The position numbers were made by a program, and so were the translations under genes. Shown piece by piece: positions 1 to 64,000 of a stretch of 64,000 nt of DNA. The notes under the pieces were generated by a model that worked only from the letters and a program-made list of their open reading frames with translations, was not told the origin of the DNA and did no database searches. The stretch lies in assembly GCA_030295235.1 (NCBI GenBank), contig AP026140.1:434001-498000 (forward strand). The letters are read 5' to 3'. Positions within the stretch are counted from its first letter, which is position 1. Every line of letters starts with the position of its first letter. The stretch is from Fistulifera solaris. Its lineage: Eukaryota.

Positions 1-406
1 TCCCGTTGAGAGAGACTTACGTGACCAAAAAGCTAGCAAAAGACCAAATTGTGTTTCTTGTTGTATACAAGGGTGCTACAAGCCCGCTGACCCGTCGTGT
101 GGCCGATGAAATTCGATGTCGCTTGGAAGCGCTTGCAGTAGAACGAATAGGACTCCGTTTAGCCAAGGCGGGAAGAATGGTTTCGAAACCTTTTCCGTAT
201 CCACTTCTGGATTGCTTAGTGGAGGAATTTTTCAGTCGAAGGAAACTGCATGACGTCGATGCGAACGGGTTGGAAACGCACGCCAACTTGATCTTGCCTG
301 ACGTTCAGAGGAGCACACTGGTCAATTGAAATTTCAATAGCTATAGTCTTACATAACTTTACAATGCATAGAATTGCTGAAAACAAGCATGTCATCTCAT
401 TTTTTA

Positions 407-1441
407 TTAACAAAAGGAGACACGATAGGCTTCCAGCCTCTCTATGACTTCAGCATCCAAGTATGCCTCCATGGCTTCAATGGGCGGTGGAGAATGGATG
501 GTAGCCGGACCCGTAAGAACGCCAATCTTCTCGGCGGTCATCGGATCCAGACATCGGTGCACTAGTTTCCACACCCACTCAAAGGATGGAGGCATTGGGT
601 ACACATAGCACTTTGCCAAGCGTTCTGGAAATAGCGATAGCAGTAGCGAAGAGGTGGATTGAATGAATGGCAGAAGCTGCGCTCCATTGGGATTCCGCCA
701 ACCGAGGCCTCCCCGGACATCAATCAAAACAGTCATGCACTCCAGCGAGTTGGGATCCATTTTCCGATCCATATACAGAGCACTTGCTAAGGCATAGGTA
801 CGCAAGCTAATCAGCCGGTCATCCATTCGCCCCGGAATAATATGAATAATGCGATTCCCCTCCTGATCCCTCATGGGCTCTCCGTTCTTCATAGTGTGAG
901 TCGTCCCCATTTGAGGGACTTGTACCACATCCACGGTTTCTCCGCACGATTTCGCGGCGACGGCCACGGCAATTCTCCAATCGTCAATGTCTTGGTTGCC
1001 CGTGAGTGTCACGGAGGATCGAATCTCCCATTCCAACGTTTTGTGCTTGGTTTTCCACTCCAGGTATTGTTGTAAATTATGAATCGCAGAGCGGAGGTCG
1101 CCCTTGGTACCGATATAAAACCGTTGTCGTTCCTGCGGCGTTGCCGAAGGAACTTTGACATCCCAGAGTGGATCATTCAGAGGCTGATTGACTTCGGATG
1201 CATCCGATAAGGATGAATCATACGATAGATCATCCGAAAGAATACTCAGTACAGTCCCTGTCGAGTCGTGGAGACCTGCAAAAGACGAGCTAGTCTTGCG
1301 ACGCGGTTGTCTTCTGTACCACCAGAATACGATGAACGCGGCTACGAGATAGGAAGTATCGAAGTACTTCGCCGACGCCCATACCGTTGATGCGACCCAT
1401 CGAGTCACTTCCAGCAGCAACATACCCAGTTGATGGATCAT
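407..1441 (-). CDS. CRAL-TRIO (Sec14-like) domain protein with N-terminal transmembrane segment
   Basis: ORF 407..1462, first ATG at 1441. CRAL-TRIO-like motifs 'RDQEGNRII', 'MTVLIDVRG', 'LFPERLAKCYVYPMPPSFEWVWKLVHRCLDPMTAEKI'. Hydrophobic 'YLVAAFIVFWW'. Confidence 0.75.
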   Translation of the reverse strand: MIHQLGMLLLEVTRWVASTVWASAKYFDTSYLVAAFIVFWWYRRQPRRKTSSSFAGLHDSTGTVLSILSDDLSYDSSLSDASEVNQPLNDPLWDVKVPSATPQERQRFYIGTKGDLRSAIHNLQQYLEWKTKHKTLEWEIRSSVTLTGNQDIDDWRIAVAVAAKSCGETVDVVQVPQMGTTHTMKNGEPMRDQEGNRIIHIIPGRMDDRLISLRTYALASALYMDRKMDPNSLECMTVLIDVRGGLGWRNPNGAQLLPFIQSTSSLLLSLFPERLAKCYVYPMPPSFEWVWKLVHRCLDPMTAEKIGVLTGPATIHSPPPIEAMEAYLDAEVIERLEAYRVSFC

Positions 1442-2274
1442 TTTCGACTGTCGAACGTGCAATTACCGATAAAACTTTCTTCGCAAATTATGTGATCTTC
1501 CACGATAACACGATAATAACGGTGAGCTTCCTAATTGAGGCTGTCTGTATCGTGATACACAACAAGAATCGCCTTGCCCGTCAGCACTCGGCCTCGTCGC
1601 CTGGGAATTCAATGTTGCGATGTGTGTGAACTCTTGTTGATTTGATGGGACGACAATTAATAACAACAACCATGCATTGACACGCCCCGTTTTTCGTCTT
1701 TTTCGCCAAAAGTAAACTGTCCAGAGCCACGAAGCAGCTGCTTTTTGTTTTGCGTTTTTGTTGTCACAAGTAAAGTCACAGAGTCACAATCAACGGTTGG
1801 TGGCATTTTTCGCGAGGCGACTGTACAGCGAATGTGTTTGGGGCTTATGCAACGACCAACGACTTTCTGTATAGTAATTAAGCAAGCGGTTGGCTATGGG
1901 AAAACATGTAGGACACCGGTACTCCAGTTTTGATGACCAGTTATGATCCAAAAGTCATCAGCGTCTCAGGGTCATAATTCTCTATAATGCCCTTTCTTAG
2001 GATTTGTCCGTTGAGGATAGTCCGTTGACCGTTGTGTTTCGTGTTGCCTAGCACAGAAACTTACAAATGTCGTTCTGGTTCCGAACGGCAACTATCTTCG
2101 GCTCGTGCTTCGTGCTCGTGGCAGCCGATCTTGAAACGCAAACCTGCGACCGCGAACGAAAGCAACTCGATCTCGTCCGGATGACTGTTCGCAGTGTTTG
2201 GCGGAGTGATTGCGCGTTTAACAATCGTATCACAAAGCTTACGAAAAGTATTCTTAGCTTTACAGTTTAGAACG

Positions 2275-4501
2275 ATGTCCTCGGCACGGCCACGACGGAC
2301 GCGGAAGCCTGTAGAAGTCTCCGAAACGGCAAAAGAAGTAGTGACTCTCGGATTGCGCAGTTTGGTGCAGGAACGGATCTTGGAAGATGTGTTTGTATCT
2401 GCTTCGAGTAAGTCATCGCAACACGTCTGTTTGTCAAGTTGTGGGGCTATAAGAACTGAAGAGGAGCTTTGTCAGCTTGATCTTCTGTAATCACTTTGGG
2501 TTCCCAACGGACACAGTCGTTTTCGCCCCGTTGACGCTTTTCTCTCTGTCTTGCATGTCTCTAAACTGCCACTTTTCCGACAGACAAGTATCCGGGATGG
2601 AAAGTCCTCATTCTAGATGACCTTTCGATGAGAGTCATTTCGTCGGCGGTCGGTATGTATGATATCATGGAACGCAAAATTACAATCGTCGAGTCGTTGA
2701 ACAAAAAGCGGGCCCCGTTCCCCGATATGGGGGCCGTTTACGTCCTGGAACCGTCATCGGATAGTATTTCCAAGCTATTGCAGGATTTTGAAAAAGGAAA
2801 AGTACTCTACGGAAACGCGGTATTCCTTTACTTTCTCGGTCGCTTGCCGGATAACTTGTTGGATCAAATCAAGGGTTGCAAACAATTGCTCAAGCGTTTG
2901 AAGGCACTGTCGGAGATTAATATTGACTTTTTGGCCAAAGAGGAACGAGCCTTTTCGTTCGACATGCGGGATTGCTTCGGCTCGTTCTATTTGCGCAAGG
3001 CCGCGAATGCCGAAGTTCGCAAAATTGCCGATCGGCTCGTGACCGTTTGTGGAACGCTCAACGAGTATCCTCACATCCGATACAAACAGTCGTCCACCAT
3101 GTCCAGCAGCTTGGCTCACATCTTTCACCGAAAGATGGACGACTTTGTAGCGCAGAATCCGAATTGGTGGTATCATGGTGGGCCCAAGAAAGGGGCGGGT
3201 GCGGCGAAAGAACGTGGTACGCTCTTGCTGCTCGATCGAGCCGATGATGCGTTGACGCCGTTGATGCATGATTTTTATTATCAGTCTATGGTTCGTGATC
3301 TTCTCCCGATGGATGGAGACCGTATCACGTTTAAGGATGAGTCTGTGGATGATCCGAACAAGACGGAGGATAAAGATGTCTTGTTGGATGAAAAGGATAA
3401 GCTGTGGGTTGAGATTAGAGGCTTTCACATTGCCCAAGTCATTCACACCTTGTCCGAGCGCATTCGCGAAATGGTGAATTCCTCTGCCGGAAGTGCATTT
3501 GGTGGAAAGTCAAAGGGCGATATGACCCTCGCACAAATGGCTGCGGCGATGAAGGCTCTGCCTGAGTACAAAGAGGTCATGTCGAAGCTGACACAGCACA
3601 TGCATATCGCTCACGAGTGCATGGATGCATTGAAGAAGGATAAGTTGATGGACTTGGCCAATTTGGAGCAGACATTGGCGACTGGTACAGACGAAGACGG
3701 CAATGCTCCCAAACTTCCCGACCTCATTGACGCTGCCGAAGATCTTATCATGAATATGAAGAATGTGAAAGACCGTCTTCGCTTAATTCTAATCATCACC
3801 ATCAGCCAGGGAGGACTTCGTCAACAAGATCGTCGGAGACTCATGAACGCGGCTGAGCTTACCAGAAAAGATATGAGAACGTTGAATAGCTTAGAGGTAC
3901 TTGGTTTGTCCTTATTCGCCTCTCCCGCCGAGAAGAAGGGCGGCCTAGCCTCGTTATTTGGGTGAGTGTGGTGTGAGTCGATATTGAAGGAACAGGAATG
4001 TTTGTCATCTAACTTTTTGTTTGTAGTCGAGGGTCGTCGGCTGGAGAGGATGACGAAGAATATGCTGCTACTCGATACAAGCCCAGGATCAAGGCGGTTC
4101 TTGAGAGTTTGGCCAACGGAACGCTGAGCTTGGAGGAATATCCCAGCGTCATGCCCATGCCAGAGAGTGCAGCAGCGGCGTCGAAGCGTGGTAGCACAGC
4201 ACGCGGTGCAGCTACGCGACGGGGTGTGGAGAGCGCTCGAAAGAAATCGGACACTTCTTCTCGCTGGAATAAATCCAGCGGATCGGACCGAGGAAGTGCC
4301 AGTTCGGGTACCAGCGCCGCGTTTGGTGGAGGACGATGCATTGTCTTTATGCTGGGAGGCTTAGCCTACTCTGAAATCCGCGTAGCTCGCGAAGTGATGA
4401 AAAGTGAGTCAACTGAAATCATTATTGGGTCGACGGCGTTTGTTTCGCCCAAAGAATACATGAATGAATTAGAATCGCTTGGCGAAGATGTCGACGAGTA
4501 G
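2275..4501 (+). CDS. SEC1: Sec1/Munc18 (syntaxin-binding) family protein, 3 exons (2275-2407, 2584-3961, 4027-4501)
   Basis: Motifs 'WKVLILDD', 'TLNEYPHIRY', 'LLLLDRADDALTPLMHDFYYQSM', 'FMLGGLAYSEIR', 'IIIGST'. Introns GTAAGT(2408)..CAG(2583) and GTGAGT(3962)..TAG(4026) keep the frame. Confidence 0.93.
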
Positions 4502-4621
4502 AAGTTATGCGAAGGCGGTAGTAAAGAATGAGAAAAAGAGGACGACTTCTCATGACGAAAGGGGAACCCTAGTCAAAGATAAACAGTGTAGTGCTTGGCA
4601 ATACTTGCATTATTGAAATCC

Positions 4622-5695
4622 TTAGTCTTTGGGTTCAGTTATAATCTTCCCATTCTCATCCATCTCCATATGCTTTAACGGAGCAAATGTTCGACGATGA
4701 ATGATGGTGGCTCCATGGTCTCGCACCGCTTTCATATGAAAGGCCGTCGGATAACCTTTGTTTTGTTTAAGATCATATTCGGGATAGAGCGCGTCATACG
4801 CATGCATGAGCCGATCCCGCGTGACTTTCGCCAGAATGGAAGCCGCCGCAATGGAAAACTCTCGACTATCGCCTTTGACGATGGTCTCGGCTGCGCAGGG
4901 CATGGATTTGGGTAGACGGTTCCCATCAATCAACGCGTAGGCTTTTTCGGTTATTATGGACTGTAATGTGGTGGGTTTTCCTTCCGCATCCGAGGCTCCA
5001 CACACAATATAACAACCTGTATGCTGGATGCTCGCTTCTGTTAGTATCGGGTAATCCTCAACCTGCCCCTGCAACACCGCCTGCGCACAAATCCGCATTC
5101 CTTCCAATGTCGCCTGCAAAATATTGATTTCATCAATTTTGACGGCATCCATGACCGCCACTGCCCATCGTAGGTTGGGACTCTGTAGAATCTTGTCGAA
5201 TAATATTTCGCGTTGTTCTTCTTTTGTAATTTGTTTGCTATCCGTGATACCGGCAATGTTCGTGGGGATGATGGCAGCCGCCGTCACCACCGGTCCACAC
5301 AAGGGACCACGACCGGCTTCATCAATGCCCATGATGAATGAATAGTTGTTTTCTTTCAACGCATCTTCACGTGTCCGTGGAAGGCAGATTGTTTCGGTAT
5401 TGTCTTTGGCGTCACCGATTTCTGTCTTCGTTTTGGTGGTAGTTCGAGGCTTCTTTTCGGTAGACTTTGTTGATGTTTTGACACTCCGTGAGCGCTTCTT
5501 GGGTTCCTCCTGCAACAAAGGTTCGTCTTCACTGTCATTCGTTACCACCGACACTTGTGTCGCCAGGAACCGCGGACTCCGGCGTGGCGGTGCCGATGGA
5601 GTGAGTGGTTGTTGTGAAATTAGTCGAACCATGATAGGATGACTCCGCGAATGATGAGAAACAGCACGATAAAGAAGGAGACGGGCCAAGCGCAT
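4622..5695 (-). CDS. rnhB: Ribonuclease HII, bacterial-like type with N-terminal extension
   Basis: 'GIDEAGRGPLCGPVV', 'DSKQ', 'DEINILQAT', 'LIDGN', 'KGD..SIAAASILAKVTRD', 'NKGYPT..H', 'IHRRTFAP'. Start uncertain (5695 or 5632). Confidence 0.92.
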   Translation of the reverse strand: MRLARLLLYRAVSHHSRSHPIMVRLISQQPLTPSAPPRRSPRFLATQVSVVTNDSEDEPLLQEEPKKRSRSVKTSTKSTEKKPRTTTKTKTEIGDAKDNTETICLPRTREDALKENNYSFIMGIDEAGRGPLCGPVVTAAAIIPTNIAGITDSKQITKEEQREILFDKILQSPNLRWAVAVMDAVKIDEINILQATLEGMRICAQAVLQGQVEDYPILTEASIQHTGCYIVCGASDAEGKPTTLQSIITEKAYALIDGNRLPKSMPCAAETIVKGDSREFSIAAASILAKVTRDRLMHAYDALYPEYDLKQNKGYPTAFHMKAVRDHGATIIHRRTFAPLKHMEMDENGKIITEPKD

Positions 5696-6345
5696 GAAGA
5701 ATGAAAGTTTCACTCAACAAAGAGACTTTTGGTGGTGTTTGTGGCAACAACTTTTATAGCTTTATTTTTTTATTTTTGCATGTTGCATCAAAAGGGGCGG
5801 CGCATTTTGGTATGTTCCTCGAAATCCGAAACAGCAGTACCGGATGCACCCGGTGTGACAAAAACTAGCTACTATAGTCCTGAGTGTATGCTACCTTATC
5901 CAAGACTGGATTTCAGTCCTGAGAACAAATTTTGGAAAACGATAGACACGGCGATAAAAAGACTATGTTCTTTGGTGATGCACAGAAAATAGTCTGGGAT
6001 GTTTTGTTTTCATGCGCATAGAAAATAATGGGCGTGTGGTGCCCTCAAGTACCCAGAATGTCTGGACATTTGGTGTTTCCTCATGGGGATCATGTATTTT
6101 CACGATCCCAGAAAATCTGGATGACGTTTGTTTTCACGTTCAGTGTTGATCAGTCCCTAGGTGACGGACGAAGGCAGGACGCAAGTTGATGTTGCGTGGA
6201 TTTGGAACTTCGGGTTTTCTGGCAACAAAAACAAAAAGAACACCATCACATTCTCGTTAATGCTTCGCAATCTCACATCCATTTGAATCCATTACCGAGT
6301 TCTCATAATTCCTTTATACACAGCAACAACAACTTCAACATAAAG

Positions 6346-7254
6346 ATGAGTTTACGAACTGCCATCAACAGTCTTTCTCCTCCAATGGTAGCATCGGCTG
6401 GAATTGGCGTTCTCGCCACCATGCCCTGGATGTCGTCTTCGGGTGTTTCCTTGGCGGTCTTACAAGGCGCCAACGCCGCGGCCTTTGGTGCCAATTGTTT
6501 GGCCGTGTCGATTCCGGGACGTATTGATGGCACACAAGATCAAGAGATGCGTCCCGGATTGTTGCGGGCCGACGATGATCCGTACGAGCCTCCCGATTAT
6601 ACGAACGTGTACTCTCCGTCCCGAGGACGCACCTTGGTGGCGCCATCGGGATGGGCGTTTGCGATATGGGGTCCCATTTATGCCGGTGAAGCAATATTTA
6701 CGGTAGCACAATTCTTCCCGCAGTCGGGTTTGGCCCTGTATCTTCCTGCGATATCGGCGCCGTTCATTGCGGCCAATCTCTTTCAGTCCCTCTGGTGTGC
6801 ATCCTTTCGTCCGCAGTATCAAGGCTGGGCCAGTTATATCAGTGTCGCCATGTTGGGTGGAACCGCGTATTCACTCTCCCAAGTGCATGCAGTGGCGTGT
6901 ACGGCAACGGGTCCGGCGTATTGGTTCCTTTTGCCCTTATCGATTCATTTTGGTTGGACGACGGCGGCGACTTTGGTCAATTTGTCGGGTTCCGTCGCCA
7001 TGAGTCCCGAAAATTCGGACGAATTCGTCACGGCGATTGGGCATTCCTCGGCGGTGTTGGCGACGGCTCTCGGAGTGGGTCTTACATTGAGTCATGCGGC
7101 GCCGGTCTATGGCTTGACGTTGGCGTGGGCGTTGTCGGCGTGTGCCGATGGAATGAAAACGCGTGATGCGCCGGCCGCCAAAGTCATGCAGAAATTGTGC
7201 TGGACGGGGGCACTGGCGTGTGCTACGGCGGCTGCCTATACATTTTCTCTCTAA
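6346..7254 (+). CDS. Multi-pass membrane protein, TspO/MBR-related
   Basis: 'TLVAPSGWAFAIWGPIY' and 'LSIHFGWTTAATLVN' motifs with several hydrophobic helices. First ATG at 6346 within ORF 6196..7254. Confidence 0.6.
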   Translation: MSLRTAINSLSPPMVASAGIGVLATMPWMSSSGVSLAVLQGANAAAFGANCLAVSIPGRIDGTQDQEMRPGLLRADDDPYEPPDYTNVYSPSRGRTLVAPSGWAFAIWGPIYAGEAIFTVAQFFPQSGLALYLPAISAPFIAANLFQSLWCASFRPQYQGWASYISVAMLGGTAYSLSQVHAVACTATGPAYWFLLPLSIHFGWTTAATLVNLSGSVAMSPENSDEFVTAIGHSSAVLATALGVGLTLSHAAPVYGLTLAWALSACADGMKTRDAPAAKVMQKLCWTGALACATAAAYTFSL

Positions 7255-7331
7255 AACGGGAGATGAGAGAAAGAGAACATATTATTTCAAAAATTTATGA
7301 AAGATAGACTACGAAACACGGAGTAGCTTCA

Positions 7332-9118
7332 TTATGAATTCACACGAGGGCGCTTGCTGTTGCCGACCGTTGATGTTCCCACGTGTTCCGCATCGTTTAA
7401 TTGTGCATTTTGTAAGTCTTGTATATCCAAGTCAATTTCATTTGCATCTTCCTCAATGTCATCAATATCAATAGCATTTTCATCTTGCTCGTTGTCGTCC
7501 AAATCGATCACATTTGCATCGTCATCATCCTCAACTGGCAAAGTAGTATGCAACGACGTTCCGGCCTCTCCATAATCGAGTACAATTTCGTTCTCATCCA
7601 CTGGTGCCTTGTCATCTTCAACTCTATTCATGGAATAAGGGATTGTGACAATGTGGTCCAAACCGAGTTTCCGAAGGAAATCATCGGTCTGAGGATTCCC
7701 CATGGGATGTAGAGGAGGTGGAAGTTGTCGAGGAAGTGGAGCGGGAGGGCCTTGATGGGCCGGTACTGTCGGTTGGAAAGCATCCGGATCAATGTTCAAC
7801 GAATTAGAGGAACGAATGGCATCGACATCTTCGCGGCTGACGGACACGATATCTACTGGGACACGGACCGGTCCTCGGCTATTACTCGACAAATGATGCG
7901 TTTTGCGAAGCACTGCCAACCATTCTGGGTCATACGAAAGGCCGTTCGACTCGTCGTCTTCACCAACAGGTTTTTCAATATGAACAATGGAGAGAAAGTG
8001 CCTACGAGGTAGACATTTGTCGAGCGAAAGAAATTGTGTCATCATGTCGGTCAAGTCGGCCCCCGAACATGGATCTTTTCCTGTCATGGCAATAAACTCA
8101 GTCGTTTGATCGGATTTTTGGTCGGAAGAAGGCGGGACGCTTGGTGCTGGTGACTTTATCACTTGCGACGGCGTCAACTGCAAGTTGGTTTCTTGCTTCA
8201 CGTCTTTTTCTTTACTGTGTCTCATCGTTGCTTTAAATTTGACATGCAAATGCGCCGAAAACCACCACGGAGGCTGAATCGCCTGCAACAATTCTTCGTT
8301 CGGAGGACTCCCCAAACAGTTCTGTTGCACTTCGTCGCGAAAGAATGGCTTCTTCTTTAACAATCCTTCCGTATTTCCGTGTTGCTCAATGCCACGAGGC
8401 CAGTCATGGCTCAACATAATGTTCACTACGGGTGATTCTGGGCGAATCGCTTTCGCTGTCTGGGCATAACATTTCATTCGATACACATCCACTTCTCGCA
8501 CGTGGTAGATACTTCGTAACGCCGATGGATCCAAAGGAAACGTTTCATAGCGTCCTTTCTGGTAATCATGTGATTTATAAATCCCGCTGATTCCTCCTAT
8601 GCGAATTCCTTTGTAGCGCACCACTCCGGCGGCTCCTATATAATAAATATTGGGCGCCACCCATCCACCATAATACAACTCCTGCAAAGGCTGTGAGGCT
8701 TCATGATTGCCTCCTATAAAGACGGTCAAGATGGGAGCCCGTTGCTGTCCACTGTAATAGCGATAGAATGATCCCAGAGTCCGATACTTCGGAGGAACCG
8801 CCATGCTGTGAAAATCCGCTGTATTCCGCACGGATTGAAAATCACCACAACACAACAGCAAATCAATGGGACGTCCCTTTGCTTCCTCATGACGTGCTAA
8901 GCGTTCGTAAATCGCCTCAATTCTCCGTGACAACATCCTTCAACGGCAATTGTCACGGAAGTATCGGAAACTACCCCGAGTTCTTCAATCTCCAAGTCGA
9001 TGGGAGTGTCGTCTCTTCGTCCGCTGTTATTGTTGTGAAATCGGCGTCCACCACGTCGTCCTCCACGAAATTCACGGCCTCCACCTCGAGAAAAGCCTCC
9101 ACGGTGAAAAGATCGCAT
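7332..9118 (-). CDS. DBR1: RNA lariat debranching enzyme (one frameshift near 8918)
   Basis: 'IAVEGCCHGEL' (ORF 8897..9118) joins 'DLLLCCGDFQ', 'FIGGNHEAS', 'LSHDWP', 'WFSAHLHVKF', 'FLSLDKCLPRRHFL' (ORF 7332..8936). One missing G restores GELEAIYERL. Confidence 0.95.
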
Positions 9119-9250
9119 GTAAAAGGAAACAAATAAGATGTGTACTGGGTGCTAATACAATAGAAGAGAGACCAATAATTGTCGATGAAATTCCATAGAA
9201 ACAAAGTCAACAACAAAAAAAAATAGAATGAGCCACAAAAAAGGCAAAAG

Positions 9251-9323
9251 TGGAGGATGCCGGAATCGAACCGGCGACCTTGTGCATGCTAAGCACACGC
9301 TCTACCAACTGAGCTAAACCCCC
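9251..9323 (-). tRNA. trnA-AGC: tRNA-Ala (anticodon AGC)
   Basis: Reverse complement GGGGGTTTAGCTCAGTTGGTAGAGCGTGTGCTTAGCATGCACAAGGTCGCCGGTTCGATTCCGGCATCCTCCA. 73-nt cloverleaf, G3:U70 Ala determinant, T-runs downstream. Confidence 0.97.
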
Positions 9324-9492
9324 TCCGTCGTAGAATAGCAGATCTATAGTACACAAAACTTAGTTGTTGTTTTACACCAATAACAATAACCGCGCAAAAT
9401 TGGTGAACAACATCGCCTCGTTTCATTCTGATGAATTCTTTGTCAGCACTACGTACCAGGTACTTGTATGAAACGCATATTTATCAAAAGTT

Positions 9493-10937
9493 ATGGCATT
9501 TCCGCTCAACTCCACAAGCATCACTCTCCGTAAATGCCTAGAGCGCACGAAACTGTCCATTCGGTACTTTGACACTTCCGCCTTTCAGGATGCGAAAAAA
9601 CGCCACCACCACAACCCAAATCATCGAAAAGCTCCAAACCCAGTTATCGGTTCGTGGATCGCACACGCGTTCGCGTGACGGGTGGGATGGGTGGGAAAGG
9701 ATCCTTGTCGATGAAACCCTCGCGGAAACGCTATAAACTCAAACCGGACGGTGGACACGGTGGCAATGGAGGAAGTGTTATTCTCGTGGCGGATCCCCAC
9801 GAACAATCCTTGCGATGGTCGCATCCGCATCTGCAAGCCGAAAAAGGTAGCAATGGGGATAGTCAGGATTGTCACGGAAAGAATGGTGAAAATTTAATTG
9901 TGCGAGTGCCTTGTGGTGTGTTGGTCAAGCGAGTATTGAATCATGGTGAAGTCTGGGATGAAGAGAGGGAAATGGTATTGAATAGTAGAACCGATGACAG
10001 TTCACTTCACGACAATGAAGATAAAGTCGAAGTATCTCGTGAGGTACAGGCCTTATTGGATGCCATGGGTCATACAGACGACAATGATTTAGAGGATGCC
10101 GATGATGAAGAAGAGGACTGGGTAAGTGACGACGATGATATTCAAAAAGAGCGTGATAGAGTAATACTGGCCGATCTCGATAAACCTGGTGCACATGTGA
10201 TGGTGGCCAGGGGTGGCCGCGGGGGTCTGGGGTCATCCATTTACGGCGGCGAATCGGGCCCCATGCCGGATCCTCGTGAAATGATTGCCAAGTCCAAGCC
10301 ACAGCCCGGGGAAATCGCCTTTCTGGAATTGGAACTGAAATTAATTGCCGATATCGGTTTAGTAGGCTTTCCGAATGCTGGAAAATCAAGCTTGTTGAGG
10401 GCAATGAGTCGAGCTACGCCGGAAGTGGCGCCCTATCCGTTTACCACGTTGCACCCCATCTTGGGAAGTGTCGATTATCGTGACGGTGTTCGCATTCGAG
10501 TGGCGGATATTCCGGGATTAATTGACGGTGCATCCGAGGGGCGAGGAAAAGGATTCGACTTTCTTCGGCACATTGAGCGTACCAAAGCGCTTCTTTACAT
10601 CGTAGACGCTGCTGGAGTTGATTTCCGTGATCCTGCTGAAGACCTTCGTGTGTTAGCGAACGAGATTGCCTCGTATGGAAATGGGGCTATGATGGATAGG
10701 CGGGCGCTGATTGTAGCCAACAAAATCGATCTTTTGAGCGAAGAGAGTCTTCCTGAGCTGAAATACGCTATCTCACAGGCAGCGAAGGAAATGGGAATAC
10801 TGACGGATCATGAGATATTTGCCATCAGTGCCGGTGTCACAGGGACGGGACTGTCATCGCTTTCGAAAGCCATGCGTGAAGTTGTTGCCACTGTCGACGA
10901 AGAAAACGATTTATGGTATGATGATCATATTGGTTAG
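9493..10937 (+). CDS. obgE: Obg family GTPase (MTG2/ObgE-like, probably mitochondrial); frameshift near 9630
   Basis: 'FVDRTRVRVTGGMGGKG', 'PDGGHGGNGG', 'LELKLIADIGLVGFPNAGKSS', 'YPFTTLHP', 'DIPGLI', 'NKID'. The basic leader from ATG 9493 is in another frame. Confidence 0.92.
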
Positions 10938-10987
10938 CTTTGAACAACTCCATAGAAGTTAACTTGTTCTAGGTTTATGCAATTGCA

Positions 10988-13900
10988 TTACATGGTAGGG
11001 AGATAACATTCCCCTTCTGCTGAATGTGGTTTAAGATAGGCCCAAGTACAGCACTGCCTTTCGACAAGGTAGCAAACGATCCGATCAGAATCAATTTATA
11101 TTTTGCTCTGGTAATCGCCACATTGATTCGGCTGAGGTCTTCGAGCAGTCGTCCTGCTTTACATTTGGGATTACTGCGAACGAAGGAAACGACAATAGCG
11201 GGCTTATCACGTCCCTGATAGCGGTCAATCGTACTGACTTCCAGTCCGTCACTGCTGTGCTTTGCGATGACGCTGTCTTCCTGGAGTTGGTGCAGCTAAA
11301 AGAAAAAATAAGCTAAGACACAGCAAATACTAAGCACTACACTAAGTGCTCCAACTCAGACATACCTGTGCCCTGAACGGAGAAATTACACCGATAGACG
11401 ACGGTGGGAGACCACACGAAATCAAATCATCAACAACTTGACGAACAACTTGTACTTCGGTTTCGTTGATAATGGGGCTCCCTCTCGCTTTACCGGAAGA
11501 ACTCTCTAAGTCAGCATGTTTGTCTGGAAAAATGGTGTCGGTATTCAGGAAAACCAGAGGTAGAGAAGGATCAATAGCTGGCTTACGCCAAGCACTATTT
11601 GGCAAGCGAAGATGAGTACCTTCAATGAAACCCGGCAAATGCAACGTGGCTCTTGCCACTTGATCATTCCCGCATCTCATCTTCCCGTCGTAGACAAAGC
11701 GACTGCTCAACTCGCAGATATCAGTGTGCATACGATATTGGTAAGTTAATGGTGCGATCGACTCTGGATGACTTTCGGCTAGATGTTTCAACAGCGACAC
11801 TCCGAAGCCTGCAAAATAAGTGAGTCGATACCATGATGGAAGCATCCACTGTTGTCCTCTACACACAACCTACCTCCTTCTGCCGCGAGGTCACTAACTA
11901 CAAGAGGTGGAAGTTGTTTGTGATCCCCGACAAGCACGAACGAATTGGATGCCATGATTGCACCAAGCACAGCAGGTTGGCTTATTTGACCCGCCTCGTC
12001 AACAATAACCACATCAAACTCTTCCCCCCTGGAGCAGCGGGGACCTCGGTATTGAGAGTGCTGTGGCACCAACAATGCGAGCCGATCTAATAACATGTCG
12101 AAGGGATTCTACCCGAGGAGGAAGTTGATCCTGAGACTCCAAAGTCTGCGCAGCCGCCGGAGCCAAAATAGGATGAACCCCTGCATGACAAGATGATTCG
12201 AGACCAACTCTAATGACCGCAGAGGACGGACGTGCTGGGCTTGTTTCATTCACGCCTTTTTCAATTAGCTTGAGCAGAACGTTGTCGACAGCGGCGTGTG
12301 TATATGCTGTTATCAGAACGCGTTTTCCGTGCGCCGCAAGCAACCTGGCAACGAAAGTAATGATGGAGGTTTTTCCAGTGCCTGGTAGGCCTTGTATGAT
12401 ACTATAATCTTGCGCTGACATGACCTGACAAACAAACGATGTAAATTTAGACGGGCACCGTCCAACATCCGCATCTCATGTAGATTACCACCCTACGTAC
12501 CATTCTTGCTGCTGCTTGTTGATCCGGATTCAGTTCCGCATATTCAGCGGCGAGATCCATCAAGTCACAACCTGGGACCAACGCAGGAAGTTCAGACCCG
12601 CTCTTTTCAGGTGAGAATATTGAATGGAGAGAGGCTCGTAGTCTGGGAGCGCTTCGTCGAATCACTATGTCACGAAGGTTTTTTAGTCGAGCTGGAGCTA
12701 GCAACGTTTGTTTTCCCTGTATGTCTTGTCGCGTTTCCAATGACAGAAAATTGATTAGATTCCGCCGTAGAGTCCCAGTGCCACAAGCCACGTCGTCGCT
12801 GTCAATCCGAAAAACTAATGACTCGTCCGAGCCTACGAATCTTATCATCCGAGTAAGGTCGTCCACAGACGAGCGAACTTCAACTACATCGCTCGCTATA
12901 CGATGAATGAAACCCCTTACGATGTGCATTCGATCCTTCGACGACCTGTAATTACTGCAAGTTGTCACTCTGTCGACACTGATCACCGCATGAGTCCCAG
13001 GCTGGATGGAGAGATTCTGTAAGTTTTGCTGGCTGTGCATTGGTGTAAACTTAGATTTTCTGAAAAAGAGAACGGCGGATGACCCCTCCTTTCCAGCCCC
13101 TTTTGTTGATTTCGAGGCGTCGAATTGAAGACGAGAAATGCAGTTGCCAGAATTTGCTTCTCGCTTTTCTGACCGCTCTAACCAGGTCTCTGTAATCAAC
13201 GATCGACTGGCATCAGCTTCAAGATCGATCAACCGATCCCATCGAGAAAAATATTCGAGATCTTCAGGAAACAGGTGTCCTGTATATCGATTTACAAGAT
13301 CGCTGTGAGAATCGCGCGCGATGGAAGCGTCTGCCGAAATAGAATTGGCTCTCATGTAAGTCATGCACTCTCGATTTGAATAACACTTTTCGCAAGTAAA
13401 TCCGGATTGGAGCACTTCCGGGAGAGCTGTGGGAGTGGATGCATCCAGAAGCCTTAACTTTGAAATTCCTTCCGCTTCTGGAACAACTGTAAGACCACGC
13501 GGTCTAGAGACACGAGCTTGAGCACTGGCGACTGTATTTCGCACTCCGAGTAATGTCTTGAGATGCGGAAGCGCCGGTGTAGCGTGCACTGCACGCAGGT
13601 TTTCTTTATTCATATAGAGCAAAAGGCCATTGGGATCAGTATTTTGTTGAGTTCCGTATCGCATCTGCATCATTAGTAGATACAAGAGCAATTGAGCCAT
13701 ATGCGATTCGTGTGTCTTCTGGCTATGACCCGTCTTGAGCTCAACTCCAAAGAGACTTCGTCCTGCACGTCCTTGGTGAATGGTCTCAGCGTCAACAATC
13801 ATATCGATATTTCCTTTCAGTCCCAGCTCTGGAGATATACAGGGTTCCTCGATGGCCTCAACAGACTTGGCTAAGAACTGAACGGAAGGTTGGTCAAACA

Positions 13901-15743
13901 TGTTTCGAAGAATCGCTCCACCAGATCGGATGTTTTTCAAGTCTGTGTATTGTTCGGTAAAACTCATGAGCGTCGGAATGAATTGAGCAAGCTCACGGGT
14001 CGCCTCGCACGAGGATACGCCGCAGGCCAGAAGGCTCTCAGCGTGCTGTCGAACAATAAGATCGATGTGCGTTTCTGCTTCTTGTCGTGTAAAATGTTGG
14101 TGTTTGAGAACCTCTTCAAACAACTGGTGGCGCATTGTACCGAACAAAGGAGCCTTGTCTGTAATCGCGATGAGTGAGTATCACACGGAATCATGAGTGC
14201 TCTCACAGCCATCCAGCTACTTACCTGAAATACCGGTAGAGCCCAATCGATCTTTCAATACCGCGCGGCGGGTACAGGCAACAGCTTCACTGATCGTGGT
14301 AGGGGTCAGCAGCAGATCCGGATGGAAGATTACGACCATGTCGTCGAGCACATCCATGGTAGACAAGGTCAGAGGAAGTGCCGACACGTCCGTCCGGCGG
14401 ATCCCTGTCAGTGAACAAACATGGATGATATCTCCAGGTGCCACATCGGTTTGGTACCATTCACCTTTCAAGTAAATCAGGCCGTCTGCTGGCCATTGTG
14501 GCTCATCACGAACGCGAAACACGCCGTCGGAATCAGCTTTGTGTGCTTGTCTTGGATTCCAGTGGAGCATTTCTTCTTTCCACGCTGCGACAGAGAGTAT
14601 CAACGTAAAATCTCCTCTCGATTGATCTCTGGACACATTTACGACTTTGTAGCGTGAAAAGACCAAGAATCCGGGATTTTGTGGCTCCATAGTCATAGCC
14701 TGGTTCTTGGCAAGAATCTCCATATCATGCTGCAGGGCGGCCATCGCATTGTCGGGTTGCGATTGAGCTTGCATTATAAAGTCATCCATGGCATCGAAAT
14801 CGATATCGGGGAACTCTCCAAACAGATCTGTGTCTTGTGGGGGTGCACTGGACGTGTTATTGCCAGGTTTAGCAGCTGCTGATGGAGCGGGTATGTGACT
14901 TGACTGCGGTTCGTTGTTTGACTTGTTGAAGGGGAGCTTGTTCGTAGCAGTAGTCTGACGGGCTGGGACTGAAACGTTTGGAGGTTGTACGTTTTGAAGA
15001 TGGGTATTCGCAATAGCAGGCGAAAGTCGAGAATTGGAGATTGTAGCGGTTTTGTCACTCTGTTGTGACATAGTTTCTTTGCTCACACAAAAGGAAGCCG
15101 ATTGTGTGGCCTTGGATACTAGGGAATCAATTGCCTCAATATCATCTACGCTGAAGTTGAACTCATCAAACTCGTCCAAAGTATCTTCGGCTGTAGCATT
15201 TGGGCTTTGACACGATGATATCGCTTCGGAGGAAAGATTATTTGAAGGGACGTTCGAGCTTTCTGGAGAAGGTGTCTTTATTTGTTTCAGGATGTCGTCA
15301 AAGTCAGAGGTTCCGCTGATAGCGAGCGGTGTGCTTTTACAAGGATTGTCTCTAGTTTGAATTCGGGGGGTGAAAATGTTGTTGAAATTCTTTTCTTTCA
15401 GCTTTGCCATGATCGAAACTTCGCGACGCTGTCGTTTTCGGCTCTTGACGATGCCCGGAAAATGTGCGGTCGTATCCTTCAAGATAGTAATTTGGGACAC
15501 CAGATTTGGGTTCTTTTCAATGGGTAGCAACGGTCGCCGAACATCTCCCGGCGGACTCTCGTCTAGCAGCGGATCGGGCGAGTCAAAGTCCGCGACGCGT
15601 CGGACTGTCGTACTTTCGTTCCATTGAATGGTGTCTTCCTCTTGCGTGTGCGCGTATCCCGACACAGTTTTCGAATCTCTCTTCCCGATGGGTGTTGTTT
15701 CATCTATTCGAGATTCTTTCATATTACTGCTTCGATTCATCAT
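10988..15743 (-). CDS. DNA2: DNA2 nuclease/helicase, 5 exons, one frameshift near 12025
   Basis: '[23 protein letters not shown]', 'GLKGNID', 'ELKTG', '[10 protein letters not shown]', 'QGLPGTGKT', 'DEAGQ', 'GDHKQLPP', 'QYRM', 'TIDRYQGRD', '[10 protein letters not shown]'. GT-AG introns at about 14159-14224, 12425-12500, 11809-11873 and 11296-11365. Confidence 0.95.
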
Positions 15744-16529
15744 TCAAGTAATATCAGAAGACCAACATCTTTTCCATTGGATCTCTTCCTCATGCCATTC
15801 CAGTCAAAATGAGGCAAAAACAGTCTTCCGCGCAAAGTGCACCGTTTGAATGATCTTACGTGGGAACTGGTACGTTTTGTACGAGGAAAAGTCGTCACTT
15901 CGGCTGGCGCGCATCACAACGCCGGTCGGGCGAGAGGCTACAGCTAGCTTACAGTACATTCATACGGGGTGGTGGACGGACTGCGCGCTTTTGATTTTTC
16001 GTGAAATCAATCATCTTCGTGCTAAGCAGCCCCAAACAGCCTATCCTATACGTTTAATCACATCACACCATTCTAGATAAAGGTTTGATGCAAATGATGT
16101 GGTTCATGCTCCTCTGGGGAGAAGTACGAGGTGCGCGATGCGCGAAACAGCGCTTCTTTCGTCTCTTTTCAAAACATCCCTCCGATATTTACTATGCTGT
16201 AAAATGTAGCCGGGGTGATTTTCCGACTCAAATTTAATCCAGTCCCGGAAATTGATGTCAAAAAAATATTGCGCGCACACCGCATTTTTTTCTCGCCATC
16301 CCATTAATAATTCAATGTTATATTTTAAGTCCTATCCACCTTGTAGGTGCTTACACATTTAAGTAAACTGCTAGAACTGATTCAGACTGGTTGCCACAAG
16401 GACATCCGATTGGCTGGCCATTATTTTTTCGAGTGGAGCATCTCGAGCGAAATTCATGGATTCTGCAATGCTTTTTGAAGGAACGAATCAACATTGTCTT
16501 ATTATCAAAAATCAGTCACCTCAGAGACC

Positions 16530-17511
16530 ATGTGTTGGTCGCCAGGCGTTGTTTCCCGTGTGCTTCTCTTCGCATGTCTCCACTTTTACTTGACCCACAG
16601 CTTTACAGCATCGCGCACCGCCGTTCAGCCATTGAGAAACACCGTTCGAACTTTTGCAACTGAAGCGGCAGTTCAAATTGAAGGAAACATTACCATAGTT
16701 GCCAAAAGTGATGATTATTTGGTGGTGGATAAACCGCCTTCGGTTGTATGTCATCATTCCGAATGGACGGGGTCGCGCAGCCAGCAAGAAATCCCCATGC
16801 TGCAACGAGTCCGTCAGGCCGTGGGATCACGAATCAACCTCGTTCATCGTCTGGATCGTGTCTGCAGTGGTTGCTTGCTCGTGACGTACCAAAAAGACGA
16901 CGGCGATATGACGGCCATTTTTAGTCAAGCCATGGCCGAGAATGCGACCAAAACTTACATTGCGTTAGTCCGAGGCGAAGGTATTTTACACGGCGAAGAT
17001 TTGGAAACAAAAAGGATGGTTTTTAGTGGACAGGCCTATTAAGAATGAACGAGGCGTTCTACACGAAGCCAGCACTTGGTTTCGCTTTGTAGCTGGGCAA
17101 CCGGAAGTTGATGGCCAACCTCGGGCCTCTCTGGTGCTAGCCAGACCACGGACGGGGCGCTGGCATCAGATACGAAGGCATTTGAATGGCTTATCTCATC
17201 CAATTTTAGGTGATAGCTCTCACGGGAATAGCAAGGTAAATCAAGAATGGAGATCGCAACGCGGCATGCTCCCGGAACGAACCTGTCTCCACTTGGCCCG
17301 ATTGCAACTATCCACTGAGACTTTCCAAATTGACGCTCGATCGAATCTGGCGCCGGATATGCTTAAGTTATTGCAAGTTCATCTCCCGGCAGTTTTAGAA
17401 GAAGCATTGCCGCTTTTGCACGAAGAGGGAATAACACTTGTCGATAATGATCGTGAGGTTGAAATTCTGCCTTACACTATTGCCGATGAAACACAGCCAA
17501 ATGATATTTGA
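16530..17511 (+). CDS. RluA-family RNA pseudouridine synthase, probably plastid-targeted; frameshift near 17010
   Basis: 'LVVDKPP', catalytic 'VHRLDR', 'KTYIALVRG', 'TGRWHQIRRHL', 'HPILGD', 'CLH'. Leader 'VLLFACLHFYLTHS-FT'. Confidence 0.88.
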
Positions 17512-17569
17512 AGATGGCGAAGGTAATTTTTAAATGTTAAGAAGTCTTAAATGAGCTATGTATATCCTT

Positions 17570-18350
17570 TTATGCGGTCGCATTTATACATCTTTCGTGA
17601 CCACCACTAAGGAAAGCCACAAAAACGCCACACAGGCTAAGAATATTTCCGTTTGTCCACACAAAAGAAGACCAAACCCGCAACGATCGCGTACTTGAGA
17701 ATGACGCACTGTTCCATGAGTAATTCAAACGCTTCGGTCTTGACGGTTTTACGCGTGGTGGCATCGATTGCTTGGTTCAACTCGGCATTTTGAAGTTGTA
17801 GAACCATGTTTTGATCTTGCGCTTCTTGTAGATCCTTGAAAAGAGCTTCCATGAGATCATCCGAGGCTTCCAACTTATTGGTGAGAAACTCAACGCGTTG
17901 TTCCGCGTCCTCGAGCAAACCAGCCGTACTGCAGGATTTATCGGAAATACATTCGACTAGGACTAGAACTTCATCGACGGGAGGAACGTTGGCAGTGTGT
18001 GTCGTGGGCTGTGTGTCGACAGCTTGCTGGTCGTTGGCGGTCTTGGAGCGAGAGGATGATGTATCCGTCGAACCCACGTGCGTCCCCGAATGATAGGACA
18101 AGGCTCTGTTCCCGACTTCCTGGTTTTCTGAAGATACAGCGTCTCTGCGTCTTGTCCGAATGACATTGATTCTGCTCTGCGTTTTCGAAATTTCTCGTTG
18201 TAGATTTGCTAGTAAACTACCATGGTCCACGCGTTTCGGCGAGCTAAGGATTGTTTCTTGTTTCGGCGCACTTCCCATTTTATGCTCGTCATCCGCCGGA
18301 AGGTGCACGGTGATCGGTTCACCGTTAGTTGGTTCCGTGGAGCGGCCCAT
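17570..18350 (-). CDS. Hypothetical coiled-coil protein with C-terminal hydrophobic anchor
   Basis: 237-aa ORF with heptad-rich segments and 'YAIVAGLVFF'. A probable frameshift near 17660 extends the hydrophobic tail to 17570. Confidence 0.5.
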
Positions 18351-19103
18351 ATTTCAACTTTTCAGGAAAAAGTAGGCTTTAACACTTCCGGGATGAATTT
18401 GTAACGACTCGATCAAGCTTCCTACGTAACTTTTCTAAAATTGAAGATCGAGGGTGAGAATTTGAAATCGGAGCTGCGTCAGTTAGGAACAGAGAGTGGA
18501 GCATAATCTGCTAAACGGAAAACCCGAATACAGTTTCAAATACGTCGGATGAATCTCATGAATCCAGATAGGCTGAACCAAAGGAATTTGACTGGAACAA
18601 GATCGATGGCTATCTTCTTCCTTGAACGAATTAGATCGCTATACTCACAATTTTGTCGTTCCTCCTCTACAAACTTTGTGATGTTCTTTAAAGCGTTTAC
18701 AAGTAGATTCGATGAATGTCAGCGAAATTGATCTGCTTGTTGTAGACCGCGTCGCGCCTCCTTTTGTGCTTTATTGATGTGTTCTAGTGTTGGTGGTTGG
18801 AGGACGAGATGACTCTGATAAAAATTTGGCGGGCTTTCCGAACGTTTGACCAGTGTCATTATTTTGTAGATCGTGGAGTGAGAAACCGTTCTGATAAACA
18901 TAGTACATTTCCTTACTCAGCCAAACGGAAAAACGACAGAACGGAAATGACTACGTAAAGTTCGTGATTTAATGCGCTCGATGATTCACGAGCACGTTCA
19001 TTTTCGTCGTCGCTTCGCATGATGTTTTGATGGAAGGTAATAAAAGGTGTTCAAATTCAGACAGCAATCCTTCTTTTCGCCCCATTATTCTTCACATAAC
19101 AGA

Positions 19104-20153
19104 ATGTCACAATCTACCCGGTCACTGTATCGAGTCGTTTTCGCCGCCACACGAAAGTGCCATCTCTCCAGTGAAGCATCCGTCACGTACGCCTTTGATC
19201 GATCCTTCAAGCAATTGCAACGCGACAACGCCGCCCGTGCGGTGCAAAATGGAGCCACCACGACGCAATATCGTACGACTACTTGCGCGAGGAAATAGCC
19301 CGACGACTGGTGGATCGACTCGATGATATTCGGCGAGACGAAGGATTTTCTCTCGCGTTGGATTTGGGTTCCGGACCGGGTTACGTGTACCGGGCGATTT
19401 GTGCCGACGATTCTCTGCAGGGTGCAGGAGGAATGGGAGGTGTTCGGAAGCTCGTTCAGGTCGATTCGAGTGTGGAAATGTTGCATCGAGATGTTGACAT
19501 AAGTTTCGAAGGAAGTCATCGCTGTGACACGTATCGACTTCATGCCGACGAAGAATCGAAACTCCCCCTTTCCGGACGGTACATTTGACTTGGTCATCAG
19601 CTCCGCGTCATTGCATTGGATCAACGATCTCCCTTCGACCTTTGCGGAAGTACGGCGAGTCCTGAAGCCGGATGGATGTTTCATGTTTTCGATTATTGGT
19701 GGTACAACACTCTCGGAGCTGCGTGCCGCCATGGTGTTGGCGGAATTGGAACGGGATGGAGGCGTTAGTACGCATGTGGGACCCTTTGTCGAATTATCGG
19801 ACGTAGGAGCTTTGCTCCAGCGAGCCGGATTTGCGCTCCCGACGATCGATACCGATACGATTCATCTTGCTTTTCCACACGCCGGGGTACTCATGGAGCA
19901 CTTGCAACGGATGGGCGAAAACAATGCGGGAATCAAGCGACGCGACCGCACGTCACTGGATACTTTCCTTGCTACAGCATGTCTCTATGATCAACTCTTT
20001 TCAGTGGAAGGTAGCGATGAAATCGAAGCAAGTGTGCAGGTGATCTATGCTATCGGCTGGACTCCTCACGAATCTCAGCAACGCCCTCTGGAAAGAGGCA
20101 CGGCGACACACAAAATGACGGATATGGTTGACATAACGAAAGCGAGTACTTAG
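19104..20153 (+). CDS. NDUFAF5: NDUFAF5 (complex I assembly, SAM-dependent methyltransferase fold); frameshifts near 19285 and 19570
   Basis: 'AFDRSFKQLQRDNAA', 'YLREEIARRLVDRLDDI', 'ALDLGSG', 'FDLVISSASLHWINDLP', 'LKPDG', 'TLSELR', 'ERDGGVSTHVGP', 'LQRMGENNA'. Confidence 0.93.
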
Positions 20154-20253
20154 CGTAAAGTTACAGATATAGCAATGTAGACGCATCATTACTTCACTAA
20201 CGTGATTCAATTATATCCTACAGCAATACTTTCCCTAAAAAACAAACAGCAAC

Positions 20254-22066
20254 TTATCGTGAACCAACAGATCCGCCGTCCGCCATTTGGTAGTTGGAGC
20301 GGATAATTGTCCAAGTCAAGAAGCTTTCCGTGTCTTTAGAATGATTTTGAATTCGGTAACAGTTACCAGGTGGCACGCGGAAGATATCCCCGGGGTTCAG
20401 TAGAAATCTTGAGGCAGACTCGTGCTCCCATTCGCCTTCATTGACATCGGGGTCGCCGTAAGAGATCTCAAGGGCATTCTTCTGTCCCGTAACGACAGTG
20501 AATGTCTGTGCACAAGCGCCAACCGATTCCGGATCTTTAATACCTCCTGGTGGAAGAGTGAGATTCCCCATAATGTAGCTGGGGTATACGGGATTGCTGT
20601 CAGTGGAAACATTAAAAGCTTGTGACGCAACACCGACAACTTTGCCGTCCGATTTGTGACGTCTCTGCATCGGTAATTTTCTGGCTACCATGCGATCTTT
20701 GTAACCAACCACGGCTAAAAGAAGCAGAACAATCGATTTGTGAGAGCTAGTGTGGAGGTGGTTGGTGCAATCACAAATCAACTTACCCAAGTCGTCTGCT
20801 CGCTCGTAACAGTCGTCCCAGACGTATGCAGTATCACTATCAATGTATTTGTACTTCTTTTCAATTTGGAACTGTCAAATTCAGCTTCAGCTGGCATCGC
20901 TGCTTTCGAAGATACGGATTTTTTAGCCTTTGTATTCTGCTCTTGATGATTTGCAACAGGGACTTTTCTCTTCTTGTAAGGAGTCTTTTCCGCGATACGG
21001 TATGCTTTTACCACTGGCATCGTCTCCAAACCGTCAATGAGATCATCGTCAAAGTCATTTGGTACGTAATCAGCGCCCTCGTTCTTCCAGAACGCCAATG
21101 GGGCAATACGCATGCGTTTCGATCGACGAAGACCTTCCGCGGGCTCATCTTTCGGATCCGTCACAGGCACTACATGCTTGTAAGTCAACGGACCTGACTG
21201 CATGCCCTTTGGAGAGAATGTGCGGTTCTTAAGCTTCTTTTTCTGTTTCCTTTGAGGCTCATGTACTTCCGTTGTATCGTCGGACGCGGATTTCTGTTTC
21301 TTCTTTTTCTTTTTCTTCTTTTCTTCGGAAACTTCCCTGGAAGAGACAGAGGATCCCTTTGTTGATAACATTGGTGTTTGATGATCATCATCCGCCATTT
21401 GGAAACCGACTCCATCGTCTTCGTCGTCGGAATCGTTCATAGCAGGTGTGGTTGCCGGCAGTTGATTGGGTGTCTTTTCGACGGTAGCGGGAGAACGAGC
21501 CGGAGTTTTGGGACTAAGAAAGTCTGGACTTTCATCCTCCGTGTCAGAGTCGTTATCTGGCGCCGGTGGGATCATGTCGTCATCCATGTCCTCTTGCGTG
21601 ATCGGAAGATCGGCAATATCTTCCCCAATTTTTGCTTTGAGAAGCGGGGAAAAGTCGTCCTCTCCTCCGTGTTCCTGAAGAGTACGCCCGATTTCTTCAT
21701 CATCAAACTGCGCCACAGTCGTGCGATCGAGAGAAGGCGGGGCAGTCGATACCCTACTGAGTTCGGACGGGCTGAGTGATTGTCGTGTCGCGCGTTGGAG
21801 ACCCGAAACAAGTCGCGTTACATCGCCTCCATTCTCGGTGCTGTTTTTGCTGGAATCGTCGGGCCCCAAGGAAAAGCGCAACTGCTTCTTTTCCGAGTAC
21901 TTCGCTCGACTGTATATTGCACGGAATCCGCTTCGCCGTCTTGTGTTGCCGGCGGGGAGGTTGCCCCAGCGAACACATTGTCCAAGTCATCGTCATTTGA
22001 CTCAGGAATCTGGATTCCGGTTCGCTTTCCGCGCAGACTTCTCTGTTTTCCTGCTGCTGTCGCCAT
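20254..22066 (-). CDS. CENPC: Centromere protein C (Mif2/CENP-C); frameshifts near 21890 and 20855, intron near 20716-20786
   Basis: CENP-C motif 'LRRSKRMRIAPLAFWKNE' and C-terminal cupin 'GNLTLPPGGIKDPE...GDIFRVPPGNCYRIQNHS'. Confidence 0.88.
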
Positions 22067-22723
22067 CTTGCTTGATTATGAACCCGTCTGTCAAGAAATA
22101 GAATGATCCAATCATCAACTTTAAGCAATGTGCGAAAGCTGCCGTCGCTGTGTGTTCTGTTTTGCTGTTCTCCTGCGATGATCGCGTTGTAATCGAAAGA
22201 CGTTAATGTGCAAGTGCGGCGGCCACTGTGATGAAACCTGTAGCAACCGGTATTTCGTGAGAAATTTACTTAGACTTGTTTTCAAATCTTTATGATGCAG
22301 TCAAAAACGTACCTAAACACAAAATATCCTTTCCTACATAATGAGATATAGTCAATATTGATTTAGGCGTGCTTGAATCCTTAACCTTATCTGAATCATT
22401 ATCACGGTAAGGGCTACCAGTACGATTGATTAGTAGAGGAGCTATAAGGAGGTATAATATCAAGGAACAAAAGGGAAATAGGGTCTAGATCTACAATCTA
22501 GAAAGATGTCTCTATGATTACTCTTCTTAGCTTTGAGTAGTTTTATTGCAGAATATTTGGCCTTTCTAGCTCCGAAATCCTTTTGTGTTAAGACGCCCTG
22601 CAACTAACCTTACCAGGTAGTAGAGATTTTTGAAAATAAACTTCGTCAAGCAACGATGAATTCGACAAGTCGAAAAGCTTGACGATAACTCCATAGAAAT
22701 GCTATCTTTCTTTAATTACAATG

Positions 22724-23523
22724 CTAACTTTTTTTTTGATGTTTCTGTCGTAGTTTGGTTACGGTCTTTAACCGGCTTTCTCTTCCGAATGCACTTTGTC
22801 GGCGGCCATACCCTTCCTCTTCCTCGCCCATGGCCACAAAGTGCTTAGGGTTCAGTAATGCCTGTAGTAAACGGTCAGGATGCGGTATGTTCGAGCTATC
22901 TCGGAAATCTAACATTAACGGCGGCCACGATATTTTCGGATGTCGAATGGGGAGATAGCCTCGATAACTCGACAATTGATCCGCATAATCCGCCAGCACC
23001 TCTTTCGCTTCCGGGGAAGAAGGATTCATCAGACTCGTCGTATTGTTTGTCACAGGAACGACTGCGGTCGGTCTCGTGGCCGGCAGCACCCCCAATAGAG
23101 CATGCGTATAAATGCGAAACTGTGCCGGCTGTTCCTCTCTGGCCGCTCGAAACGTCAAACGCGACACCAGTCGCTTGGGCCAGGCAAAAAGATCACTTGC
23201 AAACCGGCGGCAAAGATCGTACCGGTCACACCCAACATTGGGTCGACGTACAACTCGGGAATGTTGGCCGCATTGACCGCGGGCACAAAATCCGTCGTGT
23301 ACCAGATCCAGTAAGCGGTATGAAAGCTGGAAAACCCCAACCCCGTTCGAATGAGAGTGAACTGTTCGTTGCCGCGTTCAAATAATAATAGTTCTTCTTC
23401 GTCTTTTCTTGGAGAAGATGAAACGAAACGACACGTGGAATCGACAGCAGGGGGAGTTGATTTACGAAATGTAGGGTGGATCGGCTGGCAGCGAAGCACA
23501 CGTGAACCTAAAGACCTTAACAT
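22724..23523 (-). CDS. Hypothetical protein with mitochondrial-type leader and two hydrophobic segments; frameshift near 23190
   Basis: ORFs 23155..23523 and 22724..23167 overlap and read as one protein. R/S-rich N-terminus. Confidence 0.5.
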
Positions 23524-23943
23524 GATTGCGATCGTCAGTGCAGATGATCCAAGTGGTCATTTAGTTTATCACTTGTTTTCAATGATGAATGATGAATGAT
23601 GATGCGATGAACACGTGTTTTCCATTTTTCGCCTAATCATTCTTCGTCATTTTCTTTCCAGTAGGCTTAGGGTTATCAGTGTTTTTCGTCCGTCGTCCGT
23701 CGAATAGACACAGGAAGACACGCGAATGCATCACAAATTTTCTACGGAGAATCTGGTACATTTTCTACAGAGCCTGCGCACTTTTCCGCTTGAAGACAAA
23801 AAAGCATGGTCACACGCGCGCCTATTTTGCGGTGGCGTTTTCATCTCCGCCCTGTTGCCGTTGCCGTGCAAACTATTACCAGGTATAACTATAACGGATT
23901 CAATCGCATTGCTCGACCTCAAAGACATTTTTAGAAAGCAAAT

Positions 23944-24688
23944 ATGGCCGATAGTACCGATGAAGAAGAATTCAAGGGTGACGAGGAATCATCCAATGAC
24001 GACGCACCCTTGTCGAGTTTAGCCCGATCGGCCAAGCGATCCGCACCCAATTATAAGGAAGGAGACGATGATGAGGGATGATGACGACGACGATGTTCCG
24101 TTATCGTCTTTGATACAAACAAAGAAGTTGGAAAAGAAAACAGTCGTGGTCAAGAAAAAAGAACCCGTTTCTCCGAAAAAACGCAAAGTATCCTTGACTC
24201 CCGCCCCCAAGGCACCGAACACCAGCAATAAATCGTACGAATTTGCTTCGGCGGCCTTGTACGGCATGGAATCCGCGAAAGGACTGTTGATTCAACGATT
24301 GCTGTGTCGTTGGTGGTACGCCATGACGTGGCCCGATCCCGCGCAGTTACCGGCCAAGCCACCGGCCGGGTACGACTCCTTGGAGGGGTTTCCTGGCGTG
24401 TACGTACGGACGTCCGGGGAAAAAGTGGGCTCTTTGAAAGATGTTCGGGATTTGCAAAAGGCTCCTTCCTTTCTCAATTTTGCAAAAAAGCCGGCGGAAG
24501 AGTTGCAAGCGTTGTTGAAACAAGCCTTGTTGAAACAAAAGGAAGAATTGATTCAACATGAGGGAAAGGGGACGGCATTAGAGAAAGAACTAGATGCCTT
24601 GTTGAAATGGACTGAGAAAGTGAATCCATCCAAAGCCGACAAAGACGCACAAAAGATACTGAAAGCACAAGGACTTTCCTTGGATTAA
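23944..24688 (+). CDS. Hypothetical protein with acidic/basic N-terminus; frameshift near 24060
   Basis: ATG at 23944 (MADSTDEEEF) is out of frame with ORF 24068..24688, which contains 'LIQRLLCRWWYAMTWP'. Confidence 0.6.
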
Positions 24689-24761
24689 TCAAGACGAATA
24701 ATTAGACGTGTCTTTCTCCTAGTTAACAAGCGGGTGTTATGAAATGTTTTAGCTATGTGTT

Positions 24762-27700
24762 CTAGTGACGATGGGAATCCTTCCGCTCGTCGTCGAGAAG
24801 GAGTCCTCGGAGACTGGCTTCCTCTTCTCGAAGAATATCGGGTCGCAGTTGATTTCGTATGGCCAGCAAGCTGAACGATATAGCTTCAGCGACGCCACTG
24901 GCCGGTGCTGCAATCGCCACAGGGATACCTCGAATCAGGCTACTTCCGGCACCGGTTGCGCCACTTCGGTGATATTCGCGATACGGCACAATTACAATAC
25001 GGTAATTGGCTGCCTGCAAACCCCTCGAAAGGCTCTCGAGTGCGTGCTGTGACGCGTCGTTGAGAGTCCTCGGTATGTGTATCGGCCGAGAGGGCAGTGT
25101 GCTGCTGAAACCGCCCGTATTTAGTACAGCATGACGAGGGCTGGTGAGACTGGCGACTGTACTTGCGAAAAACTCCGTCACTCGCGATGACAGTGTAAAT
25201 GTTTCGTAAGAAACGGCGTTGGTAAAAGAAGTCGTGCCCGCGCGAAAAGCCTTTCGAATGCTTTCCCCGTTTTGCAAGGCTTCCCAAGGGAGAACGACGA
25301 GATCGATCGCACTGCCGCCTACGTGCGTGATAGGTTGAAAAGGTGCTGCGTGTGTCACAAATTTGTGCAGCTGGGTGGCGCACACGTCTTGTATGTATTG
25401 CCTCAAAAGAATTCCGATGTTCGGCCCTAACCCGACTTCATTGTTGACGATTACTTCTTGAAGTGTAACAACCATCCCGTCAAGTGGACTCAAATTAACC
25501 AGCTCTACCACAGCTCCATTCTTTAAAGCATCTGTATCAATCTTCTCAGGTTTGTAGTCTACCTTAATTTTCAACGGGCGGACTCGAAACGTTTTAAACA
25601 GTGGCGGAGGTAGGGCGTGCAAACCTTCCGGCAAAGGCTCATCAGCTTTGTCGGCATCACTGTCGTCACCGGTATTGAAAAAGGCCAAGGCAAACCGAAT
25701 GGCTCGCTGGTCGAGCGAACATCGTAGTGGGAGTAGTTTCAGCGCGAATTCGGCTTCATCGCTGACGATTTCATTTTCCGGGGTGACGCGTACTACCGGA
25801 TGCCAACTGACCATCTAAAAAAAGCATTAGTGAACATGCAGAGCAAAATGCCAAAAAGCAAAAAGGCCTTACCTTAATGGCAGCCAATCCGTCGTTTGTA
25901 TTTCGCGGATGTTCTTCATTGTTTACCCATTCGCCGACCATCTTCGTGGGCCTGTCCCTGCTAATCGTTTCAGCTACAAAGAAATCGCCTATTTTCATAT
26001 CCAGGCAAGACGCTAAGCGGTGATCCGCCGAATCCTCAAAACTATCAAGTCGCAGCTGTGTCCCTGAAACCGATATTTGAACGTATTTGTTCGTGCGACG
26101 GGAAAGCCGTCGAATATCACTTTGGTCTTTTAGTTTTTTGGTACGGTCTTCTGGCAATGGCAAATCGCTGAAGATAGTAGATGAACTGGCTTTGTCGTCC
26201 ACAAGAGTACTCATGAGTTTGAGTCTCGTCTCCTTACCGCTGACAAGATTGCCATCTGAGCTGAGACTTTCAGATGTATCGTCGCTCAAACCCGATTCCT
26301 TTTCGCTCCGATCTTTCGGACTAATACTCCCAATAACGAAGGGGGGAGCTCGTTGCAAGACTTCGTAACTTCTCGTCCAGCATCTCAGGCCAGTCATATC
26401 CATCGAAGCAACGAATTTTCAAAGTGAAATCATGGATTAATATCCGACTTTTCACGTAACACTGTGAACTATTTCCACAATATTTTGATGCGCCCATGTC
26501 GCCTTCCCCCAGAGGGTCCGATACGGGCTGAAGTCGAAAGTGGTGGTTGATAATTGGTGGACTTTTCAAAGTTGTTGACTTACTTTGAAGAGTCATTGTT
26601 CTTTCATCGTTTTCAGTTATAGGTCCTGTGAACCATCTGGCGGATTGCTCTTCGCCAGCAGGTATATCATTGAATAATGGATCAGCATCAATGGTAGTCC
26701 AATCGTACCCATCAAGAAGGAAGTCTTTCAACCGATCATTTCTTAAATCAGTTCCAACTTGTGGCCGCAAGGCACTTTGCTGTTTCAATGAACTGAGCAT
26801 TGGTGTAGATGGTTTACGAGTTTCACTGTCATCATTATGCACCTCCGTGACAGAATCAAAGAAAACTTCGTCGTCTCCACAAGAATTCAGACTTTTCACG
26901 GCCCGTAACGCTTCGTCATCGATGGCACTCAATTCACGCGACAATTCGCCAATCGTGCTAAGTAAGACCGAAAAGGAGTCTTTGCAACAAAATAGAGCGA
27001 GCTCTCCGATTGTAAGACTGACGGTCGTTGATGATTCGATTGTGTTCTTTCGGGTGCTGTCGGACAAGGAAATGACAGCGTCAAGCAGACTTAATGTCAC
27101 CAGCGTGCGAAAATTCATTTTTCGCTGTACATCGTCCGGCGAGAGCTCAGCTTTTGCTTGTGACATCCACGCATCCAAAGATATTTGCCACGGTTGAAAT
27201 AGGGCGATGCCTCCCAGCGCGCAGCTATTTTCATAGTTGTATGGAAAGCGATTGTTGCATAGATAGAGTGATACATCACATAGGGTCACGGAGAACGACT
27301 GCGAAGGTCCTCGAGGTAGCAACATGTTTGTAGAAAAGCGTAGATCACCAAGTCGAACGATTACGCGAGATGGCGTGCTGAACTTTATCGGCGAAACATA
27401 GTCCACATTACAATCGGCAAGAGAGACGCCTATTCTCGAAAGGGTAGCACTGGTACTTAATGAATGCCCACATTCGTCCTCCGTGGTACTGGCGGAGTTT
27501 CCGCTAACCGGGTCGAAGATACCCCTAAGCTTTGTCGGCCAATTTCTTGATTCATAATCGATTCGCAACGTCATATCGTAAAGAGTTATTTGAAAGTGAG
27601 TTTCCAACATATCATCGGATGAGTCAGTCCTTTCAGGCAACGAGAAATCCATTAAGACGCATGGACTTGTTGGTGAAATCGGTTTGAACAACTTGGAACG

Positions 27701-30500
27701 GTGAAATATTGGCCGTGCAAGCGAATTCTGAGTCAAAGAGAGCCTTTTTCTAAGAAAATACGCACGTCTCCTTATACAGCCAGAACTATCATTGATTTTC
27801 TGTTTGCCAAGTTTGCCAACTTGCATCGAAAAAGCATTGTTAGAGAACAAGGGGAAGTCACAGTCTTTCCAATTCCAAAAATCTTACCTTCGACGAAGTT
27901 TACGTCTTGTACCATCAAGCGCCCCTGGATCAAATCAGTTCCACATACAACTCCGTGTAGTTTTAGTCCATGTCCCTTAATTACAAACGATTGACCAAGG
28001 TTGTCGTGTGCGATCGTGTCATCGTGTACAGCTAACGTGGTCGATGTGACGGATACACGCAAAGAAGTAGAGGGAAGGACCGCTCTACATGCCCTATTGT
28101 TTCCAGAATCAAGATCAGCAAGGGTAGTCTCCGGTTTTGAAATACATCGGAAGATCGACAGCAATGTTGAAAGTTCTGTAGACGTCAAGTCACCGACAAA
28201 CTCGGGAACTTGAATACTAATGACGGTGTTACTTTTCGCCGCGTTTCTTAACATTTCTTGCTGGGCGCCAACTTGCCGTATCCGACTACGCGAATGAGGG
28301 TCTACTCCACCTAACTTGGAACAAAGAACACGATCTATTCTAGCATCATCATCTTCGTCCTCTTGACGATGTTTGAATGAAGAAATCGGGGGTACCACTG
28401 GAAATTCTACTTGTCCTCTTGAGTGGCTACATTGGCCTTCCTCATTTGACCCACCGATACAATCTCGCCATAACTTTATTTTTACTGGAATAGTCGGTTG
28501 GACTTCCGACCTACCGGCCATTGCAAGGACATCGAACCTCCGACAACATTGACCGCCACTTCTCGCACTATTTGGAAACGAAACAAATGCAATGGCATCG
28601 TCGAAGCTGAGCGATAAGTCCTCATCCGAAGCTTCTTGCTTGAAATTTATAAAAATCGACACGTTTCGTACGTCAACACCGAGATGAGCGTTGCCCGCGT
28701 TACATGGAGCCACCTCATACACACTTCGCTGAAAAGCATTTTCCCAGTTTCCTTCTTTCAAAATTGGTAACTTAAAATGAACGCTTGGGCATGAAATTGA
28801 AATTTGTAATGAAGCACCTTCTGTATCCTGTTTCAAAGAATCTACCTCGCTTGCGCTTTCGATTGCTTCAATGTTTTGTATAGCAGCAGCAAATTTCGAC
28901 ATTCTTGCAAGGGTGTGGAGATCACATTCGTACACCAGAGGTAGCAGTTCGAGATCGATATCGAGTTTCCCTTCGCAGCTCTTACGTACGTTCAGCGAGA
29001 TACAGGTCGACTGTACGAGTACCTCGTCATTTCTTTCAATCAGACCACCAGAGCCATATAAAAAGGTAAAAATAGGACGAATCTCTACCTTTCGAGAAAC
29101 GCGCGAGTGTACCTCTGTATTGCTAATCCGCGAGTCTTCAACCACAAAATTGCCTATCACCAGTACGTGCTCCTGTGAATTTGCAAAGATGTTGGATGTA
29201 AAATCAATATCTTTGACCGACGCCAGTGCATACGCTTCTTCTCTCCGACTGGACAGCTCCCCGTCATTCGAGAATACGATTTTTAGGCCTAATTCCTTCA
29301 GGTGAAATCGTATTGTCGCCATCAATGCCCCAGAATGTTGGGGTGATCCATTTCGACTCATTGCTATAGAATCATGAAGCATAGCGGAATACTGATAGAA
29401 GCTCTTCTCGTTGGCATCAAAAACATATCAAACGATACTTCGTCCTTCGACCCATTCGGTGGAAAATCAGGGACCAGGATACCACCTCTCAATTCATTCC
29501 TTTCCACTTGCTCACGAGCCGCTCGATACTGTTCCATCATTGTATTCAGAAAATCTAAATCCTCCGCTTCGTAGTCCGACTCCACCTCCGACGGTGACAG
29601 ATTCTCGACTTCGCGTATGTCGTTCTCTCGAAAATGTGCCGAGTACGTGTGAACAAATTTCCGTAAAAGGACCAAGGAAGTCGCATCGACTGATACATTC
29701 AGTTTTTGACTCAAATGGACTTCACAATCCGTTTCTGCCCTACGTTCCGTTACCGAGTCGCCCGTATTGTATTCAATGACCCGCAAGGTGATGCGGTTGA
29801 CGCCTTCCAACAATACTACTGAAGCACGATACGCATCCGAATTTCCTTCGCGTTCTCCAATGCTGATCGAAGTCTTTTGAAACATGACGGTCTTGTGAAA
29901 TTTCGTTTCGTACTGCTGGGTGGTTGACTTGCCGACGGAAGCCGTTTGATACGAAAAACTCTGACAGCGCAATTCCAACCAAGTCTGCTTAGTTCCTTCC
30001 CTATCCCAACACCGTATTGAAATATCTCTTATTTCGACCGACAAATCCAGTGATTTTAAAGCCGCATCAAGATACAGAGACAGTAAACTTTTCGTCTCGG
30101 CATTCGGAGTAACAGGAGTTGTTGTTACGGACGCGGGGATCTGTGGTTCTAGCTCCAGAAAAACACCCTCCAACTCAATCTTTGCCGCTAAAGCAATCCG
30201 AGGTAATGATGTTCCCCACGCCGTGCGCAACTTTTCCCATGCGGCATTCTCATCGGAAACATCGTCTTGGAAGCGCAGATGCACCGTCAATTCCCGCATC
30301 ATAGCTTTCTTTACTCGCAAAGGAAGTGTCGCGAGTCGTTCATGATCCGTTCGGAAACGGACATTGCGCAAGGTGCAACGTCCATCGGTGATGGAAACAT
30401 CCAAACGAGAGTGCAGTTGTTGCAACGATTCTTGGTCCAAAATGGGACCCAAAACACGACGCAACAAAAAGGCGTAAAGGCGATGTTTCCAAGGTATCAT
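24762..30500 (-). CDS. ATG2: Autophagy protein ATG2 (introns near 27830-27887 and 25815-25872; frameshifts near 29410 and 26345)
   Basis: Chorein_N-like start 'WKHRLYAFLLRRVLGPIL', 'FDGYDW', 'LKLLPLRCSLDQRAIRF', 'KVDYKP', 'ELVNLSPLDG', and C-terminal 'RGIPVAIAAPASGVAEAIS..LLAIRNQLRPD'. Confidence 0.92.
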
Positions 30501-31040
30501 TGTATTCAATCGATTCGCTTGTGCATAATCGTAACGACAGCTTCCAGTGAAATGAAGGAAATCAACTGTAGAGACAGATGGTGAAGAACTGAGTGCAACC
30601 AAAGTCGTGATTGACAGCGTCACAATCGACACCTGTTCTTTTAAAATTGAGAAAACAGCGATGTGAAAAAGGCCGACAAGTATACCCGAAGCAGAAAAAG
30701 AGCTTGAGGCTTTCTCTTTGATGGGGCGACAAGGGCACTTGACTATCTTCAATCTACTTTATTGTTGAAACGCATTATATCGTCTTCATTGTCGTCGTCA
30801 CGTTTCGCAACCGAACAAAAGAAAAGAATTTGCATCGAGTCACGTGTCAAGTAAGTCACGAAATAACGTCGTATGTAGCCGAACTAGAGCAAAAGCACTA
30901 CTGAAAGTTATTGACTCGTGAATTTGACGTCAATGACGATCTACCTTTCGCAGATCTTCAACCATGGTATCTTCATCACATTTTTTTAACCATGGTGAAT
31001 GGTGATGATTCTGGCACCCGAGCCGCTGTCTTTACTTGTC

Positions 31041-32712
31041 ATGCCTCTAAAACGATTGAGTCTCTGCCTGTCACTGCTTTTTACTGCTGTCGCATTTTTC
31101 ACGCCGAATCATCGAAGAAGAAAATGTCTCTCCAAATTGTGTCTTTCCCATTCCGAAGATGGAATTACACTCGAGTTGACAAAATTGTTGCGCAACAAGG
31201 GGTTACGGAAGCTCAAAGAAGAGAAGACGACCGAGTCATTGGCACTCAATTTTGAAAGACTGCTGGGCAAGGCAGAGTTTGCGAATCAAACGATTTCTTC
31301 GTCATCTAGAAAGACGAACTATCGCAAACGTAATTCCCTTCTCGCCGAATTCGACAATTTACGGACGACAAGCGATATACGAATGCCTCAAAATGACACG
31401 CTATCTTGCGTTCAAATACATCAGAATCACACAGAGCTGTCACCATACTATCGTCGGGATCGACGCGATTACGAAACAATGGATTGCAGGAACAATGACG
31501 ACATTGCGGACCCCACAGGACTTTGCGCATTGTTACAGGTGCGTTTTTTGGCGAGAAAAGCCAAAGATTTTGATCAAATAGCCCATCTAGACCTTCAACT
31601 TCAGCGACAACACGGAGTGCGCGTGTCCGATTATCCCCGATTATGGACCCGACGCACCGATGCCTCCAAAGCGTCGATGCGTCAAAGGATGAGGAAACGA
31701 AAGGCTCGCATGATGAAACTCTTTGGATTACTGGGACACCCGTATGTGAAAATCAAAAGTGCTGTGGTCCATCACAATGCATCAATTATCCCCGGGAGCC
31801 ATGTTCATGCATCGTTGTCGGCCTTGACGCGCTATCAATTGGAAGGAAGATACGATCGAGCGGAAGCCATCAAGTTAGAGTTGTCGTTGTGTGGAATTCG
31901 TATTCACGATCAACTGCTGTTGTGGACGAACGATGCCAACGTAGAATTTGAAATGTTGGAAACCATTCCGGACCGAGTGAATGAAATACCTGTTTACACG
32001 GAAGTCAAAGACGACGTTTCCCCCAATCAAACAGCATCCATCCAGTATGATACGGGCAGACTTCGATTTGGTGGACGGACGATGGAAGAGGATATTTTAC
32101 GCAGACACCAACGGATACAGCAGCTGCTGCTTCAGCGATCCGAAGCTGATGCCAGAGGAGAATCGACTTTGTTTGCGTTGATTACGAATGAGTTGAGGAG
32201 TACTTATCAAGTAGCAATCGATGATGAACAAAGAACATGGCGAATTCTTAAAGCCACTCCCAATGTGGAAGAATCAATATCATTGCGCACGGATGACTAC
32301 ACAACATCTTCTTTTGCAGCCCTCCTGTTTGGAGAACAGTCAAGGGACTACACTAGCGACACCACTTATCGACCAAGTCAAAAATCACTTCCAATCGACA
32401 ATTCAATCTACCAACAAAGAATAGAAGAGCTTGTTCAAGAGCGCATTCACTTGCGCGAAGAGGGCAGATACCTAGAGGCGGATGCGGTTCGACGAGAGTT
32501 ATGGCACACCTATGTAAGTCATCGTAGAGCTGTTTTCGATGAAGCTATGTCGTACTGCTAATAATTTGGTATGTTCAACTCTCATGTTCTCTAATCTTCG
32601 TCCAAGAACGTCGGCGTGAATGACAAGCTCCGTCAGTACAGTGTTGGAGGAGTTTACGATACTAGCACTACCCACCATTTGCCTGCTAAAAAGAAAAAGC
32701 AATAACATTTAG
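31041..32712 (+). CDS. Putative plastid-targeted protein with four repeats resembling the CysRS C-terminal helical (anticodon-binding) motif; 2 exons
   Basis: Leader 'MPLKRLSLCLSLLFTAVA-FF'. Repeats such as 'IEELVQERIHLREEGRYLEADAVRRELW'. Intron GTAAGT(32514)..AG(~32606) gives last exon 'NVGVNDKLRQYSV...NNI*'. Confidence 0.65.
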
Positions 32713-32952
32713 GATGACGAACTGCAGTATCTTCGACGTATAAATCAATGGGTGACGAATTGCAATGTAGCTATCTATAGCTAAAGCTATTACGGGCAAT
32801 GGAAGTTATTGCTTCCGGAATCGGGTGACTTTGGACTCTAATTATAGCTGCTTACCAGTAGCAAGTAGCAACGATGATTCTTTTTATAAATTTTTTTACT
32901 TCCATTCACTTTTGCTCCTCTAGAGAGACTTTGTGCAAAATTGCAGGATTTC

Positions 32953-32958
32953 AAAAAA
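32953..32958 (-). terminator. RNA polymerase III terminator (T6) of tRNA-Leu
   Basis: TTTTTT on the minus strand starting 8 nt after the tRNA 3' end. Confidence 0.75.
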
Positions 32959-32965
32959 GAATTTT

Positions 32966-33123
32966 TGATGTCGGCAGGATTCGAACCTGCGAGATTGCTC
33001 ATTACGGCCTAAACGTAACGCCTTAACCTGAGAGATAGTCGAGAACACATGCATGAGGTATCGTCATCGTGCGGTGGGGAGAGGGTACTTGTGACACGAT
33101 ACTTACCACTCGGCCACGACATC
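32966..33123 (-). tRNA. trnL-UAG: tRNA-Leu (anticodon UAG) interrupted in the D-loop by a 79-nt GT-AG intron (33028-33106)
   Basis: Exon 1 (33123-33107) GATGTCGTGGCCGAGTG plus exon 2 (33027-32966) GTTAAGGCGTTACGTTTAGGCCGTAATGAGCAATCTCGCAGGTTCGAATCCTGCCGACATCA. Perfect 7-bp acceptor stem, 5-bp anticodon and T stems, type II variable arm, A discriminator. Confidence 0.93.
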
Positions 33124-33259
33124 TAACGAAGCACAGATGAGAAATCTAGGTACAAAGCCAGTTTGTAATTATTTGATCTAAAGTTATTTATGGCCATCAA
33201 CATCGCAGCCATCAAAACTTTTTCACAATTCCTCTTTTCTTCCACTTTCATTAACAATC

Positions 33260-35118
33260 ATGCATAAAGCCAAGCTCGCTTTGGCGCTGTTTCTGCTATC
33301 AGCTGTAAGAAACGACGCATTCCGATCGGAATATCGACGGTCCCGACCCAACACTCTACTATTCCATGCACAAGCCGGCGAAGGCATCGGAATCGGCATC
33401 GATTTGGGAACAACACGCTCGGCGGTCGCTGTATTATCCGAAAATAATGTCCCAACGATCATACCCATCCCTCACAATGGTCGGACGATGCCGTCGGCCG
33501 TAGCGTTTGATCCAGACAGTGGACACGTATGGGTCGGTCAAGAAGCGTGCGATCGTCAGAATGAAGTGGGTGTCTTTCGGAATGTCAAGAGGATACTGGG
33601 TACGGGAGGAAAGTTAACCAAGTCCGTGGCCAAGGCAGTGCCCTTTCTGGTACCGAATCGAGACGGAAAAACGTACAAAAGGATACATTACTGAATCAGA
33701 TTCAGGATGCTCAGGAATATCCGACTCTACTCCAATTTCCGCATAACAATACACGCTTCTCACCCGAAATGATTTCGGCGCACGTACTGAAACATTTGGT
33801 ACAAGCTGCCGAAGATGCGTCTGGACAAACAGTCACGAGGGCGGTAATTGGAGTGCCCGCCTACTTTCACGATGAACAGCGCGCCGCCACGGTGCGGGCG
33901 GCGGAAATGGCCGGTCTAACTCGGGTCAAGCTGTTGCGCGAGCCCGAGGCCGCGGCGTTGGCGTACGGAATCGGCAAAGAACAAATATCTTCTTCTATCG
34001 AAGATGAACTGGTTTTGGTGTTTGATTTGGGCGGCGGTACTTTTGATGTTTCCATGCTACTCGTGGGTGGTGGAGTCACCGAAGTTCTTTGTACGTCGGG
34101 CAATTCTCAATTGGGTGGTGCCGACTTGGACAACCGGGTCGCGGATCATTGCTGGAAGGTTTTGTCTCACCACGTACCCGCTATCAAAGCATCGGCGTGG
34201 TCTGAGGAAGCGAAAAATGGACTAGTCAGAGCCGCGGAGCAGATACGCATTGCTCTGAGTAACGCGAAAAAAGTAGACTTGGCTTTACCGGTGACACAAG
34301 AGGGGTGGTGCAATGTTTTGACGGGAAAAGAAGTTCTTTTGCCCGTTGAAGCCGACGAGAGTTACAGCGAGACGGGTATACTGGATGACTCTCATGTTCG
34401 CTGTTGCTTGACGAGGAGGACTCTGGAAAAATTGTGTGACAATGAGCTACAAGCACTGTTAAGACCCATACGAGAGGTTGCTATAGTTGCTGGAGCTTTG
34501 CTGCCTGGTGATGCGAATCCAACTGCCGTAGAGGCTGCTCGCGATATGGAAGAACAATATATCGAGTCCCGGGACATGGAATTTGCGGACTTTTATCCAG
34601 ACAATGAGCAGGAAGACGAACAACCGGCAGAAGAAAACGCAGAGCTGTTGCTAGCAATTCAGGACATGGATATGAAGGCCGCGAAAAAGGCACAGCAAAA
34701 AGGACGAAAAAGGGCTAGACAAGTAGCAAGAGACGAGCGAAAATACCGGGAGGAAAAGAAGAAAATACAAACCAGTACTGCAGCTATGGATATGGACCGC
34801 GTAAAAGTTCGTGACGGCATATCAGGACGACCTATTTCTCGGGTTGTTCTAGTTGGAGGAACTACGCGGATGCCTGCTATTGGACGATTGATTGCTGCTT
34901 TGACAGGTGTGGTTCCGCAAAGAACCGTCAACCCCGATGAAGCCGTTGCACTTGGATGTGCAGCGAAAGTCGGAGTCTTGGACGGAATCGAAGGAATGGG
35001 AACTGTTTTGAATCCAATGCAGGCAGCAATTTTGAAAGCCGTAGCCCGACAACAAGGAAAGGAACAGATGCAAGAGGATGATGACTTTGATGCAGACTTT
35101 GATTTCGACGAAGACTGA
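33260..35118 (+). CDS. Atypical Hsp70-family protein (ATPase domain only), signal peptide and probable plastid leader; frameshift near 33680
   Basis: 'GIGIDLGTTRS', 'RAVIGVPAYF', 'EPEAAALAYG', 'VFDLGGGTFDVS', 'VVLVGGTTRMP', 'VNPDEAVALG'. The protein ends about 50 aa later. Confidence 0.88.
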
Positions 35119-35798
35119 TATCAAGCAACGGCCATAATATGTACTGTACTCGCCATACTCATCTCTGTGGTTATCTCCCCCTCATGATCGCTGACAATGC
35201 GCATGGCATGAGTCGTCCATGTTGATTTTTAATTTTTTGACGTAAAACCTCAGAGTGCATATGAAATACAGCATCTCGTTCTAACGACACGTTAAATGTC
35301 ATTCGACGCTAGTCAGTCAGCAATTTTACCTTCAGTACTTGTATTTGTGATTTGTGGACCTAGAGACCCTACTTACTGCTCTTCCATCTGCAATTATTTT
35401 CCCTTTAGTGTTCATGATTGAAATTCAGTCGTGGCGCAATAAAACCAACACTATAAAGGATAGTAAGTTTTGTGTCCCATCGACACTAGTCAACGGATAC
35501 ATTCAATGGAAACACTTTTGACACCTCGCCCTCGCCAAGAAAAGAACAAAATAATAAAAAATCAATCGCTTTACTACTAACTGTGGTACAGTGATTCAGA
35601 AATCGAAGTTTTTCTGGAAGAAAGGAAAAATTCAGTCGAATGTCAAAATTGCATTCTGACTCTAGAGGAAATTAGGAATAAATATTACTCCGGGTAGTAT
35701 CAGTAGTTTGCAAAATCGCAATCGAATCTTTATAGGATTCACTTCAAAGAACAACAAAGCATGCCTACAATTTCTTCTCAAACCATTAGTCGGTCAAG

Positions 35799-36890
35799 AT
35801 GACAGAAGCTGTTCAAGAAGGAGAAAAGTACGTGCAGAAGGGCCAAAAGACACGTTACGCACGAATTTTTTACCTTTTCTTGATGTTCTTGACGGCTGTG
35901 CAAGGGATTCCTTTCCACATCGAAACAAAAAGCACTAGAATCCATTCCAGAGATCTATTGACTCTTCGATGTGGAAGTACCGCTTCGGAGCATGCCGTGG
36001 AACGTCTTCCTGCCGGAAGATTACGACCCCGTATGAATTTCTTACTGTGGAAAATACCCTTCCTCGCAGGCTTGCTGTCGTTTGGATGTTTTCGGTCAGT
36101 CACCCAAATCACGTACCAGGCCATCAACTGGGCCAGTCAACGAACGTGGTTGCCAACGACCGAAGAACAAATGAATTTACAGACCAATGTTGTCACGCAA
36201 GTCGTGAATGGGCCGGTCATTACGTCTATCTCCGTGCTCTTTGCCAGTCTCTTGTCGACAACGATTGCGAATTTGCATTCCCGACAAGTCGCCATCCAAC
36301 GCTCACTGGTATGGGAAATTCATCATTTGCGGGAACTCCAACTGTTGATGGACTCGCCGTTGGCGCAGTGTTGTCTTTCGCGTCAGCAACATGAAGAAGC
36401 CAAGAGGTTGATCCAAGGGTATCGAGAACGGCTGTTGTCACAGTCGACCAACTTTACCGACCCGCATTTGTATATTGAGAGCAATTTACGATCGGTGTCA
36501 TATTGGTGCGATTCTGTTTTGAGTCATTATCATCAAATGGTAGCGCGACGTCCTACGGCGCCACCCGTGTCGCCGGAAGCTTTGGTCGATCAAATACGGC
36601 GGATTAGTACAGGACTCTTGGAAGGACGAGTGAACCAATGGACGGCCCTGTTGTCGCTCAATTTTCCCTTTGTTCATTACTTGACGTTGTCGGTATTGGC
36701 GATTTCGATTCTCGTCAGTTTTATTGTAGCCACGGCGCAAGGTGAAGTTCTGTTTCGCAGTGACGGTCTACAATCGGTGCGAATATTGTGGTCTCTTCTC
36801 ATCATGACATTTGCGGCGCTGGGAGTCCTATGCTATGATCTGTCACGTCCGTTCGGTGGTTCCTACAAAGTAGAAGATGTTTCGCAATAA
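35799..36890 (+). CDS. Membrane protein, DUF4239/bestrophin-like
   Basis: 363-aa ORF with several TM helices, 'ISVLFASLLSTTIANLHSRQ' and C-terminal 'YDLSRPFGGSYKV'. Confidence 0.55.
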   Translation: MTEAVQEGEKYVQKGQKTRYARIFYLFLMFLTAVQGIPFHIETKSTRIHSRDLLTLRCGSTASEHAVERLPAGRLRPRMNFLLWKIPFLAGLLSFGCFRSVTQITYQAINWASQRTWLPTTEEQMNLQTNVVTQVVNGPVITSISVLFASLLSTTIANLHSRQVAIQRSLVWEIHHLRELQLLMDSPLAQCCLSRQQHEEAKRLIQGYRERLLSQSTNFTDPHLYIESNLRSVSYWCDSVLSHYHQMVARRPTAPPVSPEALVDQIRRISTGLLEGRVNQWTALLSLNFPFVHYLTLSVLAISILVSFIVATAQGEVLFRSDGLQSVRILWSLLIMTFAALGVLCYDLSRPFGGSYKVEDVSQ

Positions 36891-37315
36891 TCGATTGTGC
36901 GGTTAGGGGTATTGGATTCAAAGTTACCGCTCAAACTTGACTAGGACGGGCCAGGACGCAAAGTCAAGTGATTGCTACCATGGGAAGTAGCATTGATTCT
37001 CGCAAGAGACTGAACGAAGTCGTCCTGGATAACAACGAGCATAGATGGTTATTCCTCGAGATGAGACGGAGCCGAAGGCAACAGATGCATGTACTAGATC
37101 ACCAAAAAATGCACCAATACACATATACAGGATCGCGGAAAGGTTGTGATCATCGTTGCTGCGATATCCGCTTGGAAAACGAACACATCGGCACGTAATT
37201 TGAAAGATCGCTATAGGAATAAAATAGTGTCACTATAGAAGAGGAAACGATAAGACTTTCAAATGTAATGTTCCTCTTCACCTGCAGACTCCATACCGCC
37301 CGCTGACCGCTATCT

Positions 37316-38679
37316 TTACTCGTCTTCATCAAAATCGTCCATGTCTTCATCGGACTCATCTTCGTCCCAATCGTCTTCTTCATATTCCTCATCCGGCACG
37401 TCCTCCCCTTCCATGCTACGACAAATCTCTGCCATACGATCTTGAAGGCGCTGTTTCCGTGCTGGTAGGATGTCGGAGACACGAAGATTTGCCCAGGAGC
37501 AAAAGACTACCGCAACAGAAGCGAACAGAGAAGAGTTCGACGCAGCAGTGCTTGACCCATTAGATGAATTGAGCCGGGTTTGCGAGAAGGCTGCGGCTTT
37601 TCGCATATTTCGCGACATTTGTTTGAGGCGCAATATCTCTCTATCAATGATCGATTCATTGAGAATGTGCGGTAAGACTTGCTGGATGAATGGGACCTGA
37701 GGAAGGAAGGGGTCCCACCGGTAAGCCTGTACAGCGATACACGCAGGGTACGCTTTCAAAAGTAAAATCACCATTTCCTGCACCAGCGGTCGGTTGCAAG
37801 CATTCGCCAGATGGTGAATTGGCAATGACCCTTCGCCGTGGACTTGTTTGCGAATCAGACGCGGATGCTGGGAAATAAGGTAACGGCAAATCTTTGCCAT
37901 ATTCGGGGTAGACTTGATGTTTACGTTTTCGAATTCATTCTCTTTCTGACCCATTGCGAAGCAAACGTCATGTAGCACTGTTCTGCCCGGAATAGATTCA
38001 TGGTACACTGCCTCGGTGTACTGTTCCGCCATCCAGATGAACAAATCGGCGTCGGGTTCTTCCCAGCCTCTCACGATTGCGTGTAAAGGATACTTAGGCA
38101 CCATAGGGTCAGAACGATCTATCTCACGAAGCCCTTGCGGGTATAGTTCGTAAAACTTTCGAACTGTTTGTAGATCACACCGATTATTACCATACGCATT
38201 CAACAATTCCACGTGAGGCCGTAGCTCTTGACACAGTTCATGCTGAAACACCCACGGATAGTGTTCTACAATCCACGGAAATAATTCACCGTAGCCATCC
38301 CGAGGCAGCATATGAATCGTTGCAAATTCAATGAATCCATCGATATCGGGGCGGGCCCATAGTAGAGCGTGCGGGTTTGTCTCAATGAGTAACTGCATCG
38401 TGTCTGCACAAGTACCGTAGGTCTTTTGCAGACAACTTCTAAAAGAGACCATTGGAGACAGTCGTTCGAAACAGCACTGGCAAGAAGAGGGTGCGCTGTC
38501 ACTTCTTCCTTGAAGTGTTCCTGCAACAGCGCGGCAGCATCTTTCACGGATGCTTCATCGCGGTGTCGACGAAACAGATCGTAAGCCTCTTGAAAGAGCC
38601 GGTAAAACTTTCTTCCCAATTCCGATGGTAACTTATCATCGGTAATTGGCTTCGATAAGTCAGAACATTCGCTCGACAT
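37316..38679 (-). CDS. Tandem family copy 1: ankyrin-like repeat protein with acidic tail (frameshift near 38428)
   Basis: Shared family motifs 'WSLLEV', 'IETNPHALLW', 'YPWVFQH', 'FYELYPQGLRE', 'WMAEQY.EAVYHE', 'TPNMAKICR', 'LPIHHLA..CNRPLVQEM'. Confidence 0.8.
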
Positions 38680-39318
38680 GTTGATTGTATCTGTTGAGAG
38701 GTTTGAAAACTTTGAAGAGAAATATAATGAAGTTGGGTTCGGCAAAAGAAATGAAAGAAATGAAAGAAATGCACCTCTCACTCCAATGCTTCTGCGCGGA
38801 CGAAAAAGACGCGCGCCCACACGCCCGCCCGCCCGTCCTCAGTAGCTGAGACGTAGCTACTGGTATATGCAGTCAAAGTGTATGCGACATTTTCCGTGAC
38901 TGACTTTCCAGTCATGAGTCAAGAAATGTTGTGCGTTTCTAGATCCATTTTAAACACCAATTCTACCCGCAACAACATCCGTTTGAAGCTACCGATTTAA
39001 CTGATGGCTTTACTAGTAGTGAGGATACAGCAAGCAACTATCGTTGCATTGTAGCTTTCGATTAACTTGTTTGACAACGCCCTCGTTACGGGATTGTTGT
39101 AATCACTTACAATGCGTGAATTATGGTTGTAAACATTATCTTCTTGTTGATGTCTCTGACGATGTTGCTAGAAAAAGCTTTGGTATATCTTCCTCCCAAA
39201 GCAATTTAGTCTCAAGTGTAAACGGCTATTTCCGACTGGATCTCAGTCATGAGAAACTTAAAGACGCATCTCTTGTTGCTACCGTGTCTTTGACCATGGT
39301 GAGCATGTCGCCAATCAC

Positions 39319-40903
39319 TTAATCGATTCGACCAAAGCCAAGTCTGTCCGCAATAGTGAAATAGTCGATTGCAGAGCGGTCTTCTTGTTGTTCGGTACTA
39401 GTGCCGTTGTTTGCAATACCAGGTTGAGGCTCGCTATCTTCATTGTACTCTTCTCCTCCATCGGAGATGTCGCTTTCTTCGCTCTCTGAATCAGAAAAAC
39501 AATCTTCATTACAATCGTCTTCGTCGTCGATTATACCGGGCATAATTCCTTCTCGGATATTGTACTCAAAATACTACCTTCGATGTTGCTTTGCGTTGTC
39601 ATCATTGCCACCGTGGACTACATCTTCCCATTCTTCGTCTAAATTGTCCTCTCCTTCCATCAGACGACAAATGCCTGCGATGCGCTCTTCAATGTGTCGC
39701 TTTCAAGTGGGCAAACTTTCAGAAACTTGTAGGCTAGCCCACGAGCAAAACGATTCGGCAGCGGCACAGAAGAGAGAAGAGCCTGGCTCGCTCGTAGTAC
39801 AAGATTTGTCTTTCATTAACAGCACTGCCTTCTCCATACTTTGCAATATCTGGGTTAACATCAAAATTTCTTGGTTGATCTCTATTTCGTCGATAATGAG
39901 AGGATGAACTTGCTCGATGAATGGGATGCTACGAAGGTCGGAATCTTCTATACAGTCAGGGAACGCCTTTAGCAGAAGAATAGCCATTTCCTGCACCAGA
40001 GGTCGATTGCAAGATTTCGCTAGCAAATGAATTGGCAGGGTTCCACGGCCCGTACTTGTTTCGCGAATCAGACGAGGATGTTTGGCAATCAAAAAACGAC
40101 AAATGTTTGCCATGTTGAGCGTGCACCGAGACGGCAAACGCGGGTGACTCTCTTTGTTAGCCATAATGCAGCAAACCTCATGTAGCACCGTATACCCCGG
40201 TTCCCATTCGTGGTAGACTGCCTTGGGGTACTGCTCTGCCATCCAAATAACAAGATCCACCGGGGGCTCGGCGTTTCCTTCCAGAATTGCCGCTATAGGA
40301 TACTTGGGCGTTGAATCCAGTTTGCTTTTCTCCCGCAGCCCTCGCGGATATAATTCGTAAAACTTTCGGATGGTTTCGGCATCACAAATACCACTGTCGG
40401 TGTATGCGCGCGCACCATCGCCAAGTGCGCGGCGGCATGACTCGACACTGTTTGTGGTGAAGCACCCACGGATAGCGCTCCGCCACCCACAGAGGAAGTT
40501 TCGGGCAACCGTATTCGGCCAGCATGTTGATCGCTGCCGTTCTACCAAACCCATCATCCGCACGATGGGCCCATAACAGTGCGCGTCTGGGTTTATTTCA
40601 ATTAAAAATCGGATAGTGTCTTGACAGACAAAATGCGTCCTTTCAATAAACACCTCCAATAACGACCATTTGAAAAAGTCTTTGAAAATAGTGCTAGCCA
40701 GTACGGGATGCGCCCGTAACAGCTGCTGTCACACGTTGATGCCAGACTGGGACAGCAGCTTGTACAGCTTTCGATGGTGCGATTTTGACTAAACAGTTCG
40801 TAGGCTTCCGTGAAGACGGCATAGAACGTTAAGTCGCAAGTCTTGGGGCAATTGAGAATCGAGAAGAGGTTTCCCCGACAGCTCGGGCCTTTAAGCTAGA
40901 CAT
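39319..40903 (-). pseudogene. Tandem family copy 2 (multiple frameshifts; pseudogene or assembly error)
   Basis: Same motifs in ORF 39703..40659; acidic tail in ORF 39319..39543; probable ATG at 40903. Confidence 0.7.
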
Positions 40904-41952
40904 GATGATCTCTTGTGAGTAATATTACCTCTTCCCAAGGATTTTATATCTAAAGATTGATGGATGATAGAGTGATGGGTGCGGGTTTCTAAAAGATCAT
41001 CTCGATTGCAAGGTATCTTGTGCACATTGCGAATGAATGCAATATAGACTACTACGCACAGAAGCAAAAGATGCGCAAAAAGTGCGAGACATGCACTATA
41101 CATGTACCGGGGGAACGCGTTTTTGACTTAGGGGTGCAATTTACTTTCTCGCTTAAGTGACTATTTTGCTATACGCCTCGGTGTAGTCGACATTTTCACC
41201 GACTGGATTTTAGTCACCAGTTACTTTTTTCTGACGATTTTTGCGACGACATGATGGTAGCGACGCAACGTTTATTGTTTATCATGAATTATGGTGCGAG
41301 CAGCATAAGCAAAGCTCATTTTCTCACGTGCAGATTATTATTTTGAAACAAAGCTAACAGTTGGTGTAGCCGATAGGCTGCAATGTACGGCTGAAACAAA
41401 AGAATTCAAACAGATCATCAAGCCAAATCTCTGCTCATGTTGTTCTCGGTTTGTCTTTCAATTAGACTCCCAGCGTCTCTCCCGGCCCACTCGCAAATGA
41501 AATGGACGAGGGGTTAATGGGTGCTTGAACAGAGCCTTATCAAGGTGCTGCGACGAAGCCGAATTCACGACGATGGGGAGAAACGAGTTTAAACGACTCC
41601 TCAAGGTTCAAGCGGACGACTTAGAGAATGCTCTAATTGATGTTTATTTCGAGGAAAGTGGCGGAAAGACGGGGCTTGGATACAAAGGATAGTGCGACTA
41701 AAGCAGCAAGAGAACGAGGGGCGACAAATGCACTTTCTACTCGGGGGGCACGAAAAGGCTTGAAAAGGGGCAACAACTACAACAACCTACCTACTGAAAG
41801 CGGATCAAGCTGCAAGATCAACATAGACTATTGTGTCTTCGGTTACAGTCAAGTTACTGCCACTATGATTTCTGACGAGCCGAGAAAGGTGTATAGCATC
41901 TTCGCCCGAAGTCAGAGTCAATTTTTTGTTGAGCTTCATAAATATTTCAATC

Positions 41953-43456
41953 TCATTTCAAAGGCCGGCGCACTATCTGCACTCGCGATCTTATTCTCCG
42001 TCGGTATTTAGTCGGAGTAGCTGCTCTCTTCGCTATCTGATTCGGACACCACATCAGACACAGCTTCTGCGCTACAATCATCTTCCGTTCGACATCAGAC
42101 TCAAAGGCTTCACTGTTGTCATCGACATCATCGTCGCTGTCGACGTCTTCGTCCTCCCATTCTCCGTCTGAAATATCGTCTGCTTCCATGAGGCGACACA
42201 TACCTGCGATGCAATTTGTGATTATTCCCTTCCCGGACTTGTAAGTTATCAGTGACATGTGAGTTTGCCCAGGAAAAGAACACTTTGGCAACGGCATCAA
42301 AGAGAGAAGACTTAGAAACGGAAGTGAATGATTCGCTCGTTGAAGAAGGTTGTCTTTTCGACAGAAGCCTCGCCTTTTTCATGTGTTCCGACATCTGGGA
42401 CAGCAAAATTATTTGTTGATCCACTTCTAGCTCCTTGGTAATGAGTGGATGTACATGCTTGATAAATGGGATTCAAGTAGCTTGGGATCCCATTTGTGAG
42501 CCTTGACGTTCACACATTCAGGAAAACGCTCTCAATAAAAGAATAACCATTTCCTGAACCAGGGGTCGGTTACACGCTCTTGCTAATTTGTGAATTGGCA
42601 AAGATTTGTCATTACCCACTTGTCTGCGAACAAGTCGAGGGATGTTCAGAAATCAGGTAACGGCATATTTTCGCTACATTCGGAGTACACATCCACGCCA
42701 CACGTTCCTCGTTATTCTCTTTCACGGCCATATGGTAACAGATTTGGTGTAGTAACGTGCAACCCAGACTCGCTTCGTGGTACACTGCTTCGGGGTATTG
42801 CTCTGCCATCCAGAAGAAGAGATCGGCATGGGGTTCCGCCGAACCCCGTAAAGAGTGCCGCCAGCGGATATGGAGCGAGAGGTCTAAATTTACGTTTCTC
42901 CCGAAGCCCTTGGGGATAAATTTCATAAAACCTGCGAACTGTTTCCTGGTCACAATCACCGTCGTTGGAGTAACAATAAATCAATTCCAGGTGAGGCGGA
43001 TTCTTTTGACAGAGCTTGTGCTCCAACACCCAGGGATAGCGCTCTGCGATCCAAGGTAGCAAGTGACAACGACCGCTTTTGGGGAGCAAATGAATCGGTG
43101 CAGTCCTTACGAAGCCGTCGGAATTCGCGATGTGCCCACAAGAGCGCATGCGGATTCATCTCGATCAGAAATTGGATCGTATCGGGACATGCATGATGAG
43201 TTTTGGCGCAGAAAACTTCCAACAAAGACCATTTGCGAGCACTCGTAAACACAATGCTCGCAAGAATTGGATTTGCCATAACTTGTTCTTTGACACATCG
43301 ATGTAAAAGAGCGGCGGCAGCTTTCAAATCGCCATCTTGACGTATACCGAAAGGTTGAAGGCTGCGACAAACAATGCCTGAAACATTTGTCGCCAAAGCA
43401 TGTGGCACCTTAGTATCAAGCACAGGCTTGGACAAGTCACCCATTTCGGTTGACAT
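41953..43456 (-). pseudogene. Tandem family copy 3 (multiple frameshifts; pseudogene or assembly error)
   Basis: Motifs split over ORFs 42956..43456, 42712..43149, 42612..42959, 42128..42424 and 41953..42300. Confidence 0.7.
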
Positions 43457-44093
43457 GCTGAACTTTTATTAGCAACGACGATAATTGGTATGCGTATGAC
43501 ACGAAGATGAATGGGGGGTTTGCGAAGTTCTTTTGGCCTTAATATGAATGGTGCAAGCAAAGTGCAAAGATGCAAGACGTTCCACATTTCCTCAAAGCCG
43601 CGCACGTATCTGTTAAAATCTGTCATGAGAGGTGCGAGAAATCCGTGTACATCCACGTAGCCCCGTTGAGAGATAAAAAAGACCGATCAAGTTAAACACC
43701 AGTCCAACGGTCTGTTCACGTTTTTTCTCACGAAAAACTGAAGGCGATATTTTGCAGAAAGAACGAAAACACATGAATCATCATAATTGTTACCGTTGTT
43801 CATGACTTAGATGCAGTCGTGTTGAAAAGCTGCCTTCATTTGGAACTAGACCTACACAAATTGCCAATGAGTTTGCCACCGCTATAACAGGAATCATCAT
43901 CATTGGATAATCATTCTTGTAAGCTTTGATCTTGCCGCTTTCTTTATTGCGAAACAAAGCAACCAGCTTTGACTGAAAATGAAAGTTCTCCACCAAATTA
44001 CAAGTGGACTTTTCGAAAGGAAATGTATGTTATCACTACAGGAGAGTCCACTTTCGGAACGGACTAGATTGACAAGAAGTAGTTGAATAGGTA

Positions 44094-45741
44094 TTACGGA
44101 GTAGTAGCATTGACGAGGTGTCGTTGTGGCTGGCGTGTGCCTCGCGTAGCCAGTTTTATTAAAAGAAAGATCGCCCGAGATGAATTACTACCAAGCCACG
44201 ATCTTCGGCAGGGCCCGAATGAGCGACTCTCATTGTTCTCTTCTTCATCATCGATGTCATCGGATACGTCGACTTCTTCTTCTTCACTCTCCGATTCAGA
44301 CGCACTATCTTCATCCCAGTCGTCTTCGTCTTCGACTCCGTCCGATAAAAGGCCATCTTCATTTGCACCTTCAGCTGCAAGTTCTTCTCCCTCGTCTTCG
44401 CCGTCATCCGCATCTTCGTCTTCGCTCTCATCCGCATCTTCGTCCCACTCCCTCGCCGGGAACGTCCTCACCTTCTAAGATTCGACAAACATCCGCGATT
44501 TTCTCCTGAATGCATTCCTTCCGAGCTTGTAAGACATCGGAAACCTGAACATTTGCCCATGAACAAAAGACATCCGCAACCGACACAAAGAGACAATTCA
44601 ATGCATTTGGACGCGTCGGTCCTTGGGTCTCATTGACAGGTTTCTTCGACAATGTCACCGCTTTCTCCATATCTTGCGATAATTGGGTAAGAAGGTCCAT
44701 TTGTCGATCGATGTCCATTTCCCTCGACAATGAGAGGATGGACTTGTTCGATGAAGGGCACTGTCGGAAGATCGGGGTCCCATTTATGCGACTTCACGTT
44801 AATGCACTCGGGATAAGCTTTCAAAAGAATAATCACAATTTCCTGCACCAAGCGTCGATTGCACGAGTTCAAGCTAGTTTGTGGATCGGCAAAGGTCCCC
44901 CTCCAGCGTACTTTCTGGCCGAATGAGACGAGGATGCTCCGAAAGGAGGAAGCGGCAGGTTTTCGCCATGTTTGGTGTACACTTAAGAGGCACGGATTCC
45001 CATTCGTTTTCTTTTGCGGCAAGATTGTAACATGCGCTATGCAACACTGTATACCCCCGAATCGGCTTGTGGTACACGGCTTTTGGAAACTGCTCTGCCA
45101 TCCAGATGAAAAGATCGGGGTCCGGTTCCTCCACGCCACTCAGGCTGGCCGCCAAAGGGTAATTTGTGTCTGTCTTGTCTTTTTCTCGAAGCCCTTGTGG
45201 GTAAAGTTCGGTAAAACGCCCGAACCGTCTCTGCATCACATCTTCCATCCGTATAGTATCGCACCATTTTCAAATGGGGTGGTTTCTTTGACACAACTTA
45301 TGCTGAAAGACCCACGGATAGCGCTCTGCGATCCAGAGAAGCAACTTGCAGCGACCATTTTTGGGGATCAAGTAAATGGGCGCAACTTTGCCGTAGCCAT
45401 CGATATCCTTGCGGGCGTAGAGCAAGCATTGTGGGTTGATCTCGATGAGAAATTTGATGGTTTCCTGACAAGCCCAGTAGGTCTTTTCGCAGATAACCTC
45501 CAATAGAGACCATTTCAGAAACTCTTTGTAAAAGACGGTGGTAAGAATAGGATTCGCTGTAACTTCTTCTTTGATGTGCTGATGGAAGACTGTAGCAGCG
45601 GCCTGTACAGAATCGACATCGGGGTTGACATTGAATAAATCGTAGGCTTCGTGAGAAAAGGGCATCGAACTTTTCCTTCAAATCAGGCGACAGTTTGGTG
45701 TCCAAGATTGGCTTGGAGGAATCGGGTGCTTCGTCGGACAT
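44094..45741 (-). pseudogene. Tandem family copy 4 (multiple frameshifts; pseudogene or assembly error)
   Basis: Motifs split over ORFs 45298..45741, 45270..45665, 44874..45248, 44630..45139, 44428..44730 and 44094..44471. Confidence 0.7.
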
Positions 45742-46628
45742 AATCGTTGATTCTCCGTAACAGAAAATAATGAAGGTCGGGTTTATAAAACAATGATGAA
45801 GGCAGATTATTCTCGTAAAGATTATGAAGAATGTAGGTCCAAAGGAAAAGCGATCTCAACAAGAAAAAATGAAAACGCGGCCGTCGTTTTTGCCATGTTT
45901 TTGCCTCAAAGCTGCAGCAAAGAAAACGGTCGTTTTCTGCTTATAGGAAGGCGACGGCCGGTCGTGCCTAGATAGCAATCTTAAAACGGTGTCCTACCGT
46001 CTACCGTTATACTACTTTTGCTGATTTTCTGCAACCTTAACCTTTATCGCGAAGTATCCATCGCGCACCATGGTGATTGCTTTTTATCATGAGGAAAAGA
46101 ACAGCATAGAAAAGAACTGATATCATTATTTTGATGCACAGTTGACCTTCATTCCATGTTTCCGTTCTTACGAGTTTCAAGTTCGCTAACATTGCTCCGA
46201 AAGAATCTTTTTCGCGATACGGTTGATAACGATGATATGTTACGGTTGCGGCCACTACTTTATCAAAATGTGCATAGCAAACTTTGCTGCAGTCGTCAGC
46301 GACAATCTACAACGCTCAAGTCGGTGGTGGTTATCTGGATCGAGAAAATTTAGATTGTGTTGTATGCACGGAGGACTCTCTTCACAAATCATCGGCTTTT
46401 GCGAGTGATAATGGTGTTGCAGTAGCTCATACATAAAGGTCGCCCGAATAAACGTGGATGTATGTAGCTCTGTCGTTAAGGGTCGAAGCCAGTGATGGCG
46501 ATCACCATTTCAACAATCTACTATCGGAAGCAAATCAAAGGCGACGAAAATTCTCGGCGACTACTCGGCCATGAAGCTTTTTCACAACTGTGATGTTCTA
46601 GAATTTACTGATGCAACAATCTCGGCTC

Positions 46629-48152
46629 TCAATGAGTTTCGTCTGGATCTCCCTCTTCCTCCTCACCCGTGGAACTGGACTCACTCTCTTCGTCCGAGTC
46701 GTTTCCTTCCTCATCTTCAGACCGACAACGGCTATCGCTGTCCCAATCGTCGCCGTCTCGGATCCCGCCGAAGAAAACTTTCTCGAAGATGTAGTCCCCT
46801 GCACTCCTGTTGTATTCATCATAATAATCGTCTTCCTCTTAGCTCGGTTCAGATGAGCTTTCATCAAAATCGTCGTCATCGTCCTCCCACTCGTCGTTCG
46901 AAACGTCGTTCCCTTTCATAAGGCGACAAGTGATGGCAATTTTTAGTTGAGTATGCCGCTTCTGGGCGGATAAATCATCGGAAACTCGTACATTAGACCA
47001 CGAAGAAAAGACGTCTACTACCCGAATCCAAGAGAGAAGAGTTGGAAGAAGAATGCTTCCGACAAGTAGGCCGCCGTTTCGAAGTTGCGCACCATCTGCG
47101 CCAGGAGCGAAGCTTCTTCATCGATTTCCAGCTCGTTCACAATGAGTGGATGAACTTGTTGAATGAACGGGATCGAAGAAGGCTGGGGACCCGCTTGTCC
47201 GTCAGTACTTGTACACACTCGGGAAAGGATTTCAGCAAAAGAATCGTCATTTGCTGCACGAGGGTTCGATTGCATCGATGCGCGAGTTTGTGAATCGGCA
47301 AACGTCCGTGACCACGCACTATACGAACGAGATCGGCGTGTTCGGGTGATGAGGAAACGGCAGATCTTGGCCATATTGGGCGTGCACTTGAAGGGTTCGT
47401 AATCTTCTTCGGGTTTCTTGGCGGCCATGAGTCAGCACACCTGATGCAGTATCGTGTATCCTTCGACCGGTTCGTGGTACACAGACTCGGGCATCGCTTC
47501 GCCATCCAAATGACGAGGTGCGCGTGGGGCTCGATAAATCCATCAATACTTGCCGACAAGGGGCACTGGAGCTTTTCCCCGGACGAGGACCGTCCTTTTT
47601 CTCGAAGGCCTTGTGGGTAGAGTGTATAAAATTTCTGAACTATTTTGGGATCAACGCTACCATCGCCGGAAACATTGCATCATTGCCAAATGAGGCGGAT
47701 TCGTTGACACGCCGTGCTGAAACACCCACGGGTAGTGCTGCAACCTCCAAAGAAAACACCGGCAGAGATAGTCATGTTGCGGGAAGGATGTGAATGGGCG
47801 CTTGTTTGCCGTCATTAAGCTGCGGCGTGTCCAGAGAAGCGCGTGTGGATTCGTCTGGATGAGACGAAGGATGGATTCGGGACACGAAACAAGGGTCTTT
47901 TCGCACACCACAATCAACAAAGACCACTGGTGCCGGGACTTATGAATCGTGCGGGCAAGAATGGGATGAGCTGTAACTGATTTCGTGAGGCGTTCATCGA
48001 AATCGTTCATCGCCCTCTTCTATAGCTTCATCCGTATGGCTGTCAAAAATGTCGTAGGCTTCATCGAACAACGCGTCAAATGTTCGTTACAATTCGTTCG
48101 GTAGTTCCGTATTCCAAATTGGTGTAGACATTTCTGGCATTTCGTGTGACAT
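46629..48152 (-). pseudogene. Tandem family copy 5 (multiple frameshifts; pseudogene or assembly error)
   Basis: 'WSLLIVVCEKT', 'QTNPHALLW', 'CTPNMAKICRFLI', 'LPIHKLAHRCNRTLVQQM', 'IPFIQQVHPLI' and an acidic tail. ATG at 48152. Confidence 0.7.
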
Positions 48153-48581
48153 GGTTCAAGATTGATAATGCGAAGAACGAGTAGAAGTGTTGCAGAAAAA
48201 AGGCTTGATACGTAGTAAAGAACAATGCGCACGGTAATAAACAAAGCGTTTTCTCGCAACAAAACGGCGGTGCAGAAAAACCCAGCTGTCTTTTTCGCGT
48301 TGTGCGATCTTTGCGGAGATGTCGCCACGCCAGCCACGCCCACTGTATGACATATTAGTGGAATGGCTTCTTATTTCATATTTATAAATCATGATCAAGT
48401 CTTACAGGTTTCAATTTACTCCCGAACTTTTCAACGGCACGCGAAGCGGCGATTGCGTGTCGAAAGGACCATGGTGCCTTTTCAAAAATATTACCTTGTC
48501 CTTGTACTCGCATTCATAAATAAATTAAGACCTCCGTTTCCTTCTCCACTTGCTCCCTTTCATACAACATTCAAAATAGAA

Positions 48582-49246
48582 ATGATTTCGTTTATTTTGA
48601 TGGTGTAAGTGCTAAAACGATGGTTGCTGTAGCTTTCCTTCACTTCTTGTGTTTAATCGTACGCCATATGCTGACTCAATTCACCACACTTTCTTCTGTC
48701 TCAGAAACAAGCAAGGCCAAACGCGCTTTTCGTCGTATTATGAATGGATCTCGATTGATGAACGATCGGCACTCGAGTCCGAAATCATTCGAAAATGTTT
48801 GAGTCGTTCGGAATTGCAGTGCTCGTTCTTGGAATACCGTGGATACAAGGTCATTTACCGTCGTTACGCGAGTCTTTTCTTCATTGTGGGGACGAAACCG
48901 GATCCGTTTGCGGGAGAAGGAGCGGAAAACAATGAAAATGAATTGGGGATGCTGGAATTCATTCATGCCGTGGTGGAGGTGCGTGGATGCAGTGCGAAAG
49001 AGAATTCTTCGAAACGATATGCGTCTCACTAAATTTGTTTTTCTTTCTCTGTGACTCTAGTGCTTGGACAAGTGGGCGGGATCTATTTGTGAACTCGATA
49101 TCATGTATCAACTCGAAGAAGTGCATTTTGTCGTCGATGAAATGGTGCAGAATGGATACATTGTGGAGACCAACAAGGTCAATATTTTGCGACCCATTGC
49201 TCTCATGGAACGGGAAAGTCAAAAGTCGGATGCTATGTTTCGATAA
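48582..49246 (+). CDS. AP4S1: AP-4 adaptor complex sigma subunit, 3 exons (48582-48604, 48705-48978, 49061-49246)
   Basis: Spliced start 'MISFILMVNKQGQTRFSSYY', 'QCSFLEYRGYKVIYRRYASLFFIVG', 'ENEL', 'ICELDIM', 'DEMVQNGYIVETNK'. Both introns are GT-AG and keep the frame. Confidence 0.93.
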
Positions 49247-49395
49247 GATGAGTCTTAGCAATGACTGTCGATAGCTACAAGACGAGAATTCGAGGTACTC
49301 TAAAGTCCGACTGCATTCAAGTAATTAGAACCAGGTAGTCAGTCTCCCTAAAATTATTTAAATAAATCATGTGCGGTTCAACATTCTTTATCCAA

Positions 49396-50463
49396 TTAGC
49401 GCGATGCTTTGTGAAGGCTTTCCAGCACAGCACGTTCGGCGGCCGTCGCCGTCTGCAAATTACGTTTGATGCCTTCTCGTACGGACGCCGGCAAAGTGCG
49501 AGTCGAACACACCACAACTTGACAATCCTGTCGTTCCAATTTGGCGTGATCGACACGAAATGGTTTCAAATCGCTGCGCTGTAACGACTTTTTCAATACA
49601 GAACCACGTTTCATGGGATCAAAAGCGAGCAAATGATGAATAAGCGTCCCATTCGTCTGTGTTTCGACTTCATACCCAACAACGCACACCGAGTGTCCCT
49701 TCCATTGCAAATAAAGAGGAGGGATATCACAATTACAAGTGCTTTCTGGTTGCAATGATTTTTTACTCTTCTCCGTTTGCTGCAGTAAACGTCGGACCAA
49801 CTCCAGGCTGGAGCACGGATGAGACGAATCATGACATTGGCAATAATGACGCTGAAAGTAAGAAACACACAACGGCCTCAGTTGTCGTCGTGACGCCGCA
49901 CACCGAATGAATTGCACGACCGTCGCATCTATACCCCTAAAAGCTAAAACACTGGCCACTTCGACCGCGCCAATCCATACGGATTTCCCGACAATTTTCT
50001 TTCGATAATGCAAGGCACCGTCGGCATCAAATCCTTCGTTCCACGCCGCTTCCATGAACTGTTGCCATTGTACAACGGAGGGTATTTCGTAACTACTCGA
50101 TACTGGGGTAGTGTACTGCCAAAACGAATGATCCTTCGGCAAATAAGGTACGAGGAAGGTCATTATCATTTGCAGATTGCGGAAACCACAACTCCATTTG
50201 TCATTTTGTTGAATATGAAACGGATACAATGATGGTTGTTGCGTCACACAGCATCGAACTTGAGGCATTTGTATCAGCAGTTCCATCAATCCTTCGGTCA
50301 CGACACAATCATCATTGAGATACAGAAGGACTTCCCGACGACGTCGTTTGGAGGGTGGTGATGAATGTTGTGGAGATGATGCTGAAGTCGTTTGAGGACG
50401 TTTGGATCGGTGCACTTCACTTTCGTCATCACTGGAAAGAACGATCACTTCGGGTGTGCTCAT
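49396..50463 (-). CDS. ZUP1: ZUP1/Mug105-like peptidase C78 (deubiquitinase family)
   Basis: 'DKWSCGFRNLQM', 'EAAWNEGFD', 'WIGAVEV', 'PPLYLQWKGHS', 'LAFDP'. Confidence 0.8.
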   Translation of the reverse strand: MSTPEVIVLSSDDESEVHRSKRPQTTSASSPQHSSPPSKRRRREVLLYLNDDCVVTEGLMELLIQMPQVRCCVTQQPSLYPFHIQQNDKWSCGFRNLQMIMTFLVPYLPKDHSFWQYTTPVSSSYEIPSVVQWQQFMEAAWNEGFDADGALHYRKKIVGKSVWIGAVEVASVLAFRGIDATVVQFIRCAASRRQLRPLCVSYFQRHYCQCHDSSHPCSSLELVRRLLQQTEKSKKSLQPESTCNCDIPPLYLQWKGHSVCVVGYEVETQTNGTLIHHLLAFDPMKRGSVLKKSLQRSDLKPFRVDHAKLERQDCQVVVCSTRTLPASVREGIKRNLQTATAAERAVLESLHKASR

Positions 50464-50931
50464 TTTTCGTTCTTCCTCTTACTCGGTCTACTTGTAAAGT
50501 AATAGTTGAAAGCTTCTTTTTATGTTGAGGAAGATGATGATCAAATCATTCCATCATCAATCATCATTCGTCTCTCGTCGTCGTCCATGGTCTATGTATT
50601 TTTCGTTTTTCAATTCTTTACATGAGCGGTTATACTAAGTTTAGGCAACCTACAATGAAAATATATAGTCGCAATATATTACTATTTATAGAAATGTAAA
50701 AATGAAACTTACTATGTGATATAAAGAATAAAAATTGTCCTCGCGGTTACGGTCTGTACGTGGTACGATCATTTCAACACCATCCTTTTTCGGTGAAAGA
50801 CTTTTTTATTTCTCCGCGTGCGGATTTATTTCTTTCGTTCCAAGAGCATCGCCACGGGGAACGAAAGAACAATCGGGTAAGAAGATCCTTTCAATCTCTC
50901 TTTTCTTCTACTGTTATACAAAGATAGCAGA

Positions 50932-52380
50932 ATGGAAGAACTCCTCGACGCCGTCGATGCTTTGGCCCGTGTCGAACGTCCCGAACTCTTCGATGCCTTG
51001 ACCGTTCCGGAAGACGTCAGTCCTTTGCTGGATCCGTTTACGTACATGGAACTGAAAGATGATCCTACCAAAGGGAAAGGATGGTTTGCGAAGCAAAATC
51101 TACCGGCGGGAACACGTTTGTTGGTTGCCAAACCCATTGCGGCCGTTTTGCACTGGGAAGATGAGCCGCCCGAGTCGAATCAGGATGAAATGGAATCTGG
51201 AGATGATGACGACGACGAGGATGATGAAGACGATGACGAAGCACTCTTTTCGGGACCGGAACCCGAACCGCGCATCAATGAACTGCTGCTGGTCGATTTA
51301 TTGGAAGAATTACTCGACAACAAAGAATTGTGGTTCAACACCTTGACACAACTATTTCCACGTACAAATGAAGAATTGGCGGCCTTACCAGCCTGGGTGT
51401 GTCCAGACGATGCCATGTTTATGGAAGTCGAATCGTTGCTCGAACAACTGAAATTGGTACTACCGGCCGAAACCGTCACGGAAATCTCCAAACGATTGCC
51501 GCATATCGTGCGGTACAATATATTGTCGATGGAAACGTGTTCCGAACTATTGAGTTATCCCGGTCCCGACGGACATTCGTCCCTGGCCGGGGTGGCACTT
51601 TATCATTATCCTTCCTTCTACAATCATTCCTCACGACCCAATGTCAATCGATGGGCGCTCGGAGATCTCATGTTCTTTGTCACCAATCAAGACGTCACGG
51701 CGGGGCAAGAGCTGTGTATCAGTTATTTGGAACATGATGTCTTGTGCGAATCGCCGTATCGACGCAATTCCATGTTGCGAATGGATTTTCAAGATGGTGG
51801 TGAGGAAGAAGATCGTCAAGTTGATTCGGAAGAGGGACCCGACATGCCCGTTGTTGATACCGATGTACAGAATGAACTCATGGGCATGAATCCATTAGAA
51901 CGCATCGATGCTATTGATGAACTGTTACAACAGGCACTGGGAGAAAAAGGACCAGCATCGGAAACCATGGAATTGTCCGACCGTCCTGGATGGTTTCGAT
52001 GTGATGTACACAATTTACAAATTTTGAAAGCTATCACTCTCGATGCGATGGGACAAAGTGGAAAAGCACTCGAATTGTGGGAACAGGCAGTAGTGTTTAC
52101 GGAAACGTCTTTACCACCGGCCGATGAATCCGGTGTCATGATACGTACCCAAGCGGCACTATCGGCCTTGCAGACAGGAGATTGGCATCGTGCGAAACAG
52201 CATGCGGAAATAGCTCTGCGTACCCATGATCTAGTGTTTGGGGGCGGTGTCAGTTTCTTCCGACGTCGCTACCGACACGATTTTGCTCTGAAGCTCCGTC
52301 CGGTACCCAGTGGTGCGGCGGCAGAGTTGTTGCAAGGAAAAGCTCCCTTTGAATTGCTTTGGCCATTGGAAGCGTCATGA
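50932..52380 (+). CDS. SET-domain (SMYD-like) lysine methyltransferase with TPR-like C-terminus
   Basis: 'KGKGWFAKQNLPAGTRLL', 'SFYNHSSRPN', 'GQELCISYL'. Confidence 0.85.
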   Translation: MEELLDAVDALARVERPELFDALTVPEDVSPLLDPFTYMELKDDPTKGKGWFAKQNLPAGTRLLVAKPIAAVLHWEDEPPESNQDEMESGDDDDDEDDEDDDEALFSGPEPEPRINELLLVDLLEELLDNKELWFNTLTQLFPRTNEELAALPAWVCPDDAMFMEVESLLEQLKLVLPAETVTEISKRLPHIVRYNILSMETCSELLSYPGPDGHSSLAGVALYHYPSFYNHSSRPNVNRWALGDLMFFVTNQDVTAGQELCISYLEHDVLCESPYRRNSMLRMDFQDGGEEEDRQVDSEEGPDMPVVDTDVQNELMGMNPLERIDAIDELLQQALGEKGPASETMELSDRPGWFRCDVHNLQILKAITLDAMGQSGKALELWEQAVVFTETSLPPADESGVMIRTQAALSALQTGDWHRAKQHAEIALRTHDLVFGGGVSFFRRRYRHDFALKLRPVPSGAAAELLQGKAPFELLWPLEAS

Positions 52381-52483
52381 ACTTTTGTGTAGAAGGGATT
52401 GCACGAATTTGTGTGCATGTCACTCCACGGATTTTCGCTCTGTTAATCAGGATAAAATGATACATTTTGCTATTGTATACACA

Positions 52484-53788
52484 TCAGTTGCTCGTTCTCA
52501 TTTCATCTTCTTCTTTTAACATCGTCTCTGCAATGTATTTAGCGGTCTCGTGGGATTGAGGAACACCTTCGCCATTCACATAACACGCCACCACGTTTCT
52601 CCAGCCCTCTTTGCTACCTAGCTCACCGGCTTGTTGATACAACAAGAACGCCCGTCGTTGGTCTTGCTCCACACCCGGATGCGGTTGATGAAGGATCGCC
52701 CCCGCGGATATAGCCGCATCGGCATGACCCAATTCGGCGGCAGCTAAAAAGTCCTGGAGCGCGCGTGTATAATCCACTGGGTACGGTGGAGTGTCACCAT
52801 AATAGAACGAATGACCTCGCAGAAACAAAGCTTCGGCATCTCCCGCATCCACGGCCGCGTCAAGCCGTTCGGCAAACTCTTGTGGACTACAAGGTGGAAT
52901 GCCGAGTTCGTCATTACCGTTCAAGTAGAAAATAGACAGATAGTAAAGTGCTCCGGGATGATGGAGAGCAGCAGCTCGCTCAATGAACTCGAGACCCATC
53001 TTCTTGCGTTCGTTGCGTGTCACTGTCTGTATTACTTCCTTGTCCTCGTCTTCCTCTGATAAAAGAACCACACCAACAAAGTACATGGAATCGGTATCCC
53101 CTAAATCAATGGCTTTTTGAAACGAGTCCAGTGCTAATTTTGGCACGGGAGCGAGAATGGGTGTGTCCTTGGATGTAAAACCCATCCACACTAAATTTCC
53201 GTGATTGAAACAACCTTCCTTGGATCCCAAGCGACAAGCCTTTTCATAATAACCCAAAATGCGGTGTATTTGATCACGAATCACTTCCTTGTCGATTGTT
53301 GTTTCCGATATCGCATCGAGAGACTGATTCGCCAACCGCACCAATGCTTCGGGGTGTTCATGAGTCAGCGCGGCTTCTTGGAGCAAAGCGGTAGCTCTCT
53401 GTTCCCATAGTTGGATATCCTTCGATAATTCTTCGTCATTCGGTTTGTTGGCTTGTTTGACGATCGTCTTGATGACTGCTACTCCGGTCGATTTTGGGTT
53501 CGTAGCACGTTGTGAAGATTGCTGCCAGGCACGGTACAATTCTTCCGATCGCTTCTTTTCGTGCTCCTCCTTTAATAGTCGTATTTTTTCCTCTGCTTGC
53601 AAATATTCTTGAAAAACACTTTCGCCAGGATTGCTCGAATACGACGCAGCCGACGAAGACGAAAGGCTAGCTGTGACAAATGGGGTTTTGATAATTCTTC
53701 GATGATGAACGAATAAGGAAAGTCGGCCATGATGACGCGATTGAGACACGACAGGACGCAAGCAGTAAGAAAGATAACGCCTTAACAT
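52484..53788 (-). CDS. Sel1-like repeat protein with mitochondrial-type leader
   Basis: Sel1 repeats 'ALQDFLAAAELGHADA', 'AFLLYQQAGELGSKEG..VVACYVNGEGVPQS'. R/S-rich N-terminus. Confidence 0.85.
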   Translation of the reverse strand: MLRRYLSYCLRPVVSQSRHHGRLSLFVHHRRIIKTPFVTASLSSSSAASYSSNPGESVFQEYLQAEEKIRLLKEEHEKKRSEELYRAWQQSSQRATNPKSTGVAVIKTIVKQANKPNDEELSKDIQLWEQRATALLQEAALTHEHPEALVRLANQSLDAISETTIDKEVIRDQIHRILGYYEKACRLGSKEGCFNHGNLVWMGFTSKDTPILAPVPKLALDSFQKAIDLGDTDSMYFVGVVLLSEEDEDKEVIQTVTRNERKKMGLEFIERAAALHHPGALYYLSIFYLNGNDELGIPPCSPQEFAERLDAAVDAGDAEALFLRGHSFYYGDTPPYPVDYTRALQDFLAAAELGHADAAISAGAILHQPHPGVEQDQRRAFLLYQQAGELGSKEGWRNVVACYVNGEGVPQSHETAKYIAETMLKEEDEMRTSN

Positions 53789-53915
53789 GACTATGAAGCA
53801 CTGTTATGAAAATTTGTTTCTATTTCAATGATGATTATCATTCATTGCAGCACTCGAAAAAACTACAGAATACAGTAAGGCTAAGGGCTAGCTTGCATAG
53901 CTCGCCTAAGGTTGT

Positions 53916-55337
53916 AACCAAGCTGGCAAGGCGGAGGATAGATAAATTCGCTCTGGAAACTCTAGAAACTTATACAAATAGCAATCGAGAAGTGTTTGTT
54001 TGGGTACAACCAGTTACAACATTCAAAGGGTACATTACAGCACGTTGATGCAATGTTGCTAGAGTGAAAGAAGCCACAAAGCGTGGAAAACTTAGATCGA
54101 GTCTCTCGAAGTTGACCATTCCATCGTATACCTTATAAAAACTGCGAATATGTGATTTTTACGGAGTTAATGTTAACGATTACTAGTGAGAGACCTAGGT
54201 CTATCTAATCAAAGTGTTGATATTATTAGTTTCAACTTCAGTTACAACTGAACATCTTACTTTCTAATTTTCAGTAGACTCTTACACAATCACATGACAA
54301 ACGAAGTGCTTCGCCAGCTCCATTAATGATTTCCGCTTTCTTTTCGAACAGTTTCTCTTTTCACTCTCGACAAACTGAACCGAAAGTAGTTTCTTCGGTC
54401 ATACATCCCTTGTCAAGGCATATCTTTCTCATTAAAAGAAATTGTAATGCTTTTGCACCGCCTCGGTGACATCCCACGTACAGGACATGCCGGCCGGAAA
54501 GGTGACAAAGTCGCCTTTTCCAAAGGTTACGGATTGGCGTCCGTCGGTGGGTGTCACCGTCACGCGACCGTTTAGCAGGTAACAACTTTCACTTTCCCCA
54601 TACGTCCAAGGGAATTTCGAAACGCCAACCAAGCTGGCAAGGCGGAGGATAGATAAATTCGCTCTGGAAACTCTAGAAACTTATACAAATAGCAATCGAG
54701 AAGTGTTTGTTTGGGTACAACCAGTTACAACATTCAAAGGGTACATTACAGCACGTTGATGCAATGTTGCTAGAGTGAAAGAAGCCACAAAGCGTGGAAA
54801 ACTTAGATCGAGTCTCTCGAAGTTGACCATTCCATCGTATACCTTATAAAAACTGCGAATATGTGATTTTTACGGAGTTAATGTTAACGATTACTAGTGA
54901 GAGACCTAGGTCTATCTAATCAAAGTGTTGATATTATTAGTTTCAACTTCAGTTACAACTGAACATCTTACTTTCTAATTTTCAGTAGACTCTTACACAA
55001 TCACATGACAAACGAAGTGCTTCGCCAGCTCCATTAATGATTTCCGCTTTCTTTTCGAACAGTTTCTCTTTTCACTCTCGACAAACTGAACCGAAAGTAG
55101 TTTCTTCGGTCATACATCCCTTGTCAAGGCATATCTTTCTCATTAAAAGAAATTGTAATGCTTTTGCACCGCCTCGGTGACATCCCAAGTACAGGACATG
55201 CCGGACGGAAAGGTGACAAAGTCGCCTTTTCCAAAGGTTACGGATTGGCGTCCGTCGGTGGGTGTCACCGTCACGCGACCGTTTAGCAGGTAACAACTTT
55301 CACTTTCCCCATACGTCCAAGGGAATTTCGAAACGCC
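53916..55337 (+). repeat. Tandem direct duplication of a 711-bp unit (53916-54626 and 54627-55337)
   Basis: Both units begin AACCAAGCTGGCAAGGCGGAGG and end GGAATTTCGAAACGCC; two substitutions seen by eye. Confidence 0.95.
54432..54626 (-). pseudogene. 5'-truncated duplicate of the cupin gene
   Basis: Encodes only 'GVSKFPWTYGESESCYLL...HYNFF'; no ATG or leader. Confidence 0.85.
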
Positions 55338-55547
55338 GCAACCCCACGTGGGCCACGAAAACACGCCTTTCTTTTCTAAAAAGCCCGAATCGGGTTGATA
55401 CACCACTTCAATTTCTTGTTGGGTTGTGGACATGAGGAAAGAAGGAACGGGCGACGGTTGGAGTAGGATCACAAAGGAGGATGCCGACTGAAGGAAGGCG
55501 AAAAGGAATGAAAACAATGTTTTGTAGAAGGAGGGAAGCCGGGGCAT
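55143..55547 (-). CDS. Cupin_3 (DUF861/EutQ-like) protein, probably plastid-targeted
   Basis: 'GVFSWPTWGCGVSKFPWTY..ESCYLLNGRVTVTP..GKGDFVTFP.GMSCTWDV'. Leader 'FSFLFAFLQSASS-FV'. Confidence 0.88.
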   Translation of the reverse strand: MPRLPSFYKTLFSFLFAFLQSASSFVILLQPSPVPSFLMSTTQQEIEVVYQPDSGFLEKKGVFSWPTWGCGVSKFPWTYGESESCYLLNGRVTVTPTDGRQSVTFGKGDFVTFPSGMSCTWDVTEAVQKHYNFF

Positions 55548-56075
55548 GGTCCAGATAGGGGTTCAACACCGTTGAGCGTGCAATGCAACTACGCCACTAC
55601 AATGAATGTCAGCATTGTTGAGTAAAACTGGCGCAAAAGAAAAGAGTTCGATCATCATCGTCGTCGCGTCGCGGAATCAAAGCGCGGCGCGGGCTTTTTC
55701 GGCTGACGTACACTTGGGGAGGGCGGGGAGGCCATACCTGGTACAGCACAGACAGCGGGACTCAACACCGTCGGTGAGTCGTCAGGTATTGTGTCGTTCT
55801 GCACATAAAGAGAGATACTGGAGTGCTGGTTACAGTGACCAAGATTTACAGGAAGGGCTCTCTACTCATTGCACGATAAAGGAACAGTGACGAAGTTCCT
55901 ACACTTCACGCTATTATACGACCCTCGATCGGACAGCCATTGGAGGAGACCCAATTTTTTCGATGTTCGCTTTATTTGCATGTTGACAATTAAAGAGTCT
56001 CTTTTATCCAACTCAAAACCATCATTGGGGATTGCAAACTCGTCTTCTTTCACTGAGTATTAAAAATCGAATACC

Positions 56076-56831
56076 ATGAACCGAATAATGTATATCGTCA
56101 GTCTCATATGGCTGTCACAAGCGACCGCATTCTCGACGGTGCCTCCCCGTATGACCATGATGGCGTCGTCGTCGGTGACGAAGAAGAATTGGTTTTCGGT
56201 CTTCTCATCATCCAAAGACAGTGAATTATCCCGCGATGGAGTTATGCGTCAACTGGAAAAGCAAGAAGCCGATTTACAGAAACGAAGACTTGCGGCCATG
56301 GAAGAGTTGTCGAAATACGAAGCGAATCTCGAGGCCTTGCAGTCGAAAAAGGCGGAATACATGGCCTCGAGTCAAATTGCCGAACCTCCGGCCGGTGGTA
56401 GTTTTTCGGAAACGGCTCTCCGCAGTGTTGTGAAATCCTTCTGCTGGCGCATTGTGGCGGGTTCGGTAACTTTTATTACCACATTACAATTTTCGGGCAG
56501 TCTCCAGACGGCCTTGAAAGTCGTGGCGAGTGATTTCTTTTCCAAATCGGTTACCATGTTCATTGGAGAACGGTTAATGAACAAAAGTCAAGTGGGAAGG
56601 AAAAAAGGTAGTGATGATGCGGGTCGTTCCTTGGCCAAAGCTCTCATTTGGCGGCTTTTCGCCATTGTCAATACATTGGCGGTGGCGATCTTTGTTTCAC
56701 ACGATCTTTCAATCGCGGGTAAGATTGCCAGTACCGACGCTGTCTTCAAGACGGCGCTCATGTACTTTTATGAACGCGTCTGGGCGCGGGTTGAGTGGGG
56801 TAAAGAATACATTGTGGAGTTTACCATCTAG
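56076..56831 (+). CDS. DUF2061-like membrane protein (two repeats), probably plastid-targeted
   Basis: 'ETALRSVVKSFCWRI', 'RSLAKALIWRL', 'KTALMYFYERVWARVEWG'. Leader 'LIWLSQATA-FS'. Confidence 0.78.
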   Translation: MNRIMYIVSLIWLSQATAFSTVPPRMTMMASSSVTKKNWFSVFSSSKDSELSRDGVMRQLEKQEADLQKRRLAAMEELSKYEANLEALQSKKAEYMASSQIAEPPAGGSFSETALRSVVKSFCWRIVAGSVTFITTLQFSGSLQTALKVVASDFFSKSVTMFIGERLMNKSQVGRKKGSDDAGRSLAKALIWRLFAIVNTLAVAIFVSHDLSIAGKIASTDAVFKTALMYFYERVWARVEWGKEYIVEFTI

Positions 56832-57123
56832 GTGTCGCGAAAAAGCTTGTCTTTGGTTTGTATAGAATCTTGCACAGGCAAATCACCGTATAATACGGAT
56901 GTAATACTCCTGCTTTTATTGGTTCACAGCGTAATTGCTCAAATGGCGGTCTTCTTCTATATGTTATCTTTATCTAGGATAGACTCGGATGACCACCGTC
57001 CACCCCCGAAAAAACCGAGATCTCAGCCGTGTGGCTAACTAGTCGTACCGGCAACGAATGGTGATTAACGATGGGACACAGGCAAGACGCGAACATCGAT
57101 AACAACAAATAAAACCATATGCG

Positions 57124-57491
57124 TGTTGAATAACCAGTCACGCACGTGTCTACAATAAACGGAAAGACATGTGCACTACATATTACATGATACTGAAAAC
57201 GAGAAGCGAACAGCAATCTACCTAATCCCGAATCCTCGTTATTCAAAGAACTAACAGCTGCCGAAGGAACCTAAACTATTACTGACAAAGAACAATGCCA
57301 GCAGCTTCTGCATATTCTACATGAATCAAATGAGAACAATGAAGAGACAAACAAGAATTCAAATCAATAGGATAACTTCATTTACTAGCTCATAATTTTA
57401 ACAAGCAATCCGTTTGCAGCAATCCGTTTGCACCAAGTTAATTTTGTCAAGCCCAATCCATAGGCGGCTCCGGCACCTGTGGATTTCAAGA
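57124..57491 (+). repeat. 5' LTR
   Basis: TGTTGAATAACC...GGATTTCAAGA; matches 62943-63310 with one substitution seen. Confidence 0.95.
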
Positions 57492-57507
57492 CGCTTCCTC
57501 TGCGCCA
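57492..57507 (+). other. Putative primer-binding site complementary to the D-arm of initiator tRNA-Met
   Basis: CGCTTCCTCTGCGCCA directly follows the LTR. Its reverse complement TGGCGCAGAGGAAGCG matches the eukaryotic tRNAi-Met segment TGGCGCAGCGGAAGCG at 15/16 positions. Confidence 0.7.
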
Positions 57508-57556
57508 AGTGACCATAAAGCTCCGCACTTTATAACAACTACTTCGTTCCGACGAA

Positions 57557-58808
57557 ATGGCTGACGCTAACGCGAACAACGCCAACCAAAACCTCGCTGC
57601 TCCCGTAGCAGTAGCCTTTGCTCTAAGCCCGGCTTGAGCACCCACCATGTCATCGACTTCTCTACTCGCGAAGGATCTCGCCTCTCACGAAATGGCGACC
57701 AAGCAGATTGGAGATGAACGATTCGACTGCGATCCCGGTCGCATCGCTCCTTCATCGAAGGACTTAGCATCCGTGCTAGCAACTTTGGTTGGGGGCCGAT
57801 CTTCAACATCCCCGGCGATATCGAAGCCATCGAGCCTGTCCAGAACACCACCAACCTCCTCTCCAACTACGGAGACATTACTTTGGAGCACATTCAAGCT
57901 CACGCACGCACATACATCGGTACCCAGACCCGTGCAGCGCCAAGACTCCTACATGGCAGCCAACTGCCTCATTTCCTCTCTAAGCCCAGCCGCCATCGAT
58001 CGCATCACGATCTGGCGGGACCAGTACACCTTTGATGGTATCCCCAGCGGGCCTTGCCTGTTCAAAGTCATCATCCGTGAGACTTACATTGACACAAATG
58101 CAACGGTCACGCACATTCGCACGCAGCTCTCCAGTTTGGACCAGTACTTACCTAAGATTCAGCACAACATCACCAAGATGAACCAGCAAGTTAAACAGCT
58201 ATTGGAAGGCTTGGCAGCGCGAGGAGAAACCACAAAACGATCTTCTTGCGAATCTCTTTAAGGGTTACAAGGCAGCCTCCGATCGCACCTTTGTCAACTA
58301 CATCCTGAAGAAAGAAGAAGATTACCACGAAGGTCTTCCGATGACACCGGATCACCTCATGAACCTAGCAGATAACAAGTACAAGACCTTGGTACAACTT
58401 TCTCTGTGGAGCGCCTTCGCCGGGAAGAAGAAAAAGATTCTCGCATTGGAGGCAAAACTCCAAAAGTTGGAAAGCAAAAGAAGACCGAAAACAAGCCAAA
58501 GCATCAAGCCAAAAGCAAACCCCAGCGCAACAGAAACACTCCCAAGCCAGACTGGATGTCGGTGCCTCCAAAGGACGACGAACCCAAGCAGAAAACAGTT
58601 GAGGGAAGCGAGTACTTCTGGTGCGAAAAGCATAACTCATGGGGCAAACACAAGACGGTTGATTGTCGCCAAGCCAACATCCGCAGACCGGGAGTCTCCA
58701 AACCCGAAGCTGAAGAAAGAGCGACTCGTCAAAGCGCTAGCTGCACTCCTCAATGACAGCGACAGCGATGAGGACGACAACGTAGATGAGTATTCGGACG
58801 CCAAGTGA
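57557..58808 (+). CDS. gag: Retrotransposon gag (frameshifted)
   Basis: ATG 57557 'MADANANNANQNLAAPVAVAFALSP', 'SGPCLFKVIIRETYIDT', 'LFKGYKAASD', knuckle 'YFWCEKHNSWGKHKTVDC'. Confidence 0.8.
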
Positions 58809-58984
58809 CAACGAAGCGACAGTGAATGACTTACCAAGTCTATCTGGCGGTACCTCAGCTTCAGCTGGGACTGGCTTCTTGCCTGCACCGCAACCCTGAT
58901 CTACTGCTTGTTCTTTGACCACGTTAATGACATTGCGACTCGCTACATTCCTAAACGACTTGAAAGGAAACCATTAGTAAGCGA

Positions 58985-61900
58985 TTGAAAACACTTGGTC
59001 AACGGGTCGGCAGTCCAATTCAGACTTACCTGGTCCGCATTCACACAGTATGGATACGAAATTCCACGACCCGAACGGTCCTTCACAAGAGGCGAAAAGC
59101 AGCAAGGCAGGCACTCTACTTTTCTCATACACCACTCATTCGATTCCGCAATCCAATAGCCAGATGGTGGAGACAATGGAAACTGCGTCAAAGGAGATAT
59201 GTGTTAATGATGACAGCGATGTGTTACAGTGCAAACGCGGTCCCACAAGTACTTACCAAGACTTTTGATACCGATTCAGTTCCAATTGGTGTCGACAATA
59301 GATGCTCAGCGTGCATCTCCCATGTCGCTGACGGACTTTGTTGGAAAACTACAGGAGACCAACTTGATTATCAAAGGCTTTGGCGGTAACCGCACCAGCA
59401 ATGTGATGAAAGGCACTCTGAAATGGTCATGGGAAAATGATGAGGGCAAGATGACATCATTCACGATTCCAAACTCATACTACGTACCAGACGGCAAAGT
59501 TCGACTTCTATCACCGCAACATTGGGCAAAATACACCGGAAACAAACTCTCTGGATGTGATACCACGAGCAAACATGCGATTCTGTATTGGGGCAGCAAC
59601 AAGAAAACAATTCCGATTGATCCACGTTCAAGCGTTGCAACGTTTTACTCCGCCCCCTGGCTGCCGCGAATTTCGAAACCTTCTGCGCCGAAGCATCGAT
59701 TCCTGACGATGAAGGCGACAATCCGCTTTGTTTCGATGCAAACACAGTCGACACAACACCTTCAGAGGGAGCGAGCGCAGATTCAGAGGGAGCTGAACCA
59801 TTTCGCAGCCGCACAGTTGACTTCGAGTTCGACGGCAATCAACAACAACACAAACTGGTCATACAGGAAAGTGACACAACAACAAGTCAAACAGTTCCAG
59901 CAGCCGAATTGCTCACTTACCATCGTCTTTATGGTCATGCGCCGATGGAGAAGCTTCAGGAATTGGCGAAGCAAGGAGTTATTCCACGCCGACTTGCAAC
60001 GTGTCCGACACCGGTGTGCACCGCCTGTTTTTACGGAAAAGCAACAAAGCGTCAGTGGCGAGCGAAACCAGCTAAACAAAGCAAAACCCTTCACAAGCCT
60101 ACTCACCCCGGCGAAGTTGTTGCTGTGGATCAAATGGTATCACCCACGCCCTGGCCTCATTGCGCAGCTCACAGGAATCTTGACGACAAAAGCGCTATTT
60201 ATGCGCCCACCGTCTTCGTCGACCTTTATTCCAGCTTGAGTTATGTTCACCTGCAAAAGACACAAAGTGCGAGTGAGACCTTGGAAGCAAAACACGCTTT
60301 TGAACAATACGGCTCGAAATTGTGGAGTCGACAAGATCAAACACTATCATGCCGACAATGGAATTTTCAATTCGAACACTTGGGTCAACGATTGCGTAAC
60401 AAACGGTCAGGGACTTTCCTTTGCAGGAGTTGGAGCACATCATCAAAATGGCAAAGCTGAAGCGCCGCATAGGACAATTGCAAGAACTCACTCGAGCGAT
60501 GCTGATCGATGCACAACACAAGTGGCCGCAAGCCATCACAACTCACCTGTGGCCTTATGCTTTGCGCATGGCAAACGATTCCATCAACCACATGCCAAAC
60601 ATGAAGCACCCTGAGCGCCGTACTCCTTATCAACTCTTCGCCAACACGGATATTCATTCGAATCCAATTCATTGGAAACCATTCGGTTGCCCAGTATTTG
60701 TTCTTGGCGGCGCTTCAAGGAGGAAAAAGTCGGATATTTCACAAATGGCGTCTGCGCTCACATCTCGGAATTTATTTGGGACGTTCTCCAGTACACAGCC
60801 GTTCTGTCGCCCTGGTACTGAACCCAGACACAGGACTCGTCAGTCCCCAGTTTCACGTCAAATTTGATTCGAAATTCCAAACTGTTCCGGACCTTGCGAA
60901 AACATGTTTGTGGCAACTCAAAGCCGGTTTTATTGCCGCTCCAAGCGCAAATCCTCAACAATCCACGCCTACATTGTCGGATACACCTACTACTACACCC
61001 GCCGACCTCTCTCCGTTACCGATGCCGCTGCCGACCGCTTCGCACCACCTGATGACAATGTTCCGTCCACCGATCGTCAACCTGAACCACTTTCCTCTCC
61101 ATCGCCACCACAATCTCAGAGGGAGAGACGCAGCACTCGCCAACGACGTCCCGTTACTCGATTAATAGAGATCATGATCGCAATGTTCGCTAGTGAACTC
61201 AGTCAATCATCGGCCGACATCAAAGGGGAACTTTTTGCTTACGAATCTCTTCAAACCGCCTCAGCAAAACTCAATCCACCGGATCCATTCTATGTTTTCA
61301 AAACGAGCGCCGACCCCGATTCAATGTATTTGCATCAAGCTCGCAAACAACCCGATTGGCCGGAGTTTTCCAAAGGCATGGACGCCCGAAATCAAGGATC
61401 AAATGGCAAATGGAAATTTCTCATTGTTTCCAAGGAGTCAAGTTCCAGAGGGAGCAACGATTCTACCAACAGTATGGCAACTTCGTCGCAAACGAGACAT
61501 TATGACACGCGAAGTCAAGAAGTGGAAAGCGACTGACTATTGATGGGTCACGGATGAAATATGGTCGCGACTATGAATTGACCTACTCTCCGGTTGCTAA
61601 TTGGACTTCAATCCGCTTGTTACTAGCAATGGTGATCATACATGGTTGGCATCTGAAGCAACTCGATTATGTTCAGGCATTTCCTCAGAGCCAGCGCGAC
61701 AAAGAAATTTATCTGTCCATTCCGAAAGGATATACAATACACGGAGCATCCCCGGACGATTATGTTCTGAAAGTCCACAAGAATGTTTATGGAGCAAAGG
61801 ATGCAAGTCGAACATGGTTCCTTTATTTGCGAAAGAAACTATTTGAGATCGGTTTCAAGCAATCGGAATACGACGAATGTGTGTTTTACTACAAGAGCAC

Positions 61901-62922
61901 GATGTATGTTCTATATACCGGCGACAGTATTCTTGGAGGTCCTAATGAAAAGGAAATTGAGGAAATTATTGAAAAGATGAAACAGATCAAACTAGACATT
62001 ACAGTTGAGGGAGATTTATCGGATTTTCTGGGAGTTAATATCAACAGGATCGGTGAATCAACAATTGAATTGAAACAGCCACAACTCATCGACTCGATAA
62101 TCAAAGACATGAAATTCGACCAGAAGGAAGTTAAAACAAAGGATATTCCAATGGCATCATCGAAGCTACTTTCGCAGCATCCCAAATCGCCGCCATTTGA
62201 CAAAAGTTTTCATTACACTTCAGTCATCGGAAAAATGAACTACCTGACGGCGAGGATCCAGGCCAGACATCGCCTATGCGGTACATCAATCGCCACGCTT
62301 TGCATCAAACCCAAGGAAAGAACATGGAGATGCAATGAGATGGCTTACAAAGTATCTGATAGGGACAAGGGACAAAGGAATGATTCTGCACCCAGACGTC
62401 TCTAGAAGCTTGGAAGTTCATGTCGGCCGATTTAGCAGGCAATTGGGATCCAGAGATCGCTTTTGAGGACCGAAACACAGCTCGCTCCAGACACGGATTT
62501 TTCATCACCTATGCCGGAGTATTGTTGCATCACAAGAGTCAACTTCAGACAGAGATTGCATTGAGTTCCACCGAGAGCGAATTCACCGGATTGAGCTACG
62601 CACTCAGAGATGCAATTCCTATCATGAACACTTTGAAGGAGATGCAATCACTTTCGGATTTGATGTGAAAGAGTGGAGGCCAAAAGTCCATTGCAAAGTA
62701 TTTGAGGACAACTCGGGAGCTCTGGAAATCGCAAAAGTTCCGAAGGCTCGACCAAGGACGAAGCATTTGAATGTCAAACTGCACCATTTTCGGTCATACG
62801 TTGACAGCGGAGATATAACAATCCACAAAATCGATACTCTCGAACAAGTTGCGGATATTCTAACGAAACCACTCACATTTGATCTCTTTGCCAAACATCG
62901 GAAGGCAATTCTCGGATGGTGA
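58985..62922 (+). CDS. pol: Retrotransposon pol: protease, integrase, reverse transcriptase, RNase H (frameshifted)
   Basis: 'FDTDSVPIGVDNRCSACIS'; integrase 'HRLYGH..CTACFYGK', 'HYHADNG', 'AHHQNGKAE', 'LWPYAL'; RT 'TYSPVA', 'QLDYVQAF', 'VYGAKDASRTW'; RNase H 'IALSSTESE', 'FEDNSGA', 'RTKHLNVKLHHFR', 'QVADILTKPL'. Confidence 0.93.
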
Positions 62923-62933
62923 GATCGCAGTTC

Positions 62934-62942
62934 GAGAGGGAG
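62934..62942 (+). other. Polypurine tract
   Basis: GAGAGGGAG directly abuts the 3' LTR. Confidence 0.85.
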
Positions 62943-63310
62943 TGTTGAATAACCAGTCACGCACGTGTCTACAATAAACGGAAAGACATGTGCACTACAT
63001 ATTACATGATACTGAAAACGAGAAGCGAACAGCAATCTACCTAATCCCGAATCCTCGTTATTCAAAGAACTAACAGCTGCCGAAGGAACCTAAACTATTA
63101 CTGACAAAGAACAATGCCAGCAGCTTCTGCATATTCTACATGAATCAAATGAGAACAATGAAGAGACAAACAAGAATTCAAATCAATAGGATAACTTCAT
63201 TTACTAGCTCATAATTTTAACAAGCAATCCGTTTGCAGCAATCCGTTTGCACCAAGTTAATTTTGTCAAGCCCAATCCATAGACGGCTCCGGCACCTGTG
63301 GATTTCAAGA
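62943..63310 (+). repeat. 3' LTR
   Basis: Near-identical to the 5' LTR; followed by TATGCG (63311-63316), matching 57118-57123. Confidence 0.95.
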
Positions 63311-63421
63311 TATGCGCATGAACATATGATAGGCAGCTACTGGCAAATAATACTTGTATCCGTACTTTTAGATAATCCTTTCCTTTTCATTTAAAACGGC
63401 CTATTTCCTTTCCGTATTTCG

Positions 63422-64000
63422 ATGGATCTCAGAATGACGAGCGAAGAGGACCAGGAAAACGCACGCGTCCTCCCGGAAAACTCAAAAGTCGTTGCATTTC
63501 GGGAAGAATACGAAGATCGATTGCGCACCTTTACCGTGGCCAATTATTTCGGTATACCACACTCTCTGTCTCCGATCGTTTGTGCGAGATTAGGGTACGT
63601 GTCCTACAAATGCTTTGTGAGGCTGTTATTTATTATGTGCACCATCTCATTTGGCCTGTATAGCTTTCGAAATAAAGGTCAGAATCAATTGCAATGTGTC
63701 GGTTGTCACGAGCCACTGTTGGTGCAATTTCCCGCCTGTCTTTTCCGCCACGGCGCGGTCAAAGTTAACCTCGCTCTATGAACAGCAACTCTGCGAATTG
63801 CACCGTGACAGTTGCCCGTTTCGTCGGGATGCCCAGAATTACAGGCTACTACTTGGCAACCAATCCGATCGGATCCCCGCCCTGTGGACCCAAGTATGGA
63901 GACCAAAGGAAGTATTGGAACTCTTGGATCCGTTACGACCCAGTGCCGTCGTGCGGGAACGGTGGGAAAAGGTGATACCTTGGCTGGAGTCGGCGGCGAT
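63422..64000 (+). CDS. zf-C3HC (NIPA/ZC3HC1/Rsm1-like) protein, 5' part, probably continuing beyond the window
   Basis: 'RLRTFTVANYFGIPHSLSPIVCARLG', then intron GTACGT(63595)..TAG(63663), then 'FRNKGQNQLQCVGC'. Apparent frameshifts downstream. Confidence 0.7.

What the first reader, a model, noticed from the sequence alone, without database searches (positions are those of the whole stretch)
32966..33123. tRNA-Leu(UAG) gene split in the D-loop by a spliceosomal-type (GT-AG) intron
Seen in sequence: removing 33106-33028 (79 nt, GTAAGTATCG...ACCTCATGCATGTGTTCTCGACTATCTCTCAG) gives a clean tRNA-Leu cloverleaf with fully paired acceptor, anticodon and T stems. The insert falls between the two conserved D-loop Gs. 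It has the GTAAGT donor, a pyrimidine-rich CAG acceptor and the size range of the mRNA introns in this window. It has no T4 run that would stop Pol III, the A box (TGGCCGAGTGG) survives because the intron starts with G, and the B box and a T6 terminator are intact. Established: nuclear tRNA introns normally sit at 37/38 and are cut by the TSEN endonuclease. D-loop introns in archaea and Cyanidioschyzon use bulge-helix-bulge motifs, and spliceosomal introns in Pol III transcripts are known mainly from fungal U6 snRNA. Inference: this may be a tRNA matured by the spliceosome, a class that standard tRNA finders would miss. I know of no described case, but I cannot search the literature here.
Basis: partly seen in the sequence, partly recalled or inferred. 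Interest (0 to 1): 0.95.

Follow-up and report, generated by a model that had tools for sequence, protein, structure and literature searches.

The report
Spliceosome-type intron in diatom tRNA gene
A leucine tRNA gene of the diatom Fistulifera solaris is split in its D-loop by a 79-base insert that looks like an ordinary messenger-RNA intron; related diatoms appear to keep it and the sister gene copy seems to lack it exactly, so it may be the first tRNA matured by the spliceosome, though no RNA evidence was available.

Summary
Removing window 33028-33106 (minus strand, 79 nt, GTAAGT...CTCTCAG) gives a 79-nt class II tRNA-Leu(UAG). All checked universal positions, the A and B boxes and a T6 terminator are present. 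ARAGORN and Rfam miss the unspliced gene.

- **Real DNA:** the insert also stands in contigs of two public runs.
- **Organism:** one protein of the window is 99% identical to Fistulifera solaris, an allodiploid diatom.
- **Sister copy:** a second, about 6.5% diverged form of the locus joins the exons exactly at the insert's borders. The published tRNA census lists Leu-UAG in subgenome Fso_l only. The sister copy therefore seems intronless, and the window seems to be the missed Fso_h copy.
- **Relatives:** more diverged relatives keep an insert at the same site. In one of them about 80 other letters lie between ends that still align as GTAAGT and AG, and the exons are nearly unchanged.
- **Rival structure:** no bulge-helix-bulge motif can be drawn.
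- **Fit:** length, donor, pyrimidine tract and acceptor match mRNA introns of the window.
- **Prior reports:** nine literature searches found none.

Best reading (0.55): a functional tRNA gene whose intron the spliceosome removes. No RNA data could be obtained. The intronless sister copy leaves a decaying gene possible.

The parts
33107..33123 (-). tRNA-Leu(UAG) exon 1: acceptor 5' strand, U8, G9, D-stem 5' strand and D-loop up to G18 (17 nt)
   Evidence: aligned with 0 differences in the X4 relative (record 20, 33101-33125)
33028..33106 (-). 79-nt insert with spliceosomal-type ends (GTAAGT ... CTATCTCTCAG), between G18 and G19 of the D-loop
   Evidence: present in X1 record 3 and X2 record 11; not repeated elsewhere in the window
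33101..33106 (-). 5' splice-site-like hexamer GTAAGT
   Evidence: still aligned in the X4 contig and in the second X2 contig although the interior is not (joints 33029->33101 and 33032->33101)
33053..33057 (-). candidate branch-point motif CTCAT (A 26 nt before the 3' end of the insert); weak assignment
   Evidence: comparison introns have yTnAy at 8-17 nt (one further match at 35 nt); the motif consensus is recalled
33028..33047 (-). pyrimidine-rich tract (13 of 17) and CAG acceptor
   Evidence: the last 2 nt (X4) or 5 nt (second X2 contig) remain aligned in relatives
32966..33027 (-). tRNA-Leu(UAG) exon 2: G19 onward, D-stem 3' strand, anticodon arm (UAG), long variable arm, T arm, acceptor 3' strand, discriminator A (62 nt)
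   Evidence: 2 differences in 74 aligned nt in the X4 relative
33106..33116 (-). A-box match TGGCCGAGTGG, completed by the first G of the insert
   Evidence: consensus recalled
32977..32987 (-). B-box match GGTTCGAATCC, 118 bp from the A box because of the insert
   Evidence: one of only 2 strict matches in the window, the other being in tRNA-Ala
32953..32958 (-). T6 run, a Pol III terminator-like site 8 nt after the discriminator base

Best explanation
This is a real nuclear tRNA-Leu(UAG) gene, probably the copy in the Fso_h subgenome of the allodiploid pennate diatom Fistulifera solaris. A 79-nt intron of the spliceosomal (U2-type GT-AG) kind interrupts it between G18 and G19 of the D-loop.

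Shown:
- The interrupted gene, its intact cloverleaf after exact removal, and its Pol III-type A box, B box and terminator.
- The mRNA-intron-like ends and size of the insert.
- The presence of the insert in independent contigs.
- The lack of a BHB motif.

Shown indirectly, from alignment coordinates only:
- Diverged relatives hold an insert at the same site with aligned GTAAGT and AG ends, an unalignable interior and nearly unchanged exons.
- A second form of the locus in the same organism joins the exons exactly.

Inferred:
- The gene has stayed under purifying selection with its intron, so the intron must be removed.
- The machine that recognises GTAAGT...YAG, the spliceosome, removes it as a lariat.
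- This happens either on the Pol III precursor, as for fission-yeast U6, or on a Pol II transcript running from the divergent Hsp70 promoter 137 bp away. RNase P and RNase Z would trim the ends afterwards.
- The intron is probably older than the split of the two subgenomes and was lost exactly in the Fso_l lineage. That pattern is typical of loss through a spliced RNA copy.
For: (1) ARAGORN calls tRNA-Leu(tag) only after removal of 33028-33106. All 15 checked universal positions and the anticodon are present. Control: 0 tRNA calls at any locus other than this one and the intact tRNA-Ala, among 67 motifs and 5,605 removals.

(2) The ends are GTAAGT and 13/17 pyrimidines + CAG, at 79 nt. Eight comparison introns of the window are 58-122 nt, have donors GTAAGT (3 of 8), GTGAGT, GTACGT, GTAGGT, GTATGT and GTAAGG (2), have 7-14/17 pyrimidines and end in YAG. 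Two of them are anchored by Pfam profile continuity: Dna2 81|84 and Sec1 427|455. Joint chance of such ends is about 8e-7.

(3) The insert is real DNA: X1 record 3 has 0 differences and X2 record 11 has 5.

(4) Relatives. X4 record 20 is collinear, with pieces 32500-32524, 32602-32662, 32956-33029 (2 differences) and 33101-33125 (0 differences), and '80 letters between' 33029 and 33101. The second X2 contig has a joint 33032->33101. The ends stay aligned while the interior and flanks fall below 80% likeness.

(5) A second X1 contig (depth 18.4) joins 33025->33105, 'cut +2', both = 3. That equals exact absence of 33028-33106. Table S3 of PMC5935921 lists Leu-UAG once, in Fso_l only.

(6) In overlapping stretches the X2 second form is 43/345 diverged, against 11/172 and 12/183 for the X1 second form. 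The insert-bearing lineage is thus the more distant one, which favours an old intron and a later exact loss.

(7) BHB: 0 of 128 tested arrangements have a 4/4 central helix. 0 of 1,102 structures within 3 kcal/mol show a strict or relaxed BHB with the other arms fixed.

(8) There is no T run above 2 in the insert, so a Pol III read-through is possible.

(9) Precedent: the spliceosome removes the intron of the Pol III-made U6 of S. pombe, and spliceosomal introns are reported in U1, U2 and U5 snRNA genes and rRNA genes (PMC5855946, passages).
Against: - No RNA evidence of any kind: no junction read, precursor or lariat.
- An intronless homeologue seems to sit in the same nucleus. The split copy may therefore be dispensable in F. 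solaris and free to decay.
- I never saw the relatives' sequences, only alignment coordinates. For the X1 and X2 joints the tool says 'between: not known'. The X2 second form and X4 may be one lineage.
- The only yTnAy motif in the usual range lies 26 nt from the 3' end, further than the 8-17 nt of most matches in the comparison introns (one lies at 35 nt). Two of the eight have none.
- The exon side of the donor is GTG|, not the usual MAG| (recalled consensus).
- Exon 1 is 17 nt, and a Pol III transcript has no cap. From memory, Pol III transcripts were reported not to be spliced in mammalian cells.
- In the predicted fold the donor and the pyrimidine tract pair with each other in a stable rod (-40.1 kcal/mol). 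That could hinder spliceosome access, or could be a signal for some other nuclease.
- The eight comparison introns were picked from about 190 heuristic candidates with a score that itself rewards GTAAGT-likeness and pyrimidines, so that comparison is partly circular.
- A scan of JGI metagenome contigs for the same split D-arm found 3 matches, none a tRNA.
Confidence: 0.55

Rival explanations
1. Decaying duplicate. The insert, whatever its origin, inactivates the Fso_h copy. The intronless Fso_l homeologue supplies all tRNA-Leu(UAG), and the split gene is a young pseudogene tolerated because the hybrid genome is redundant.
For: An exact-boundary joint in a second X1 contig and Leu-UAG listed for Fso_l only (Table S3) indicate an intact sister copy in the same nucleus. 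No RNA evidence shows that the split copy is used.
Against: The exons show no defect: all 15 checked universal positions and every stem are intact. The A box, B box and terminator are intact. More diverged relatives hold an insert at the same site with exons at 0/17 and at most 2/62 differences, while the interior and flanks are unalignable at 80%. That is not expected of a dead gene, and it is not expected of an insertion that arose only after hybridisation.
Confidence: 0.2
2. Endonuclease-type non-canonical tRNA intron. As in the red algae Cyanidioschyzon merolae and Chondrus crispus and in nucleomorphs, the tRNA splicing endonuclease cuts the D-loop intron at a structural motif and a tRNA ligase joins the exons. 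The GT..AG ends are a by-product of origin or chance.
For: D-loop tRNA introns exist in C. merolae (PMC3978253 passages; PMC13578239 passages), and diatoms carry red-algal ancestry (recalled). The precursor folds so that exon 1 and the insert's 5' end pair with the insert's 3' end and the start of exon 2, which puts both junctions on opposite strands of one rod. P. tricornutum has introns in tRNA genes for eight amino acids (PMC3531208 passages).
Against: No BHB: 0 of 128 arrangements have a full central helix, and 0 of 1,102 near-optimal structures place the junctions in 3-nt bulges. Chance of GTAAGT plus pyrimidine tract plus YAG is about 8e-7. GTAAGT stays aligned in relatives although in the fold it pairs with insert sequence that does not stay aligned. 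The BHB geometry I tested is recalled, not taken from a tool.
Confidence: 0.15
3. Assembly or sequencing artefact: the insert is not in the organism's DNA.
For: The window has at least one 1-nt homopolymer difference from short-read contigs at 33676 (table 4), so the assembly is not error-free.
Against: Two runs carry the insert in contigs that span it: X1 record 3 with 0 differences and X2 record 11 with 5 differences, 2 of them inside the insert. X1 may be the sample the window was assembled from. X2 is a metagenome.
Confidence: 0.01

Closest known systems
Spliceosomal (mRNA-type) introns in U6 snRNA genes of Schizosaccharomyces pombe and other fungi, and in U1, U2 and U5 snRNA and rRNA genes (PMC5855946, passages)
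   Same: A GT-AG intron with canonical splice sites sits inside a short, structured, non-coding RNA gene that Pol II does not make (U6: Pol III; rRNA: Pol I). The introns are otherwise unconserved in sequence and scattered among lineages. The S. pombe U6 intron is removed by the spliceosome.
   Different: The host here is a tRNA, which is not part of the spliceosome. The favoured origin for U6 introns, reverse splicing into an RNA at the catalytic centre, therefore does not apply readily. tRNAs have their own dedicated intron pathway. No tRNA appears in the list of ncRNAs with spliceosomal introns in that review.
Non-canonical (ectopic) nuclear tRNA introns of Cyanidioschyzon merolae, Chondrus crispus and nucleomorphs (PMC3978253; PMC13578239)
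   Same: A nuclear tRNA gene of an alga is interrupted outside position 37/38, here in the D-loop. Standard tRNA finders miss it.
   Different: Those introns are described as flanked by BHB or BHB-like motifs and cut by the tRNA endonuclease. Here no BHB can be drawn and the ends are GTAAGT...YAG. At 79 nt this insert also seems longer than those, whose typical sizes I give only from memory.
Canonical eukaryotic tRNA introns at 37/38, removed by TSEN and tRNA ligase (PMC12530127 abstract and passages; PMC10275265 passages)
   Same: An intervening sequence in a nuclear tRNA gene that must be removed to give a working tRNA.
   Different: The position is G18/G19 rather than 37/38. There is no pairing with the anticodon. 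The ends are splice-site-like. The cited 2025 paper treats spliceosomal, tRNA and XBP1 introns as three unrelated classes.
Transposon-borne 'introner' introns of algae (recalled from Huff et al. 2016 and later surveys; a review, PMC11282704, was seen in a search listing only)
   Same: A short insert that brings or creates splice sites. A 3-nt direct repeat (GGT) stands at both junctions and could be a target-site duplication.
   Different: No second copy of the insert was found in the 64-kb window, and I saw no terminal inverted repeat by eye. The whole genome could not be searched. Relatives have an insert of other sequence and length at the same site, which points to an old intron rather than a recent element.

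Membership tests
Class II tRNA gene (tRNA-Leu) | Cloverleaf with 7-bp acceptor, D arm, 5-bp anticodon stem, long variable arm, 5-bp T stem and the universal nucleotides | tested here: met
   Met after removal of 33028-33106: ARAGORN calls tRNA-Leu(tag), 79 nt; all 15 checked universal positions, the TAG anticodon and discriminator A are present.
Class II tRNA gene (tRNA-Leu) | Internal Pol III promoter (A and B boxes) and a downstream T-run terminator | tested here: met
   A box at 33106-33116, B box at 32977-32987, T6 at 32953-32958. The boxes are 118 bp apart because of the insert. Tolerance of that spacing is recalled, not tested.
Class II tRNA gene (tRNA-Leu) | Expressed, processed and charged | not testable with these tools
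   No run on record as RNA holds the stretch.
Spliceosomal U2-type GT-AG intron | 5' splice site GT with an extended match to GTRAGT | tested here: met
   GTAAGT at 33106-33101; the same hexamer occurs in 3 of 8 comparison introns; window frequency 2.2e-4 per position.
Spliceosomal U2-type GT-AG intron | Pyrimidine tract and YAG at the 3' end | tested here: met
   13/17 pyrimidines plus CAG; comparison introns have 7-14/17.
Spliceosomal U2-type GT-AG intron | Branch-point motif at the usual distance | tested here: inconclusive
   One yTnAy (CTCAT) lies 26 nt from the 3' end. In the comparison introns most matches lie at 8-17 nt, one at 35 nt, and 2 of the 8 have none.
Spliceosomal U2-type GT-AG intron | Length within the organism's intron range | tested here: met
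   79 nt against 58-122 nt for 8 ORF-joining introns, 2 of them Pfam-anchored.
Spliceosomal U2-type GT-AG intron | Splice-site motifs conserved while the interior drifts | tested here: met
   X4 record 20 and the second X2 contig stay aligned over GTAAGT and AG/CTCAG only. This comes from coordinates; the sequences were not seen.
Spliceosomal U2-type GT-AG intron | Removed as a lariat by the spliceosome | not testable with these tools
   It needs RNA data or experiments.
BHB-dependent non-canonical tRNA intron (archaeal / red-algal type) | Two 3-nt bulges holding the cut sites, separated by a 4-bp helix (or a relaxed form with one bulge) | tested here: not met
   0 of 128 arrangements have 4/4 central pairs, and the best have 3/4. 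0 of 1,102 structures within 3 kcal/mol have a strict or relaxed BHB. The geometry is recalled.
Canonical eukaryotic tRNA intron | Position 37/38, one nucleotide 3' of the anticodon | tested here: not met
   The insert lies between G18 and G19. ARAGORN's intron mode finds only an aberrant alternative.
Introner / transposon-derived intron | Many near-identical copies in the genome, with terminal repeats and a target-site duplication | tested here: inconclusive
   No other copy in the 64-kb window: best blastn-short hits are 10-11 nt, and the repeat search found none. A 3-nt GGT repeat stands at the junctions. No genome is held.

The most novel reading that the evidence does not exclude
Diatoms of the Fistulifera lineage mature at least one tRNA with the spliceosome, and this gene is the first seen of a hidden class. 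tRNA genes split by mRNA-type introns would be invisible to tRNAscan-SE, ARAGORN and Rfam. They would account for part of the 'missing' isoacceptors in diatom tRNA censuses: in F. solaris only 34 anticodon types were found, Leu-UAG, Leu-AAG and Phe-GAA are absent from Fso_h, and no Cys, His or Tyr gene was predicted at all. This would link the spliceosomal and tRNA intron pathways, which are held to be unrelated, and would show either splicing of Pol III transcripts beyond U6 or tRNA production from Pol II transcripts.
Probability: 0.3. Interest if true: 0.95.

Novelty: new variant of a known kind. Interest (0 to 1): 0.8.

Why it matters
Textbooks and current reviews treat spliceosomal introns and tRNA introns as separate, unrelated classes (PMC12530127, PMC10275265 and PMC13578239, passages read). 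A tRNA gene that depends on the spliceosome would break that separation.

- It would add tRNA to the short list of non-Pol II RNAs with spliceosomal introns (U6, rRNA).
- It would raise a concrete question: how is a 17-nt, uncapped first exon recognised, or is this tRNA made by Pol II?
- It has a practical side. Standard tRNA finders miss such genes, so tRNA repertoires, and the codon-usage or tRNA-adaptation analyses built on them, may be systematically incomplete in diatoms and perhaps other intron-rich protists.
- The presence/absence pair in the two F. solaris subgenomes is a natural experiment, and genome editing has been reported for this species (search listing only).

Tried and rejected
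- **RNA evidence:** The look-up of sequencing runs listed no holder on record as RNA. All four runs laid were Logan contigs, so expression, strand and junction use could not be addressed.
- **Whole genome:** none is held. Other split tRNAs, other copies of the insert and the homeologous locus could not be read directly.
- **Metagenome contigs:** an exact 21-nt anticodon-arm pattern gave 0 matches. A generic split-D-arm pattern (GTAAG, 55-85 nt, AG, D-loop remainder) gave 3 matches, L001-L003. None has a tRNA 3' half downstream, so I read them as chance.
- **Genome contigs of prokaryotes:** the T-arm plus acceptor pattern gave 0 matches.
- **Hsp70 'intron':** the frame break of the neighbouring Hsp70 gene at about 33676 looked like a comparison intron. 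It is a 1-nt homopolymer difference between the window and short-read contigs (table 4), so I dropped it.
- **Heuristic intron list:** about 190 candidates, mostly noise. I kept 8 that join long ORFs over 58-122 nt. The choice favours good donors, and only 2 are independently anchored.
- **Faulty fold:** I used wrong indices for two arms, so the constraint did not apply. I repeated it correctly.
- **Protein atlas:** it gave only 'Eukaryota' for the Hsp70 gene.
- **Earlier findings of this scan:** four look-ups, one failed and three answered. None concerned tRNA introns or this genome.
- **Repeats:** the insert has no copy in 30-36 kb or in the whole window.
- **Literature:** nine searches found no spliceosomal intron in a tRNA gene. 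The library lacks most subscription journals, and the PDF supplements of PMC5935921 could not be read.
Full report
**What is there.**
On the minus strand of window 32966-33123 lie three pieces:
- a 17-nt segment (33123-33107),
- a 79-nt insert (33106-33028, GTAAGTATCG...CTATCTCTCAG),
- a 62-nt segment (33027-32966).

ARAGORN in default mode finds only tRNA-Ala(agc) at 9250-9323 in the whole window. Rfam gives the region 15.2 bits for the 3' part alone, against a gathering score of 29, and nothing at E<=1 in a scan of the whole window.

When the two outer segments are joined by coordinates, ARAGORN calls a 79-nt tRNA-Leu(tag) with a 7-bp acceptor stem, a 5-bp anticodon stem, a long variable arm and a 5-bp T stem. 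All 15 universal positions I checked, the TAG anticodon and discriminator A are as expected (the list of positions is recalled). ARAGORN's intron mode on the unspliced stretch gives only an aberrant 94-nt Leu(aag) with mispaired stems.

Four cut registers (-1 to +2) give the same product, because GGT stands at both junctions. Only one of them is GT..AG.

**Is it more than chance?**
I took all 67 T-loop-like motifs (GTTCRA) of the window on both strands. Upstream of each I removed every GT..AG segment of 30-300 nt, which made 5,605 candidates, and ran ARAGORN. There were 95 tRNA calls: 83 at the intact tRNA-Ala gene, where the removal lies outside the gene, 12 at this locus and 0 elsewhere.

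From the window's own frequencies, GTAAGT occurs at 2.2e-4 per position and '>=13 of 17 pyrimidines then YAG' at 9.1e-4. The joint chance over four registers is about 8e-7.

**Is the insert real DNA?**
Yes, as far as contigs can show. Contigs of two public runs span it: X1 record 3 (338 nt, 32999-33336, 0 differences) and X2 record 11 (596 nt, 33003-33598, 5 differences, two inside the insert). X1 may be the sample the window was assembled from. X2 is a metagenome.

**Transcription signals.**
- The A-box match TGGCCGAGTGG (33106-33116) is completed by the insert's first G.
- The B box GGTTCGAATCC lies at 32977-32987. It is one of only two strict matches in the window, the other being in tRNA-Ala.
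- A T6 run follows at 32953-32958.
- The longest T run inside the insert is 2.

Pol III could therefore read through. The insert puts the boxes 118 bp apart. That TFIIIC tolerates this spacing is recalled, not tested.

The gene lies in an intergenic gap. Its 5' end is 137 bp from the start codon (33260) of a divergently oriented Hsp70-family gene.

**Comparison with mRNA introns of the window.**
A heuristic that joins adjacent long ORFs gave about 190 mostly noisy candidates. I kept eight that join long ORFs over short distances. This choice favours good donors, so the comparison is partly circular.

Two of the eight are anchored independently by Pfam continuity across separately translated exons:
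- Dna2, profile position 81 | 84 across 14159-14224,
- Sec1, profile position 427 | 455 across 3962-4026.

| Feature | Eight comparison introns | tRNA insert |
|---|---|---|
| Length | 58-122 nt | 79 nt |
| Donor | GTAAGT (3), GTAAGG (2), GTGAGT, GTACGT, GTAGGT, GTATGT | GTAAGT |
| Pyrimidines in the last 17 nt before YAG | 7-14 | 13 |
| Acceptor | CAG or TAG | CAG |
| yTnAy motif, distance to 3' end | mostly 8-17 nt, one at 35 nt; two introns have none | one, at 26 nt |

The branch-point distance is the weakest fit.

An apparent intron in the Hsp70 gene turned out to be a 1-nt homopolymer difference between the window and the short-read contigs at 33676 (table 4).

**The rival structure.**
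A bulge-helix-bulge motif marks the non-canonical tRNA introns of archaea and red algae. I tested for it with a geometry I recalled.
- Over 4 registers, 16 offsets and 2 geometries (128 arrangements), none has a 4/4 central helix. The best have 3/4.
- With the acceptor, anticodon, variable and T arms fixed, 0 of 1,102 structures within 3 kcal/mol put the junctions in one or two 3-nt bulges next to a central helix with at least 3 of 4 pairs. An earlier attempt had wrong indices.

Instead, the minimum-energy fold (-40.1 kcal/mol) pairs exon 1 and the donor with the pyrimidine tract and the first four bases of exon 2 in a rod.

**The organism.**
The Sec1-family exon of the window is 99% identical, over 95% of its length, to a protein that NCBI names as from Fistulifera solaris. 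The next hit is at 92%, and the other named hits are pennate diatoms.

[quoted passage not shown] The preprint also describes a nanopore assembly, which would fit the homopolymer slip.

**The homeologue.**
X1 and X2 both hold a second form of the whole locus. In X1 it is 11/172 and 12/183 diverged in the Hsp70 5' region.

One X1 contig of this second form (depth 18.4) joins 33025 to 33105. The tool adds 'cut +2' and three letters that fit either side. This equals exact absence of 33028-33106. The same contig also jumps from 33130 to 33248, so it is a genomic form with a diverged spacer, not a cDNA. The tool marks 'between: not known', so this alone does not prove an intronless gene.

The published census supplies the missing half. 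With tRNAscan-SE and ARAGORN the authors found 37 and 39 tRNA genes in Fso_h and Fso_l, 34 anticodon types in all, and suspected that the set was incomplete (PMC5935921, section 6). Their Table S3 (supplement 1, part 1) lists Leu-UAG once, in Fso_l (scaffold00007, which also holds an Ala-AGC gene), and not in Fso_h.

I infer that the window is the Fso_h copy, missed because of the insert, and that the exact-boundary contig is the intronless Fso_l copy. CUA codons are in use at 7.69 per thousand (Table S1).

**Relatives.**
X4 record 20 (793 nt, depth 4) is collinear with the window in four pieces:
- 32500-32524,
- 32602-32662 (10 differences),
- 32956-33029 (2 differences),
- 33101-33125 (0 differences).

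The tool reports '80 letters between' 33029 and 33101. That relative therefore has both exons nearly unchanged and an insert of about 88 nt at the same site. Only the first six letters (GTAAGT) and the last two (AG) of that insert still align.

The second X2 contig (record 12, depth 8.53) shows the same pattern, with a joint 33032->33101. It is 43/345 diverged in the Hsp70 5' region. That is about twice the distance of the X1 second form over overlapping positions.

If distance reflects branching order, the insert-bearing lineages bracket the two subgenomes. The simplest history is then an old intron lost exactly in the Fso_l lineage. This is an inference from coordinates and counts. I could not read these contigs, and X4 and the X2 second form may be one lineage.

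The point that matters for function is this: interior and flanks have drifted beyond 80% likeness, while the exons and the two ends have not.

**Mechanism.**
Conserved exons imply a working gene, so the insert must be removed. What is conserved at its ends is what the spliceosome reads. No endonuclease motif can be drawn.

I therefore favour removal by the spliceosome (0.55). It would act either on a Pol III precursor, as for the U6 snRNA of S. pombe (PMC5855946, section 'Splicing of U6 snRNA'), or on a Pol II transcript from the divergent promoter. RNase P and RNase Z would trim the ends.

The steps from 'conserved' to 'spliced by the spliceosome' are inferred. Against this reading:
- There is no RNA evidence.
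- The intronless sister copy makes this copy dispensable in the hybrid.
- The branch point is poor.
- The exon side of the donor, GTG|, is not the usual consensus.
- Exon 1 is tiny and would be uncapped.
- The donor pairs with the pyrimidine tract in the predicted fold.

The rivals are a decaying duplicate (0.2), an endonuclease-type intron with an unrecognised motif (0.15) and an artefact (0.01).

**What is known.**
Nine full-text searches found no report of a spliceosomal intron in a tRNA gene.
- Reviews and papers of which I read passages treat spliceosomal and tRNA introns as separate classes (PMC12530127, abstract and passages; PMC10275265).
- They describe eukaryotic non-canonical tRNA introns only in certain algae, with BHB-like structures (PMC3978253; PMC13578239). 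In PMC4090602 my term search found no mention of the spliceosome.
- PlantRNA reports introns in tRNA genes for eight amino acids in P. tricornutum. The passages I read state the 37/38 position only for land plants and do not give it for the diatom (PMC3531208).
- The U6 review lists spliceosomal introns in U6, U1, U2 and U5 snRNA genes and in rRNA genes, not in tRNA.

The search library lacks most subscription journals, so an earlier report cannot be excluded.

**Searches for more cases.**
- The window holds no other split tRNA.
- JGI metagenome contigs gave 0 matches to the anticodon arm and 3 chance matches to a generic split-D-arm pattern.
- Prokaryotic genome contigs gave 0 matches.
- No genome is held for the window.

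The census gaps in Table S3 are a lead that more hidden genes may exist: Leu-AAG and Phe-GAA are absent from Fso_h, and no Cys, His or Tyr gene was predicted. The authors' own explanation, an incomplete draft, is equally open.

**Verdict.**
If it holds, this is a new variant of a known kind: a spliceosomal intron in a non-coding, non-Pol II gene, here for the first time a tRNA.

Noticed in passing
window 33676 (Hsp70-family gene, + strand, 33260-35118): The gene's reading frame breaks at a run of A. The X1 contig there, and one of two X2 contigs, carry one extra A (table 4). The window thus has a 1-nt homopolymer difference, probably a long-read assembly slip, and the gene is probably a single exon.
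   Followed up: yes
PMC5935921 Table S3 (not window coordinates): The published F. solaris tRNA census has only 34 anticodon types. Leu-AAG and Phe-GAA, like Leu-UAG, are listed for Fso_l only, and no Cys, His or Tyr gene is listed in either subgenome. This could reflect draft gaps, as the authors say, or more tRNA genes hidden by unusual introns.
   Followed up: partly
window 33028-33123 (-): In the predicted precursor fold, exon 1 positions 8-17 and the donor pair with the pyrimidine tract and the first 4 nt of exon 2 in a rod (-40.1 kcal/mol). The two junctions then lie on opposite strands about 5 bp apart. This is not a BHB, and its meaning is unknown.
   Followed up: partly
window 33105-33107 and 33026-33028 (-): The same three letters (GGT on the gene strand) stand at both junctions, so four cut registers give one product. 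This could be a target-site duplication from an insertion, or simply the usual G|GT splice context.
   Followed up: partly
window 7335-8939 (-): An ORF with Metallophos and DBR1 C-terminal domains (lariat debranching enzyme) lies in the same window. This is a coincidence, but it is the enzyme one would perturb to test for a lariat.
   Followed up: no
window 37319-38554 and 39706-40728 (-): Two neighbouring long ORFs both give weak, sub-threshold matches to the same Pfam family (HTH_upst_double_PIN). They may be tandem paralogues.
   Followed up: no
window 24765-30758 (-): A run of long ORFs (two with ATG2_CAD matches, three without any Pfam match) looks like one large multi-exon ATG2-type gene. 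Some ORF breaks may be assembly frame slips rather than introns.
   Followed up: no
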